This document shows positions 1 to 64,000 of a stretch of 64,000 bases of DNA, one piece after another; the first letter of the stretch is position 1, and each line of letters opens with the position of its first letter. This stretch comes from Schizochytrium sp. TIO01 (lineage: Eukaryota > Protista > Bigyra: Labyrinthulomycetes). Both the position numbers and the translations under genes were made by a program. The DNA lies in the NCBI GenBank assembly GCA_004764695.1, contig SMSO01000014.1:1111648-1175647 (forward strand), in the 5' to 3' direction. Under the pieces are notes generated by a model. That model was not told where the DNA came from and did not search any database. It saw only the letters and a list, made by a program, of their open reading frames with translations.

Positions 1-1277
1 ATGAAAGGATTGTTGTAATGGGGGGCATCTCTACTGTGTGCACGAACGAGGGAAGTTGTATTTCTAGTGTAAGTGTCTGTTTGATAAGCGAAAGAAAGAG
101 AAAAGAATCCTCAACGCTCTCTGAAGAAATCCTGTTATAAAAAGAAATACTTGACAATTTGATTATTTCTTTGCTGTTGTGTTGATGCGAGTAACCGGGC
201 AGGTGGTTTCGCTCTGGCGCACGGTGGGCTTCCAAATAATAGCAGCATATTCACAGTTGACTGCCGACTTCTGCTGGTACTGCCAGTGCCGGTTGAGGCC
301 CTCTACGCAAAAAAAGAAACACGCACAAAGCGGGCTCTGTACAATGTTGGATTTCTTTTTACAATATGTAGGTTTAGGTAGTAGCTACCTAGTCCCTTTT
401 TCCTTCTTTTAATATTCACACTGTCTATTAGTATTATTATTAGTACCCAATGAAAACTCTTTACAGTATAGACTGTTATTATAAATAATGAATTAATGCT
501 AGTAGTCACTTGTTTGTTTTCAATAATTTTAGTTTTTTAAAAGACTGGAATTAAAAATTTAAATTAAAAAAAGCACTCAAAGTTGAACTGCGTGCTGCAA
601 TCACTCAACTCTGGAGACCCGCCGCCATCTAGTCGCGTGCGGGCTCGAGGAGACCGACCAGTTGGCGGTCAAGGTAGGTTCATGGTGGAGGCCGATTCCT
701 GGCAGGGTGGCGGTTTGCCATCTCTCCTGGGGAATTTGCGTACGTGCTCATCAGCCACGGCAGTGCCATTGAGTCGACGCGTGCACAGCGAAAGAGGGAG
801 AAAAGGAGAAGAAAAAGCAGTAGCTGGAGAAGGGAAGAACCAGCGCGTGCCGCGCCGATGATGTATAACTTGATCAATGGATTGGCACGTAAAACACCAA
901 AGCTACAACTGCTTGGCGAGACGGTGTTTGACGGAGGACAACACGTTATTAGGAAACTAAGGGAGGCGGTGAATGAAGCAGTAGTAGCAAGAACAACTAA
1001 CCAGTTCGAGAGACGCACGCACGACGGACTGCTTTTTTTAAATTATTTGTTTTTTCCATTCTCTTCGTTTGTGGTTTGCGTACCTTTTCGCGATAACGCA
1101 GAAGACAAGCACAAATCTGGCTTGGGTCAGACATCATAGCGAGGACAGTTGACTCCCGTTTTTTGTGGCGTTGAGTATTATTGCTGACTTGCTCTAACTG
1201 CTTTGAAGGGAAAGCAGTTGGAATTCGTGTTATTTGCTGTTGATATTGTTATTGTGTACTGAAAACTTTCCGGCACC

Positions 1278-4103
1278 ATGGAGAAGCGTGTGATTCGCAA
1301 GGGCGAGGAGGATGACCTCGTCCTTCTCAACAACATCAATGAGAAGGAGGTGGTTAACACCCTTGAGCGTCGTTTCGCTAAAGATGCCATCTACACTCGG
1401 ATTGGCCCTGTGTTGGTCAGTGTCAACCCTTTCAAGGACATTCGCGGTCTCTACTCCATGGACATGATGCGCAAATACTATGGTCGCTTCCAGTTCGAGC
1501 TTGCACCGCACGTTTTTGGCGTTGCCGAAGAAGCATATCGGTCGCTCCTCTCCACTCACTCAAACCAGGCCATCCTCATCAGTGGTGAGTCTGGTGCTGG
1601 TAAGACTGAAGCCGCAAAGAAGATTATGGAATACATTGCCGCTGTCTCGAAAGACCGCGCCGAGGTGTCCTCTGATATCTCTGTTGGTGAAATCAAGGAC
1701 GCCCTTCTCAAGAGTAACCCTGTGCTCGAGTCTTTCGGTAACGCCAAGACGCTCCGTAATGACAACAGTTCTCGTTTCGGTAAGCTGATGCGTATCTTTT
1801 TGGACTACGACGGTGTGCCTCTTGGTGGTGCTATTAGTACTTACCTCCTCGAGAAAGCTCGCGTGGTGTCCCAGACTGAGGGTGAGCGTAACTTTCACAT
1901 CTTCTACCAGCTTTGCGCTTCTGGCGTCAAGAGCCAGCTTCGTCTTAAGGACGCGGGTTCTTACAACTACACCAGCACTACCACCTCTGTGGATTCCATT
2001 AACGACTCATCTGACTTCAAGGAAATGGACAGTGCCATGGATGCCGTTGGAGTTGGCCCTGAGAAGATGGAGTTTTACAAGATCGTGGCTGGTATCATGC
2101 ACCTTGGTAATGTGGACTTTGATGCCAAGCGCGATGCTTGCGACGTCTCTGGTCGTAGCAGCGGCTCTCTTGAGGATGCAGCCTCGCTCTTTGGTATGGA
2201 CTCTCGCGACCTCGCGCGTGCGCTCACTCACAAAACCATTCAGTCTCGTATTGAGACCGTCACAAGTCCTCTCACCACCGTCGATGAGTGCCGCAAGTCT
2301 CGTGATGCACTCGCCAAGGCCATCTACTCACGTGCATTTAGTAAGCTCGTTGATATGATCAACGTGGGCATTCACGCCAAACTGCAAGATCTCACTCTCG
2401 GAATTCTCGATATTTACGGTTTCGAGATTATGAAGCATAACAGCTTCGAACAGCTCTGTATCAACCTCACCAATGAGAAGCTTCAGCAGCTCTTCATTGA
2501 GCTTACCCTGCGTGCCGAACAGGAGGAATATGCTCGCGAAGGTATTCAATGGGTCCCCATCGAGTACTTTGACAACAAGATCGTGTGTGAGCTCATTGAA
2601 AGCCGTCGTCCCGCAGGTATCTTTCAGCTCCTCGATGACGAAGCTTTGCGCCCCGGTGGTAACGACAAGGCTCTCATCGGCAACCTCAACTCAAACCTCG
2701 GTCGTCACCCGCACTACGTCTCCCTTGAGACCCGCACCAAGAATGACCTTTCCGAGTTTACTATTCGCCACTACGCTGGTGATGTGACCTACAGTACCGA
2801 AGGTATGCTCGATAAGCACGTCGATACCCTCTTCCGCGACCTCATTATGGTTGCAGGACGTGGCTCTCACAACCCATTTCTCAACGACCTCTTCCCCGAG
2901 GCCAACCAACCTCCCAGCGGCAAGCGGCCCATTACTGCCGGTACCGCCTTCGTGCGTGATCTCGGTTTGCTGATCGACGAGCTCCACGAGTCAGAGCCTC
3001 ATTATGTCCGTACCATCAAGTCTAACGAGACTAGGCGTAACATCTTTGACCGCGATCTTGTGGAGTTTCAGGTTCGCTACCTCGGTCTCGTGGAGAACAT
3101 TCGCGTTCGCCGTGCAGGTTTTGCGTACCGCTCGGACTACAACTTCTTTTTTCGCCACTACCGCATGACTTGCGATGCAACCTGGCCTTTTGGATCCAGA
3201 AACTCGCAAAGAGATACTCGCACGATTCTCAACTCGCTTGGAATTTCTGAGTTTCAGGAGGGTAAAACCAAGGTTTTCATTCGTGAGCCTGGTGATGTCT
3301 TTAAGTTGGAAATGGCTCGTGAGAAGGGTCTTAACATGGTCGCTGGTATTATTCAGAAGGCTTACCGTGCCTTCAAGGCCCGCTTGTACTTCTTGCGTCT
3401 TCGCGAGAAGAGTGTACAGCTCCTCAACCACCAGAAGCGCCGCCGCGCTAGTTATGTGTTCTACTTCCTTGGCGACTACATTGATGCCCAGCACAACGAC
3501 GCTATTGCCTCTCAGATTCAGGGCAGAGTTCGTTTTGCCGAGAACGTGATGCTCGTTGACGCCAAGGGCCGCAAGATCCCGCATGTTTTGGTGGTGACCC
3601 GTGGCAACTTTTACATTTTCCAGTCTCTTACCTTCAAGCCGATTGTCGCTTGCGCAATCCGTGATATCCAGAGGTTCACAATGTCCTCTTACGCTGACGG
3701 TTACATGGCGGTAGACCTCGCTTCTGAGAAGCCTGAGCAGACCTACATCTTCGAGAGCATGCGTAAGGCAGAGATTGCCACTATGCTTCATGAGGAAGGC
3801 ATCAAAATCAACTTTGAGGATGAGTTCCTTGTGACTGTCATCACGAAGTCCTTCTTCGGTAAGAAGATTCTCCAGAAGACCCTTCGCTTCACCGAGGGCA
3901 ACCTTCCGACTGGCGCTACTCGTCTCCTTGTCACCAAGAAGGACGGTGTCAACCCTAAGCTCGAAATGGCTATCGAAGTTGCTCCTGATCTCGCTTCTCA
4001 GGCTAAGATCCAGCTCGACGAAGATGTTCTTTCGCGCGTGCAGATTCACAAGACCGCTCACGGCGTTGCCAAAAAGGTCCCTTACAAGAACTTCCGCTAC
4101 TAA
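1278..4103 (+). CDS. MYO1: Class I myosin (motor, one IQ, TH1 tail; no SH3), intronless, 941 aa
   Basis: P-loop GESGAGKT, switch I NDNSSRFGK, switch II DIYGFE (myosin-I type), DALAKAIY, IQ motif IIQKAYRAFKAR, basic TH1-like tail; strongly biased codon usage. Confidence 0.95.
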   Translation: MEKRVIRKGEEDDLVLLNNINEKEVVNTLERRFAKDAIYTRIGPVLVSVNPFKDIRGLYSMDMMRKYYGRFQFELAPHVFGVAEEAYRSLLSTHSNQAILISGESGAGKTEAAKKIMEYIAAVSKDRAEVSSDISVGEIKDALLKSNPVLESFGNAKTLRNDNSSRFGKLMRIFLDYDGVPLGGAISTYLLEKARVVSQTEGERNFHIFYQLCASGVKSQLRLKDAGSYNYTSTTTSVDSINDSSDFKEMDSAMDAVGVGPEKMEFYKIVAGIMHLGNVDFDAKRDACDVSGRSSGSLEDAASLFGMDSRDLARALTHKTIQSRIETVTSPLTTVDECRKSRDALAKAIYSRAFSKLVDMINVGIHAKLQDLTLGILDIYGFEIMKHNSFEQLCINLTNEKLQQLFIELTLRAEQEEYAREGIQWVPIEYFDNKIVCELIESRRPAGIFQLLDDEALRPGGNDKALIGNLNSNLGRHPHYVSLETRTKNDLSEFTIRHYAGDVTYSTEGMLDKHVDTLFRDLIMVAGRGSHNPFLNDLFPEANQPPSGKRPITAGTAFVRDLGLLIDELHESEPHYVRTIKSNETRRNIFDRDLVEFQVRYLGLVENIRVRRAGFAYRSDYNFFFRHYRMTCDATWPFGSRNSQRDTRTILNSLGISEFQEGKTKVFIREPGDVFKLEMAREKGLNMVAGIIQKAYRAFKARLYFLRLREKSVQLLNHQKRRRASYVFYFLGDYIDAQHNDAIASQIQGRVRFAENVMLVDAKGRKIPHVLVVTRGNFYIFQSLTFKPIVACAIRDIQRFTMSSYADGYMAVDLASEKPEQTYIFESMRKAEIATMLHEEGIKINFEDEFLVTVITKSFFGKKILQKTLRFTEGNLPTGATRLLVTKKDGVNPKLEMAIEVAPDLASQAKIQLDEDVLSRVQIHKTAHGVAKKVPYKNFRY

Positions 4104-4841
4104 GCCTCACTCTCTGTTTTTGTCTTGACAATGTCCAGATGTTGTTTGTGTGGATCCTGTCGTTTTTTCATTTGTGGTGTTTTCCAAGCAATATTACATC
4201 GTCGGGACACTCTTGTCTTCGCGACGCTCATTTGATCTCGCATTAATAGTGCTGACCATGTTGTTTGTTTCATTTTCTAGCTTTTCTATTCTGCCAAATA
4301 CTCTTCTTGTTTGCACATTATTGTCTCTTTAGCGCTCGCTCACTCAATAACGTTTATTTTCACATCCTTGACATTTAATTTAGGAAGTATTCCAATGCCA
4401 TATCCAATAGCAGAGAACTTGTTTCGTGCTTCTGCTCTTCTGGATATAGTTTATCTATCTTCATCAAGTTCGGGCTACAGCAAACAAACTGTACTTGCTC
4501 GAATCGAATATCGGTATTGCGAAATTTGTTGCGTTTTTGCTTACTCACCTTCTGAAAGGAAAAAAAGAAGATGTTTTCCTTATTACTTTTAATTAATTTT
4601 TTTTAAATAAAAAAATAAAAGGAGCCCAAGTCTGTTTTTCAAATCCTTTAAGGATTCACAGATGTCTGTTGTTCGCACGATTGTTGTCAAATCCGCATGT
4701 AAGGGAAACAAGTTAAGGAGGAGTTGAAGGCAGTGACGACAAAACCAAATACGGACCTGCGTTCTCGAGACTCATTCCATTTTCGCTGTCAACTTTGATA
4801 CTTGAAGGACAAGGCATCATCAAATTTGAATTCTTGGGGCG

Positions 4842-5751
4842 ATGACGTATCTTCTCGTACGCAGCGATCTTGTACGAGCTGGTGATGAGTTTGGCGCTTT
4901 GGTTCGAGAAGAAGAGGGAATTCGACCTGTGGCGCGTCTCGTGCCTGATTTTGTGGTGCCGAGTGCAGGATGCGCTGTAATCATTCTCAGGCAAATGAAC
5001 GTAAACAGCACAACAGGTTCTCAACAAAATGGCGGTAGCGCCAAAAATTGTATGGAGGGCATTCAGCGATTGAAGGGATTTAAGCTAGGAATTGCAATAA
5101 TCATTGGAGACAAGGTACATGACCGAGAGTGTCTCCTGGCTCCATGGCCAGACAATGTACATGTTTTCCCCCATGCAGACAATGCTCAAACCCTCTTTCT
5201 AAGCATTAACAGGGTACGTGAATTGTTACACCCTGTGGAACTTTGAACAATGTCTGGTGTACTAATTTTGTCTTGAGTAACTTTATCATGCTACACAGAT
5301 TGCGAAACAGGTCCACGGAACCAAGCTGAAGAGTGCCAAGCTCTGGCTTGAAAAGGAACGTGAAAATATATCTGCCCATGCTTCGGATCAGCGGATGGCT
5401 GTAAGTCCACAAATATCAAAGTTGGGTCATAGGTGGGAAAATAATCTAACAATGCCTTGGATTGGCCTTGTAACATCATATCATGGATGGCCCATCCATC
5501 TTGATCTCGATGAGCAAACAATTTTTTTATTCTTATTTTTTCAATAATGTTATCACGACACTTAACAGGTGATCATGAGCATGCTCCCAGTGGACCGTGG
5601 GGAGGCCCAGGTGTTAATGGATGTTTGCGAGAATATTGAAACACTTGTGCACATGAGCGAGGCAGAAATAACTGCAAATACGCCGCTGTCCACAGAAGCG
5701 GCCATACGAATCACCAACTTCTTTAAAGTCAATAACAAGATTCTTCACTAA
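4842..5751 (+). CDS. ERCC1-like/HhH2 protein resembling SPO16 (C1orf146)/plant PARTING DANCERS; 3 exons, ~218 aa
   Basis: Exons 4842-5213, 5299-5400, 5569-5751. Introns gtacgt..tactaat..cag and gtaagt..cag are both phase 0 and join into one open frame. C-terminus MLPVDRGEAQVLMDVCENIETLVHMSEAEITANTPLSTEAAIRITNFF fits the PTD/SPO16 HhH2 pattern as I recall it. Confidence 0.65.
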
Positions 5752-5978
5752 CAACTCAGCCGGCACTGGCAAACAATTTTCCTGCCAGATTAGCCCTGAG
5801 AGAATGAAAAATGTGCACACAAGTGCATGACAGTCCATCTCTGCATGATGTGTACCAACGCCACACATACTAAGAGCCAACTATTAATAATCTAAAAACA
5901 TAATCGTTGTAATCTCTGTCTTTTGTCTACGCCACAAGTTCAAATAACCACAACGAGTCATCCACAATCTCAAGACCC

Positions 5979-6920
5979 TTACGCCGAAGTTACATCCTCG
6001 GAGGTTTCAGCTGGAACAGTGAGAGCCTTGGCGAGTTTGGCAATACCATCAACCCCGACACGGCAGCAGCCTCCAAGCAGAGCGATTTGCTTGTGTTCCT
6101 TTGCCCATACGGAAAGCATATTAGCGAAGTCGTCCTCCGTAACACCAGATGCAGGGACCCAAACCCGGTTGATATATGCTTCACCACTGTTCGGGTACAC
6201 TACAAGAGGCTGCTCAGGAGCGACCTGGGAAGCGATTTCGAGAGCTTTGGCAGCAGCAGGTGGGGCAGTGCAGTTAATTCCAGCAATGTCTACAAGCTTG
6301 GCATCACGCAAGAACTCCATGGCCTCCTTAAAGGACTCCCCACTGTTAAGTTCCCCCTCAGTGTTAAGAGACATGGAAACCCAAACCTTGATGTTTTCAG
6401 GAAGGGGAGCGCACTCTTCAAGCGTGCGAACGACAGCGCGGACCTCCTGCATGCTCGGGAGAGTCTCAAAGGCGATGAAATCCGGGAGGCACTTATCGTC
6501 AGCTACAAGCGCCTTCAGACGTTCAACGTGAAACTGAACAAGGTGGTCTTCATCAACGCCAAAGTTTCCAGTGTACTCGCTGCCGTTTGCGAGAGTCGCG
6601 CCAAAGCTGCCAAGGCTGGCAGCCACCTTGCGGCCGTCAACGCCTCCTGCAGCTTTGCGCGCCACAGCGACACCCTGACGCATAATTTCTGCAGCCTCGT
6701 CATGGGAGACGCCAAGTTCTTCGAAGCCCTTGAAGCTGAATTGGTACGTCGCAGTCGTGACAACGTTGGCTCCAGCTTCGTAAAAGTCGCGGTGGACTGC
6801 CTCGAGCACGCTCGGGTCATCCCTGAGCATGCGTGCTGACCAGAGCGAATCAGTCCCAGTGAGTTCGACGCCGCGCTGCTCCAGCGCCGTGCCGAGGCCT
6901 CCATCGAGAACGAGAACCAT
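5979..6920 (-). CDS. mmuM: Homocysteine S-methyltransferase (HMT/MmuM family), 313 aa
   Basis: LVLDGGLGTALE, LWSARML, GSEYTG, FETLPS, Zn ligands GINC and GGCCR, VYPNSGE. Confidence 0.95.
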   Translation of the reverse strand: MVLVLDGGLGTALEQRGVELTGTDSLWSARMLRDDPSVLEAVHRDFYEAGANVVTTATYQFSFKGFEELGVSHDEAAEIMRQGVAVARKAAGGVDGRKVAASLGSFGATLANGSEYTGNFGVDEDHLVQFHVERLKALVADDKCLPDFIAFETLPSMQEVRAVVRTLEECAPLPENIKVWVSMSLNTEGELNSGESFKEAMEFLRDAKLVDIAGINCTAPPAAAKALEIASQVAPEQPLVVYPNSGEAYINRVWVPASGVTEDDFANMLSVWAKEHKQIALLGGCCRVGVDGIAKLAKALTVPAETSEDVTSA

Positions 6921-7699
6921 CTTCGGTATGTATTCAGTGAATTGCCTTGCTTAAGTTGCAATTGTCAAATCGGCTTGACAAAGGGCTTTGCTTTACGAGT
7001 TTGCTGCACTTCGGGAGCGCATTTGGGCGCAAAGCATTCATTCCACTTTGTTACTTCTAGAGATTCGGGTAGCATGCCTTTCAGTGCTGCGATTGGAAGG
7101 AAGACCCTTTCTTGGTTACGACTCTCGGCGAGAGATCACAAATATGGCATTCATAGTACTACCTCAGACTACCTCTCTGACCAGAGCAACTTGAAGAACG
7201 CCTCGCCGCCTCGATGTATGCGCACCAAGATTGACCTGCATCAGGTTGATCAGTGTCAAGAAGGAAACAATGAAAGTCCAGAATGCATTTCTGCTGCTGG
7301 TTGGCGTTCTTCTTGAGAAAGCCTTGCGCAAACGCCTGAACTCCCAGGAGTCTCGAGGGTGTCGCGTGTCCAAAGCAAAGTCTGCACTACCTAATTAGCA
7401 TGTGTGATTGACTTAGAGGTAGGTACTATTAGGTAGATAGGTAGGCTGCTGCCTCCTGAAGGAATGCAAGATTTGCAGGTGAAGCATTTCCAAGAGCTAG
7501 CTATCACGATCTATCTTGCTTTGGAAAATTTCAATGCAATCAAGGAATTATACAGGCAAGGTAGAGATAAAGATATAGTATGTGCAGGATATATTTATGC
7601 TATGTAGTATAGTACTATGGAGTTTAAATGCATGATCTATTTTTGATGTGCAGAAACACGCTCTGCGAGCAGTTGATAAGGCAGTTCTGGTTGGCTTAC

Positions 7700-10078
7700 T
7701 CAACCATGGACGATGACCTTAACATGACCAGTGTGATCAACGACCTGGAATGGGGTTCCACTATCAAAGACGCGAAACCACAATGCAAAGAGGATCACAG
7801 AGAGAAAGGACGACAACACCGAAATAATGACTAGAACACCATACATTGACGCCTCACCTAGGCAAAGTGCAACTAAAGTAATTAATACGGTGCACGAAGT
7901 ACGCACAGTCAATTGACAGTTTAAAATTGTAGAGACATGCTCCTCCTCGACCCACTCACGGAGAAGCTTGGCATGAACGAGTGCAAACGCGCGCAAAGGT
8001 GGTCCGGATAGCACCAAAACAACCATTAAGAAGAGAACAGAAGCCTTAGATGTAGAACTGAATAAAACAAATCCCAAAAGTGCCGGGAAGGAAGTAGACC
8101 ATAGAACCCATGTTGTTAAGGATGCAGTGCGAGCTAAAGAGCCCGTCCAGCGGTGAATGTACTTCACAAAAGTTACTAAACCACACGAGAAGCATCGAAG
8201 TCCGAGCAACAGACCAATTATCCACACAGGCAAACGCCGCCAGCGCAAATAAGTCAATGAAAGTAAGCCAAGGTCCAAAACTGACAGATTTAGTACAGCA
8301 TAGGACAGGCTAGCCAGAAACACTGGACTTTGAATGTAAATACGCCACCGCTTTAACCATCGCTTCAGCTTTTCCAAGCGAGGTTGACGCGGCGCCACTC
8401 CAATTGGGTGATAAATGCTGCGGCTATCATAGGGATCAAAAAATGTCACACTTGTGTCGAGGGGTGGGCGCTCTGTTCGAAGGGCAGTCTCTGTATGGTA
8501 TGCGAGCCGAAAACATGAGGTTTCAAGAATTCCGCACAAAATTTGCCAGAATATAGCGGTCTCTAGCGCAATGAAAAGTGCCTGCTGAGGATTACCAAGA
8601 TCTAAAACAAGACCAAACAGAATAGGAGAACTCACATAAGCAGCGGTATGAACTCGGCTCAAGTGTACCTTCAAGGCTACTACTGAAGCATCTATTGTGT
8701 CTCGAGCCATAATACTGTCAGTGCCTGCTGCACCATACACGAGCTCAGGCTCAAAATCTACATGATCTTGTGTTTGGCTCTGCCCCTCCTCAGATGAAGC
8801 AAAGTCATCACCTTCGTCTTCGCTAGGTGTTAAGCTGCCCAGGGGGCTTAACAAGGAAGATGCTTGGTTTTTAGCAAACGTTGACTTGGCATGCGTCTGT
8901 TGATCATAATACCCTTCCTCGTGGGTTACTGCATGAGTCATACTAAATGGTGCTGATGCAACTAGACGGGACCAGTCTTTTCGAATAAGAGAGCTACGTG
9001 CTGATCGGGCTACGATACTTAACGAAATGCAAGTCACAAGGATAGCAAACCACAAGAGTGGTGACCCGTGAAGAAGCTGTGGGTGCGATCCTGTTAATGT
9101 GGCATCAAGCGCTGGATCTTCCGCATCATGAGACCCTTCTTCAAAAATCCACGGGTTTGCGCCGCTTTTGCCTAGATCAAGCCGAGAAGAAGTTGGTGCA
9201 GGGGGGTCGGGAGTTGGCAAAAATGTTGGCGCCATAGTTGGCTCTGGGGGTAGGGTGCTGTCAGATGCAGACGGAAGCGGAGTACTCCTGTCTGCCGCAC
9301 CTTTGCTACGGCTGTGTTTCGAATTTTGCACAATTATTCCTTCTTGGTGAAGATTCACAAGTGCGCCGGGAAATGCATCACGCGTGAGTAAAAATATCAT
9401 ACCTAAAGCTAAAAGAGCGCAGACCCTTTCAATGGCAACCAATGTAAGTGCACACGTCAGCCGGTCGACTTGCATGATGCGAGGCACAACGCGATGCACT
9501 AAGACGTATCCGACACACGTGCTACACAAAACGATTGTTGCAGCCGGAACAAGGGAGTCAGGGTAAACTGCTATAAGTACCACTGCAAGAACCAAATCAA
9601 GCGTTGCTGCGCAAGATGACGACAGAAACTGGGCAACACGAAGAACTCGCCGTGCACACGTGTACGGGTTCACGGACGGTCTGAACTGTTTATAAATAGA
9701 TGGTCGCACATAGCCATACTCGCCTGTAGGTGAAGACCTTGCCATTTGGGATCTCCTTTGGTCATTGTTTGCTCTCGCCCGAAGACGTTCCCGAAGTAGG
9801 ATACCGCTTGGAATACATCCTAGAGCGCCAACAAACAGCGTTGAGCCAATCCAGCTTCCCCGAATAATGCAAATTTCTTGGTCTATAGGTTCGCCAAGGT
9901 CTTGGATTGTGAGCAGAAGGCAAGGGGACACGAAACCAAGGAGTGTGGCGCATAGCAAAGTAGCGATTATAAGGACAACTGTCTCCAGTTGCCTGGCTGC
10001 TCGCGACCTCCCAAACGCAGAAATACCCTTCATTTCATCCACAAAGAAGTATGAGATCAACGTACGATGAACCTTCAC
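7700..10078 (-). CDS. Divergent ferroportin (SLC40/FPN1)-like MFS membrane protein, up to 792 aa
   Basis: Multiple TM helices. Family-like segments LIRKDWSRLV, LSRVHTAAYVSSPILFGLVL and YIQSPVFLASLSYAVLNLSVLDLGLLSLTYLRWR...GSLARTASLTTW. Long Pro-rich and acidic loop insertions; start codon uncertain. Confidence 0.7.
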   Translation of the reverse strand: MKVHRTLISYFFVDEMKGISAFGRSRAARQLETVVLIIATLLCATLLGFVSPCLLLTIQDLGEPIDQEICIIRGSWIGSTLFVGALGCIPSGILLRERLRARANNDQRRSQMARSSPTGEYGYVRPSIYKQFRPSVNPYTCARRVLRVAQFLSSSCAATLDLVLAVVLIAVYPDSLVPAATIVLCSTCVGYVLVHRVVPRIMQVDRLTCALTLVAIERVCALLALGMIFLLTRDAFPGALVNLHQEGIIVQNSKHSRSKGAADRSTPLPSASDSTLPPEPTMAPTFLPTPDPPAPTSSRLDLGKSGANPWIFEEGSHDAEDPALDATLTGSHPQLLHGSPLLWFAILVTCISLSIVARSARSSLIRKDWSRLVASAPFSMTHAVTHEEGYYDQQTHAKSTFAKNQASSLLSPLGSLTPSEDEGDDFASSEEGQSQTQDHVDFEPELVYGAAGTDSIMARDTIDASVVALKVHLSRVHTAAYVSSPILFGLVLDLGNPQQALFIALETAIFWQILCGILETSCFRLAYHTETALRTERPPLDTSVTFFDPYDSRSIYHPIGVAPRQPRLEKLKRWLKRWRIYIQSPVFLASLSYAVLNLSVLDLGLLSLTYLRWRRLPVWIIGLLLGLRCFSCGLVTFVKYIHRWTGSLARTASLTTWVLWSTSFPALLGFVLFSSTSKASVLFLMVVLVLSGPPLRAFALVHAKLLREWVEEEHVSTILNCQLTVRTSCTVLITLVALCLGEASMYGVLVIISVLSSFLSVILFALWFRVFDSGTPFQVVDHTGHVKVIVHG

Positions 10079-11500
10079 AGATCCCGTACGCAGGGAGTTC
10101 TGTGCACGCTACGTTTTGCGAGCGGTTCGACGAACAACACGGGTCGAAGACTACTAAAGACACGTCAGTGAGCTCAGTGACGGATGATCCAACCAAACAA
10201 TTAGTCACCTGATTAATTAACGGGCGCAGCAAGCAGCTGGTCGACACCAGAACCACCAGCTGCAGCCGAGTAGACTGCTGGTGCCTCTATTCTGCCACCG
10301 CGGCGCCCAGGATGATTCGCGGAGTTCCCACCAGAGAATCGGCGCTGGGCTTGCGGCACCTTGCGATTTGCTCGAATCTCGCCGCCAAGAACGAGGTTTT
10401 ATGTAACAATTAAGCCTAAGATTGTGAGCCGCATTTATGCATTAATATGTGACAAATGAGTTGTTTGTCACAGAAGATACATGTGGAGTCAGAAAAAAAA
10501 TCGTTTTTCAAGAAATCTGAGTAAGACGACTTGCTCTAGAGAATAAAGCTTTCTGTACAGCAACAAGAGGTTGAATAGCCTTTTATCCACTGCCATGGTC
10601 GTGACAAATGAATGGGCGTTAGCAGAAACATCAATCGCATGAAGTCTAGTCTCGGGTTTAGTATCTGGTGAACACCCCTTCTGGATTAAAAACGATTGCC
10701 TCAAATGTTTTGGTACAAGACTGAAGTTTTGGCCAGTAGAAACACACCCCTTAGCCTAGTTTTGATACGCCTTGCAAAACAAGCAGCAAAGATGTTTGAT
10801 AGTCAGTTTACAATGCTATATAATACAAAAGCACCCTTGCACCCATAAGAATTGCGGCGAAATGCGTATTGGGATAAACATAAAAAACTTCTCAACCGCA
10901 GATTTCGCACCTCTGCTTGGTAGAGTGCTGCGCAGGCAGATATTTAAGAGTGGACTGGGAGAGTGCAGTGACTTCAGGGATCTCTTGAAGTTTTCAAGGT
11001 ATTCAATTAAACAGGTTTTAAATCACAAACGATCTGGTTTTAGTGGGCTATTTTTTGGCACATGTACGTAGTCCAAAGTTCAAAGACCCAAATTCTGAGC
11101 TTGTAAGTCTTCAGTGTAAGGTATCAACCACCCAAAGCAATAGCTCTCCACGAGCCGGGGCAAGCAAAGTCTGCTGATCGATTAGTATATGGTGTAACCA
11201 TCTTCTAGATGCATCATAGATATCTCTCTACAACTTTCCCGGACAGGATTTCATTTGGTCAGAACTTTTCCAGCAGTTGGGGGCTTTACTGTCGGTAGTG
11301 ATCAACGCATTCGCAATATCTGTCTTTCACCACATGATGCACTTCATGCACTAACGCAAATGCAAATCCAACCAAACGCCGACTACTCTGGTTGCGAAGC
11401 AGCATGCACAAACCCCATTCTCCCGAACATCCAAATCCGCATTGCTGCCGCTGATACCCCCCACCAGGTTCTTATTCTCGCCCCATTCTTCCAATAGTAG

Positions 11501-11820
11501 GAAGATGACGAAGCTACGGAGGCCAAGAAGAAGAAGAAGACGTCCCTGCGAGAATATGGTGTTGATGTTATAAAAATTGAGCAGGCTACTTACTGCCTTC
11601 GCTCAAGCGACTACCCGAAAGTCGAAAGTACTGATGGGTTTGTGAAGATCTCCGTATCGATTGAGACTAAGTTCACGTGGTCTTGTGGACGCCTTTGCAA
11701 TTTGGCGGTTCTATGCCGAAGGCCCTGTGTGCCGCTACCAAACGTCGTTCTCATTTGAGCAACTTATCCTGCGGCCACAATACTCCTCCCGTCCCTAGAC
11801 CGAGTGCCAATTTAGCCTGA
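11501..11820 (+). pseudogene. Degenerate SWIM zinc-finger-like fragment, possible Mutator-like transposase relic
   Basis: Frame after two stops reads EDDEATEAKKKKKTSLREYG...FTWSCGRLCNLAVLCR. A shifted frame continues ALCAA, together resembling CxC-x8-CxH-AL with one Cys mutated to Trp and the His lost at a frameshift. Confidence 0.3.
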
Positions 11821-14800
11821 CTCTGGACATTAGCTTTCCGGGTTGAGACGAGCCGCACGAATAAACCACCCTCAGCCAGCGAATGGTCTACAGCATGCTA
11901 TGTCTAAGCGGCGACTACATTCTCGTACTTGTTGGTCGCAATGCCAAGCGCCACACACGCTGCTCAAAGGCGACTATGTTTGAGATGTGATGAGATTTCG
12001 ATGTTTGTGTTACAAAGCGGTGTTACATGACTCCACCTTGAGAAACGAGTGGTTTCACAGTATTAGATCTCCATAGGGCTCGTTATTAGGAGACTAGGGC
12101 CCCACAGAAACTTTAAAATATGGTGTAATGCGGAGACAGGAAGCTGAATTGAGATCCACCAGCATCCACACGCGCCCGTAGGAGCACTTTCAATTACTCG
12201 CAAACCTGCAGACCTCCCGAAGGATGCTGCTTGCCAGTTGTCCAAATAGCCGAGCTTGTGAACTCGCGCTTTCACAGGCTAATGCGCTTCAAAGTTGTTA
12301 AACCTTAGCACGTTTAATTCTATAACATGTTGATATTTTAAAACAGAGGAGCTAAAAAAAGAAACAAAAACAAAAATTGTTTAGCCGAGTTTTGCGCTCA
12401 AATAAAAACTCTTCACGCGGTTCTCGGGAAATTTGAGAAGACTCAAACAGAGCGCAAAACTAATAGCTGGCATGAAGTTGTCTGAAAGCACGCTTGCGCC
12501 AAATCCGATCTCACCTAGTCTAGGAACACTTCTGATATTTCCCCAAATTACATTACTTTCTTTCCTTTTATTCTTTTTCTATTTGGTAAATAATTTTAAT
12601 TTTATATATTTTAAATAAAAGGTGTCTGGCATATGCATACATTCTAGACTTGAGAGTAATCACTTCCCGTCGTGAACTTTAGCTCAATGATCCAACGTCT
12701 TCAAAACAGGAGTGCCAGAGCTCGATATCGCTCATCACAAAAGCCAGCTCTTTGCAAACGTTCGCATAGACCGTCCTCAAAGCAAATCGATAAGCCTTTG
12801 AAAGTAGGAGTCCATTTTTTGGAGGAAAATAAAATTTTAATAGGTGTAAAGTGAGAGAGTCGAGAATACTTTGGCCGTCTTCTGAGCCAAGAACCTGCTT
12901 CATTATAGAATGCAAACACGTGCGATCAGCTGTCGAGAGGGAAATGCATGTATGCCAACATACAGACACTCGTGCTCTTTTCCGTTTTCGAAATGGCCAG
13001 GGCCATCATCGAAGAAGAGCAGCTTCAAGTTGTCTTCTTCACAGGTCAATGACGGAATTCATTTTTACATTATTACCTGTAAACACGCACTAAGTAGTTC
13101 CTACCTACCACCACACCTTTTTCCTTTCGCTCTCGCTTTCTACATGATGCCTAAACACACTCTTTCCAGAGAATAAATATACTGGCAACTTTACTGTGCA
13201 CTCGCAATAATCATACAGAGACTTCGCGTCTTGCGTCCTGGACATCCGTGCCTATGTAGAGTAGCTTCTTTTGGCCCTCCGCGTGCTGACTGATTCTGGC
13301 TCATCCTCGCAGTATCAAACCCTTTCTTTGTTATCTAGGTACTATACTCTAAAATCATTTCCTTTAAATAAAAAAAAATAGAATTAAAAATAAAATAAAA
13401 ATATATATATAATAGTCCTATAGAGTCCTAGAGAAATACGATTGATTCCACTATGACCTGGTCCTTTCGTTTTGATTGTAAAACAGTAAAGCGAGGACAT
13501 AGCTGGCCGTACAAAACCATAGTAGGTGTGGGTTCCCATGCAGTAATCCAAGACCACTTCGAATGTGTGTACTCAGTTCACCTATATAGTATTACTTATT
13601 TCGCATAAAAGATAAGCTAGGATATCATGCGCAAGGGTTGTGGGGTTAAGAAATAGGAGGAATTTTTTTCCTTGTAATTTTGCTGCCCTTCTCAGCAATA
13701 TTTTAGAAAAGAAGAATCTTGCACGCACAGCTCTGTGTAGAGATGGAAATGGGGCAAGACAATTGATTAAAGCCTCAACCCAATCAAGTATGTGAATCTA
13801 TTCACTGTCGGTTTCCTGCATGCCCGGCTTTCTCCCAGTTTCAACAGACAGTGCTAGTGATCATCAGCTGTCCGATTCGCCAAGTCGCGAGGTGATCATT
13901 TTTTTCCTTCTGAGGGTAAACACATGTTCTTCTGAGAAATTAGGATGAAGCCAAAACTGAACTACAACTACCGCGTACCTTCGGGATTCAGAACTTGCGA
14001 TGCTCAATCACCACTCAAGTTGATCGATCGATATACACTTAGCTCTGTCCGGAACTTTCACCATTGCCTCAAATGTATAGCGCCTCCTACATGTATAAAG
14101 ACACCTGGTACACTCCGTGGTAATTTCAGAACGAATAGCCTGCTCCATCGATTAATTTGCATTCAAAGTAGTACGTAGCCACTGGTGTGTTATCGCTGCT
14201 CTTGCTTGCGAGTTTGAGAAAGTAAGTAAAAGAGAGACCTCAGGCCAGGCGAGCAACCATCCTATAAGGTTTCTGCCGTCAACCATGGCGCTGCCTAGGG
14301 CCACGGGAACTGGGACGGGGTACTGCACAAAGCAAGCGAAAGGGAGAGCCCAAAAGGACATGGTGTTATTTTATTTATTTCTTTATTTATTTATTTATTT
14401 TCAAAGAAATATTGCAGAGCAGCCTTCGAGCTTCCAGTGAGGACATCCTGCTCTCATCCTATCATGAAGAATCGTCTTCCTTTAATTTAAAAAAAAAAAA
14501 AGTCTCGAAGTATATGTAATATTATTACCAAACTCAGAGATTGATGAGCTTTGTGTATATATTGATAATATTATGGTCTTGTTAAACACATGGGGTCTGG
14601 TATCTATAAACAAAGTGAGCAGCAAGGAAAACTTCCTCCTCAAAAAAAAAAAAAGAAATAGTCGGAAAAAAAAGAAAAAAAGTGATATTTCTAATTATCA
14701 AATTAAAATTTTAAATAAGAATTAAGTTCTAGGAATTGGAATTGTTGATCAATTCATGGAATACCTACTGATGAAGTAGAAAGTGAAGCATTCACTCCTC

Positions 14801-14845
14801 CACGCTGCCGAGAAACCAACGCACTCCGGCAAAACCACAATCCGG

Positions 14846-15757
14846 ATGCTTGGCCCACCGTCCCGGCGTTTGCTTCTAGCCCTTGTGCTACTCGTGGTGG
14901 CGGTGTCCGCAAATGCAGATCACATCGTGAGACCGCTACTCTTGAGGGAGCGCAGTATGGTTATGGCGCACGACGCTGGTACGACTTACCTCGAAGGGAA
15001 GTCTGTCGTGAATCACTGGGCAAAGACTCAGCCCAGCGGCGGGTTTGAGAAACTTTTGGACTGCGGTGCACGGGCTCTTGACGTTCGCTGTAAGGCACAT
15101 GGTAGAGAAGTCATCATGCATCATGGCGAGGTTCCTGTGCGTACAACACTAAGACAAGGAATTCTCGATGTGCAACGATGGACATCAAACAACCCTGGTG
15201 AGCTCGTCTATATGTACATCAGCCACGGCGAAGACGACATTGCAGATGATGTCGAGGCCATTCTTGCTGACACTGGTGTCAGTAAGCTCTCGTGCAAGGA
15301 AACTCTCTCGATTACGTACGAGGAAGCGCTCGCAAAAGGTCCTGTAATTGCCACAATTGGCTGCATGGAGGAGAATTATGATCCTGGGATTGTCTGTGAA
15401 GACGCAAATGGTCCTTGCTGGTGGCTCAAGCACACGGAAGAACGTATCGGCAAGCTCGTGGGGTACTTGAACTCCACAATACACTTCGCCGATAGACAGC
15501 CAACGTTATGGATGCTGCAAGCCCATTGGCAGTACGACTCCATCTCCATAGCGTTGGGAATCATTGAAGGATCGTCGATTCTTAAGGACAACGAGAAGAG
15601 CAAAATGAACTCAGCTGTTGCGAAGTTTCTCAAGGCTATCCCATCGGTTGTGCAAATCAACATTGTCGAGCTTGATAATGTCTGTGCATATGGCCCTGAT
15701 ATACATGAGTATTTTCTCGAGCGCAACCTTGCATTGGTGGCCGTCGCAGCGCTTTAA
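14846..15757 (+). CDS. Secreted PI-PLC X-domain-like (PLC-like phosphodiesterase) protein
   Basis: ATG at 14846 is followed by signal peptide RRLLLALVLLVVAVSANA. Motifs MAHDAGT, AKTQ, LDCGARALDVR, MHHG, NNPGELV, NIVELDN. Confidence 0.8.
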   Translation: MLGPPSRRLLLALVLLVVAVSANADHIVRPLLLRERSMVMAHDAGTTYLEGKSVVNHWAKTQPSGGFEKLLDCGARALDVRCKAHGREVIMHHGEVPVRTTLRQGILDVQRWTSNNPGELVYMYISHGEDDIADDVEAILADTGVSKLSCKETLSITYEEALAKGPVIATIGCMEENYDPGIVCEDANGPCWWLKHTEERIGKLVGYLNSTIHFADRQPTLWMLQAHWQYDSISIALGIIEGSSILKDNEKSKMNSAVAKFLKAIPSVVQINIVELDNVCAYGPDIHEYFLERNLALVAVAAL

Positions 15758-16916
15758 GAGCGTGTATATAAATATAATCTGTAAGACACCAATCATAAAA
15801 TGTACATCGATGCAACGCAAAGTAAAACTTAGTTTGCGAATACACTGGAAAGCAGAACAATACCGCTAAATCAAACTGCATCAAACCATATCAAGCATAC
15901 CACATGAAACCTATGAAACCAAATGAAACCAGATTCAGATTAATCAAATTGAGCTTAATCAAATTGAGCTTAATCGATGAAGAGTAGAGGCCGCTGTATC
16001 AATTGAACCGAGAACACTCCAAATCAAGCAAAATGAGTACCTAGTCGTTTAAAACTAATAAAAACGAAAATTCTCCCTTTTTGTCATGTAATTTTTTCAG
16101 TTGTTTTTTTAATTAAAAAATAAATAAAAACTTATTAATGCCTTAGACGCTAAAGGTGAAGGAAAGCAAGGGGGAAGAACTAAAAGGTACCTACAAGCGA
16201 AGATGCGATACGTACTCCGTATCTACCTACGTAGTAGACATCAGATACAGTGCAAGGGCCCCAAGTAGGTAGGGCTTCCGAAAGCTTAGGACCAACAGAC
16301 TTCTCTTTGTCCTTCATCCATCTCAAATATATTTTCAGAAGACAGTAGCTTTAGGTTCAATGTATTCATTTATTTTTCCAATCTTCAAGTTATCAATTCC
16401 TACTTGTTGGGGCTAGCAGATTCTCTCCTGCGCATACAAACGCACCAGGTAGGCCGTTTCTTTGTGATCACCAAACGGCAAAGGCTCCGCTGCGCCGAGT
16501 TCAGGCCAAATTCCTTTCCATGGAACGTGTTGCCTCTGATCAGTGAGTGTTCATTCTTATTGCATCATCGACAACGACTAACTAGAAAGGCCTTGAGGGT
16601 CAAAGCCAAGAGGAGGGAGGCCCTTGTCGAGTGGCAGAAATACGAAGCTACTGACCCACCTATGAACCAACTGATCTTCGCGCGGGTACCTAATAGCTCC
16701 TAGTAGCTGCCTTTTAGCTAGCTTCTAGTAGAGAGACGACTATGCTTCAGGGATACCAGCGTGGGTTCTTCACGGACCAGTGCAAGCGCAAATTGGCTGG
16801 AGGCTGGACAATGAATTCGCAAGGACTCTCTCTAAGACTTTTCTAACGCCGGGTCAATGGAAAACTCATGATCTGTTTATCTAACTATCTAGCTAGCTAG
16901 CTGGTACAACAATTAT

Positions 16917-19900
16917 CTATGCGCTCTGCATGCGTTGTTTGAGGAACTCCCAGAGCAGGAGCGACCCACTGGCATGCACGTTGAGGGAACGCGTAAGACC
17001 GAACTGAGGAATTTCAATGCAGTCATCCACAAGATTGAGCAAGTGAATGGGAACACCTTCTTTCTCCATACCCAGCAAGAAGCATACAGGTTGGTCCATG
17101 GGAAACTTGTAGTTCTCGATGGAAACACTTTCAGCAGCTTGCTCCAAAACAAGCACACGGTAGCCCTGAGCCTTACGGCTACGGATGTATTCTGCCAAAT
17201 CAGCATATGCCACCTCCTTAACTGGTACAAATTCTTCTGCAGAACATGCAATGCCAGGGAATCCACTATTTCTGTAAAAGCGAAGCTGAGAAATGGTGAT
17301 ATCTTCAAGACCAAAGAAATCAGTAGTACGAATAAGACCTGCTACGTTAGGCACTTTGCTCACAAGACTGGCCAGAAGTTCACCACTTCGCTTTAGAGAG
17401 ACTATCTCAGACCTGGCCGCCAAAGGTGCCGCCATTGCCTCTGGAAACGTTGCACAAAACAACTGAGTTTTCCCGTCCATAAAGATGCCACAATTTTCAC
17501 ACGAGGATGTGGTTTGCGACCATCGCTCGCCCCAAACTTGTAGCCTGGCTTGGAGCTCTTGCTTCATTAAGAATAACGGTTTGGCTAGCTCTTCCACATC
17601 ATGCCGGCGGACTTTTCCCATGGCCTTCTCGGATGTTTTCTGAGCATGCACGTTCTCAGCAACAAAATTGACCAAGCCTTCAGCAAGGGGGTTGTTAGAA
17701 AAATCTGCCCCCCAGGCTTCGCGCTGTGAAAGCATACACAATAGAGCTGGGCCAAGGGTCCGGATGCTCAAATTCTCTGATGCAGCCCACGAAACTGCTG
17801 ATTCTGACAGTTTGTCAATAAACTCTGGGTTAGCAACCCGAAGTTCAGAAATCTGTTGGTCTGTTGCGAAATGAACGCCACTCGTCAAAACATAGACATA
17901 GGAGAGCAGTTGCTCAAGATCATTACATTCTTGCATTTGTCTGAGAAGGCGTTGCATGAGTACGACTGGGTTTCGCTGCAACAAGGCAAGCAAAGCAGAC
18001 TCCAGGTTCCAGCGCAACTCCAACTCGTTCCGTAAGCCATCATAATCAGCTGTCATCATATCCTCAAAGAGTTTTGCAAGATCATTGCTTGCTACATTCC
18101 GCAAATTCAAACCCAATACAGAAAGGGCTCGCGTTGCACGTAGGCGATGGGCAATTGTTTCACGCCCACTTGCATGGGCTGTATCTTTCAGAAGAATTGC
18201 GAAGGCAAGAGCCCATCCAGGATTGTGATCAGCCACCCGGGTTAAAATTCCAGGCAAATGTATCGAAGAAAGCTAGCATCATCCATGTCAATAGAAAGCT
18301 TGTGAGCAGTTGCTTCAGAAGCATCTTCTTCTGAATCAGCTAGGATTGTCTCGAGGATCTCTTTGGTCCAACATTCTTCCTCGCGAGCATTGAAGACTGC
18401 CGAAAGCATCTGAAATCGACCTTTGTGAGGTGTGGTCGCCCATATGGACTGCAGGACAGTCTCTCGCAAAGATCTCACCCGCAAGAAATTGTCATATTCC
18501 TCAGCGGTGGTGCCAAATAAAAGAACAATTTTATCCTGAATATCTAGATTAGATCTTGCTACTTGCTCCGCAATTTTGATGCGATCTTCAACAAGGTAGT
18601 CTCGCTTAAAACAGGATTTCAAGGCATCAACAATAACCATTTTAGTTATCTCTGAATTTTTGTCCACTCCGGCCAATGCATGTAAAATATGCTCCACTGG
18701 CGCTTCCGTATCAGTATTACAAAAAATAGGAAGAGCGTACCATTTCATCGGATTATTGCTAGACTCAAACGCATGGCGCAGAATTTCCGCTTCTGTAGAC
18801 ATCCACTTGAGGTCTGATAAAGACGAAGAAGCGACACGCACTAAACTCCAAAATGCGGCTGAATCGGGTGTTTGGGTGTGTGCAACAGCAATTGTGCGCA
18901 GTAATGAGGAAGAGAATCGTATGGAGAAGTCGTCAAGCTTCTGATTTGCTGTTAGAGCGAAAGCTTGCATGATGCTTACGTTCGAGTTGTCTTCGGACCA
19001 TTGCAGTATTTTAAGGCATTCTTCGCTTGCAAACAGACTTGCTTGAAATGAACGAATCTCTTCATCATTTCCTTTTGTGAGCCCAAATTTGACAACAGGG
19101 GGCTAAAACTTCGTCAGCGACGCTCTGTTTGTCATCTGAAGACAGTTCGCTCCACAGTTTCACGAACTGCGAAAATAAAGACTGTCCTTGTACAGTGAAA
19201 ATAACGCTCATGAATAATCCGGCAGTGGCTTCGTTACTGAAAGACAAAGACGATTCATTAAGTATCGAAGACAATTTGCCAGCCCATTTTGTTGACCAAG
19301 CTGACCAGTTGTGGCCATTTTGAGCAAATGTATAGGATAGCTCGCCACAGAGGCCCATTTCTTCCTCGTTGACTTGGAAGGATTCCAAAGCAGTGCAAAA
19401 CAGCGCTTGGAGGCGCTGAATTGAAATGTTGAAGATCGGATGCCGCGTGATCACACAAAGAGGCTTTAATACATCGCGCACTAGTTCAAGCGTAGCATGA
19501 TTGAGAATAAGGTCGTCTTGTGGTCGCTTCGTGACGGCCTCTAGTAAAATTTCAGACGCCATAAATGTTTGGCTTTGTTTCAACGCCATGGCTGCGTGTT
19601 CGAGAAGTGCATGTGCATTGCTACGAGACGCGATTTTGCAAACAAAAGTCCTAAGGGACTTTTCAAATGAAGAACGCAAAACATGACCGAGATTGTCCAA
19701 ACTAATAACAAATTCGGTGAGGAAAACCGTCTCTGGTTGGAAAATACCTTCGCCGGGCACGAGATCAAGAAGGTTCAAAGAGCACTGCGCAGCAAACTCT
19801 GTGTTACGATGCTTCAGTGCACTCGAAAGTGCGATTCGAGCCCATGTCCACTCAAAGAGGGGGCCATCCCTAGCTGAAGCGGAAGGCACTTTGCTGGTCA

Positions 19901-20945
19901 AGAGTACCACTAATTGTTTCCACACTTTCCGAAGTGCCTGTACCTCCATTCCCTGCATACCTTTTAAAACATCAACGTATTGGCGCCAGCGTTTATCTGA
20001 ACTCGCTGAGGCACACATATCGAGAAGGAACAGTGCCTGGCGGTTTGCAATATTATTTTGGACTTCAAGTCCAGCGCGGATAGCCCTCCACACTTCAGCA
20101 TCAGAGCGCAGTCGTCCTAGGAGTCGCTCTTCGACGTGCCGCCGCCCTTCACATGCTGCAAAAACGAGAGTCAAGTTACGCAAAGACTCGAGTTCATCGG
20201 CATCATTCCAGAGCTTGTGGGCTACCTGGTCCAAAAAGCTTTGATCCGATAAGACCATCCCAAAGTTGCCACAGAGTCGAGGGAGAAGAATTCCAATACA
20301 ACCCGGGACAAAAACATTGTCTAAACAAAGACTTGCAACTTCGTCCAAGCATGCAGGGTGAAGTGATTTCACTCCACAGCAGCCGATCATTTCTGCAAGA
20401 AAGCGAAGACCAGCTTCGCCTTGCCCTTTAGGCGCAGATCTAAGTAAGCTGTTGATGTGCTTGATAACTAAATCTCGATTTGTAGATTTACAATTAGCAA
20501 AGCGTTCTGTGAGCCATCGTTCAAGTGCTGAGCCTCCCCATTTTGCTTCAACTTGACCTTTCGCAGACTCTAGGTCCTGATCCATGACCCTAAACAGGAG
20601 ATCCGCCACCAAGACGAGTTCCAATTCGTAGGTGCTCTCCTTCTCATTAGGATTCGTCGCAGCCTCTACGACAGCCATTGCGACAACTTCAAAGACCTTC
20701 ACCTCGGAAGTCCGCAAGACATTTTTGCACAGTTCGGACCTCAGACTTGCTCGAAATTCTTCAGGTTCAATTGCCGTGGAATTTGAGCCATGGACGTCTG
20801 CCTGGTACACAGCTTGCGGCCACGATTGACGCAGGGCCAGTGAGGCGAGCGCATCTAGGTTCACGCTCGAGTCTCCCTCAAGGCTATCACTGTTGAGGGA
20901 AAGTACCGCTGCTACTGCCTCTACAGCCCGTAAGAGAGCAGCCAT
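16917..20945 (-). CDS. TARBP1: tRNA (Gm18) 2'-O-methyltransferase Trm3/TARBP1; reading frame interrupted by two frameshifts
   Basis: C-terminal SpoU domain (ASLVSKVPNVAGLIRT, LEQ, LLGMEKEGVP, IEIPQFGLTRSLNVHASG). It is preceded by two helical-repeat ORFs (19065-20945, 18242-18970) that join via a +1 shift at ~19065-19102 and a -1 shift at ~18242-18272. Confidence 0.85.
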
Positions 20946-21386
20946 CTTGCTGAGAACGACCTTCGCAACGGATGCGCGTGGCCCTTCGTTGATTGAGCTT
21001 TTGCTTTGCTTTACATTGGTTTAGATCACCAATTGATTCCTCATCCTCCTCCTTACAATATTTGCATAAGGTTATCTATGTATTCCTTAATACCTTTCCG
21101 TATTTGGGAAAAATGGTTGTTTTGTGGTACTAGAGGTACACAGCGACCAAACGCAATAAGTTTCGTACAAAGAATGCTCAATGTACAAATGTTTCTCTCG
21201 AGATTTACTTATTCATATTGAGTATGTCATATCAGGCATTGGGCAGGGCATCAAAGCATGCCAATGAAAGTTGAGCACGATGTGTGTAAAATAATAGTTC
21301 AAGATTGCTTGTTTGTAGTCTAAAATATTATATGCGAAGTTTAAGGGCGGCGTGGCTTTGCTGAAGATGGCGAACTTGCTGCATGA

Positions 21387-23845
21387 CTACCTCCGCTGAG
21401 TTGAGGCTTTGGTTGCTTGTTTTTTCTTTGATGCGATTAATACAGATGACTTGGAGGTCCTAGGATCTAGGGATGTCCTGTTATCAGATTCATGTGTGTC
21501 CACTGGGGTTTTAGCCCACTGTGTACGGGCTGACGGCATGCCTCCAACACCCATGTTGGTAGCACGAGCAATTCTTGTTAAACCGTCAGCTGGGCGGCCA
21601 CCGTGGTACTGTTGATACTGCTGCAATCGCGAGGTAAGAATTTCGACTTGAACTTTGAGATCCTCTACTTTGCTTCCACTTTGCAGATAGAGACGCTCAA
21701 ATGCATCCCGCTCGGCAGACAAACTTTCCAGTTGAGCTTGAAGGTCCTGAATGCGTTGTTCTGCCCGGCCTTGTGGCACTTCAACCATTGCCTGAAGCTG
21801 GTGACGAAGGCGCGCAAGTTCAACCTCTTGGGTTTGACATTTATCTTTAAGAGCTTGCTCTCTTTTGGTCAATTTAGCTTTCTTCGGAGACTTCGCCACA
21901 ACACCCGTTGAAGATGAAGCAGCAAGGCGTGATATCCGTGAAGGTGGCGGAACAGACGACGCACGCCCAGACCTTGAATGTGACATGGAGGATTTGACAG
22001 AAGCTTTCTTCTTTGTATTTGTTGTCGTCGATCGAGTACTAGGAACACGAACAGATTCTGAAGTAGTACTGGCAGCTGAGCGTCTTGATGGCCGCTTCGG
22101 ACTCAGCGTGGAGCCACGACGTCGACGGTTTGACACTGGTGAAGACTTCAAGCTGGTGTAACGCTGCCCAATACTGGCTCGTGTTGGCCGGTGTAGAGAA
22201 GAGTTGAGGTCCACCGGCGCCGGACGCGATTTGAGAGTGACTACAGTCTTTTTGGCTTTTGTAACTGTCGGAGCAGCTGGCTTTCGCCTCACAGCATTTG
22301 TAGAAGAGGTATTGTTAAGTTTAGATTTCGTAGTAGTAGACTGAGTTTTGACTGTTCGTTTAGACACTTTAGCACCGACCGTTGCTTTTTTACGACGCAC
22401 AGGTTTTTCCTGGATTTGCGGCGCGTTGGAATCGTCGTAGTGGTTTTGATGTAGATCATGAAGATCAATGTGATCATTGTCCATAAGAAATGTTGCAGAT
22501 AGGCGTTCCTCATGCACACCAGGAGAATCCATTGGGTCGAAACTAAAGTGGCGAATTGTGTGATTAGTCAAACCCATGTTGGCTGCATGGTTAGCGTCGT
22601 CATGTGCATCAATTTGGAAATTTCGACGAGAGGGCTCTTCCTCCAATTCCTGAGTTCCATTTGCCAACTCTTCATTTTCGTCCTCGTCCTCATCCTCATT
22701 CTCTTTTTCTCGGTAGCCCCTACTTTCATAGTTGCCCTCGTCGTGGTGGTGGAGCGAATGAAGATCGTGCTGGCGCCCTCCATGTACACTAACCGCACCC
22801 TCACGTCCATGCAGATGCTCGGATTCCTTACTTCTATGTTGATGAGGAGGCGAGAAGGCGTTATCTTTACTTAACAGTTGCTCTGTAATTTCAGCATCGG
22901 CTGTTAGAGAGGATCCATTCAGTGTGCTATCGCCTGCCCACGTGTGATCTAGGCCACGCACATCAGCCAAAGAGGAATCGTTTCGCAGCGTGTGAGTCTC
23001 TGGTGATGGCAGATGCTTTTGGGAGTGCGAATCCGCTTGTCTCATCACTGAGAATTTGGAAGCGGGTGAACTGGCAAGTTTGTTTGCTTCTTCGCGCTTT
23101 GGTACAGGGCTAGGCGTTGTGATGTGAGAGCGGAGTTCGTTTACCCATCGCTGGCAAGTCTCTGGATTAGCAGCAAGGAATGCCCTGGTACTCTCTGCAG
23201 CACCTCTAGTCAGCAGGTCAAAACGACATGCAGTGCCTCCAAAAGATTGCACATCGACCACATCCTGAAGCTTCAGCTCCCAATGTCCGTCAGGGTGCTC
23301 ATGAATCGATGATTGTGATACATCTGCAGCTTCAGGATCTTCACTCTTGCTACTAACTTGCCCCCGTCTCAACACTGGTCCTCGACTTGCCAACACTGTT
23401 CCTGAATGTGTGCTGCGGAGCTCAACTCGGATTGCAGCCCATCCAAAGAGTCCATCTTTGCTCATAGTTTTGATCTTAAGGAGATCCGCAAGGATAAGAA
23501 AATCCGCTGCCGCCAAATCGGCGCGTTCTTTCCGAGCTCCATAATCTACGCCGGAGTCCGATTTCATTGTGTTCACATAGATCTCGCCCTCATTCTCCTC
23601 ACCATCATCTTCAGAGCCCCAATCTCTCGTCTGTCTGCGCTTTCTCCGTGTTTCATATCAACGATCTCTTCTTCTGCACCATCGTTATCTTCAACGCCAC
23701 CGAGGCGCGTCCCATTAAGAGACAGCTTCGACAAGCCGGCACCGTGACTATCGTCCTCCTCGGAGGCAAGGCGTCGCCGCGAGGACGGCGAGCGCGCGGG
23801 GCTGCTCCAGAGCTCGCTGGGAGCGCCGCCATGCAGCACGGACAT
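21387..23845 (-). CDS. PH-domain, low-complexity, C-terminal coiled-coil protein; probable 5' part 23573-23845 joined through a frameshift
   Basis: PH signature (WELKLQDVVDV...FDLLT...FLAANPETCQRWVNELR), Ser/Arg/Lys-rich middle, heptad coiled coil near the C-terminus. The main frame is open up to 23657 (YETRRKRRQTRDWGSEDDGEENEG) and overlaps the 90-aa ORF that starts at ATG 23845. Confidence 0.7.
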
Positions 23846-25273
23846 GATTGGGATCCTGTGGCGGTTGCGGTTCTAATCGACGTTTTCCTGCTTCTTAGTC
23901 TTCATCATACCTGCAGCTTTTTTTCATGATTAAAAGTACTATTATTAATTTATTTTTTAATGGGCGATTGACATGTCAGATAAAGGGCTACAACACAGAA
24001 AGGGAAATAAGGGACAAGGTAAAAAACGAAGCTAGTCAAAGAAGACAAAATAAAATCGACGGAAGAGAAATGGAGGCTATGGGACGATAGAAAAGAAAGA
24101 TGTCTCTGTTAGGGCACAAACATAAGATAAGATTTTCTGATGAATGGTTTGCCTTCTGAGCATTGGGAGGTGCTTTGTAACTACAACACAGACTTATGGC
24201 TTATTATTATTGCTGACGAGGAGGGATTGCAACTAGCTTCTATCAGTTCCACTTATGCTTTTCAGTATTTTGACAAAACCTGAAAAAATGAATTTGGATG
24301 CGATCATGAGCCCATCAACGCGCCCACTTTCGATAGCTTCTTCTGTAACAACTGCAAAACATACGGTTTCTAATTTCAAATGAAACGGACAATGTTTAAT
24401 TGTCTTGAGATAACCTTGCCAATAAGAAGGAATTAGTTTCGGCTTACACACTTGTCTGAGATCCTAATAGCAGAGACATTACTTTCCACCAAAGCCTCTT
24501 TTTGCTCCTGTTGTTTTCAGAATTCTGTTCACACTGCGCAATGACCTTATATTGCTGTGAAGCAGTCTGAGCCTGCGAGAAAATAAAGTTGATATGATAG
24601 AAGTAATCATATTTGATAAACTTTGTAGACGTCGAATTTGGGGGGGAGGAATAATTCATTTGGCGAGTGTAAGTTCAAGTTTTAGCTTCAACTGAAAAAA
24701 CTAATCTAAATTTTAGCAGACTTATTTGAGCGACGCATGTGGATCTAGTTACACGAGTTGCTTTATATGATTGAAGATCAGGAGTTTTGCTTTTGGTACG
24801 ATGCTGTGGGAAAACAGCTAGCTCTGACAGCCAGATGGAAAGTGTATCGAACAAATATTATAATGTTAGGTTCAAAATTGTGTGTTCCTTTGAACTAAGA
24901 AAAGACGAATGCGCGAAAAAATACTTCAACGAAATGGGCATTTACGAATGAAGATTAGATGGAGGGCCGTAATTAAAACATCAAAGTCAAAGTCAGCGTC
25001 AAAATTAAGTCAGAGTCTTATAAAAGACACGAAATATCGGCAACTATGCGGAGCATACCGCACCAAATCGTCGTCGTCATAGTATGAAACTGGAGTGGGA
25101 TGGACTAATTATGGGGCACCAGGCTAGCTGCATGAAAGGATAAAGTCACTATACTCGTACTTACAAAGATCCAACCCCATTAAATAACACGTCGTCCCCG
25201 AAGGATGCTCAGCTTGTTTCCTCCTTTCAAAGAAGAAATAGATAAGGCTTGGTCCTAAAGTAATACACTGTGC

Positions 25274-27328
25274 TTAAGTCGTAATATCTGTGTAAATTAC
25301 AGCGTCACTCCATGATGCAGTGTGGTTATAAACCTTGGGCTTGGGCAAGTACATCACTTCCCGCTTCTTAGCTTTGTACTTGCCATTTTTGCCGATAGTA
25401 CTACATTCTTCGTACAAGAAGCAGTACTTTCGGTTTGTGTTGTACTTAAATGCCATACATTTGAGCTCAGATGGATCAAAGCACAGTTTTCGACAAGCGT
25501 CAGCGCTAGCCACGCGCTTCTTTCGCAAATAATGATTCCTATCCTGGCAGGTTCGATATGAAAATGCCTTGACAACCTTTGAGAGTGAGACTTGGTCTGC
25601 ATCTGTAAATCTGCACGAATTTGCATCACAGGTATAGCCTTCGTTGTAATCAAGCTCATAAGCATCGGAGCTGTCCATGTCGTATCCAAGATCACTCTGC
25701 TTGGTACCATCATAGTCACGCCAGGGGAAACATTGTGGATGTTTACCAACGTCGAGAAGCTTTTGATGATCACTAATGACAGCACCTGACCGCCACCAGC
25801 CAATCAAACCCGGGCATTCAGAGCACTTTGGGATTGTATCGTGGAAATCGGCCCACTTCAATGCTCGGGCTTCGTACAGAGTGTTGATTGTATTTTCGCA
25901 TCGACGAGAATGCCATAATTGGCAATTTTGCTTAGCCGAGGAAGGGTTTGCCCCAATACAACCTTGTTCAGGAGGTTTGCGAGTGGTGATGCTCCGGGCA
26001 GCAAACTGATTGTAAAATGATGTTAAGAATGCGCCCCGACAGTTGTCAAGGCCATCCAGATCTAACAATGCATGAAAGATGCGGGCTTTTGTTGATCCTG
26101 AGACTGTCTCGAGAAGGTACTCTACGACTGGTTTCATAAAGGTATACTGATCGCCTTGGTAGATATTCAAAAGAGAATCGTCATAAAAATCAGGCGTGAA
26201 ATCTACCCCCGCAGCATCGAGAAAGAGATAGCTTGCGAAAAGGTACATAAAAGCCACGGGGAGATTACCCTTAGGGGGTGCAAGGAATAGCCACTCAGTT
26301 GCTGTCTTCAAATGCGCTGAAGCCATTTGAAGATAGCCTTCCTTGTTTTTAGCTGGCTTTGGTGGGGTGTACCAGAAATTCTTAGCAGCAGCCCACTGCA
26401 GCACTTTATTGCTGCCTGTCTTAAAATTCCCAATGTATTGAATATACATGTAGGTGGTATTAATCGGGCGAGGGCCAAGGTCCTGTCGTGCAGGTCCGTG
26501 TATGCTTGGTAAATTACGATTCTTGCTCTGGAGAATCACCTCATGAAAGAGCCCCCCACCCGTTCGTCCCTGGTGTCCTGTAAACCCGTTGAGCCAAGTA
26601 TAGCCCTTGACTTCATTACAAGTATAATCCACGTACGTGTAGAGTTGCGTTGACCCCACTGAAAAGTCTACGCGAATAATTTTTGCTTCCTCTGGGGTTG
26701 TAGCTGTGCTTGGAAATAGAGTCAGACTTCTGAAGGTTGCTAAGGAACGAAATTGATGTCTCGCCGCTGGGAAGAGCTGCAATATTGTTTTAGTGTTTGA
26801 GTTTCGAAAAGTGTAATCGAATCCATCAAGAGCTTCATTAGTATTGCAACACCACGCGTTTTCTAAATCGCTGTATTTTGAACTTCCAGTATCGATTGAT
26901 GGTCTCCATATTGACCCATCACTAGCTTTACGAATGACTGTCAGCATTGGAGGCATGCGACAGTCCGCAACAGTCACACATGATGATTCAATTTCAGCAT
27001 CGGTCATAGAATCGATGTCAACCATATAAGGAGTTTTGATTTCTTGCCGAATGTATGATAACTTGTATTCATCGCTCTCTGCGTCGAAGCTATCAGGGTC
27101 GAGGACATGAGGTTCCCCTGTTATGACTTGCGCTCGAAAGGAGCCGTATAAAGGTTTATCAGGACACAAACTCTGGCTAATGCTAAAGCTAGAGATGTTA
27201 TTAGCCATGGTGCTGATAGGGGTGAAATCATAGAGGACATCGTTAACACATGCTGCGTCTGTCTTTAGAAGTATCTGAATGAACAAGGTAACCACAAGGG
27301 CGTGTACGATGAGATCACTCCCTGTCAT
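25274..27328 (-). CDS. Secreted Cys-rich protein with C-terminal PAN/apple domain, 684 aa
   Basis: Signal peptide LIVHALVVTLFIQILLKTDA. C-terminal TCQD...SADACRKLC...KCMAFKYN...YCFLYEEC is a PAN/apple pattern. The remainder is unrecognised. Confidence 0.75.
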   Translation of the reverse strand: MTGSDLIVHALVVTLFIQILLKTDAACVNDVLYDFTPISTMANNISSFSISQSLCPDKPLYGSFRAQVITGEPHVLDPDSFDAESDEYKLSYIRQEIKTPYMVDIDSMTDAEIESSCVTVADCRMPPMLTVIRKASDGSIWRPSIDTGSSKYSDLENAWCCNTNEALDGFDYTFRNSNTKTILQLFPAARHQFRSLATFRSLTLFPSTATTPEEAKIIRVDFSVGSTQLYTYVDYTCNEVKGYTWLNGFTGHQGRTGGGLFHEVILQSKNRNLPSIHGPARQDLGPRPINTTYMYIQYIGNFKTGSNKVLQWAAAKNFWYTPPKPAKNKEGYLQMASAHLKTATEWLFLAPPKGNLPVAFMYLFASYLFLDAAGVDFTPDFYDDSLLNIYQGDQYTFMKPVVEYLLETVSGSTKARIFHALLDLDGLDNCRGAFLTSFYNQFAARSITTRKPPEQGCIGANPSSAKQNCQLWHSRRCENTINTLYEARALKWADFHDTIPKCSECPGLIGWWRSGAVISDHQKLLDVGKHPQCFPWRDYDGTKQSDLGYDMDSSDAYELDYNEGYTCDANSCRFTDADQVSLSKVVKAFSYRTCQDRNHYLRKKRVASADACRKLCFDPSELKCMAFKYNTNRKYCFLYEECSTIGKNGKYKAKKREVMYLPKPKVYNHTASWSDAVIYTDITT

Positions 27329-30300
27329 TCCTCATGAATGTACTACAGTTCTAATGTTTGAGAAACACTCGTGCCTTTCCTTAAGGAGGGTGCTCAAACA
27401 AACCAGGGCCACCTAGCAAAAGAAGGTGAACCGCACGTGCCTAGTCGTAGAGTTGGGGATTTGCAAGGAGAAGCTCGTCGATTTTTCACCAAACGAGTTC
27501 TTTTTTTTTTCTTTTTTTTGAATGATTGGAATGAAAGAAATGAAACAAAGTGGTGCACAAGAAGTTGGAAATATTCGCGATCCAATGAATAAGATGTTTG
27601 AAACCTAGTATTATTAGTTGGAAAATAATAAGTCAAAGTCAGCACCTTCAAACGTTTTCCATATACATGTTTTCTTTTTTTCGATTATATTTAGAGTATG
27701 GTGGGCTCGTGCGCACTTTTAAAGATAAACTATATTTGACTTTTTATTATTTTTAAATCAATATATAATAGTCTTGCGTTTTTTGTTTATTCTTTGACAG
27801 GAAAGAACTTGCTAAGGCATCCTTGCAAGCTGCAGGGCCAGTGACAGAGCAATCTTGCAAGAGCTGACAGCTTCTCTAGTCCTCAACCTGCTAAAACTTT
27901 GCAAGGCAAGTCTGACGTTCGCAAATCTAGGACACACGCAGCAGCATGTCAGACTATCTAGAGCCTGTGTCGCACTTTTTTACTTCGCTTTATAAATTTT
28001 TATCATCTATTATTTACTTATTTGTTTTGAAGATTCAGGAGTAAAAGGAAAAGAACTTACATATTCGTATTCGTGAGAGGCCTTTTTTCTGAAAGTGCGA
28101 GTACCTCATACCTTTTAGGTGCTGACTACATATATAGCAAAAACTATAGCTGGGACAAGCTTTGCGGAATCGAATTCATCATCGCGTCAAAGCGCATCAA
28201 GAAGCGAGCAAGAGCTTGGTCGGTCGGATTAAAGGCCGGCCCAAGCGGTATTTGTTTGACGGAGCTCCGTTTTGCCTCCGCACAGTTATTCTTTGGTGTC
28301 GAACCTATTCTCTCGCTCCAGAAGCCCATGACATCCTCGGTTGACGACGATGAGTGGTGCTCATCCATTGAGGGGCGCCATCTTGCAAATTGCATAGTCG
28401 TGGGTAGGCAGGTGCCTCCGTTCCACTTAGCCACATAGACATACATAGATATCTACATAGATAGACACCTGTTTTACAAGTAATTCAAGACTCAATAGAA
28501 CTAACTTCTTCTGCGACGCCGTGAGAACAAGGTTTTTCTTCTCTACAAGAATAGAACAAGGATCTAATTGGAAGCCGCAGTGCGGCTTCCAAATCATCGC
28601 TGACAGCACTTTGTTCCATTCCATCAGCGCTATCTCACTCCACGTTCATGTATATTTCATACAAACATAAACATATGTGCGTGCCTCCTCGGCCAATGGA
28701 CGCAGTACGCAGTACGCAGCACGCAGTACGCAGCCAGGAGCAGATTAACGTCGCGGCGTCACGGAGAGTAAGCCCTGCCCTGCTTTAAGTCTGATGCAGA
28801 GCCAGGAGCTAGGAACCTGTTCGAGTCCGAGAGCCTGGCATGAGTTTCCAGTCCTGATTTCACGTGAATGCTGTTATGGTAGGTAGAGATACCCTAAGAA
28901 TTTATTTGCATCGCGTGCCGCCATCTTTTATTGTAAGGAAGTCCTACCGCTTCTTTGGCCAAGCTTTCTCTTATCTGTTTATTCTAAGTATTGCTCATTG
29001 CTTCAAAGTTACATCATATATTTTGAGTGAGTGTTGAAAAACTAAAAATTAAAAACTAAAATAAAAGAGCTCATTCCAACCAAGAGCGCTTCTACCTCAT
29101 TGTCTCTGAATCGACGATCTCTTGCGATGGCAGGAATTGTGGGATCAGACAAAACTAACGTTGGGCTGATCAACGACGCAAAGGGAAGGTATTGATTGGG
29201 TAAGCGAGCAAATGCCGCTCAGGAGCCTTGGCAATACCTAGTAGGTATGGGCAGGCAAGCTCCGCGATGTTTTCGTAAGTAAGCACGTGCGGCTATAAAA
29301 ATTAAATCAATTTAAAGGCCAAAACAAATGCGCTCGCCTGCAGGTTTGAAAGACTTGCTCCTCCCTCCTTTTGGTAGGTACCTGCCTCCCTTCATATTGT
29401 GATTTTTTAAATTTAGTTTTTAATTAAATTAAAAACAGTTAAAGTAAGGGAGCACGTCTATTATTCAATATTCGCATGCAGATGCCAGCACTGGTCGCGC
29501 GTCTTTGTAATCAGAAGACGAGAGTGTAAACTTCATTGGACGCGTGAAAATCAGTCCAAATGCCCGGCAAGGTTCCCTCTGTTCTGTTGCTTCGTTCAAA
29601 CTTTCTTCTTCGCCAGGCTGCAGAGCCACCATATAGTTGGAAGCGCCAGCAAATGTGACGACGGAGCTTCGCAACTTTGTAAGATGACCAAGAAGTTGTC
29701 GGACGCTTCTTCCTGTAATGTCTAAGTCTCTTGGCGTGATCTTCCACGAGCTTTTGAGCCATTCATTCGATATTCCTCAAGTTCGATTTCGTCAGTGACA
29801 AGGCTCACAGAGCATATTTGCGTGCGCCAGAGTGCACTAATCCCTCACTGACAGGCTTATTCTAGAGCAAGGAAATAGAACAAACAAAGCCCCCAATATT
29901 CGTTTATTTATGTACACTTGTAAAAATTATTCTAGCTTGAGTAAAACTTAAGCCATCCCTAAGTACCATAGTTTGATTTTAAACTTTAAAATGTTTTATT
30001 TTTTGCTTTTTTGCTTTTTATTTTGTTTATTATTTAAATTATAATATAAAAACATATGATATCAACAAAATGAAAATAATAGCCGAAACCTGTCGTATTC
30101 AAAGCCAGGGAGCTACAGCCTGCGTAATGGAGATGGAAAATGATTTGATTGCACACTAGAGCAGCTTTGGACTCTAACTTACAATGACTCCAGAGAGCGT
30201 GCAACATAATTTGATAAAATACTCGCGCTGGTATGCTTCGGGCATTGGAACTGGCCACACCCCGGAATAACCTTGTTATGGATTGTGTATATGTATGATG

Positions 30301-33300
30301 TAAATATAGCACTCTTTCGTAGAACGCTCGTGCAAGACACTCTCGGAAGTCCCGGTACTAAAATGTTTTCAGCCTGGGAGCCCCCTTCTAGATACCATTG
30401 ATCGGCAATTCCTCAATGCTAGAAAACCGTTTGTCCAGCACGGCTCGAGCTACCATGCAGTCCTCGCGCAGGTTTGATGTTGGAGACGACACACCACAAA
30501 CACAGCAGGAAATATAGAAAACCCATGTTTCGAAAGTTCTCTTTAAGAAAAAAGAAAAGGATTTGGAATGAATACATACATACACACGGTCCTCGCAAAC
30601 TTGATATGTAAACAAATAGTCTGGAGGCCTGGTGCAAGAAGGCATCTTACGTCATTCTCTGAACCGGGTCGGATCAGCAGAGTTAACAGTAGAATGATGT
30701 TTATACAGCCATCAGCTCCGATACTCAGGATACAGGTAGATGTCTACATTGATTTTATGTTACATTGATTTTTTGGTCCTTCAAGTTGGTTCTGTATTGT
30801 AGCTTGAACCGTTCGATGTAATCTAACGTTGCTGCTGTTCTTCGAGTTAGTAGATGAAGCCAATGATTCGTACCGGGTTGAAGAGACGTTCAAGTGTCAG
30901 TGTAAGAAGTTTTGTTTTAGTCAACAATTGACAATGACTATCTTGATAGCCCAAAACATATGAATTGGCCCAAGAACCCCTGAAGGAAGCAACCAAAATT
31001 GGGAAAAATGGGTCTGCTAGATAGTCTAGCTTGTCGCACACGATGACGATCTGATTATTAAGCGGTACTCACCCTTCTTGATCAGGTGTGTCATATAACA
31101 GCAATAGTCGATTTAGAATAGAGTTTGTAAATCATCTATGGGAATAAAGGTCTGTCGGCGGAATATTTCTCTTCATGAGACTCGCTATTGACAGGGCAGT
31201 CAGCATCTACGGCGTACTCAAAATTACCTGTGTGGGGCATTTCGAGTACACCGGTACGCGCCTATCTCGTTACAAATACTATTTATTTACTATTAAGCTT
31301 GAGTCATTTTTTATTATTAAGTTTATTCTCGTTTTATCATCTATTTGTATTTTATAAAAAAAGTTTTTCTTTGACAAGTTTTTTTGAATAAATACTACAA
31401 GGAGTTGGACCTTTGAAACCAAGATATTGCGAAACATTGAAGTTAGTTGAAGTCCTGAACTACTTCGATATTCTTTGATTCGATCTGAATTGAATCTCCA
31501 TCAATTTGGGCAGCGCCTTCTCATTTAATCTCTCAAGCGAAGCCCGGCTCCCTTGAAGAACACTTTTACTACAAATTCCAACCTATACCCAAATATAGAC
31601 TTACATGATGTATGAACGAGAACCAAACAGAGCCAAGAGTCACTGAGAGATTACGAAATTCCTTGGATTAAGACGACGATTACGAAGGGAGGAAAGCATG
31701 AAGCTAGCCCCAAAAGGGTCAAGAACCCCGTGCGGAGGCCTCCATAAACAAATTATAGAGGTAAACATGAACGCTGCATGTCTAAAAGATAAGGAACTGC
31801 GAGAAAGAAAGAAGTACCCTTAGTCTCTAATAAGGCGACTCTAAATTGGTCCAGGCATCATCACAAAATCCAGCCTTGGTTTTCCCAAACTTTGTAAAAC
31901 GCGCGACACGCACCCATCATTATTAGAGAGATCCGATGCGATCGATCACTATACTTCTGTGTGCGTACTTGATCAAACAAAGCCTTGGGATAAGCTTGTT
32001 GCTTGATTTTGAGCACGTCGCATGCTCGGCTATCAGCACGTACCCATGAGTTATCTGATGTGTCAGTCGATCATTATCATCTGATTTATTATGCATATGC
32101 GAACTTCGATTATTAACACTTTCGAGCAATTTAATTTATTATATGTACCTATATCATACAATTTTCAATTTTAAAAGCACCATAAAATAAATATTTACAG
32201 GCTTATACGGAATCTTTGTTATAAAGAAATATTTTAATTACTACACTAAATGTAAAAGTGAAAACTTCGGAACTTTCGCTAATAAGTTCCAGGGCCAAGA
32301 TGGTGACAGCCCGAGGAATAAGAATTTCATGTAGCGTGTGGCCCTGGAGCTTGTACACCATTAAATTACAGGCTCGGCACAACGGACTAGGTCCGTCTTG
32401 CTTTAAATGCCTCGAAAGTATAGCGTTGGTAGCCGCGAAGACTATTAGCTATCCTACTACTTTCGATTGCAGCTCTGAACCTATTCCTGTTCATCATTGC
32501 GAACTCCTGTACATCACTATGAAGAATTTCCGAGTCAATTTCTACACGACTGTCGCAAGATGTATCTAAAATTTCAAACTCTATCTCCAGTTGACTTTTT
32601 GTTGGTCGAAGAGACTAAAAATGAAGAAAATCTCTGGGCAAGTTTTCAATTCCGATTTTTGATCACGCGAGCGAGGGGTTGTTTTGGAATAGCAGCATCC
32701 AGCTTTCCTAAAGCTTTCTTCGAAACTTCAATAGCAAAGCCCGACGCCATCCACCAAAGCCAGGAAGAAGTGGCGTGGAAGCAAAATCAATGGACGTTAC
32801 TAGTTTGTAAGCTTGGGTGCACACCACACCTGACCTTGGTATATCATTTTATTTTTCTTGATTTATCTCAATTGTTCAAAAGCATACAGATCATGGCGTC
32901 ATTTTTTAAAAATAGTTTTCATTTAAAAATAAATAATAATAGTAATATTATTTCTTTATTATTAAAATGCAATATACATAGTATATTTTGAAGCGACTTG
33001 GAGGTTGCACAAGTGCATTGAGTTGCCGCCGCGATCTTCAATCAACGACACACGAAGTCGATCCAGAGTTCGCAATTATAGAGTCGATATATATTTCGTA
33101 AAATTAACAAGCAACTACATGTGTACATCAGTTGTCAGTGGAAGCGTAGGGAGCATGAAACAAATCGGGAATTTATGGTCTCCTCAGGATGAGTCTGAGG
33201 TTCTTGCACACATAGTTTTCTTGAACTCACAAGCAATATGTAAGACCATGGAAGATGCACACTCATTTGGTTTTATTTGGAGCACTTACCTTTCAAGAAG

Positions 33301-36300
33301 AATATTTTCGTGGTGAATTTGGAGGCCCAGACAGTTGACTCGCACGGACTCAATGCAAGTTTAATTAATGCAAATCATAACTAGCGACGTATATTTTCTG
33401 ATCAACAGCAAAATTCCCCAAGATGACCCTCAGCATAGTGCTTTCAGAGATATAGGTTATACAAACACACTAATAATAAAAAGTAATATAATATATATAA
33501 TTGTAGAGTATAATTGTTGGCTACATAAAGTCTAATCCATACATTATCAGGACTGAGGTATTCTGTGTCACAATTCCTTTAGACTACTGTTCGTTAACCT
33601 GAAATTCTACACTATCCGCATGGTCCTTAACGGATATCTGTCAAGATAAACATAGATCTATATCTTTTTTTAAATCATAGAAACATATACGTATAAATGC
33701 AAAAACAACGATCGTGAAGATAAGCCAAGGCTGCACTGACAGAGTAGTTATTAGTGTCTCGACTTTCGAGTGTGTTTCTATTGTTTATTTGATTTACTCG
33801 AAGTACAATTTTCGCCTTTCTGAAATGCAAAAGCTTACCTCTTGCGCATGCTCTCTTATTTGTTGCATGGATTCCGGAGTACATTCCTCTGAGCTTAATC
33901 TGCAAACCGTACGAAAGAGTGATGATGAGAACCATTCGAAGACTTGTTACTTAAGTTTCTCTCATAAAAATAAAAGGTTTTGCGTCTTCAAGGAGAAGAA
34001 ACAGTAGTTTAATTCGCCCTCATAATATGATGAACCGATTAACGTTAATATCATTTTTTCCTAGATAACTACATCTGATGAATTGAAAGAAAGCAACATT
34101 CGAATGTCCTTCAAAAGCTTTTTACAAACCTTTCAAAATTGTCTTTGTCTTTTCTTGTCGTCTTGCAGTGCATTCAATGCTGCCAGGCAACACATTAAAG
34201 AAAAAGACGCAGTTACGTTAGTGAAGTAATTTTAACTCGATCAAATGCATTTTGATGCTACAAAGTCATCTTGTAACTAGCCAGTGAAAATCGTTTGCGA
34301 GATCTTACGAGTAAGAGGAAAGGATATGTCTTGATTCTTTCAGATGATGACTTTAAATGGGCTCTTTGAGTTGAAAATGTCTGAAATGACATTATATGTT
34401 TTAAAAGAATTTTTAATTAAGTGGGAAATATAATGTTGCCTCGTGTAATGCTTCGCCCCTTACTACAGTCAGAATGTCGACGGAGTGCATATCGAATGAC
34501 AAAAAAAATATAAAATGAATCTATGTTCTCGTAGTCACTAAGGAAGGTACATAAAGTAATTGTGCTGCCACAATCAGAGAATTCACATTTTGAAGAACAT
34601 ATGAGATGACTATATTTTCTTTAAAATGAAATTTTAAAATTAAAAAGTTAAATATCGTTTATCTCCAGGTAAACAAGTCTTACTATTTTTTTTTTTTTTT
34701 TTAAATATCATCGTTTACTCTTATTAAAAAGGACAGAATAGATAATAAAAAGTACACCTAAAGATCTCAAATAGAAAACATGTTTGAAACTACCTATATT
34801 AACATTGACACTTCATCCATCCCGAGTCTTTGAAAAGCATTTCAACCCTTGAATGTGCGAGAGGGTGTTAGTTCTTTTGCACTTTTGAGCATAAATTCTA
34901 GGTAAAGCATAAGAAGCCCTTATACGATCGATGGAGACTTCATTTAGCGGAACAACTACCAACCTATAGTCTTGGTTCGAGCTGGAAACCGAAAAATCCT
35001 CCCACGATGATGGGTATGCTACAAACTATTTTAAAATGATTGTAGAGTACTAACTAGCTCGTACCAACCTTGGCACTGACTACATAGGTCGGTGCAAAAG
35101 GTTAGGTCAATTTAAAAGTCGGAAAGCATACCATCTCTCCAATTTCATTTCCAAGCTTGCGAAGTTTGTCGAACACCAACGGTAACGACATTTGGGTTGC
35201 TGCTCTTGACTCAGCTAGCAACTGTGCTTGGTGAGAAAGACTTGTGAAAAAACGTGTCTGCCATCAAGCACATGGCATTAACAAATCTAAAAACCTTTTC
35301 ATTAATATAAATTTAATTATATTTTAATTTTTTAAAATTAATAAATATATAAAAAAGCGCATGAATCATGAATTAGACTTGATTGCAGTGGGAGAAGAAA
35401 ACTGAGTATGGTCATAACAACTTCAAGTTGAATATCTCAACAGCTCAATAGCAGGTATTAAAGTAAAAGCCTGCTCCCTCAAATGTTGACCTTCGAACTC
35501 TGCGAGAGCTTCATTGCAATATTATGCGCACTCGCAGGCTGTCGTTTGAGAGGAAAAAAAGTGTATACGTTGAAGGTAAGCAATTTTTAATTTTATTTCA
35601 GTTGTCGAAGATAGTGGAGCTTCCCCAGGATGAAAACAGGAAACAACAGAATCATTTGAGTCACCTAAAATGAATGCATCTAGCTGTTTCTTTTTCCTTG
35701 TTGCTTGCTGTCATCGCTGTTTTCGCAGACTAGATCAAACTAATGAGGGATACAATTATATACCAATCATTTTCTATAGTAGGGCCAGAAGAAAAAAACG
35801 CATGCACGCGAGATTGTTCCCACAAATGTTTCTGTCAGTTGCAGTCGTACAAAGGAGACATTAGCTCAATTACTTCAATGCATATTACAGGCAGCCTGCC
35901 ATGCTCACTGACACGCTGATCACGCACTCCAAGAAGGACAGTTACTAGACAGATCGCTTAATTTGCAACGAAAACTGAGTGTTGCGTCTTTCATAAACTG
36001 GATAACCTTGATGCTCGAAACACCAAAAGTAGACAGCCAACTGATAGACAACACAAGCTTTTAGCAGCATTTCTTATTGATTGATTTGTAGCTGAACTAA
36101 GAACATACTTCTGACCGATGCATAAGTCACATTGACTTCCCAACGTTGAACTACTTACGGCTTCCTGACCGGAGGTCTTCTCCGTTTGCTTCCATAGGAC
36201 CTTGGCAAAATTAGAATAGCCTGAGAGTATGATAAAAAACCTCTGCTTACAAAATAACAAGCATAAACTTCGGATGCCGAAATTGCACGATTGGTAATGG

Positions 36301-37996
36301 ATACTCAAAAATCAAGAAATAACTGCCAGAGATGCAAAAAAGTTAATTAAGCCTTGCTCCCGCACCAAGGTACTTTTCATCCCACGTTAAATGGAACAAT
36401 CAAGCTTAATATTAACTAGTTTAGTAAAGGCTATCATTGAGTCGAGCAAAAAAATAGCTCCTTTGTTCATGGAGATGCATGTGAGTCCACAGAAAAAGAG
36501 TCTTCAATGTCCTAAGAATACTCTATAGACCAATCGCTGGATAAGCAGATTGTTACATCTGAATGGAGCTTTGGAACAGCTTCTCTAGGTAGAAAAAAAT
36601 GAGGTTTGAAACTGCATTGGGTACAGAACCTTGCGCGACTGATGTATTGTCTCGACAAGTTGCCTTCTCAAGAACTGTGATTAAATGGACGAAGAGTTCG
36701 ACGAGATGCACCGATCCTCTCATTATTTTGGTTCCTTTTTTTCAGACATGATATTTCGATTGTTTTCTCTGACCGAGCATCTTTCGCCAAATAATAGAAG
36801 CCGGCCTAGATGAATTCGCAAAATTATTCATCCCAAAAGAAGTTTATTTCAGTCTGAAAAGGTTGCTTCATAGCCTTCTTCAATGGAAAACAACTCTTAG
36901 ACATTTTGAGTGGCGCAAGTAATGCATGATGTTTGGAAGCTTCATCAGCATCGCTTTTTCGTTTCTAAGGTTCTCATTTATTTAGACATTCACCGGATCA
37001 GCTTATTACTATTCACTCCATAGTATTTAGCTAGCATTTTTAGCCTTGGTAAATAATCTTATTCAAGTTAGAGCAAAGCACTCAGGTGTAGTTACGCAAA
37101 GCCTTTTTTCTTGGCTATTTTTGGCACCTTTCGCGAAAATTGAGAAGTTGCTACCTAGTCACATGACTTGAAACACTCAATGTACTTCCCAAGCTTTCTA
37201 AAGCAAAAGCCTCAAGCAGAGGTGGTCTCCTCCTATCAATCCTTCACCTGATTGGTAAAATCTTACTTTATCAAAGCATTCTATCGCTTGCCATATATAA
37301 CCCGTCTAGCACGATAGGTAGTAGAGTAGTAGATGTCCTAGCTTCCTACTACTGCTCCGGCCACTGCTCAGTTGCTCTGAAAAGAGCAATTGATGGTTTT
37401 AAGCTGCTCCATGTTGAGGGAGGAGGTCGCGTAAAGATCCTTGCGAGCTTGCGTCGGTGTCATTTGGTACTAAGGTAGGTGGGTATGTAGGTACCTAGTG
37501 TTTCTCTACAAACGCACTTCGCGGATAAACACATGGTAAATTCTGGGAAAACCCTTTGACTTGACGGTGTGGAGAACGTGCCATTCAAGGTGCCAAAGCA
37601 CTGAATATGGAGTTTCCGAGCGGCTTTGGCCATGTAATTAAGAACTTCTAATGTGCTGTTTCGAGCATCGCAGCAAAAGCAGTTAGTTAGCTATACCATC
37701 TGCACAAAGGCAAGATTCCACCTTACAGGTGCAGACCTGCGAGGCACACGTCTTGAAAGCCCGCCGCAAGGAGCTAGAGCTGCTCTTAAGAATTTAGTCC
37801 AACCTCGATTCGAAGTTCTCGTCCCCGTAGCATCCACGATTCGCTCCGCACCAGAAAGAATCCGCACCAGGGCATGCTGCCAAGATAGATTTCCAACGCT
37901 GGCTCACGGCCTTGAACAGCCTCGGAGCATTCTATGGACAACGTGAAGAATACCAATCTGGAGGTCTCGCTCGATGATGAGATGGTACTTGCTCGC

Positions 37997-38047
37997 CAAG
38001 CCCAAGCTCAAGCTCAAGCTCAAGCTCAAGCTCAAGCTCAAGCTCAA
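37997..38047. repeat. (CAAGCT)n hexanucleotide tandem repeat
   Basis: Seven perfect CAAGCT copies at 38003-38044 plus partial flanking copies. Confidence 0.95.
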
Positions 38048-38964
38048 CTTCTTGAAGCACGTTTGCTGGCACCAAGGCAGGCCACCATAGCATGTGCGTG
38101 GCCATTTGTGTACGAGCTGAATGAATGAAAGTGGTGAGACCAGGTCCGGCACGAGCAGAATCATGGACCCAGACAGCAGGCGAGTCCTCGCGAGCGACCT
38201 CTGTGTCGATTGATTGATTGATTGAATATGGGCTGATTGATTGGGCAAGCAGACTTTCTGGAGAGCTCTTCTTGGCTGGTGCTAGCCTCGCTCTACTAGA
38301 TCGCTTTACGAAGGGTGCATCAAGGCTTTCAAGAACACCAAGGCTGCCTTGCACTCGCCTTCCAGCGCACGGACTCAGCTCCGCACATTACACGAGGTCC
38401 CCACATTATTAGGCACAAACAAGCAAGCAGGCAAGCACGCACTCTCTGGCGCCAGTCTCTGTAAAATGTCGGTGCTATTACACCCATCTTGAGCACTGCA
38501 CACCTCCCAGCAAGGGCCTCAGGCACGTGGAGCAGCACGCCGAGTCGACCAAAGTCATGCCCAGCGAGAAGGTCAACCTGAGCCAGCAAGTCAGGGCATG
38601 GATGGGATGCGGTGAGCGCGAGGTTTCCAAAGTCTAAGCTGTGCAAATGACACGCGGTACACACCCATTGCTCTAAAGTAATAGTGGGTACTGCGCAAAC
38701 CAGCCATTGCAAAATCAATCGAAAGGTGCCAGGCTCAAGCGACTTCGAGCTTTCCGTCAGTGCATAACGCCATCGAAGACTCCAGCCAAGCAGGCGTGGC
38801 AAGTCACGGCTGATCTCGTGCAGTATCCATCCAAAGGTAGGTTCACGCAGAGCCGTCATAAATTGTTGATACATCCTCCTGCCGCATACTCCAAGTCTTG
38901 TTTCCTTTTCGATTCGCGGAAGGGTGACTGACCTTGGTTTAGGACCGTATTTTATCGCCTCTGT

Positions 38965-39093
38965 ATTTAAGACGCCGCCTCCGTTTCGAGGCCCCTCACA
39001 GGTCCACTTGCCACGGATTTTAAGACGCCTGTGGGGATTTGAGACGCGTAAGGGTTCATACGCGTGGACACTAGGGCTGTATTTTGAGACGCC
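38965..39093 (+). promoter_or_regulatory. Cluster of four ATTT(T)RAGACGC motifs
   Basis: Copies at 38965, 39017, 39037 and 39081, all in the same orientation, about 1 kb upstream of the LRR-kinase-RING gene. Function is inferred only. Confidence 0.4.
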
Positions 39094-40100
39094 ATGGAGC
39101 ACGCGCATTTGAAATTCTGGACACGCATGGCCTTAGCAGTTGTATATTCCGTGGTAGGCGCGTAAAGAGTCTCGGAGGAGGAAGATTGCGTGTCCGAAAA
39201 GGGCTTGTGGAATAAAAGACGGTGGCAGGCAAAGTTCATTTGGCGCTCCAGACAAAGCTAGCTCGTTTCACGCTGGAGGGCGGAAGCTGCTGCTTTCGCG
39301 TGTCTCGGGGCCGTTTATAGGTCGCTGCAGAAGACTTTAACGCCACCTTTCAGCTTCACCCCTGTTCTCGCCTGGCTTGCGCGGAGGCATTGGGCATCCG
39401 GTCGGAGCCGCTTTTTTGAAAAACTTTCTTCTCAGTTTCCTTGCGATTCTGCCGTCTTTTTTGTTAAACCATCACTCTGCTTCCTTCCTCTCTGTCCAGA
39501 TATACTCCTCTCTGCGTCTCGTTTCCTGTCCTTCTGGCGCTCCAAACGCGCAGACCACGAGACCTCCTGTGGCAACGGGGGCCTGCTCCGCTGGCTGCTG
39601 CTCTACGTCAGCACCTCCTCCGATCTCAAGGGCCAACTCTATTTAGGTAGGCTTTTCCTCTTTCCTTGTCTCCCCTGTATTGAGGTCCTCCGCGCCACCA
39701 ACGCGCGCAGAGCAGAAGTATCGAGGAGAAGCGTTAGAGCCTGGTTGCTGGTGAAGGTGTGGCAAGTGACAAAGGTTACGAGCAAGGCGTTGGCGGCAGC
39801 GCAGAGCTGACCCAAGCTGAGCCTGAAATAAAGGGGCGAGTGTTGGTTGTTGCTGTGAAGAGTCCTCGTACGAGCAGTGCAGAACACAACGTTTCGTGAT
39901 CAGCAAATTGCGTTGCGGCTGATCATTGTTGGGCCAAATTGTTTGGCTGGTTGATTTGTACTAAGCCTTTGAAACTCCAGTGATCTTCGCCTGAATAGAT
40001 TTGGGATCTATTGCTTGATACGGTCCGTATCGCCCAGCGCGCGGAGCGCTGCTGCGACTGCAGACTATTGTAGAAGCAGAGTTTTGAACAAGCACAAGAT

Positions 40101-43100
40101 ATGCAGGAGGCCGTAAGCGAGGCCGTTGCTCAGCTGCGCAAGGGCGCCAGCGAGGTGACGTAAGTATTCATTTTTGGGATTAAATACGCCCTAGCGACAC
40201 TACAAGATAACGGGTGGCAGGTGATCGATCATCTGGTGGAAGAAAACTTATGATAGACTAACAGAACAACTGCGGCATAATTCCACACATTGTATGGCAA
40301 ATTCATGTGAGCAAAATACAGTCTCGAAGGCTGCAGCATTGATCAGGAGAATGCCAAAGTCTTGGCGGAAGCAATCCAGCAATCGACCACATTAACTTGT
40401 TTGTTGTAAGTGAGAATCGGGAGGTCTGTGCAGGTATTCAAGCGCACCAATGTATATACTAACTTGTTGAAATTTTGCTTTCGTCATCGCTCATTACATA
40501 TCTACAGTCTCAATGGGAACGACATTGAAGATGATGCTTGCGATGCATTGACTCACGGTTTTGCACATAACACTTCGCTCACAAACCTCAAGTAAGTTTT
40601 CAACACCTGATGAATTTTTTATTTGTAAGTTTCTTTTATACTAATTCTTTTGGTATCGTGGTTTCGTGATACTGGCAGTCTTTATGGCAATGGTGTGAGC
40701 ATCCAAGCTGCTCGAAGAATTGCAGATGTCCTCAGGCATAACTCGACATTGACAAGTCTAGTGTAAGTTCCTAATCGAATGCAGGCTGCAAATGTGAACT
40801 CTTATTTGGAATCCATGAAGCTGACATCATCCTCACGATTGCTGTACTCAATAGGCTTGACCGAAACAATATTAATGCGGAGGCTGCTACGTCTCTTGCC
40901 GAGGCACTTAAGGAGAACGATTCTTTGACGAGCTTAGAGTAAGTTTTGGTGTCTCTCCTCGATGCTGTTTGTTTTTACGTTTTGCTATTGTTCAGGTCCT
41001 AACGTAATGGTTCTTCAATATGAATTTTTCATTGTCACAGTCTTGAAGATAATGATATCGGGTCCGTAGGCGCCTCCTCACTTGCTGGGGCGCTTACACA
41101 TAATCATCTTCTACTCACGCTTGTGTAAGTTTTGATTTTTTTAGCATGCACCTTACACGTATGGTACTGACGATGTTCTTATATTTTTATCTCCGTATGC
41201 ATTTTGGAGACACAGACTTGATAGTAACAGTATTACTGCCGAAGGTGTGACTGCTCTCGCTGAAGCATTAAAACACAACACGAGCTTAACAACACTCGAG
41301 TAAGTTTACCACCAAGTTTCTGGTCTCGACGTCATTGTGGTTTCTGACATTATATGTGGTTTGAATACACTGGTTCATTTTGCTTAACAGTCTCGGAGCG
41401 AACACCACCAGTGATGCTGGCGCAATTGCCTTGGCAGATGCGTTGAAGCAGAATCGATCTCTCAAGACGCTAGTGTAAGTTTCCAAAGCCCAATCTCTTT
41501 AGAGTTCTCATGGATAACTAATAGGTCTCGTTATGATGCTTTATGTTTCATTTCTACAGACTCGACCGGAACAAAATTGGCATTCCTGGTGGCACTGCTC
41601 TTGCCGAAGCTCTAAAGCAAAACACTTCGTTGGCAAATTTGAAGTAAGTTTTTACAATATGGAAACACAAAACAGATTATTGTGCGAAGAAACTAACTCG
41701 AAAGTAAATTTCATTCTGGTGTGTAGCATTCGCGGTAATGCCATTGGAGTACCTGGGGCGATCGCCTTTTCTGAGGCCTTGAAGCAGAACACATCTCTCA
41801 CCAATCTGTTGTAAGTTTTTTATTGTTTTTTTTTTGCATTTCTTCAAATGTTGATTTACTAACTGCGTTTGTTCTGGTTTTGATTCTGTAACATAGCCTC
41901 TGGTCGAATAGCATCGGGGACACTGGAGCCTCAGCTCTTGCAGATGCTCTAAAGGTTAACCGGACGCTGACCAACCTATTGTAAGTTAAAATTGTATTGG
42001 TCAGATATTCTTGAATTGGTATCTTTACCACGATGTGTGATGAAATATGTCTAACAACAGAAACACAATTGAACTCTTGCAGTCTCTCGTGGAACCAGAT
42101 CACCGACGTAGGCGCCAAAAAGCTTGCAAGCGCGTTGAAGAGGAATAACGTGCTAACCAACCTTGAGTAAGTTCCAATAATACATTCTAGGCTTGATCTA
42201 AGCAAGGACGTATATGCTAACATTTAGCTTACCATAATATTCACAGTCTTGCATTTAATGAAGTCCGGGCAGAATACTATTCTAGAATTAACGCGTATCT
42301 TGAGCGTAATAAGCAGCACACCCTGAGTATCGAGGACGACTCATCAGGAAGCTCAGGGTCAGGTACTAGCTCGGAAGCACACAGCCACTTGAATGCGTTC
42401 TCGGACTCTGACATTCAACTTCTTGAAGGATGGAAGTCTCGTCAAGTTGGCAATCCATTGGCTAGTCTCACGAGGCCCGAAGAACTGTGTCAACAAATTG
42501 CAGAAAAGCGCACGGTCTTTGAGCGGATGCAAGATCAAATTCGCGATTCGCAGGTAGGGGATGTTGCACTTCGTGATGCCGTTCGCGCTGAGCTTATTCA
42601 ACTGTTGCGCGAGGCTCTCTCTATCAACCTTGAACAATGCATTGCACAGGCTAACCAGAAGTTGAATAACGAACTCCGTGCACGTGTCTCGAGACGTCTT
42701 CATGAATTGCATGCTGAGGGTAACGAAAGCCACGACGTGGCCTTTGAACACGTGCACGATGGAGTTGCTGCTGCTCTCCGTGTTATTTCGGAATGGAAGC
42801 AACGACACAACAACTCTTCTGGGTGGCCTGCCGAGTCAGATCGGAGTGATGAGACCATACTTTTAGACTCTGAAAAGTCTCCTGAGGCAAATGACCCTGT
42901 AGCAAACCAACCAGAAGACAGCCAAGACAGTGGCCATGATTCAGAGCCCCCTCGCACCGAACTGGAAGATGCCAACACTGTGTTCAAGCAGGGTGTTGCT
43001 ATCTTCCAAGGTGATGGAGTGTCTGGTGACGCGCCTTGGAAGGAGGTTCAAAAGGCATTGGCCCTTATTGACTCCTTCTACAAGCGCACCGTTGCTGCAC

Positions 43101-44986
43101 TGTTGCTGCGTTTGAGAACCTCGTTTGCAGATTTTCACAAACTTCTCAGCTTCATTGCTCAAGGTGCGACTCCACCTGACTCTTCATGTCTTGAAGAAAT
43201 GTTACGACAACTAAAGGTGGAGCGTCGCAAGCGTGATCGTCTTTGCTTGGACTTGAAAGATGTGAAGGAGGATATCTTTGATGCTGGCTCAGATGCTGAG
43301 CGGGATCGTCTTAACGCTAAGATTTGGGAACTCGAAGCCCAAGTCCGGGAGATTGATCTGCACAAACTTGACCGCAAGGCGCGTCAGGCACGTGCGCGCT
43401 TGCTCCGGGCTGCGCAAGATCATTACCCAGAGCTCTTGTGGGATCAGGACTGGTGTCGCAGGATTGGCATCTCAGATCAGGCGTTTCTGGAGGTTAGCTA
43501 CCTAGGCCTGTGGCTTGAGGGAACTCGTGCTGTGGACTTTGAGACTGTCCGCAGCCTGTCCTCTACAAATGGTAAAGTTGTTCTTGCTGTGAAGAATGCC
43601 CAAGGAGAAAATCTTGTTCTGAAAAAGTTTCCTCTGGCAGAAGAGCGTGGGAGCAGCCGATTTTGTCGACAGGTTGCCGCCCTTGCTGTTATAAACTCGG
43701 CACATGTCATTCGCATCACTGGCCTGTTTATTGACCATGACGAAAGTATCAGTCACGGTTGCATTCTCATGCCCTACTATCCTCAAGGGGACTTAGCTTC
43801 TTGGATTCTACAGAACGCTCATGCAGATGAAGAGACATGCAAACGTATCGCAATTGGCGTACTTTCGGGAATTCACGATCTGCATAAATGTGGTCATGTC
43901 CATTGCGATATTAAACCAGCCAATATTTTCTTAACGTCAAGTCTCTCGCCAGTGATTGGAGATTTTGACGGTGTACAGCAGGCTAACAGGACTATGACTC
44001 ATTCATTGCAAGTTACGTGGAACTACATTGCACCCGAGATTCGGTTTGGGGGTCTAGACAAGGTGAGCGAAAAGGTAGATTTGTACTCCGCGGGCGTTCT
44101 GCTCGAGGAATTGTTTCCTCGGCCACGCAAGTCTATGCGGCAGCTCATCATCAAGCTTAAAAGCGAAGATCCTGCGGAACGTCCCAGTGCGCTTGATGCA
44201 CTCCAGCACCGTGCGTTCAACACCAAACCTGTGAGACTTCGGTCGTGTATTATCTGCCTTGATAATCTACCAGCTCCACATGGTGTGACATGTCGTGGCA
44301 GCCACTTTGTCTGCAAAGATTGCGTCACTGGATCTGTGGAGGCTGCCTCGCTTCCTGAGACTTCTGTCAAGGTAACTAGGGATGGCACAATGCAGTGCAT
44401 GTCACCAAATTGTGATCATATCATTTCAGGTGCTGATATTGCTCGTCAGGTACCACAAGAGTCGTTCGACAAGCTTATCAAGATTGTGCGAGAGCATATG
44501 GAACGAGATGTTTCAATTTCCCAAGAACGTGAGGTTCAGCGAAGGGTTCAGGAGGCCCTTTTTATGGACGGTCTGAATAGAGATACCGAGAGGCACTTGC
44601 GTCACATTCAAGATCGCATTCTTTGCACATGTTGCCCTCGCTGTCATACAGTGTTTGATACGTTCAATGGTTGTTGCGCTCTCAAATGTAGCAACAGCCG
44701 TTGCAAATGTCGATTTTGTGCATGGTGTCTTGAGGACACTGGAAGTTCTACTCAGGCATGTCATAGACATGTTGCGGATTGTCCCAAGAACAATAGCAAG
44801 GAGCACGACCCTTATTTTCCAGCAAGCTTTGAGATTGTTCAGCAAGCTTGGATTCGCGTGCGTGCTGAGCGTTTGCTAGATTATTGGAAACGAGAGATCC
44901 AGACTGAGGAGCTTCAAAATGTTCTTCGTGAGCGCCTGGCGCCTTTGTTGACGCCAGATGTTGTAGGCGAAGGCTTCATACTATAA
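40101..44986 (+). CDS. LRR (RI/NLRC3-type, 11 full repeats plus cap) - helical/coiled coil - non-RD protein kinase - RING - Rcat/RING2-like protein; 13 exons, ~1240 aa
   Basis: Exons 40101-40159, 40322-40405, 40508-40591, 40679-40762, 40855-40938, 41041-41124, 41216-41299, 41391-41474, 41560-41643, 41727-41810, 41897-41980, 42083-42166, 42247-44986. The total is 3723 nt with an open frame, and all 12 donors are gtaagt with YAG acceptors. Kinase at ~43538-44218 (VLKK, HCDIKPANIF, GDFD, YIAPE, DLYSAG); C3HC4 RING at 44246-44413; CPRC..GCCALKC..C..FCAWC..H..C at 44633-44782. Confidence 0.92.
40322..42166 (+). repeat. Array of eleven 84-nt single-LRR exons separated by 83-102 nt phase-2 introns
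   Basis: Each exon encodes LxxNxIxxxGAxxLAxALxxNxxLxxL(x), e.g. LDRNNINAEAATSLAEALKENDSLTSL and LWSNSIGDTGASALADALKVNRTLTNL. Confidence 0.93.
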
Positions 44987-45768
44987 ACTTGTGTAAAACA
45001 AATTTAATTATGTAGGTAGTTGTTGATATGATTTAATAATATTCACTAAACCTTTTTTCTTTTGTCGTCATTTTTTTATTATTAAATTGGTATGTGTCTT
45101 TTGGGGGTCATTTGTAATGCTAGGTATGAGTTTTCTCTCTTTTAAAAAAAATCCAGGTATGTAGCTTTGAAAGTGTTTCCAGAGAGAAACGCGAGTAACA
45201 ATACAAATGACCATCAAACGTCCTTACCTTTTATTACAGAAAATACAAACACGGAATTCACGACCCTCGCACATAGCATTAGAAAGAAAAAGAAATGCGT
45301 CACGCAGCCCATGATGCTAATGAACTAGTGCTATCAACATTGACATTACTTGACGCATTTGAAAACATGTTCACCTTAGTGTTGGTATCTCAATTTTTTT
45401 AATATTTGAATTGCTCTATTCGATTTCAACCAGCAGCGATCGATTACCTGAGCTTGAATTCTCTGTTTTATCGATGACTTTTTGCGAAATAAAAAAAGAT
45501 CGCATTGTCCTATATGAAACATTTAGATTTTGGTGCTTTTTACATGGTCAATAAAGGACACTATTTTCATGTAGATAGAAACTATAGGTAAAGTCATGCA
45601 AAAGCTTTATAGTTTTCGAAAAAGCAAAACAAAACCAAACCTCTTTATCTATATACTAATTCTCATTTCTCTCTACAGTTGAGCGATTTAAATGTTTCGC
45701 CACAATATTCAAGCTGAAAATCGTTCATAACTTTTGGATGAACTTATTTATAAAATTCAAGGATAAGT

Positions 45769-46172
45769 AAGGGAGAACAAAAAGGATGACGACAGGCGAA
45801 CCAAGAGAATAAAACCACGCACGCATATTTAAGAAAGTCCTTTCCATAGCATAGAGCTTAAGATAACACATTTATTTTTGCAAATTCCAAAGATATTCAA
45901 GTTAAAGGAGGTCAGAAAGGCTAATCAGTCAAAGTCACGTGCATCTATGCTCAAACAAGAGGTTTATTCTACATAGCGTAGAGATCCAAATCAGACAAAT
46001 ACTGATGAGACAATTTCTTCTTCTAAATTTATAGGGCAAGTAAATCAAGGGAGGACAGAAAGAATGACAAGGTAAAAAATCACGCACAAATGTTCAAGAA
46101 AACCTTTTTCCATAGCGCAGTGAGCTGACGGTGAGCATTTGATGATCAGATAATTTTTTCGTTCAAGGAGGT
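45769..46172. repeat. Diverged direct duplication (~130-140 bp units at 45769-45912 and 46047-46172)
   Basis: Shared blocks: aagggagaacaaaaaggatgac / aagggaggacagaaagaatgac; cacgcac..aagaaa..tttccatagc..gagct; aaggaggt. Confidence 0.7.
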
Positions 46173-46455
46173 GTGTGTAGGGAGGAGGGAAGGTTGTGAA
46201 CAAATTTACAATTACTTTGTTTCCTTAGATCTGGAGTTCAAAATCATATCTCTCAAACCACTTCTGCAAGTAAGCAAGGCGTTATCAATCAAGAAAAAGG
46301 TAAAGTTCTATGAAGGAAAAAAGCAGTAGCTTGTAAAGATGTAAATGGGGGATGTATAGGGATAAATGGGTGAGGAAATCGCAGAAAAGCACAAAAGAGT
46401 CAATGCATAAAGTTATGCTTGATTCAAAGAGACAGGACCATTAAATCCTTCACGC

Positions 46456-46791
46456 CTATTTTTTCATGGTGGGCTGGAGAATGGGGGAGTCCTTGAGGGA
46501 TTCCATGAGCTCAATCTCGTCCTTGGCCTGGAGCAAAAGCTCCTCAATCTGGCCACAGTCAATCTCCTTCTCGATCTGCTCCTCATCCTCGTACTTCTCC
46601 ACAACGCTGAGGCGGTAGTTGGTGATCTGCTCCATGCTCTCACGGTATGGCACGCCAGACGGGATGGTCTTGAGCTTGTCAAGAGTCTCCTTGTAGGTCT
46701 CAATCAGCACCTGGCGAGCATTCTCCACCACGGGCACGCCCACAATACCAGTGGACCGCTTGGCGGCCATGAGCACACGAGAGGCGAGCAT
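46456..46791 (-). CDS. NDUFA5: NADH dehydrogenase (ubiquinone) 1 alpha subcomplex subunit 5 (B13)
   Basis: STGIVGVPV..AR..L...Y..TL..L..IP....YR...EQIT..RL..V......IE..IDCGQIEELL.QA.DE; ATG at 46791. Confidence 0.95.
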   Translation of the reverse strand: MLASRVLMAAKRSTGIVGVPVVENARQVLIETYKETLDKLKTIPSGVPYRESMEQITNYRLSVVEKYEDEEQIEKEIDCGQIEELLLQAKDEIELMESLKDSPILQPTMKK

Positions 46792-49754
46792 TTTGTCTGG
46801 TTTTCTCACAGAAACTATACCTTACCTCCAAATCACCACCCTGGTACCTCTCGTCAAGCCCAACTTTCCACGCCGACGTATCCACCTTTGCGCAGCAGCC
46901 CTTCGCCACGCACTCAATCGCTTCTACTCCTCCTGCTGCTCCTCTTCTCCTCACGTCCTCTCTCTTTCTCCCTTCCTCTCCTTATTACTCCTATCATTTA
47001 ATTTAACTATTCTCTCCCTTAGACATTCCTTCATATATCATTCATCTCTTCCCCGCCCTATTCTCACACCTAATACATACATACAGAAATGAATAATATA
47101 CATACATACATACATACAAACATACATTCACCTGTACGATTTACAGATAATATTCATACGTGCACGAGTGAAAGTATTTATTTAGGACTACACATCACAG
47201 TATTTTTATGCACTTTGCTTCTTCAGCAATGAATCAATGATTGAATGAATCAATGAATGAGTAGATGAATAGATGAATGAGTAATCGAGCACAAATACAG
47301 TGAGCGCACGATAAACCATCACACTCATTATGTATTTATTTATTATTCACGCATTGTCTCTGCATACCCTGCCTCTACCTTAAATACCCACCTTATATTC
47401 GCTTCAGGGCAGCAGCAGCCAAACCTAACCGAGCCGCAGCCAAACCTAACCGGCTAGCGTGGCAGCTGTTCTTTGGTGGTGTTCTACTGTAGCGGAGGAG
47501 TCGAAGAACACCTCTGCGGCAGCGGAAGGGGAATGCGGGGAACTGGCAGGGGCCAGGCTTTAGGAGAGTGATACGAAGGCCAACGCGGTAACTCAACAGG
47601 CTGAATTTTGAGAAAAAAACTTGACACCAAGGTGCGCAGGGTGCGCAGACATGAGAACGTGGATTTAGGTTGTGATGGATGGAGTGGAGAAGGTTTGGTT
47701 GACGACAAGGAGGATTGCTTAATGATTGCCTCCTTGATGTGTTTGTTTTCTAAAAGACGTTTGCTTTTAAATTCAAGCTTCCTCAAGATTGATAAATCCC
47801 GGTCTTTTTACCAAGGCTTGGACTGTGTCGAAATCAACCTAAACTTTATTTAGCCTCATTTGCTGCGATAGAGTCAATTATAAACTAGATTCAAGGTTAT
47901 CATATGTTCATATGTGTCTTTTCAGTCACAATTACAAATTCCACCGGAAGTTGCTAGCTCATCAAGAAAATTTAACTAGATAGGAGCTTGAGTACTTCAT
48001 CAGATCAGTTCAGTGACTGGAGCTGTGTTCTATACGAGGGTTTAAATATAGAAATGACCTGGATTTCCGGCACAAGACGATGTGTAAACTGTTTGAAAAT
48101 ACCTTATGAGAAACAGTATTGCATGAGGGATGCTTTCGGATCGTTCATCTGGCCCTTGCCTGTGACATCTTCAACCAGTTCTTGAAAAAAGCATCACCGT
48201 GAGAGGATGGGGAGATTAGGATCTTGCTTGAGTGAGTCCAACAATATTCGTTTTCTTCAATAGGGCCTTTCCAGATGGCTTAAATCTTCGATAATTTATC
48301 CTGCGATAATCACTGAGCAGATATATTCTCTCCACTAAATGCTAAGTCATTCGATTTGACTTGGAGCTGAAGAACGTGCACCGTCTTCGATCACAGCTCG
48401 GGTATCATAAGACCTACACCGGCGACATTGGGAAAAGATACGAATTGGTGACAAGTTTTAGATGATCTCATCGACTGCGTTGTAAATTAAAATCCAATCC
48501 CTATATGCTCTCAAATCTACCAAAGTTGAGCCCTACAACTTAGATATTCCATTAACTCATATGCTTAGGTCTCGGGACTACGAAGCCCCAGAGTGCACAT
48601 TATGTAATCTGTGCCTGCTCGATTAATCGGTCGATACCTATGCACACGCAAATTCAATTAAGACATGAACATCTAAATTGGACATGGTTTTGGCTATCGA
48701 TTTTGATGGCTAATCTTCAAGATCCCAAGTCCCAGTTTTTGCAGTGTTACAACATTTACTTCGAAGATGCCCATGCATACTTAGTAGTCCTATTGTCGCC
48801 ATGATCTGCTACGTCAGGTCTATGACGCAGATCTGCGCCGCGTTTATGGTTTATGTCCGCCCGAGAATAATTTTCTTTCCGTACTTCCTACATAGGAAAA
48901 TACTATATGGGTGCCTTACTTCATCTTACTTACCAGCAAATTCACAGAGTACCTATATCCTTTTAAAAAATAATATTTTAAAATATGAGAAAAAAACGTA
49001 TCTAACAAAAGGCAGACTGATATTCACGCGCTCAAAATAGATAGCCAAATCGTTATCCACAAGTTCTCGAGTTGCTGCTTTGCGCGTGTCTTTGAAGGCA
49101 GTGTATAGCACTGGTGGAGCTTTGTTCCTTCCTGGCTTCTTGTCTTCAACTTGCTTCATTTCCCTTACATTGCTTCCTCCTCTATCCCTCAAGCCTCGAG
49201 CCTCAAGCCTCAAGCCGAGTGTTTCTTGGGCATGAATGAACGATTGCAATTTAGCTTTGCCAATTAGTGGTACCTGTACTTCCTATTCGGCCCTAGTCCC
49301 CTTCGCTCCTCGTCTTCTTCACTATTTTTCATATCCTAGCTTTCACTAGCTATTGCCATTTATTTATTTATTTATGAGACTTTTCGCTTCAAGTTTATTT
49401 TATCTCCCCAAACAATCATACTTTCAATGCAATAAACTTTAACTTTTGGTTTTTTATTTTAAAGAAAAGGTTTAAAAAGGATACCGATGACCCACTCGCA
49501 CAAACGCATCCTCATCATCAGCCAACTTGAACCCACTCGAAGCCTCATAATAGCCACCCTCCCAGAGCGACCTAGAGGCCGAAAACCCTCGCAAGATTCG
49601 AAGCAACGCCACTCTATGGCCTGTTTGGACAAGTTCCCGGCATCGTCTTCGGCATTGCACAAAGTTTCTTTCCAACGAAGGAACTTGTTTGCGACCGTCA
49701 TCGCTCAATCGTTCATCTTTCTCATTACATGACCAACACACGTGCGATTTTGAC

Positions 49755-49829
49755 ATGAATGAATGATTGAATGAATGAGAATGAATGAATAATGAATGAA
49801 TGAATGAAATGAATGAATGAATGAATGAA
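49755..49829. repeat. Imperfect (TGAA)n microsatellite
   Basis: Direct reading. Confidence 0.9.
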
Positions 49830-51521
49830 GGGCGATCGTTGTTGAAGGTTTCTTGGACGAGGACCACAATCGTCTTCGAGTCGTTCGCTGGTTCGTTCGT
49901 GAGAGCGGAAACCCATCCCACCTCCAAAGCAGCACGAGTGAGACCACCAGCGATGGCACGTGGTTTCTGGCTACAAGGTGACGACTGACTGAAATCCATA
50001 GCCTTCCTCTGATGAACTTGAAGAATCAGAGACAGACCTTGAACTTGAAGATGCCGAGACTGATGAAAACCAGTCGAAAACCAAACCCAGTTTTAGAAAC
50101 CTGCATCCTGATCGTCTTCAGCCAAGATAAGATCTACTCAAAGCCGACGCTCGAGGCTCCAGTTTGTTGACAGACGGCGGCGAATTGATCAAGATTTCGC
50201 GGCATCATGGTCGATAAAGCGTAGTAGGCATTTTGGGGGTTCCGGAGCGCTTTCTTCCGCAATAACAGCGCAGTGTATAGATTATATAGATAGGCCTATC
50301 AATCAATCAATCAATCAATCAAACAAACAGGAAAATAAGTTGAAAGAAAGAAGTGAATAAAAAGCAATTGAGAATGTCAAGAAAAAAAGTACATTATCTG
50401 AGCCAATAGCATGGCAGTTGGTCTGGCAACTCTTAAGTTGGCTGAGCTATCTTCATCATGCGCGTTTGTGAAGACGAAGGAGGCGCTTGGCTGGCTGTCG
50501 GGTGCCTTTTATTGGTTGATTGGAGCGGACCTGCAGCGATAATGACCTGAAGGTAAACTGAAGAGCGAGAAACAGATTTATTTTTGGTCGTTTTTCTGTC
50601 CTTCCCTTCAATACTTTAACTACGCGCTACTTATTGGGTGGGTATTCTGAGGTTTTATTTAACAGCGCTTTGTGAAAGTCAATAAAAGAGCATGCGCCGC
50701 AGAATACAGTAGCTGGAAAGACGAAGAACTCGAGGGCCCTGCGACACTAAAGCAAAGTCCTTTCGCGGGCCAGACCTTTGGCGTGTTTGCGAGTCCATAT
50801 GCATGGTTTCGTGCGGCTTTCTTCGCAGTTCGAGGATCGAGGTGGATGAAGTGACTAATAAAGCCACAACTGTTTAATTTGCTTTCCTGGTACATTCACT
50901 CTAAAATACTTCTTTATATGTATTTATCTGCCTATTTAAATTTTTAATTAACAAACAAACAAATAAATATAAGTAAAAACAAATAATACTACTACCATGG
51001 CTAATAATAATACTACGAATAACAAATCGAAAGTAAAAGGATAAACAACAACAAAGCACCTTTTCAACCTCTGCTTAAAGATGAAGAAAAGGGTGGGCGG
51101 TCAGATTGCCTTTTTCGCGCTGATACAACTCAAAGCAGAGGGCGGTGATCTCGCATCTGCGCTAGATTCTCTGGGGATTCTTTCATTCATTCTTTCTTTC
51201 TTTCTTTCTTTCATTCACGAAACAGCTCATATCGTGCCAATACGCAGATACGGCGATGGCCAATTCTCAAGCCGCATCTTACTCATCGCGAGTATGCTCG
51301 TCTCAGCGTACGCATGTTCTCGCGCAAAGAGCTTCGAACGACGATCGTCAGAGCGTAGTGGAAGCAGAAAACGACCAACAGCTCGTCAAAAGAGAGCTGT
51401 GCAAACCAATTCACTAATCGGCCGATCGATTGAAACTCGGAGTGGATTGGACTGATTTCACTGACAGGAAATTACAATGGAGAACCAGCATCCCGGAAGC
51501 GCGAGAGGTGGCCAATTGAGG

Positions 51522-51552
51522 ATCAATCACCAATCAATCACCAATCAATCAC

Positions 51553-51591
<39 letters not shown>

Positions 51592-51620
51592 CTAATCAAT
51601 CAATCAACCAATCGATCAAT
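51522..51620. repeat. Imperfect (CAAT)n microsatellite with CACCAATCAAT units
   Basis: Direct reading. Confidence 0.9.
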
Positions 51621-52183
51621 TCATGAAGAGAGGATGGAAGAAGGAAATGCAAAACCTTCGCGAGAGCAACTGTCTATGCACAGTTGATGAATCTATGCAC
51701 CGCATCTTCTCTCGCTAAGCCTGTACATCCTTAGGTTCGTTCAATCATTCATTCATTCATTCATTCATTCACTCGCTCCTCCTTTTACTTTATATTTACA
51801 TTTCTATATTTATTTTAGTTTAATTAAATTAAACACTAAAAACAAAGATAAATTTGGCAATCAAAAGCAGTCGGAGTAAACTCAAGAGAGAAGTACAAAG
51901 TACATGAAGAGCCAACCAAAGTCCTGAGAAAAACCAAAAGTAAATAAATGAACTTCAATCAACCAAACGAATGCTTTGCTTCAATCAGAACTCCCTTTTC
52001 TTTGCCCTTCTGTTTGCGCTCCTTTCCCCCTTTTTCCCATGCCCGCTCTTCGTCGCTTCTCCCGCTCTTCTGTCCTTATGTCCGTAACTCTTCCATTCTC
52101 TTTCTCTTCTTCCCTCTCTTTTCTCCTTTCTCCCCACCTTAGCTGCCAACTACCTAGAAAGCTAGTAATGGTCCAATATTGAC

Positions 52184-52226
52184 AATAAATAAATAAATTA
52201 ATTAATTAATTAATTAATTAATTAAT
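52184..52226. repeat. (AAAT)n/(TAAT)n microsatellite; the TAAT part is self-complementary
   Basis: aataaataaataaattaattaattaattaattaattaattaat. Confidence 0.9.
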
Positions 52227-54104
52227 GACATTGGCGTTGTTTTGGCTTTAGCTTTTGCTTTTTGCTTCTTCTCTCAAAAGACTCAGCAATAAAAGAGTCG
52301 TCTATGTCCTACTACCGCTACTCCTACCATAACTGCATCTACTCTTACCCTGCACATTACGCATGCGCAATGAATTACCTCTTGCGAGGCCTAGCATTTG
52401 GACTATGTGGGGTGCTATCAGAGCTGTTGATGAACAGCCTTCTTTCTCTGGCGGGGTGCTATGTGCCTCATAACGTTAACCATAGTACCAGTCCCCAGCC
52501 ACCGCATGTGTACTTGGCGATGGTCTTGATAGATAAAGATTATGTACTATGTATTTAGGAACCTCCTATCGCCATTAGAGTGCAATATGAAGTTGCTGTG
52601 AATCTGTGACGCACCGCTTCTTTCTTTCCCTCTTATGTGATTGTGTATTTGTTTGACATGATCACTCAATTAATTGTTCATTCATTCATTTATTCAATTA
52701 GCTATTCATTCACTTATTTTTAATTATTTCAACATTTAGTCATGAGTTGTTTATGTTTTACATTTTAAACTAAAACAACGTTTGCTCTCAATGTCTTTCT
52801 TGAGCTGCTTTTGGTGAAAGGAGAGCGACAGGAGATAATAAGAGAACAAACCAAAGGGTTCTCCGGCTTCCGCTTCTACTAATCTAATCTTGCAGTCCCT
52901 ATCCTTGCCTCTTTTTGACGAGGCACTCGAACATTACAAAGTTGGAGCTGTTTTCTCTCAGGCGAGGGTCATAATCACACACTCGCACATTCACAAGAAA
53001 GATAGATCTGCACAGCGGGTTAGCGCTGGGTTTATAGAAATGATGGTCGACGCTCAGTCTTGTCTTGTCTGGCTTTGGGCAAAGGAATCACTATGTGCGT
53101 ACAAACATACGTACGTAGCGACCGCGATTGCTCGACGATAATCGATAATCTAAATAAAGGTGATTGATTGCTCTTCGTTGCTTCTCTCTCTTTTTTTTTA
53201 TTTTATTTTATTTTTAACTAAAAATGTTTTCACCTAAAATGAAAAGTTAATCATTCTTTTGAAAAAGAAAAGTTTGAAGTCAGAAGTTATCAACTTTTTA
53301 AAGAAGGAAAGAGCTTAAAACAAAAGTGGCAAAAGAAGAGGAAGTCAATCGGTCGATCAATCGATCCGTGCAGACCGCCAAGCTTGCGCTCTGGCCGGCA
53401 CAGGCTCGGAGGAGACGCCACGGCGTACCTCCCCGCCCTCGCCGCAGACGCCTGATCCCGCCGCCTCCCACTGGCCCTCTGCGTCGGTCGGCGCTTCGGC
53501 TTTGGTCTTTCCGTTCGACCAGACAGACAGACAGACAGACAGAGAATAATTAACAACGACAGCCAATTTAGGAATAAGCAACCTCAATCCGGATCTCTCG
53601 GGCGCTCGGGCTCCCGCCTCGCCTCTCGCTCCGAGACAAACACCTCAGGGCGAAACCCTCTTCGCAGGACTTCGACCCGTTGTCCACGTCAGGCCGCCGC
53701 TAGAACCTCTGGCCAAGGGCCCGCCGCCTGCCTGGAATACAGCGAGGGCGGTCCGCTTGCGCCTCCCGAGAGCGCCACGCTGCGCGAACAGGGCCTCCTC
53801 GTTGGCGGTTCTCTTAGGCTTTACAGTAGGAGTTCGGTAGGAGTCACTGTGGCAAGGTACTGGTAGGAGGACTGGCTGCTGCTGGATACAGCGGAAAAGC
53901 AGAGGTCATTGACAAACTTGTTGAGACTGTATTGCACTGCGTAGCTTGCTTTGCGAATCGCAAGGCTCAGGCTGTGCTTTGCGAATCGAGAAGCTTTGAG
54001 CCACTCAAATTGCTTCCCTGATTGATTCATTGATTCGTTGATTGATTGTTTTGGAACTCTGGAATCACTTGGACTGGGATAATTCGAAAAGCGAACAAGC
54101 AAAC

Positions 54105-55010
54105 ATGGGTGACGCAGGTGTATCAGCGTTTACGTCTGGCCTGGTGGCCGGCATGACGAGCTCGTTTGTGTTCTCACCAGTTGATAGGGCACTGTTTCTG
54201 TCACATGTACATAAAAGACCGTTTCTGTGTGAGTCAAACTTCGAAAAACCATTTCAAAGCGTTAACATGGTCATGTTGCAAAGAGTTATTTCATCAGGAC
54301 TGTGTTTTCCCTTGGAAGATGCAGTGCGCAGACGCTGCCCTGTCGGTGAGCGGAGCTCTTTCACACACAACTTTGTTTCCGGCACTGTTTCTGGATCCCT
54401 TATCGCAATCGTCACCAACCCACTGGCAAGTATCACCTTTCAGAAATGGAGCGCACAACACCCAGGAGGTATGATTCGCGTAGCATCAATAATGTTTCAA
54501 ACTGGTGGAATCGCTTGCTTCAACCGCGCCATTTTCACAACTCTTGCCAGGGACTTTATTTGGGGCGGAGCATTCTCGTGCCTGCGCCATGAACTCCCGA
54601 AACATCTCGCAAGGAGTCAGCAACCCCTTGTGGACCCCAATACTGGCGTGCAACTTGCTGGAGCAGTATCTTTCTTCTCCAACGTCATTGCCGCTGCCGT
54701 TGCAACACTCATATCGTCTCCCTTCAACTATGCTCGCAACCTACAGTATGCGCATGATCTCTCTCGGGGTCACTTGAGCACAACAGCTGTCTTTCGCAAC
54801 CTCTGGAGGGAAGCTCAGGAGAACAAGCTCAACACGCAGGAAAGCCGCGCATCATTTCTTGCGCGGCGTCTCACGATCGGTTGGGGAACTCTTCGTGTCT
54901 CTGTCGGCATTGCTTTCTCTAGTCAAATCTACAACCTGCTCATGGCTGAACTCTCTTCATCCAGAACAGCTGCATCCGGGTCTGCATCCCCCTCTTCTGC
55001 TGCAGCATGA
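54105..55010 (+). CDS. Mitochondrial carrier family (SLC25) protein, divergent
   Basis: Three-repeat structure: SGLVAG..FSPVDRAL, SGTVSG..TNPLASIT, AAAVAT..SSPFNYARN. About 300 aa from ATG 54105. Confidence 0.85.
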   Translation: MGDAGVSAFTSGLVAGMTSSFVFSPVDRALFLSHVHKRPFLCESNFEKPFQSVNMVMLQRVISSGLCFPLEDAVRRRCPVGERSSFTHNFVSGTVSGSLIAIVTNPLASITFQKWSAQHPGGMIRVASIMFQTGGIACFNRAIFTTLARDFIWGGAFSCLRHELPKHLARSQQPLVDPNTGVQLAGAVSFFSNVIAAAVATLISSPFNYARNLQYAHDLSRGHLSTTAVFRNLWREAQENKLNTQESRASFLARRLTIGWGTLRVSVGIAFSSQIYNLLMAELSSSRTAASGSASPSSAAA

Positions 55011-55699
55011 TCCTTATAGCAAGCAACGAAGTCTCTATTGTTGCTACTAACGTTTCTGTCTCCTGCCCTATCTTACCAAAAGGTTTGTCTGTTCCTGCAC
55101 GTGGCTAGACTGACACTTTGGTATCCTTTTTTCATCTTCGTCACCATATCCTACTTCTCGTCTCTGATATACACCCTTTTAGGTATCACCAAGAATTGTT
55201 TTTGATTGTCTGTCTAGCTTCCCTCTAGTCCATCACGACCTCCTGTAAATACACCACATCTTGAGTAGGGATAATAACCCCCTTCCTTTTGTAGTTCATG
55301 CACTAAATAATTTCCCCTACCAACTGAAAAGCACAAGAGAGCCCAATTGAAGAAAAACACCGCCAATTAGTTTTTCAAATACTTGTTCACCCTGCGCATG
55401 CCTAGTACACCTTTTATTCAAACCGAATAGAATGCACCATTTATTGTTTTCTCTCTCTGGTACAAAATACTTTGTTCTCAGTTCTTTAATTCATATCAAA
55501 GCCTTACTACTTTGTGTCACTAAGATCATTTAACTATAACAACAGGCACCTTTTGGTCAAAATTCAAAGCAATTCTTGATAAAGGAAGAAAGAATGTAGT
55601 TTCAAATTGTTGTTGTACAGTTTGTGCATGATGATAATTTCATGAAAAGCTTGCTTTATTCTTTGGTTTCTAAAAAACAGGAGGCCAATTCAAAGGCAT

Positions 55700-56556
55700 T
55701 TACTCTTCTTGTTTCGATTCAGAGGGAAACAAATGAGCAGCAATGGTTGGGCCGCACAAAGCAGAGGGGAGCTTTGAAGACTTGTTCTTTAGCTTTACAT
55801 TTGCGCCATGTTCAATTAGCCACTCTGCCATCAATTGAAATCGGTTCATACAAGCAATGTGCAACGCTGTGTTACCCTTGCCATCTTGCTGGTTAACATC
55901 GACTCCTTTGGCAATGAGCTTCTGTACAATCGACAAGTGACCATCATTGGCAGCCTTATGAAGTGGTGAAGACTTTGCAACATTTTCTGCATTCACAGTA
56001 GCCCCCGCCTTCATTAATGCTTCGACGGGCTCCATGACACCCCTATAGTTGTTCAAATTATAAACAAGAAACATCACATCAACAAATTGCAAAGTTAGAC
56101 GTTTTGTCCGAAACATGCAAAACCCTACACAAGTGCAACAAAAAAAATCTTTAGGCAACTGTTTTATATAACGTACCGTTCTGCTGCGAAGTGAAGCGCG
56201 GTGTTTCCAGTGTCATCTGCAGCATTCACATTTGCACCAAGTGCTAGAAGTTTAAGCATTACAGCCTCCCGCAATTGATTACATGCATGGTGCAAAGGTC
56301 TCATACCTCCAAACCCACTAGACTCTATATCAGCTCCATGATCTAAGAGATATACCACCGCATCTACATAGCCATTCCTCGCTGCCCAGATGATTGGCTG
56401 GCACCCATAGGCATCGAGTGCATTGACATCCACTGGGTTCTTCTCGCGCTCAACCAAAGTTCTCAGGCCTCCAACATCTCCAATCCCTGCAAGTTTCCAT
56501 GGATCACTCTCGATTGCTGGAGCTTGATCCTTCTCCCCATTCTTCTTCTTGCTCAT
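55700..56556 (-). CDS. Ankyrin-repeat protein, 2 exons (56177-56556, 55700-56042), 240 aa
   Basis: Repeats GCQPIIWAARNG, GMRPLHHAC, GNTALHFAAERG (across the junction), SSPLHKAANDG, GNTALHIAC. Intron 56043-56176 reads gtacgt..ctaac..tag. Confidence 0.92.
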
Positions 56557-56990
56557 CCTTCCACGCTACTCCTCAATGGCTTTATATGTCCTCTTGCGCC
56601 AACTCGCTTCGCCTTTTGATTATTGCTCTCCATGATATTTAACCAGCCATAGCACATTTCCTTACATTTCGCAGGGAATTATAACAAGTTATAGCACAGA
56701 ATGTTGCCCTTCTAAGAGTCTACATACATTCCTAATGTTATAGTTATGTACCCTTAGTAAGTCATCAACGGCTCGCTGTTCTGTCTTTGTTTGTACTAGT
56801 CACTCATGTAACAATTTAAGGGTATAATAACTCGCAACAGTCCAGGTTGGTCTGGCAAGCTCACGGCTCGCTAGCAAACTACGACATAAGGAACATCACT
56901 CCCGCTCGGCGAATTGGTCAGATTGGCAAGTAAACCTTGACTTGCCTTTATCGAGAGCTTACTTAAACAGAACTCGTAAATTGGGAAAAC

Positions 56991-57743
56991 ATGGCAACCG
57001 AAGTACCCGAGTCGCTCCTGCGCTTGGAAGAGCCTCTCCTGGTGAGTGCTCCTACAAAAAGCAACAATGAGGCGGAGGCAGAGGCAGAGTCGAAGGAATA
57101 CAACGCTGCTCCTGGCCAGGTGCCCACTTCCACCAAGACCTCGTCTGGTAACGCGCAGACAGATGAAATTGTGAATTCCGTGCTCCCGCCGCGCACATTC
57201 TCTAAAAAAGATCACTCCAAGTGGATGCAATATACATCCAAGGAACCGGCGACTCGGCTTGACGTTATTCAGGTTCAAGAGGAACTCGATAGAAAACTTG
57301 CTGAGAGACAAGCTCGGGACAGCGGAATCTGCCCCGTTCGAGAGGACCTCTACCATCAGGGATTTGATGAGATCATTCGCCAGGTTACACTCAATCAACC
57401 TGAGCGTGGGCTCTTGCTTCTACGCGTACGAGATGAAGCACGGATGACTGTCGATGCTTACAAGACACTTTATGACAGCAGTATTGTTTTTGGCATTCGC
57501 AAACAGCTTCAAGCAGAACAGGGTATGTCTGACATGGAGGTGGAGATTAAAATGCTCGAGGAGGAGTGCAAAAATCGCGAAAACGAGGTTCTAGAGCTTC
57601 GTAATCGTGTTGAAATCATGGAGAAACGTGAAGCAGAAATCAAAGCTATCTCCGAGAAAAAACGCAAGGATGAAATCGCCTTTCTCAAGTATCAAGGCCA
57701 GAACCTCGACAAGTTCCTCAAGTCCGTTTCCGGATCCGCTTAA
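56991..57743 (+). CDS. DNALI1: Axonemal inner-arm dynein light chain p28
   Basis: NSVLPPR, PATRLDVI, RQARDSGICPVREDLY.Q.FDEIIRQVT..PERGLLLLRVRDE.RMT..AY.TLY.SS..FG.RK.LQAEQG. Confidence 0.97.
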   Translation: MATEVPESLLRLEEPLLVSAPTKSNNEAEAEAESKEYNAAPGQVPTSTKTSSGNAQTDEIVNSVLPPRTFSKKDHSKWMQYTSKEPATRLDVIQVQEELDRKLAERQARDSGICPVREDLYHQGFDEIIRQVTLNQPERGLLLLRVRDEARMTVDAYKTLYDSSIVFGIRKQLQAEQGMSDMEVEIKMLEEECKNRENEVLELRNRVEIMEKREAEIKAISEKKRKDEIAFLKYQGQNLDKFLKSVSGSA

Positions 57744-57972
57744 TCTATAGCCAATTACCTCTCTTTCTGTCTTTATACTTTAATCATCTCTTCATTTTTT
57801 CTATCTTGATCATACTTGACGACTTCTATGATGGAACATTGCTTGGCCTGTTAAGGCTACTATCTTCTACCCAAAAGTATATATCAAAGCCTTTAGTGTC
57901 TATTAAATGTTAACTTAGATTTTTGTAGAAAGAATCCTATCATGAATTTACTCTTTATTTAGATTATTTTGC

Positions 57973-60769
57973 TTATTTAAGAACACTGGATATTGACATC
58001 CAATGCTGTAACTTATCGGCTAAGTGACGTTCGCGATCTGCCCGTGTATTCGTCCTTCTCTCTTCAAATTGTGTAAGCTTGTCACCTGGGAGAGAGTGTA
58101 CAAGCGACTCACTTAAACGCGTTGGATTGATAACATTCTTAGAAGCTTGAACTCGTCTTGCTTGCATCTTGCTAGCAAGAAACCCAACTCTTGAGAACGA
58201 GATTTTCATAGACTGGTCAGCTGCCTCGGGCTCATTGCCACGAGGAGATACATTATCAGAGAATGTTAAGGAATGGGTCATGAGAGAAGCCAAGCCAGTC
58301 GTCGATGCGGCATGCGTTGTGTTTGGACCGACAATCTGAAAGTCTGGATTGCAACGCTGCTCCGCGGTTGTGGAGTTCAGGAATCGAATGCAATCTTGAC
58401 CTAGTCGAAACCTTGCTGCGGCTGTAAGACGCTGATTACTATCGATAAACTTGACTGCGCGAGCAATGCATGGATAACATGTCGTGATGTACAGATATCC
58501 TGGATATGAAAAGGCTTGTTCAAGATGGTCCAGAATAAAAATTGATTGGTTCGCAAGTGCTACCACGGGATTTGCTCGCCACCTGAAGCTTTGATCTTTG
58601 CTTTCTTGAACTTTCGTAGACGCATTCCCTCTTTCCTCTTCGTCAATCACATTATCTACTTCATCTATCCGGTTTTCAGCAATGAGACTTCCAACTTGTG
58701 CACCTGCCTCGATATCGTATAGCTGGACCTGATAACGCGTACAAGCAATAAGCAATGGAGTACCACTGACTGCGTACAATTTTGTAACTGCTATGTCTTC
58801 CGAATCAAGGGCTGTAGACGATTTTCTCTTAGGTACGCACGCCTCAAACTCCGCCAAGAAATTTCCTCCGGTTAATGATGCAGCGAAATTTTTATCTGAG
58901 AACGAAAATCCTGAGCTAGAATCTTTACGAGGGCGGATAGCAGCTGATGAAGGTGCGTCAGAGGACAGCTGGAAAAGACGCAATTTCCCATCGCTACAGC
59001 CAGCCAAAATCTGAGTACTCTGGCTAGCCCCAGATAGACCATTATTCTCCTCATCAGACTCTAGAAAATGAACAGATGTTGTGGATGATAAATGGTGCCT
59101 TAGGGTTGCGCGAGCTACACCAGCCCAAACATTCCAGACCATGATGCATCCGTCTACGAGACCAAATGCACAAAACTCAACTCCCATAGTGGACACACGT
59201 TGTGCATGGCAAAGAACACCGGAAGGCATGAAAATTGTCTTGCTGGCGGATGACATGCAATCATGTTCCTGAACTTCGTTGTCTCCATGTATATAAGTAG
59301 TAAAGAATAAACGACTCTTACAGAATAAGCCACAGACTTCTCCATGCTTGCGAGGTAGCTCAACGGTATCTCTCGACTCTATCCAAGACACAGAGTCTGA
59401 AAATCGCATATTTTCTTCTTGATTAGAGTCTTCCTCTTCATTCAGGTCTTGCAACGACCTTCCCTTTAAGCCAAGTGAACTTGATTCTGTATGACGAACT
59501 GTATATATTGCAAGATTGCGGCACGGAGCGCCTACCGAGGGGCGGTCCTGTTTCTCACCTTCAACTTTATTCATAGAGCCTTTTCCTTCAATATTAGTCT
59601 CCTCTTCGAGTGAAGCTCTTAGTACACAAGCACAAGTGAAAGATTGATCAGTGACCCATTTCGCTGCGTTTACCCATACAGACTCCACATCTGCAACGAA
59701 AGTGAATGGAGCACCTATAGTTTGCAAAGAGTTTGAAAGAACAGGATTATAAATAATAAGCTGACCTTGCACAGATTCTGTCTCAGGGCATGGATCATCC
59801 CCTTCCTTTGTTTCATCATGTGATGGTTTGTGCAATGCTACGATCAATGCGCCAGCACTCCCAAAAGAGTCGCAAGCAATGGCAGTGATCTCGCGGTCAA
59901 AAGGATGAGCAGTGGCCGAAGACTCATGCAGTGCCTCCGTCACCAGTAGAACACGACCTTCTGCAGTCCCCAAACATGTAATTCGTCCATCAGAAGAAGT
60001 AGCGGTACATGTAACACTGGTAATGGGAAATTGAGACGCATTTTTACAATCTCGCATTGAGCGCGGTAGAGATTTCATAAGTTGCAAGGTTTTAATTTGT
60101 TGTTGCAGCGCTACATCCCCCTGATTCATCGTTCGTTTAGGTTGATCAAAGCTTCCCGCACTTTGATCTTTTCCTAAGCTTGGTACACTTGATGTGGGCT
60201 GCATTTGTGAAGCCAAAACAGAATCTTGTGAGGTTCGACCCGAATTTGGCATGTTTCGTATTGATATCTCTTCCCATGCCAAATCTAGAACATCTTCTTC
60301 AAGAATTTTCAGAACCATACGATACGGTTGTGGCAACCTCCCTACACGAATTGAAGGGTTCACATAATCAGCAGGAGGTAAAACATCAAGCATTCGATAA
60401 AACTTTTGGTAATTCACGATTCCTCGGTAGTTACCAAATTTACTCACGCTATATGATTTAAAACAGGGCCATGTTAGTATAAAGCTTTTAGGATGGCTAT
60501 GCATCACTCTCCGCACAATGACAAACTTACATCAATTCCGCATCAGGTTCTTGAAGTCGTACGCCTTGGTTTTGTAACACCTTGATGAACTTTTCTCTGT
60601 CAAGATTGTGCCCTTCGTGACCATCAGAGCCTCTAGCGCTCTCAAATGCCTCCCACAATTGAATCTTGTCGTTTAAGATGCACGATCGACATCGATCACG
60701 AATAGAGCGCATCCTTCGTTTTTCTCCAAATTTAGATGTGGTCATTTTAGGTGAAGAAGTTTGCTCCAT
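57973..60769 (-). CDS. WDR93 (CFAP297)-like WD40 protein with N-terminal EF-hand-like pair; 2 exons (60531-60769, 57973-60448)
   Basis: Intron 60449-60530 (gtaagt..tactaac..tag) joins ...EPDAELI-VSKFGNYRGIVNYQKF. Motif RLPQPYRMVLKILEEDVLDLAWEEI resembles the WDR93 N-terminus. WD-like repeats include AFGLVDGCIMVWNV and LAGCSDGKLRLF. Confidence 0.75.
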
Positions 60770-62382
60770 CTTGCTTTGTGGAGTGGCACGGCCACAAGGT
60801 TGCCTTAGTCTCCTCCTCGAAACTTATCCTTGCTCGGTGGTCTTCTGTTTGTTTTGCCACTTGCCTTGCGATTTGCAATCGACGTAGACAAGTTTTACTA
60901 CAATAATATGTTAAAACTAGCTGTTACGACTTGTCGTAGCTTTAGCGAGTTTGTAAGCTCCTCCAACTCCACAAAACTCGTCTCAAAGCGATGAGTATTC
61001 TCTTCCCTGAAGCACAGTAGGCGAGCAAATCCTTTGCCCAACCAAAATGCCACAGTCCGTACTGGCTGATTGTCACAGAACCAAGGCTTGGGCAGAAGCT
61101 ACGCATCGCATTTCATTTTGTTCTTTTACTTCTTTCTCATACTAACTAGTATGCAACACCTACTGGTAATAGTATGAAAGCTGTAATTCTTACAATTCTA
61201 GGACAAAAGGGTACCTGATGTCTTACCAAAGCAAAAGTTCTCTTGTGCTCTTGTAGTGTGTTTGCTCTCCAATCTAGTGAATTTCTTATTAGCTGACGCA
61301 AGTACACTAGCAAGCGGTATCATATACAATATTTACTGTTCTGTATCAGTTGCACAGCTTGCCTTCTTTTCCACTCTCTTTATGCGTTGGGTCCGTGCCG
61401 CGGCGGGCAGAGGGTAAAGTGAGTTATAATAAGACTGGATACAGTAGGTTATGAATACTCTGAATAGGTTATAGAAGCCCATAAATCAAGTATGAGTGCG
61501 CATAAGTGGGTTATAGCGAGATAGTTAAGATCTTGTTAGGCTCGCGTATGCCTCCACTAGTAGCACGAAATTGAGATGTGCAATAAAACAGACGCCTTTT
61601 TCCTCTTTTTATCGTAGAATATAATGTAGACTTGAACGGAGCCAAGAGATCTCGATCTAAAATTGGCAACTCTGGGGGTTGATGAGAAAGGTTTTCATCG
61701 GAGTCCTGCTATGCTGAAGCATGTTAGGCTACTCGCATCACAATGCACAAGGTTTGTGAAAAGTCGAGCAAATCATCAGGTGTCAAACCGAAAGAAGCAT
61801 GAATTATGATATTTAAGTTAACCGAGTGGTAGAAAATGTTAGAGAGTAGTAGTTAGGTTGTTTACAGATAAGGTGAAGAAACAAAAAACTTGACAAAAAA
61901 CAAGAGACATCAGCAGTCTATCAATACGCTGCGGAGACGCGTAGTTCTTTCGCAGGCGACAGTTTGCGCGGCATTGGTGGGAAAAAGTTGTTCGTTAGGG
62001 TCCAAGTACCCTGGAGTCGCGGCTTTCTGTCGCCAAAAACGCGTGTACTGCTTGTTCTGACGGTGGGAAAAACCACTACTGAGGGATTCCGGCGGACGAG
62101 AAAGGAAGAGCCCACTTTACGTGAGCTGAGTTTCGCTGTTTTGGTTAGGACTTTGCGGCTCGCGCAATTGTCCTAAAACATAAGTTCGTTTGTTCTTTCT
62201 CCTGTTCACTTAATCGTTGGGCTTTTCTCGTTCTAGTTGAGTTTCTCATAGTGACAAAGAAATCAGTCAACACATTAATTATTGTGTTTACAGGAATCGC
62301 AACGATTCCATAAACCTTGAGATCTTTGTAGAGTTTTCCTGAGAATCTTTGGGAGAGATAACTGCAGTCAAAGGTAGAGCCC

Positions 62383-64000
62383 ATGTCTAAAACTAGAGCA
62401 CTGGGTGTAAGCAGAGATTGCCCTGCATCATCACTGGAGGAATGGAGAACGGCTGTAGACCCCAAGAGTGGTCAGGCGTACTTTTACAATCGCAGGACTC
62501 GTGAAACGCGTTGGACCCCTCCCGAAGGATGGAAAGATCCTTTGGAAACATCTTCGGGTCTCGCAGCAAGCACATCTTCAGCAATCACAAAGTCAGACTC
62601 GTCATCACAAAATGAGCTGCATAAATCAGGTGTTGCACGATTGCAGTCCGCTGGCAGAGGGTCTGATCGTACTGAGAGCGAAGCTATGCAGCTCACAAAA
62701 AGCATGGTTGAAAATTTTGACATTCGAGAGGCGGTGGATCCCAAAACAGGCCGCGTTTATTTTTATGATCGCAAAACGCGTCAAGTATTTTGGACAGATC
62801 CTCGTGATCTTCTCACCAGCCCAGGGTCACAAGATGATGGAGACGGTGGCGAATATGAAAGTAGCAGTGACTTCGAGGTTGACCAGGATGTCAAAGGACA
62901 GAACAAACCAACATATGTTTCTGAAATTGCAAGGCTCCGGCTTGATGACGAACAGTTTCACGAATCGTTTGCTCGAAACCAGAACACAAAGAATGCCAAA
63001 AGTGGAAGCGAACACGATGTCGATGAAGGGATAGAGGTGGAAGACAACATCGATGAGAAAGATATGAAGTACCTTAATCGCATGGTCCAAAAGCCATCCA
63101 GCAATATGCAATACCAGTACCATCGCCAACTTCAGTATCAGAATGGTGACAACGATGAGGAAGATGCAGAACCCGATGATACTTATGAACCAGACTTTGA
63201 CGATGAGCAGCTTGATCATAGGGCCATGCAATCAAATGGGAGCGGAAAATCCTCAAATCCAGAAGACCTTGATGAAAGTGTTGATCATATTGAGGCCAGA
63301 CTCCAGGACTTACTAAGAGATGTTCACCACAATGGGGAAGATGATATCGATGAAGAGGACGATGAAGTTAATATAATTAACAAACTCAGTCATGGAACAA
63401 GAAGCAAACATGGCTTTGGTAACATGAATAATGGAGAGCACTCTCATCTTAAAATAGAAGGACAAGTCAAGCAAGATAGTCGGGTCTCTATTTCCGCATC
63501 AAGAGCAAGTCAAATGTCTGAGGCGCCAACCTCCGCACGGGATGAGGCGCCAATAGAGCAGGTTCGTTCTTCGCTCGCATTGCTAAAGCGTCGAATGAAG
63601 GTGAAAAGACCTTCGCCATCCCCTCCTGGGAGAATGAGCGCAGGTTCTTACGCAAACACAGCACGGTCTACACCTAGGCCTTCACGCTCGGCATGGACTT
63701 CTTCTCAGACTGCAGAACCTATGACTTCATCAAGCCGTACTCAAATGAACTCGCCAGAATATAATTATTCGCCGTCATCAGACTCCATAGATTCTCCAAT
63801 GTCTTCTTTCCCATCAGGCAAGAGGACTGGTCGTCAAGTATTTACTCCCTCTGCACCAGCCTCTGCTACTGGAGATCAGTGCACACGAAAGACTGGTTGC
63901 ACTTGTTTCAAATGCACCGTGGGGGCAAGCACTGCTGATTCAAATGATCTTTTCCCTTGTCGAAACTGCGGACGTAGCTTTGGTGCTAGCGCTCTAGAAA
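62383..64000 (+). CDS. Two-WW-domain protein with C2HC-type zinc finger; 3' end truncated by the window edge
   Basis: Frame is open from ATG 62383 to the window end and so is missing from the ORF track. WW1 EWRTAVDPKSGQAYFYNRRTRETRWTPP, WW2 IREAVDPKTGRVYFYDRKTRQVFWTDP, acidic linker, CTRKTGCTCFKC, then LFPCRNCGRSFGASALE (zf-C2HC start). Confidence 0.88.
   Translation, partial: MSKTRALGVSRDCPASSLEEWRTAVDPKSGQAYFYNRRTRETRWTPPEGWKDPLETSSGLAASTSSAITKSDSSSQNELHKSGVARLQSAGRGSDRTESEAMQLTKSMVENFDIREAVDPKTGRVYFYDRKTRQVFWTDPRDLLTSPGSQDDGDGGEYESSSDFEVDQDVKGQNKPTYVSEIARLRLDDEQFHESFARNQNTKNAKSGSEHDVDEGIEVEDNIDEKDMKYLNRMVQKPSSNMQYQYHRQLQYQNGDNDEEDAEPDDTYEPDFDDEQLDHRAMQSNGSGKSSNPEDLDESVDHIEARLQDLLRDVHHNGEDDIDEEDDEVNIINKLSHGTRSKHGFGNMNNGEHSHLKIEGQVKQDSRVSISASRASQMSEAPTSARDEAPIEQVRSSLALLKRRMKVKRPSPSPPGRMSAGSYANTARSTPRPSRSAWTSSQTAEPMTSSSRTQMNSPEYNYSPSSDSIDSPMSSFPSGKRTGRQVFTPSAPASATGDQCTRKTGCTCFKCTVGASTADSNDLFPCRNCGRSFGASALE

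Follow-up and report, generated by a model that had tools for sequence, protein, structure and literature searches.

A predicted cytosolic LRR-kinase protein with an RBR-like ubiquitin ligase module in Schizochytrium sp. TIO01

Introduction

RBR ubiquitin ligases are autoinhibited and relay ubiquitin from an E2 to a cysteine of their own and then to the substrate. One of them, parkin, is activated through phosphorylation by PINK1. LRSAM1 is an E3 ligase composed of LRR, coiled coil, SAM and RING, whose LRR has been proposed to pick the target, and Arabidopsis KEG consists of RING, kinase, ankyrin and HERC2-like domains. In the bacterial IpaH/SspH proteins an LRR is joined to a Cys-thioester NEL ligase, which it gates.

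Here we analysed a gene of the labyrinthulomycete Schizochytrium sp. TIO01 that lies in a window of 64,000 nucleotides (contig SMSO01000014.1; all coordinates below are window positions on the + strand). Its predicted protein shares with the RBR ligases (RNF216, parkin, HHARI/ARIH1, HOIL-1 and HOIP) the RING1 fold, an Rcat with the cysteine spacing of HHARI and a conserved candidate catalytic cysteine, and by analogy it would also share the E2-to-cysteine relay and the autoinhibition. It differs from them in that helices replace the IBR, the residue two after the catalytic cysteine is alanine and not histidine, an extra conserved histidine (H1167/H1169) and C-terminal helices of its own are present, no Pfam model covers it, and the module is joined about 11 residues after a kinase. 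The coupling of a kinase to an RBR-type ligase is also found in PINK1-parkin, and a relative, P0052, adds a ubiquitin-like domain; however, PINK1 and parkin are two proteins in animals, whereas here there is a single chain with no evident mitochondrial targeting.

The other systems share fewer features. LRSAM1 also unites a cytosolic LRR, a helical/coiled-coil part and a C-terminal ligase in one chain, but it has a plain RING and a SAM domain, and no kinase. ROCO/LRRK proteins (LRRK2, Dictyostelium Roco) carry LRR and kinase in one cytosolic chain; their Roc-COR GTPase is missing here, and a ligase is missing in LRRKs. The RI/NLRC3-type LRR as the presumed sensor and the large genome family resemble NLR/STAND receptors, but the NACHT/NB-ARC/P-loop is absent and the output would be enzymatic (kinase and E3) instead of adaptor domains. 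KEG combines kinase, ubiquitin ligase and repeat domain in one polypeptide, although in reversed order, with a plain RING-HC and without Rcat or LRR. IpaH/SspH share the plan of an LRR with a thioester ligase (the thioester being predicted here), but their NEL catalytic fold is unrelated, they lack a kinase and they are secreted effectors. The signal peptide, extracellular LRR and TM helix of plant-type LRR receptor kinases were not found here. Our literature searches returned no paper describing this LRR-kinase-RBR-like architecture, which agrees with the original prediction, made from the DNA alone, in which the architecture was not recognised from any described family.

Results and Discussion

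Gene structure and transcripts

The gene has 13 exons and runs from ATG 40101 to the TAA stop at 44984-44986, with an in-frame stop 9 codons 5' of the ATG. According to the splice alignment to database protein P0001, exon 1 (40101..40159) holds the start codon and the N-terminal cap (aa 1-19 plus 2 nt). It is followed by eleven 84-nt phase-2 exons (40322..42166), each of which encodes one 28-residue RI-type LRR. They start at 40322, 40508, 40679, 40855, 41041, 41216, 41391, 41560, 41727, 41897 and 42083, and the introns within this array are 80-102 nt long. Exon 13 (2740 nt, 42247..44986) encodes the capping LRR, the helical region, the kinase, the RING1-helix-Rcat module and the stop. A GTAAGT donor and an AG acceptor are found at all 12 introns. 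The exons were joined in a script and the product was compared with P0001, on which the whole-protein analyses were run. The conceptual product has 1240 aa and matches P0001 at 1239/1240 residues (the difference is A315S).

All 12 GT..AG joints are carried by spliced contigs from RNA-sized runs of three studies, and the exon 1/2 joint (40159/40322) is present in 3 runs. Two of the contigs, 4625 and 4586 nt long, span the entire gene and each include every exon. One of these two full-span contigs, from run X4, ends in a poly(A) tail, seen as an unaligned A-run at 45059, to which the 3' UTR extends (44987..45059). An MMETSP transcript contains the same ORF of 1240 aa. Exon-sized shares of the gene were present in 18 RNA-sized runs, and full splicing was seen in all three runs that were aligned. 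The locus is a real expressed gene with the LRR exons and exon 13 in one transcript. On the spliced joints, the poly(A) tail, the MMETSP ORF and the full-span contigs, we rejected both an artefactual gene model and a split into two genes. The original prediction of one spliced frame of ~1240 aa, with RNA-seq/Iso-Seq proposed as its check, was confirmed to the exact coordinates (P0001, the 12 joints, the MMETSP ORF), while the outcome it had named against itself, the LRR exons and the large exon as separate genes, is contradicted by single contigs that span the whole gene.

LRR solenoid and helical region

Pfam LRR_6 matches nine stretches of the protein (E 1.4e-33). In the repeat alignment the repeats fit the RI-type, 28-residue consensus LxxNxIxxxGAxALAxALKxNxSLTxL and qualify as LRR_6. 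Besides the 11 LRRs, the repeat register places a twelfth, degenerate capping LRR at aa 329-355 (42248..42328), the first residue of which, aa 328, is encoded by the codon split at the exon 12/13 junction. The mean nucleotide identity among the LRR exons is 0.49, and Tandem Repeats Finder detected no DNA-level tandem repeat in the array.

The helical region (aa 356-760, 42329..43543) is all helix in the AF2 model (pLDDT 72) and comprises a bundle of three helices, disordered acidic stretches and long helical hairpins; the whole helical part has ~430 residues. A717, P722 and E723 are conserved, and a HYPELL motif stands directly before the kinase. For aa 585-765 a model of the homodimer reached a score of 0.40, compared to 0.01 for the best of three controls. 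The predicted contact is made by the helix aa 641-673 (43184..43282) through residues 651, 655, 658, 659, 662, 666, 669 and 673. A coiled coil acting as oligomeriser had been proposed for this region: its helical nature stands and the homodimer score lends modest model support to the oligomeriser, but the coiled coil itself is only partly shown. Foldseek and a wide VIA-align search with the helical model returned generic helical hairpins and bundles only, at Z 9.6 or less, which for helical folds is beneath the meaningful level in VIA-align. Pfam gave only noise on this region and the ESM Atlas no usable match.

Between LRR and kinase there is no Pfam match to a Roc GTPase or COR, and the region is an all-helix linker. 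NACHT, NB-ARC and Roc gave no Pfam match anywhere in the protein and a Walker A motif is absent. A simple hydrophobicity scan found neither signal peptide nor TM helix: the N-terminus is hydrophilic and the most hydrophobic 19-residue window (KD 1.63) falls within the kinase. A secreted or membrane receptor was rejected, and the protein is predicted to be cytosolic. The lack of a signal peptide, a TM helix and a NACHT/NB-ARC/ROC domain had been correctly foreseen, as had the LRR and kinase domains (Pkinase E 4.6e-31) and the C3HC4 RING with a RING2-like domain, for which we found invariant Cys/His spacing, the fold of RING1 and of the whole module, and a profile match to Ariadne RING2.

Proposed mechanism

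We read the protein, with a probability of about 0.6, as a cytosolic chain of LRR, dimerising helices, kinase and RBR-like ligase, in which the LRR receives the input and a kinase-controlled ligase gives the output. The RI-type LRR solenoid would bind a protein or other ligand, while the helical region would pair two chains. Ligand binding may then alter the dimer geometry or lift autoinhibition, upon which the kinase would phosphorylate in cis or in trans. This phosphorylation could activate the autoinhibited RBR-type ligase, akin to PINK1 switching on parkin; the direction of control, from kinase to ligase, we purely infer. RING1 would recruit E2~ubiquitin and Cys1137 of the Rcat would accept the ubiquitin as a thioester and hand it on, so that the bound target or downstream proteins may be ubiquitinated. 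The LRR ligand could be foreign, as in immunity, or cellular, as in housekeeping quality control or signalling.

Family and locus context

The two possible kinds of ligand correspond to two readings of the gene. In the first one, the protein is an NLR-analogous immune receptor of the cytosol whose LRR senses a pathogen molecule, of a mirusvirus or a bacterium, and whose oligomerisation fires the kinase and the ligase. We regard this as possible but doubtful for the copy studied here. The family is large: this 64 Mb genome gave 96 matches and has about 64 copies of full length, many of which share 85-100% identity and occur in clusters and close to contig ends. Its sensor domains are exchangeable, and the non-RD type of the kinase is associated with receptor kinases of innate immunity. 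Mirusviruses persist in the host (PMC12606086); the paper on them makes no mention of the LRR-kinase-ligase family. However, this copy has no near-identical duplicate and its closest paralogues are only 45-46% identical; by sequence comparison it represents an old and conserved branch of the family that is present as a single copy. Its neighbours on either side, NDUFA5 and a mitochondrial carrier gene, are housekeeping genes. The LRR DNA is without cassette turnover, and A315S is the sole amino-acid change listed for the LRR region between the strains and P0001. The protein has no NTPase switch, and the transcript is spliced in all three RNA-sized runs, which as far as known come from non-infection experiments. 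The old single-copy branch, the housekeeping surroundings and the mostly synonymous changes weaken the NLR-like reading for this copy; for the family it is plausible. We rejected the idea that a mobile element carries the gene, since it is single-copy and has a unique housekeeping context.

The second reading takes the protein for a housekeeping regulator, in which the LRR scaffolds a cellular partner and ubiquitination depends on phosphorylation, as in PINK1-parkin but in one chain. This too is a tentative reading, in favour of which the single copy, its neighbours and the variation can be cited. In two strains, 13 distinct sites of difference are synonymous and 5 non-synonymous, and this mostly synonymous variation points to purifying selection. 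The presence of the gene in the 18 RNA-sized runs, the full splicing in the three aligned ones, the ubiquitin-like domain that precedes the same core in P0052, as it does in parkin, and the wide occurrence of the kinase-ligase core in protists fit as well. On the other hand, recent amplification of the family is unusual for housekeeping genes, the nearest paralogues are distant, and no orthologue was found outside Aurantiochytrium limacinum strains in the searches run. Homologue searches with the module alone or the helical region alone, word-based and of limited sensitivity, returned only its own cluster. As evidence against an immune role, the original prediction had named a single-copy, slowly evolving, constitutively expressed orthologue with a known housekeeping role. 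The gene resembles this in part, since it is single-copy, differs mostly synonymously and is spliced in all three runs, but it has no known housekeeping role.

We looked at the domain combinations across the family, as had been suggested together with the count of paralogues. The kinase precedes the ligase module by a median of 11 residues in 41 of the 80 relatives with room for a kinase. The N-terminal partners of this core differ and include LRR_6, ANK, WD40, PQQ and ubiquitin-like domains. At a cut-off of E 1e-10, 1393 sequence clusters contain the core, which is spread over at least two supergroup lineages of protists. The kinase with RING1-helix-Rcat is a conserved protist unit with an exchangeable N-terminal repeat domain, and its C-terminal module lies outside Pfam.

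A broader and more speculative proposal, which we consider rather unlikely as a whole, is that protists (labyrinthulomycetes, dinoflagellates and others) carry unrecognised single-chain receptors leading from a repeat sensor through a kinase to an IBR-less RBR ligase, and that the thraustochytrid expansion is a non-NLR recognition repertoire that ubiquitinates its targets. Such receptors would be self-contained PINK1-parkin-like phospho-ubiquitin switches with LRR, ankyrin or WD40 sensors, and RBR ligases would gain an IBR-less subfamily hard-wired to a kinase. Since kinase and ligase are in one polypeptide, such a protein would allow the coupling of phosphorylation to RBR activation to be examined within one chain. 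Protist immunity is almost unknown, and a host of persistent mirusviruses that can be transformed and has a large family of LRR-kinase-E3 proteins offers a testable candidate system, for which the conserved single copy would be a tractable reference member.

Kinase

The kinase domain extends over about aa 769-987 (43568..44224), as defined by Pfam Pkinase (aa 769-951, 108.6 bits, cut-off 31.7), PDB alignments and a residue check. K787, D882, N887, D900 and the APE motif (A923-P-E) are present. The catalytic loop reads H880-C881-D882 and is non-RD, and DFG is replaced by DFD (D900-F-D902). Among 41 related kinase-module proteins, DFD is found in 32 and the non-RD loop in 31, which indicates selection on the kinase active site. 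Comparison with PDB kinases showed no PINK1 relationship.

The G-loop, SSTNGKV, lacks two glycines of the canonical GxGxxG, and Gln stands in place of the alphaC Glu across the family (the region reads RQV), so the kinase could be weak or a pseudokinase. If it served only as a scaffold or gate, the protein would in effect be an LRR-targeted E3 ligase, and the DFD and HCD motifs could be counted in favour of this. We consider it unlikely, because pseudokinases usually lack at least one of the key catalytic elements, and this kinase retains the Lys, the catalytic and the Mg-binding Asp, the Asn and APE, all of them conserved across distant relatives. The kinase is probably atypical yet active.

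RBR-like ligase module

RING1 (aa 995-1052, 44246..44419) was delimited by ligand conservation and VIA-align. Its ligands C995, C998, C1010, H1014, C1017, C1020, C1045 and C1050 are invariant in the family and 91-98% conserved among 133 distant representatives. VIA-align matched it to RNF216 RING1 with Z 10.6 (rmsd 2.3 A, 85 aa) and to RING1 of parkin, ARIH2, HOIL-1 and HOIP with Z 6-8, while plain RINGs reached 4.4 or less. In the Foldseek search with the whole module the top 38 rows were all RBR ligases. In the model, RING1 has the RBR-specific fold.

The IBR position is occupied by a helical insert (aa 1053-1120, 44420..44623), recognised by conservation and by model helices at 67-73, 76-111 and 117-131 (model numbering). 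No conserved Cys/His set of zinc ligands was found at aa 1052-1124 in the family or the 133 representatives; the invariance of H1111 in the insert is limited to the close family. Since the IBR is absent, the ligase is RBR-like and not a canonical RBR, and the RING and Rcat of the original prediction stood.

The Rcat (aa 1124-1173, 44633..44782), defined by profile alignment and conservation, has C1124, C1127, C1142, C1147 / C1152, C1155, H1167 or H1169, and C1173, and the candidate catalytic Cys1137 (codon 44672-44674). Its spacing, C-x2-C-x9-C*-x4-C-x4-C-x4-C-x2-C, aligns without gaps to Ariadne-1/HHARI RING2. The family profile matched the RING2 structures 1wd2 (E 9.4e-4), 2m9y (3.1e-3) and parkin (0.11), and one distant family member has a match to Pfam IBR. 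Among the 133 representatives the zinc ligands are 95-100% conserved and C1137 98%, although no RING scheme needs a cysteine there, which argues for the proposed mechanism. By its spacing and conservation the domain qualifies as an Rcat-type RING2 with a candidate catalytic cysteine. The residue two after C1137 is Ala in 93% of relatives and not the catalytic His of canonical RBRs; a conserved His pair, H1167/H1169, lies elsewhere in the Rcat. This Ala, the absent IBR and the blindness of Pfam to the C-terminal module count against the mechanism. A tandem-RING ligase without a thioester step, with a plain cross-brace RING as its second zinc domain, is highly improbable and was rejected. The profile does match the RNF4 RING (E 4.2e-5) better than Ariadne RING2, and many clade C members have C-x-H-x2-C-x2-C in this domain, but the RNF4 value is the sum of two matched stretches (16.6 and 15.6 bits) in a tandem construct. 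The position of the would-be fourth ligand is occupied by H, C, N, Q, A, S or G (Cys in 49% of relatives), a RING would leave C1137 and C1142 (100%) without a function, and RING1 and the Foldseek matches are of RBR type.

On the C-terminal 251 aa Pfam returned noise only and the RING and RING2-like domains went unseen, while PF27087 is listed for P0001. The protein ends in C-terminal helices (aa 1189-1240, 44828..44983) with conserved W, R, RL, YW and LL.PD motifs.

Gene structure and expression

We show that the gene at 40101-44986 (+) encodes a single expressed polypeptide which joins an LRR array, a helical region, a kinase and an RBR-like ligase. The window lists a large open frame at 42389-44986 (+) and, 5' of it, a ladder of short frames, each terminating in ...LT.L followed by GTAAGT. 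The large frame, used as a query, retrieved the database protein P0001 (1240 aa, 100% identity across the queried part), whose source is a contig of 4357 nt and for which Pfam matches to LRR and kinase domains had been precomputed. A scripted splice alignment of the window to P0001 gave 13 exons on the forward strand: exon 1 (40101-40159), 11 exons, each exactly 84 nt long (with starts at 40322, 40508, 40679, 40855, 41041, 41216, 41391, 41560, 41727, 41897 and 42083) and exon 13 (42247-44986). All donors are GTAAGT, all acceptors are AG and the internal exons all begin in phase 2. The spliced product is one 1240-aa ORF, as the original prediction of a single frame had it. It differs from P0001 in a single residue (A315S), and P0001 was used in its place in the searches. 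An in-frame stop 9 codons 5' of the ATG at 40101 fixes the start. PF27087.1 was listed for P0001 only, the sole close family member returned with LRR matches.

The spliced model was verified with contigs from three RNA-sized public runs of three studies, placed on 40001-45200; the RNA label of these runs was guessed. All 12 GT..AG joints were present at the predicted positions, and single contigs of 4625 nt (run X4) and 4586 nt (run X8) traversed every exon. The X4 contig closes with a stretch of A at 45059, which is 73 nt beyond the stop. Intron removal and the poly(A) tail are direct signs of mRNA despite the guessed labels, and the MMETSP transcriptome set contains the identical 1240-aa ORF. 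Two separate genes, one with the LRR exons and one with the large exon, are excluded by the single spliced contigs running through all exons. Among the joints listed for the three runs over this interval, there was none that skips an exon.

In run X1, introns 1 and 5 are also covered by short contigs that are not spliced (40130-40351 and 40909-41070). Their depth figure is about a quarter of that of the spliced contig, and they may represent intron retention, pre-mRNA or DNA carry-over. The spliced contigs extend 690-720 nt 5' of position 40001, and this extension is either an unusually long 5' UTR (over 800 nt) or an assembly merger with the transcript of a divergent neighbour.

LRR array, helical region and kinase

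The predicted LRR solenoid was recovered by Pfam as nine LRR_6 stretches (E 1.4e-33). The repeat unit has 28 residues with the consensus LxxNxIxxxGAxALAxALKxNxSLTxL, and it varies mainly at positions 1, 3, 4, 6 and 8-10, which surround and follow the conserved Leu2, Asn5 and Ile7. A degenerate twelfth repeat lies at the start of exon 13. The LRR exons share a mean identity of 49%, no tandem repeat was found in the array at the DNA level, and the array is old and settled.

Residues 356-760 are all-helical in the AF2 model (pLDDT 72), in agreement with the predicted helical region, and comprise a three-helix bundle modelled with confidence, disordered acidic segments and, ahead of the kinase, long hairpins. 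Fold comparison of this model returned no specific fold, and the region has no P-loop. The protein as a whole lacks an NTPase, a signal peptide and a transmembrane helix, just as had been claimed. A homodimer model of residues 585-765 scored 0.40 vs 0.01 for the best control, with a partner pLDDT of at least 64 and a between-run contact agreement of at least 100%. Among 30 proteins solved as one-chain pairs, 21 reached the score mark, vs none of 23 whose solved structure is a single chain (for eukaryotic proteins, 17/29 vs 0/30). The modelled contacts at 651, 655, 658/659, 662, 666, 669 and 673 have a heptad-like spacing, and the model supports a possible pairing of two chains via this helix.

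The kinase, at about residues 769-987, matches Pkinase in Pfam (E 4.6e-31). It retains K787, D882, N887, D900 (in DFD) and the APE motif, and the HCD motif at D882 makes it non-RD. Its G-loop (SSTNGKV) is non-canonical, as is a Gln in place of the αC Glu. The best solved relative is 9gmp_A, a 'Map kinase kinase-like protein' (2.5e-15), followed by Snf1, IRAK4, JNK3, AMPK and MEK1 at about 1e-12; by these comparisons the kinase falls in no clear kinase group.

An RBR-like module without IBR

Pfam gave no match on the C-terminal 251 aa. The family alignment of this part shows two invariant Cys/His sets, the first of which (C995, C998, C1010, H1014, C1017, C1020, C1045, C1050) is the predicted C3HC4 RING. 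An AF2 model of the module (pLDDT 81.7) matched exclusively RBR ligases in Foldseek, with RNF216 as the best match (E 1.5e-3, probability 0.99). In VIA-align, module residues 1-93 superposed on RNF216 RING1 with Z 10.6 (rmsd 2.3 Å, 85 aa), and the RING1 domains of parkin, RNF144A, ARIH2, HOIL-1 and HOIP were matched as well, vs Z 4.4 or below for plain RINGs.

The second set is spaced C-x2-C-x9-C-x4-C-x4-C-x4-C-x2-C...H-x-H-x3-C. The family profile aligned ungapped with the RING2 of Ariadne-1/HHARI (1wd2, E 9.4e-4; 2m9y, E 3.1e-3) and reached parkin at E 0.11; it also matched the RNF4 RING, at 4.2e-5 summed over both copies of a tandem construct. We prefer to read this domain as a putative Rcat (RING2-like) rather than a plain RING, since three features stand out among 133 distant representatives: the residue that would be the fourth RING ligand is not conserved (Cys in 49%, with A, S, G, H, N or Q in the others), Cys1137, at the catalytic position, is conserved in 98%, and Cys1142 in 100%. 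The predicted RING2-like domain has the HHARI-type spacing and the conserved cysteine, and no Pfam match. Two places after Cys1137 there is an Ala vs the canonical His of RBR ligases. Neither the model nor the alignment has an IBR between the two zinc domains; three helices are found there instead.

From what is known of the RBR family, RING1 would bind E2~Ub, a thioester would form on Cys1137, and the ligase would be autoinhibited and controlled by the adjacent kinase. The input would come from the LRR, with two chains paired by the helix.

Each of the four kinds of domain is already known. The novelty lies in an RBR variant that lacks the IBR and is hard-wired to both a kinase and a sensor. 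Within the limited literature searched, we found no description of a kinase-RBR or LRR-kinase-RBR family, consistent with the original prediction, in which the architecture was not recognised.

Paralogues and possible roles

The module has 96 matches in its own genome (64.07 Mb, 37 contigs; the window is C13:1111648-1175647), about 64 of them full length and most within open frames of ~925 aa. When 30 copies were compared as sequences, the studied gene fell together with L002, L003 and one MMETSP protein into clade A, which is older and separate (SH-aLRT 98 in a quick tree) and whose other members are 45-46% identical to it. Upstream of L002, at C36:1722559, lies an LRR exon of the same orientation. 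Copies of the large clade C are 56-100% identical, many above 85% in DNA; some have common 3' flanks and many are clustered or near contig ends. Within it, L010-L030 are 85-100% identical in DNA and their homology mostly stops ~76 nt past the stop codon, roughly a 3' UTR length, while L012, L013, L015 and L018 have 1.5 kb of 3' flank in common. These sequences point to a spread of clade C by gene-sized copying plus block duplication.

At least about 20 clade C kinase-ligase genes have an opposite-strand LRR exon 6-14 kb upstream, for example the pairs C13:7216878(-)/C13:7226377(+), C34:2829332(-)/2838938(+), C34:2940039(+)/2931183(-), C5:1815490(-)/1825727(+) and C32:31822(+)/20115-22932(-). 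This suggests a repeated unit in which LRR and kinase-ligase genes stand head to head.

The original prediction read the studied gene as an NLR-analogous intracellular immune receptor. This is attractive for the expanded clade but unsupported for the conserved, chromosome-internal copy studied here, and we regard it as tentative, with a probability of about 0.3. A housekeeping phospho-ubiquitin role is about as probable. The genes next to it, NDUFA5 (46459-46809, -) and a mitochondrial carrier (54042-55007, +), are ordinary ones. Relative to the window, X1 carries 4 synonymous and 1 non-synonymous changes and X8 carries 9 and 4. The kinase and ligase part has 7 synonymous and 1 non-synonymous (N1219T) changes, and A315S is the only change listed in the LRR part. 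Variation in the studied gene follows a pattern of purifying selection, unlike that of a hypervariable receptor.

The genome also contains ~1968 candidate exons of one LRR each that resemble those of the studied gene (150 were scored, all with E below 4e-8). Many form arrays near contig ends with 376-389 bp between exons, as at C30:1725180-1726012, C34:66098-66956, C33:2047463-2048313 and C35:2639335-2640570. This spacing equals the unit size of the LORE-TEARS of Aurantiochytrium limacinum, published as non-coding subtelomeric spacers (bioRxiv 10.1101/2023.06.15.545109). Most of these arrays are not followed downstream by a kinase-ligase module of the same strand, which means that they are shared with other gene families.

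A kinase-ligase core with varied N-terminal domains

A profile searched exhaustively against 1.84 billion representatives gave 2768 matches at E <=1e-3 (1393 at <=1e-10). Among the best 150, there are 80 in which 250 residues or more precede the module, and 41 of these 80 carry the family kinase, at a median of 11 residues upstream of the module, with DFD in 32 and the non-RD motif in 31 of the 41. The N-terminal additions vary: LRR_6 in P0062, LRR_6 together with ANK in P0033, ankyrin in Hondaea, WD40 in P0008, a PQQ-like domain in Durusdinium and a ubiquitin-like domain in Polykrikos. Since the kinase stands next to the module while the N-terminal additions differ, kinase and RING1-helix-Rcat form a conserved core whose inputs are exchangeable. 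In the Polykrikos kofoidii (dinoflagellate) transcripts P0052/P0180, the ubiquitin-like domain is followed by the family kinase and then the module, which unites parts of PINK1 and parkin in a single chain.

In kinase-less members the module stands behind SF1 (AAA_11/AAA_12) or DEAD/Helicase_C helicases (P0043, P0048, P0051, P0057 and others, including the oomycetes Phytophthora and Pythium and an insect record, Pseudolycoriella), and one of them reaches Pfam IBR. A helicase-RBR subfamily is known, and these members may tie the module to it.

The closest named relatives of the protein come from the thraustochytrid Hondaea fermentalgiana. The MMETSP0960 record P0183 is tagged TAXON_ID 87120, the number of a fungus (Rhizopogon burlinghamii); two digits were probably swapped in 87102, which stands for Aurantiochytrium limacinum.

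Follow-up and report, generated by a model that had tools for sequence, protein, structure and literature searches.

Eleven 84-nt leucine-rich-repeat exons in a consecutively spliced thraustochytrid kinase gene: a probable footprint of ancient exon-plus-intron duplication

The window analysed here, 64,000 nucleotides of contig SMSO01000014.1 of Schizochytrium sp. TIO01, carries at 40101-44986 on the + strand a gene of 13 exons, in which an exon of 59 nt is followed by eleven exons of 84 nt and a single exon of 2,740 nt (Table 1). The gene is chromosome-internal, lying 1.15 Mb into a 7.46-Mb contig, and its start codon in exon 1 is the first ATG past an in-frame TAG at 40071. Exons 2-12 each have AG directly 5' and GTAAGT directly 3' and encode 28 amino acids, equivalent to one leucine-rich repeat (LRR). 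The twelve introns (80-162 nt) all start with GTAAGT and each contain one CTAAC, CTGAC or CTAAT branch-point motif 26-60 nt 5' of the acceptor; all are in phase 2, all split the codon for x5 of L-x-x-L-x5-L-x-x-N (the LxxLxLxxN strand), and exon and intron together form units of 167-186 bp. This anatomy had been described in an earlier note on the sequence. Its exactly 84-nt, one-LRR exons 2-12 are borne out by sequence and transcript joints, its phase-2 gtaagt introns with the above branch points, cutting the same codon, are found in 12 of 12 cases, and its list of exon-terminal dinucleotides was reproduced exactly. Thirteen of the 21 GTAAGT motifs on the + strand of the window fall within the 2.1 kb of the cassette array, compared with approximately 0.6 expected from base composition, which rules out chance for the array. 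Outside the gene, GTAAGT counts in the window are at or below chance, and long uninterrupted ORFs of 626-941 aa occur elsewhere within it; both lend plausibility to the 4 introns that the earlier note counted in all other genes of the window combined.

In the product of 1,240 aa, 12 ribonuclease-inhibitor (RI)-type LRRs are followed by a helical region, then by a kinase and finally by a tail of RING/Rcat-like character. We searched the joined product as a database protein (P0001), and the exons also singly. LRR_6 (PF13516) matched P0001 with an E value of 1.4e-33 (112.7 bits; cut-off 23.4), the 28-residue RI-type repeats having the consensus xLxxNxIxxxGAxaLAeALKxNtsLTnL, and Pkinase (PF00069) matched with an E value of 4.6e-31 (108.6 bits; cut-off 31.7). 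VAVK, an HCD catalytic loop and APE can be read from the translated kinase, with DFD instead of DFG. The tail gave no RING or IBR match in Pfam; its phmmer match to ARIH1 (E 2.7e-4) aligns C1137 with the Cys of the ARIH1 GGC motif. Neither a NACHT/NB-ARC Pfam match nor a Roc or COR match was obtained on P0001, the NACHT matches and Roc ORFs of the genome lying at other loci. The 1,240-aa product contains no transmembrane segment or signal peptide and is predicted to be soluble and cytosolic. A sensor-kinase-ligase function is proposed for it.

Table 1. Features of the LRR-kinase gene, in window coordinates.
Feature	Position	Strand	Evidence or remark
Exon 1, 59 nt	40101..40159	+	start codon and degenerate C-terminal half-repeat; ends at the cassettes' repeat position; joint 40159>40322 in 4 runs
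Intron 1, 162 nt, phase 2	40160..40321	+	GTAAGT...CAG, CTAAC 60 nt from acceptor; also unspliced
Exon 2, LRR cassette 1, 84 nt	40322..40405	+	splice sites, transcript contigs
Intron 2, 102 nt, phase 2	40406..40507	+	splice sites, transcript contigs
Exon 3, LRR cassette 2, 84 nt	40508..40591	+	splice sites, transcript contigs
Intron 3, 87 nt, phase 2	40592..40678	+	holds a second, unused GTAAGT at 40625
Exon 4, LRR cassette 3, 84 nt	40679..40762	+	splice sites, transcript contigs
Intron 4, 92 nt, phase 2	40763..40854	+	splice sites, transcript contigs
Exon 5, LRR cassette 4, 84 nt	40855..40938	+	splice sites, transcript contigs
Intron 5, 102 nt, phase 2	40939..41040	+	spliced; also unspliced in two runs, one study
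Exon 6, LRR cassette 5, 84 nt	41041..41124	+	splice sites, transcript contigs
Intron 6, 91 nt, phase 2	41125..41215	+	splice sites, transcript contigs
Exon 7, LRR cassette 6, 84 nt	41216..41299	+	splice sites, transcript contigs, LRR_6 match
Intron 7, 91 nt, phase 2	41300..41390	+	splice sites, transcript contigs
Exon 8, LRR cassette 7, 84 nt	41391..41474	+	splice sites, transcript contigs
Intron 8, 85 nt, phase 2	41475..41559	+	splice sites, transcript contigs
Exon 9, LRR cassette 8, 84 nt	41560..41643	+	splice sites, transcript contigs
Intron 9, 83 nt, phase 2	41644..41726	+	splice sites, transcript contigs
Exon 10, LRR cassette 9, 84 nt	41727..41810	+	splice sites, transcript contigs
Intron 10, 86 nt, phase 2	41811..41896	+	splice sites, transcript contigs
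Exon 11, LRR cassette 10, 84 nt	41897..41980	+	splice sites, transcript contigs, LRR_6 match
Intron 11, 102 nt, phase 2	41981..42082	+	splice sites, transcript contigs
Exon 12, LRR cassette 11, 84 nt	42083..42166	+	splice sites, transcript contigs
Intron 12, 80 nt, phase 2	42167..42246	+	splice sites, transcript contigs
Exon 13, 2,740 nt, intron-free	42247..44986	+	final degenerate LRR, then helical region, kinase, tail rich in Cys and stop; jointless contig cover in 4 runs
Protein kinase domain	43568..44116	+	PF00069, E 2e-31 to 4.6e-31
RING-like Cys/His cluster, C995...C1020	44246..44323	+	read by eye; near-invariant Cys/His columns in family alignment
Rcat-like (RING2) zinc module	44633..44788	+	phmmer vs PDB: ARIH1/Ariadne-1, E 2.7e-4 to 2.7e-3

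All 12 predicted joints recur in the transcript contigs of four runs, which come from three studies and carry three organism labels, and a single contig of 4,611 nt covers the full mRNA. In these four runs only the 12 consecutive GT..AG joints occur, with no non-consecutive or exon-skipping joint in the transcript contigs, an assembled form of evidence from which rare variants are dropped, leaving room for low-level skipping. The alternative events seen are confined to retention of introns 1 and 5, both of which yield an immediate in-frame TAA: unspliced contigs run across intron 1 at 40130-40351 (runs X1 and X4) and 40149-40345 (run X3, at low depth), and across intron 5 at 40909-41070 (runs X1 and X4, one study). 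The 90% protein cluster is composed of entries of 1240, 1240 and 1243 aa and an 865-aa piece, and contains no isoform reduced in length by a multiple of 28 aa. Its independent, transcript-derived proteins (1240, 1240 and 1243 aa) differ from the gene model by 1 to 4 residues, the C-terminal end of the 1243-aa entry being divergent beyond these differences. Exon number and order are identical in the transcript contigs of the three organism labels, a constancy that applies within a strain group since the RNA and DNA carriers of the gene are strains at least 99% identical. Between strains the LRR domain shows at most one residue change, A315S.

These observations bear on the proposal of the earlier note that the symmetric phase-2 cassettes serve combinatorial alternative splicing, by which one gene would yield many receptor isoforms. 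Any skipping or reordering would indeed remain in frame, and, as had been claimed, none of the 144 donor-acceptor combinations gives a junction stop. Precedents exist in the skipping of exon 5 of NLRP3 (PMC6642158) and in the multiple LRR splice variants of Ectocarpus ROCO genes (PMC11378527). The lack of junction stops is nevertheless a weak point, because 12 dinucleotides avoid TA and TG by chance about 1 time in 5 and because a constitutive junction has to be a sense codon anyway; the frame symmetry itself is an automatic outcome of unit duplication. Four transcript data sets without a non-consecutive joint, although 30+30-nt bubble branches of other events were detectable in these data, count further against the proposal, as do the missing shortened proteins and the fact that the sole alternative events end in TAA. 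Combinatorial splicing thus finds no support in this gene and we regard it as very improbable.

The repeats of this gene are old. Cassette exons have a mean identity of 49%, and identity at third codon positions is 0.29 compared with 0.26 by chance. The intron cores reach a similarity of 0.561 against a shuffle baseline of 0.555 +/- 0.006. No exact match between units exceeds 12 nt, the repeat blocks being 60-80% alike. Tandem Repeats Finder, run on 39800-42600, reported only a poly-T-like 11-mer, and hence the cassettes are not a tandem repeat at the DNA level. No 84-nt open cassette lies inside the introns, which measure only 80-162 nt. Comparing the repeats one by one with those of the two nearest paralogs (L012 and L011) gave no clear diagonal of orthology, and with no clear one-to-one repeat match the array cannot be placed before or after the gene duplication. 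Among 186 exons, nearest neighbours in the same gene and in other genes are equally distant (41-52 of 84 nt), such that a per-exon phylogeny would be free of signal. An ortholog search with the tail and with residues 340-760 returned only the gene's own protein cluster and nothing above ~55% identity. A scan of representative sequences returned family members at no more than 53% identity, and a metagenome scan yielded kinases of a generic kind plus two short contigs lacking upstream sequence. The closest relatives include Hondaea fermentalgiana GBG25141.1, which is 53% identical in the tail.

With third positions saturated and introns unalignable, the cassettes have drifted too far apart for unequal recombination by homology, the second route to diversification that the earlier note had offered. 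That unequal crossing-over or gene conversion among cassettes continues to remodel the array, whether somatically or in the germline, is in our estimation scarcely credible. Young paralog arrays do possess near-identical units (introns up to 0.99 alike) in very different numbers, meaning that a duplicating or homogenising process is active in this genome. In this gene, however, the level of unit identity, the state of the third positions and introns, and the shortness of the exact matches all speak against it, as do the 12 joints unchanged under three organism labels and LRR residues that are the same between strains save A315S.

Paralogs place this gene in a broader setting. The family comprises at least 50 members (50 paralog tails scored, 276 candidates, all intron-free ORFs). 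We compared 20 paralog upstream regions of 10 kb each, and 19 of these contain 84-nt LRR exons in the same frame, at 3 to at least 19 exons per 10 kb. Third-codon identity across 20 arrays ranges from 0.29, for this gene as the most diverged, to 0.93. Old arrays have introns of 66-120 nt and GTAAGT donors; in young arrays the intron medians are 220-380 nt, most donors are GTACGT, and the introns are often more alike than their exons. Nucleotide similarity of units including their introns, a sign of recent duplication, is found in younger paralogs only and not in this gene. Outside the 20 regions, ten further loci carry old-type arrays, their coordinates having been compared with the Roc and NACHT matches. 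These loci are C13:4096251, C13:6074213, C13:6373288-6374472, C14:77693 (with C31:32034), C30:1347385, C30:6583481-6584872, C30:6620645-6621341, C30:9622683, C32:2779648-2780194 and C34:3002417-3002936. The search for further cassettes that had been suggested earlier did uncover paralogous arrays with differing exon numbers, which supports growth of the family by duplication of exon-plus-intron units. Such duplication is real at the level of the family, with ages extending from this gene, the oldest, to near-identical arrays. The diversification system envisaged in the earlier note consequently holds in part, for the family by exon-plus-intron duplication but not for this gene by skipping or recombination. 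A single isoform of constant exon order in a genome lacking paralogous arrays had been named as the outcome that would speak against it; the former is what we find, as far as the contigs show, whereas paralogous arrays are present.

Taken together, the evidence makes it probable that we are dealing with an ordinary gene from a thraustochytrid of Aurantiochytrium type, that its splicing is constitutive, and that its exon pattern is a historical footprint and not a working diversification device. The organism assignment draws on the MMETSP/JGI members and the A. limacinum genome paper; the TAXON_ID of one protein header, which resolves to a fungus, was disregarded. The ancestral unit would have been one 84-nt exon, encoding one 28-residue RI-type LRR, together with its phase-2 intron. 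Tandem copying of this unit would explain the equal length, phase, donor and intron position of the copies, and also the intron-free 2.7-kb remainder of the gene. With sequence similarity between the units now gone, it is their common phase and position that point to this origin. Copying would be ancient in this gene, the units having then diverged to saturation while the introns shrank to ~80-160 nt and exon number became fixed. The spliceosome removes the 12 introns, leaving the exons in consecutive order, and the result is one cytosolic protein of 1,240 aa, in which a sensor-like LRR arc is joined by a helical linker to a Ser/Thr-type kinase and a RING/Rcat-like, putatively ubiquitin-ligase-like tail. 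The diversity of the system would sit in the germline, among the at least 50 paralogs, in which the younger arrays continue to be duplicated and homogenised.

The precedents cited in the earlier note, namely Ectocarpus ROCO genes (PMC3341825) and human NOD/NLRC genes with one 28-aa LRR per exon (PMC6642158), are correct. Exon modularity of RI-type LRRs has been described for human NOD/NLRC, NLRP and RNH1 (Hoss et al. 2019, PMC6642158). The NOD/NLRC genes resemble the present gene in their RI-type LRRs, in having one 28-aa LRR per 84-nt exon in most genes and in their frame-preserving exons; their exon border is likewise constant within the beta-strand, a likeness of placement (PMC6642158). Here, unlike NOD/NLRC, there is no NACHT domain and the effector part consists of the kinase and RBR-like tail. 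An exon-skipped isoform is abundant for NLRP3 (PMC6642158) but none was seen here in transcript contigs. Might the intron positions, then, go back to an ancient LRR gene of RI type, with the beta-strand holding the border just as it does in NOD/NLRC and RNH1 genes of animals? The match of LRR_6 class, exon length and border to the human description would fit such deep conservation, as would one other locus of the genome, where the same 84-nt cassettes lie upstream of an ORF that contains Roc. Against this, other lineages have arrived at the same design with units that differ in length (Ectocarpus 72 nt, Tetrahymena 90 nt) and in border, which shows how readily it converges. In addition, the ROCO gene adjoining the window has its Roc domain in an uninterrupted frame of 2,080 aa, so not every LRR gene here is built from cassettes. 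We therefore consider inheritance of the positions unlikely and retain unit duplication as the preferred origin.

Brown-algal genes of the ROCO as well as the NB-ARC-TPR type are known for exon shuffling (Zambounis et al. 2012, PMC3341825; Teng et al. 2024, PMC11378527), with splice variants and diversifying selection reported (PMC3341825, PMC11378527). They share with our gene a stramenopile host, one repeat per exon, variable exon number and candidate receptor status (PMC3341825, PMC11378527). Their exons differ in being 72 nt (24 aa) and of another LRR class (PMC3341825, PMC11378527). The brown-algal exon starts at the GxxP loop, with nucleotides 3-71 forming the repeat, and the intron thus interrupts the motif at a different codon position and in a different section. 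Ectocarpus introns contain orphan and reverse-strand cassettes, for which the introns here (80-162 nt) are too short, and the ROCO effector is Roc-COR in place of kinase-RBR.

Closer to home, LORE-TEARS spacer repeats have been published for Aurantiochytrium limacinum (bioRxiv 10.1101/2023.06.15.545109), and the young LRR-kinase-RBR paralog arrays of the present genome correspond to them. Young paralogs and this gene have architecture, 84-nt exon, frame and intron position in common. The LORE-TEARS-type arrays, however, are near-identical tandem repeats of 366-529-bp units, often at chromosome ends, whereas the gene described here has diverged units of 167-186 bp, is chromosome-internal and is invisible to Tandem Repeats Finder.

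Together with human NOD/NLRC genes, the closest published parallel is Tetrahymena, in which arrays of 90-bp phase-2 LRR exons were described in 2019 (PMC6564038). Common to both are a fixed-length exon per LRR, phase-2 introns (nearly all of them in Tetrahymena) and a junction amino acid encoded by two exons (PMC6564038). Exon number varies widely among the Tetrahymena genes, and protein kinase domains are joined to some of the arrays (PMC6564038). Age classes also recur there, old arrays with short introns lying on chromosome arms and young, long-intron arrays being subtelomeric (PMC6564038). The arrays were proposed to have arisen as an exon-intron unit expanded clonally, and the authors stated that phase-2 LRR exon arrays of fixed length were not known to them from any further organism (PMC6564038). 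In contrast to the 90-nt exons of thousands of genes in that ciliate, the arrays here are built of an 84-nt, 28-aa RI-type unit, belong to tens to a few hundred genes of a stramenopile and are joined to a kinase and RING/Rcat-like tail.

It is tempting to speculate that rare or condition-dependent exon skipping tunes the length of the LRR arc, as with exon 5 of human NLRP3, or that the many hypervariable subtelomeric paralogs rely on the gene as their conserved hub or helper, by analogy with plant helper NLRs. Both ideas are distinctly unlikely; if either were true, a protist would possess a two-tier LRR-kinase-ligase recognition system. Shuffle-ready exon symmetry alone, in any case, is no evidence of combinatorial splicing. 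What the gene offers is an RNA-validated case in which introns appear to have multiplied along with the exons of a repeat gene in a genome that is otherwise intron-poor. Being more diverged than any other among the 20 arrays compared, it marks where an age series of LRR exon arrays within one genome is oldest. Along this series units saturate over time, introns shorten from ~220-390 to ~80-100 nt, donors change from GTACGT to GTAAGT and exon number freezes. Such a trajectory of ageing LRR exon arrays had previously been described only for Tetrahymena, and the occurrence of 84-nt arrays in a stramenopile indicates that the fixed-length LRR exon design is recurrent.

Parsed to the base over positions 39600-43000, the LRR-kinase gene has the anatomy described in the earlier note, namely eleven LRR exons of exactly 84 nt and twelve phase-2 introns, each interrupting a codon after its second base. 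The ATG at 40101 is the first past an in-frame TAG at 40071. All twelve introns (80-162 nt) begin with GTAAGT and end with YAG, and each contains one of the claimed branch-point motifs (CTAAC, CTGAC or CTAAT) 26-60 nt before the acceptor; the exon-end dinucleotides are identical to the twelve previously listed. The proposal that all introns cut the same codon of the LRR strand is likewise borne out, the split codon always being x5 of L-x-x-L-x5-L-x-x-N, a residue that, in known LRR structures, lies on the concave face, in the beta-strand. On the forward strand of the 64-kb window, 13 of the 21 GTAAGT hexamers fall within these 2.1 kb of the gene, a crowding for which chance is not an issue. 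Elsewhere, positions 28000-38000 and 45000-54000 have 36-44% G+C and no ORF of at least 200 aa, unlike the remaining window, which is full of long uninterrupted ORFs.

The gene model is real. Transcript contigs covering 39800-45300 from four public runs (three studies, three organism labels) contain exactly the twelve predicted GT..AG joints and no others, and a single contig of 4,611 nt comprises the mRNA in full. The share of sampled words of the region present in the four RNA runs (approximately 0.36-0.45, vs 0.79-0.87 in DNA runs) is that expected with the introns missing. A 1,240-aa database protein called on a transcript contig (P0001), with which searches using the joined product were run, is one residue (A315S) away from the spliced translation. 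Its 90% cluster comprises members of 1240, 1240, 1243 and 865 aa from Logan, JGI and MMETSP. In the MMETSP entry (P0156), the last six residues are unlike those of other members and three residues are added, which may reflect a frameshift or differing assembly of the 3' end; the TAXON_ID in its header leads to a fungus in the NCBI taxonomy. Upstream of the start codon, transcript contigs also extend unbroken for over 850 nt (301 nt in 39800-40100 and 559 nt beyond, in run X5), so that either the 5' UTR is long or a contig joins this gene to its neighbour.

Phase 2 combined with GTAAGT places an in-frame TAA directly behind every exon (xxG TAA GT at all twelve introns, e.g. 40160-40165), so that any retained intron of this gene truncates the protein at once; the GTACGT donors of young paralogs read TAC, without a stop. 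Of the twelve introns, 1 and 5 but no others also occur unspliced, in transcript contigs at 40130-40351 and 40909-41070, with around a quarter to a third of the spliced-path depth in two runs of one study. In a third run, intron 1 is again found unspliced, at about 1.5%. Selective slow splicing or intron retention seems a likelier cause than DNA contamination.

The earlier note had proposed that the cassettes form a combinatorial receptor-diversification system, working by alternative splicing or unequal recombination. Four tests, addressing splicing, unit age, strains and junction stops, speak against such a working system in this gene. Contigs of the four runs contain consecutive joints only, with no exon-skipping joint, bearing in mind that rare forms can escape contigs. 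For two other events, however, minor alternative paths with 30+30 nt flanks were resolved in the assembly graphs, and hence an abundant skip junction should have shown. Furthermore, none of the 90% cluster members is reduced in length by 28 aa or a multiple thereof. Ongoing recombination fares no better. Mean pairwise identity among the 84-nt exons is 49%, with values of 0.56-0.61 at codon positions 1 and 2 and 0.29 at position 3 (vs 0.26 expected from composition), and intron cores align no better (0.561) than shuffles (0.555 +/- 0.006). TRF detected no tandem repeat in the array, and no exact match above 12 nt occurs between units, leaving no substrate for homologous unequal crossing-over. 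The same twelve joints recur under all three organism labels, and a comparison of the window, P0001 and the MMETSP/JGI protein gives A315S as the sole difference in the LRR domain, with four substitutions in the tail; the LRR face of this gene is conserved and not hypervariable. The claim that no exon combination creates a junction stop is arithmetically true (0/144). This absence is uninformative, as chance alone would produce it in about one case in five, and phase symmetry is automatic if the units are mutual copies.

Within the array, exons 5, 7 and 9 are mutual best matches (60-62% at the nucleotide level), as are exons 8 and 10 (61%). All three pairs of one triple rank within the top four of 55 pairs (chance approximately 0.025), which hints that part of the array may once have grown by the copying of two-exon units.

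In the 64-Mb genome (37 contigs, the window lying at 1.11-1.18 Mb of contig C13), the last exon has at least 50 scored paralogs and 276 candidates, intron-free and with 35-52% identity. The 10 kb upstream was examined for 20 paralogs (L011-L030), and 84-nt LRR exons in the same frame, with AG/GT borders, were present in 19 of these regions and absent from one, numbering from 3 to 19 or more per region. These arrays constitute an age series. Third-codon identity ranges from 0.29 in the focal gene, through 0.30 and 0.33 in its two closest paralogs, up to 0.86-0.93. These three old arrays possess introns of 66-120 nt and mostly GTAAGT donors, and are sited 1-2 Mb inside contigs. In the other, young arrays, median intron length is 220-380 nt and donors are mostly GTACGT (L013, a young array with GTAAGT donors and 237-nt introns, is the exception); here the introns frequently resemble one another more closely than the exons do (e.g. 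0.95-0.99 vs 0.75-0.79). Approximately half of the 50 paralog tails, the counterparts of the focal last exon, are no more than 250 kb from a contig end. The simplest reading is that an exon-plus-intron unit was copied in tandem, a process that would still be active in young paralogs and long finished in the focal gene. Tandem unit duplication would also account for twelve introns being crowded into 2.1 kb, with none in the next 2.7 kb or in the paralog tails. The earlier inference was half right: with regard to evolution, paralogous arrays of differing exon counts argue for unit duplication in the family, but the proposed mechanism, combinatorial splicing or ongoing recombination in the focal gene, is unsupported.

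The protein carries twelve LRRs of the ribonuclease-inhibitor (RI) type, the twelfth, at the beginning of exon 13, being degenerate, with the 28-residue consensus xLxxNxIxxxGAxaLAeALKxNtsLTnL (Pfam LRR_6, E 1.4e-33 on the whole protein). These are followed by a helical region of about 400 residues without a Pfam match, a protein kinase domain (PF00069, about E 1e-31; motifs HCD, DFD and APE) and a Cys-rich tail with a RING-like cluster. A stretch of the tail matches the Rcat (RING2) domain of ARIH1 (E 2.7e-4), one Cys aligning to the GGC-motif Cys, the catalytic Cys in Parkin and HHARI. With neither signal peptide nor transmembrane segment found, the protein is predicted to be cytosolic. The helical-kinase-tail module recurs in 128 clusters at E <=1e-30 and is old and widespread. 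In the thraustochytrid Hondaea it is fused to ankyrin, or to LRR_6 plus ankyrin (P0002, P0004, P0013), and in the ENA protein P0015 to a WD40 propeller; a dinoflagellate and an ichthyosporean have relatives as well. The varied fusions suggest that sensor domains have been swapped on a conserved signalling module.

The earlier note had suggested searching the genome for further 84-nt/GTAAGT cassettes. Genome-wide, a pattern requiring three GTAAGT donors, each a short intron plus 84 nt apart, matched 33 times (around 13 loci), vs 0+6 in the control. One old-type pattern lies on contig C32, 1 kb upstream of an ORF matching a Roc GTPase, so that genes outside the kinase family probably use the cassette too. 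Dispersed through the genome are some 25 comparable Roc-matching frames (about 850-870 aa), many of them close to contig ends, which may constitute a second, ROCO-like family with the same LRR cassettes. None of the pattern loci on C13, C14/C31, C30 and C34 adjoins any of the 50 listed kinase tails.

Coordinates of the focal exons (window positions) and of further cassette loci (contig positions in the TIO01 genome)
Feature	Position	Strand	Description
Exon 1	starts 40101	+	59 nt
Exons 2-12	between exon 1 and last exon	+	eleven, each exactly 84 nt
Exons 5, 7, 9	40855-40938, 41216-41299, 41560-41643	+	mutual best matches
Exons 8, 10	41391-41474, 41727-41810	+	mutual best matches
Last exon	stop codon at 44986	+	2,740 nt
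Old-type pattern	C32:2779648-2780194	+	84-nt-unit GTAAGT pattern
Roc GTPase match	C32:2781249-2781500	+	in 848-aa ORF
Pattern loci	C13:4096251, C13:6074213, C13:6373288-6374472		>=3 consecutive GTAAGT donors, short intron + 84 nt
Pattern loci	C14:77693 = C31:32034		>=3 consecutive GTAAGT donors, short intron + 84 nt
Pattern loci	C30:1347385, C30:6583481-6584872, C30:6620645-6621341, C30:9622683		>=3 consecutive GTAAGT donors, short intron + 84 nt
Pattern locus	C34:3002417-3002936		>=3 consecutive GTAAGT donors, short intron + 84 nt

Our search turned up no publication on thraustochytrid LRR exon arrays; in the A. limacinum genome preprint, the DNA of the young arrays appears as anonymous LORE-TEARS spacer repeats (bioRxiv 10.1101/2023.06.15.545109). 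In human NOD/NLRC genes each exon encodes a single 28-aa RI-type LRR, and the exon border falls at a constant point of the beta-strand (PMC6642158); they resemble the focal gene in repeat class and exon size, but possess a NACHT domain that the focal protein lacks. Brown-algal ROCO genes have 72-nt exons encoding another LRR class, with the border in a loop and nucleotides 3-71 forming the repeat (PMC3341825, PMC11378527), which places the intron behind the first base of a codon, despite its phase-2 label in the paper. Their introns harbour orphan and reverse-strand cassettes (PMC3341825, PMC11378527), whereas the short focal introns cannot hold such cassettes. Tetrahymena is the closest published counterpart, with tens of thousands of LRR exons of exactly 90 bp, phase-2 introns between them and a junction amino acid. 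Its LRR genes fall into age groups in which intron length is inverse to gene age, old genes lying on chromosome arms and young ones in subtelomeric regions, with occasional kinase fusion; the authors of that study stated that they were aware of no other organism with such arrays (PMC6564038). The focal gene is of interest mainly as the old, frozen end of an array age series.
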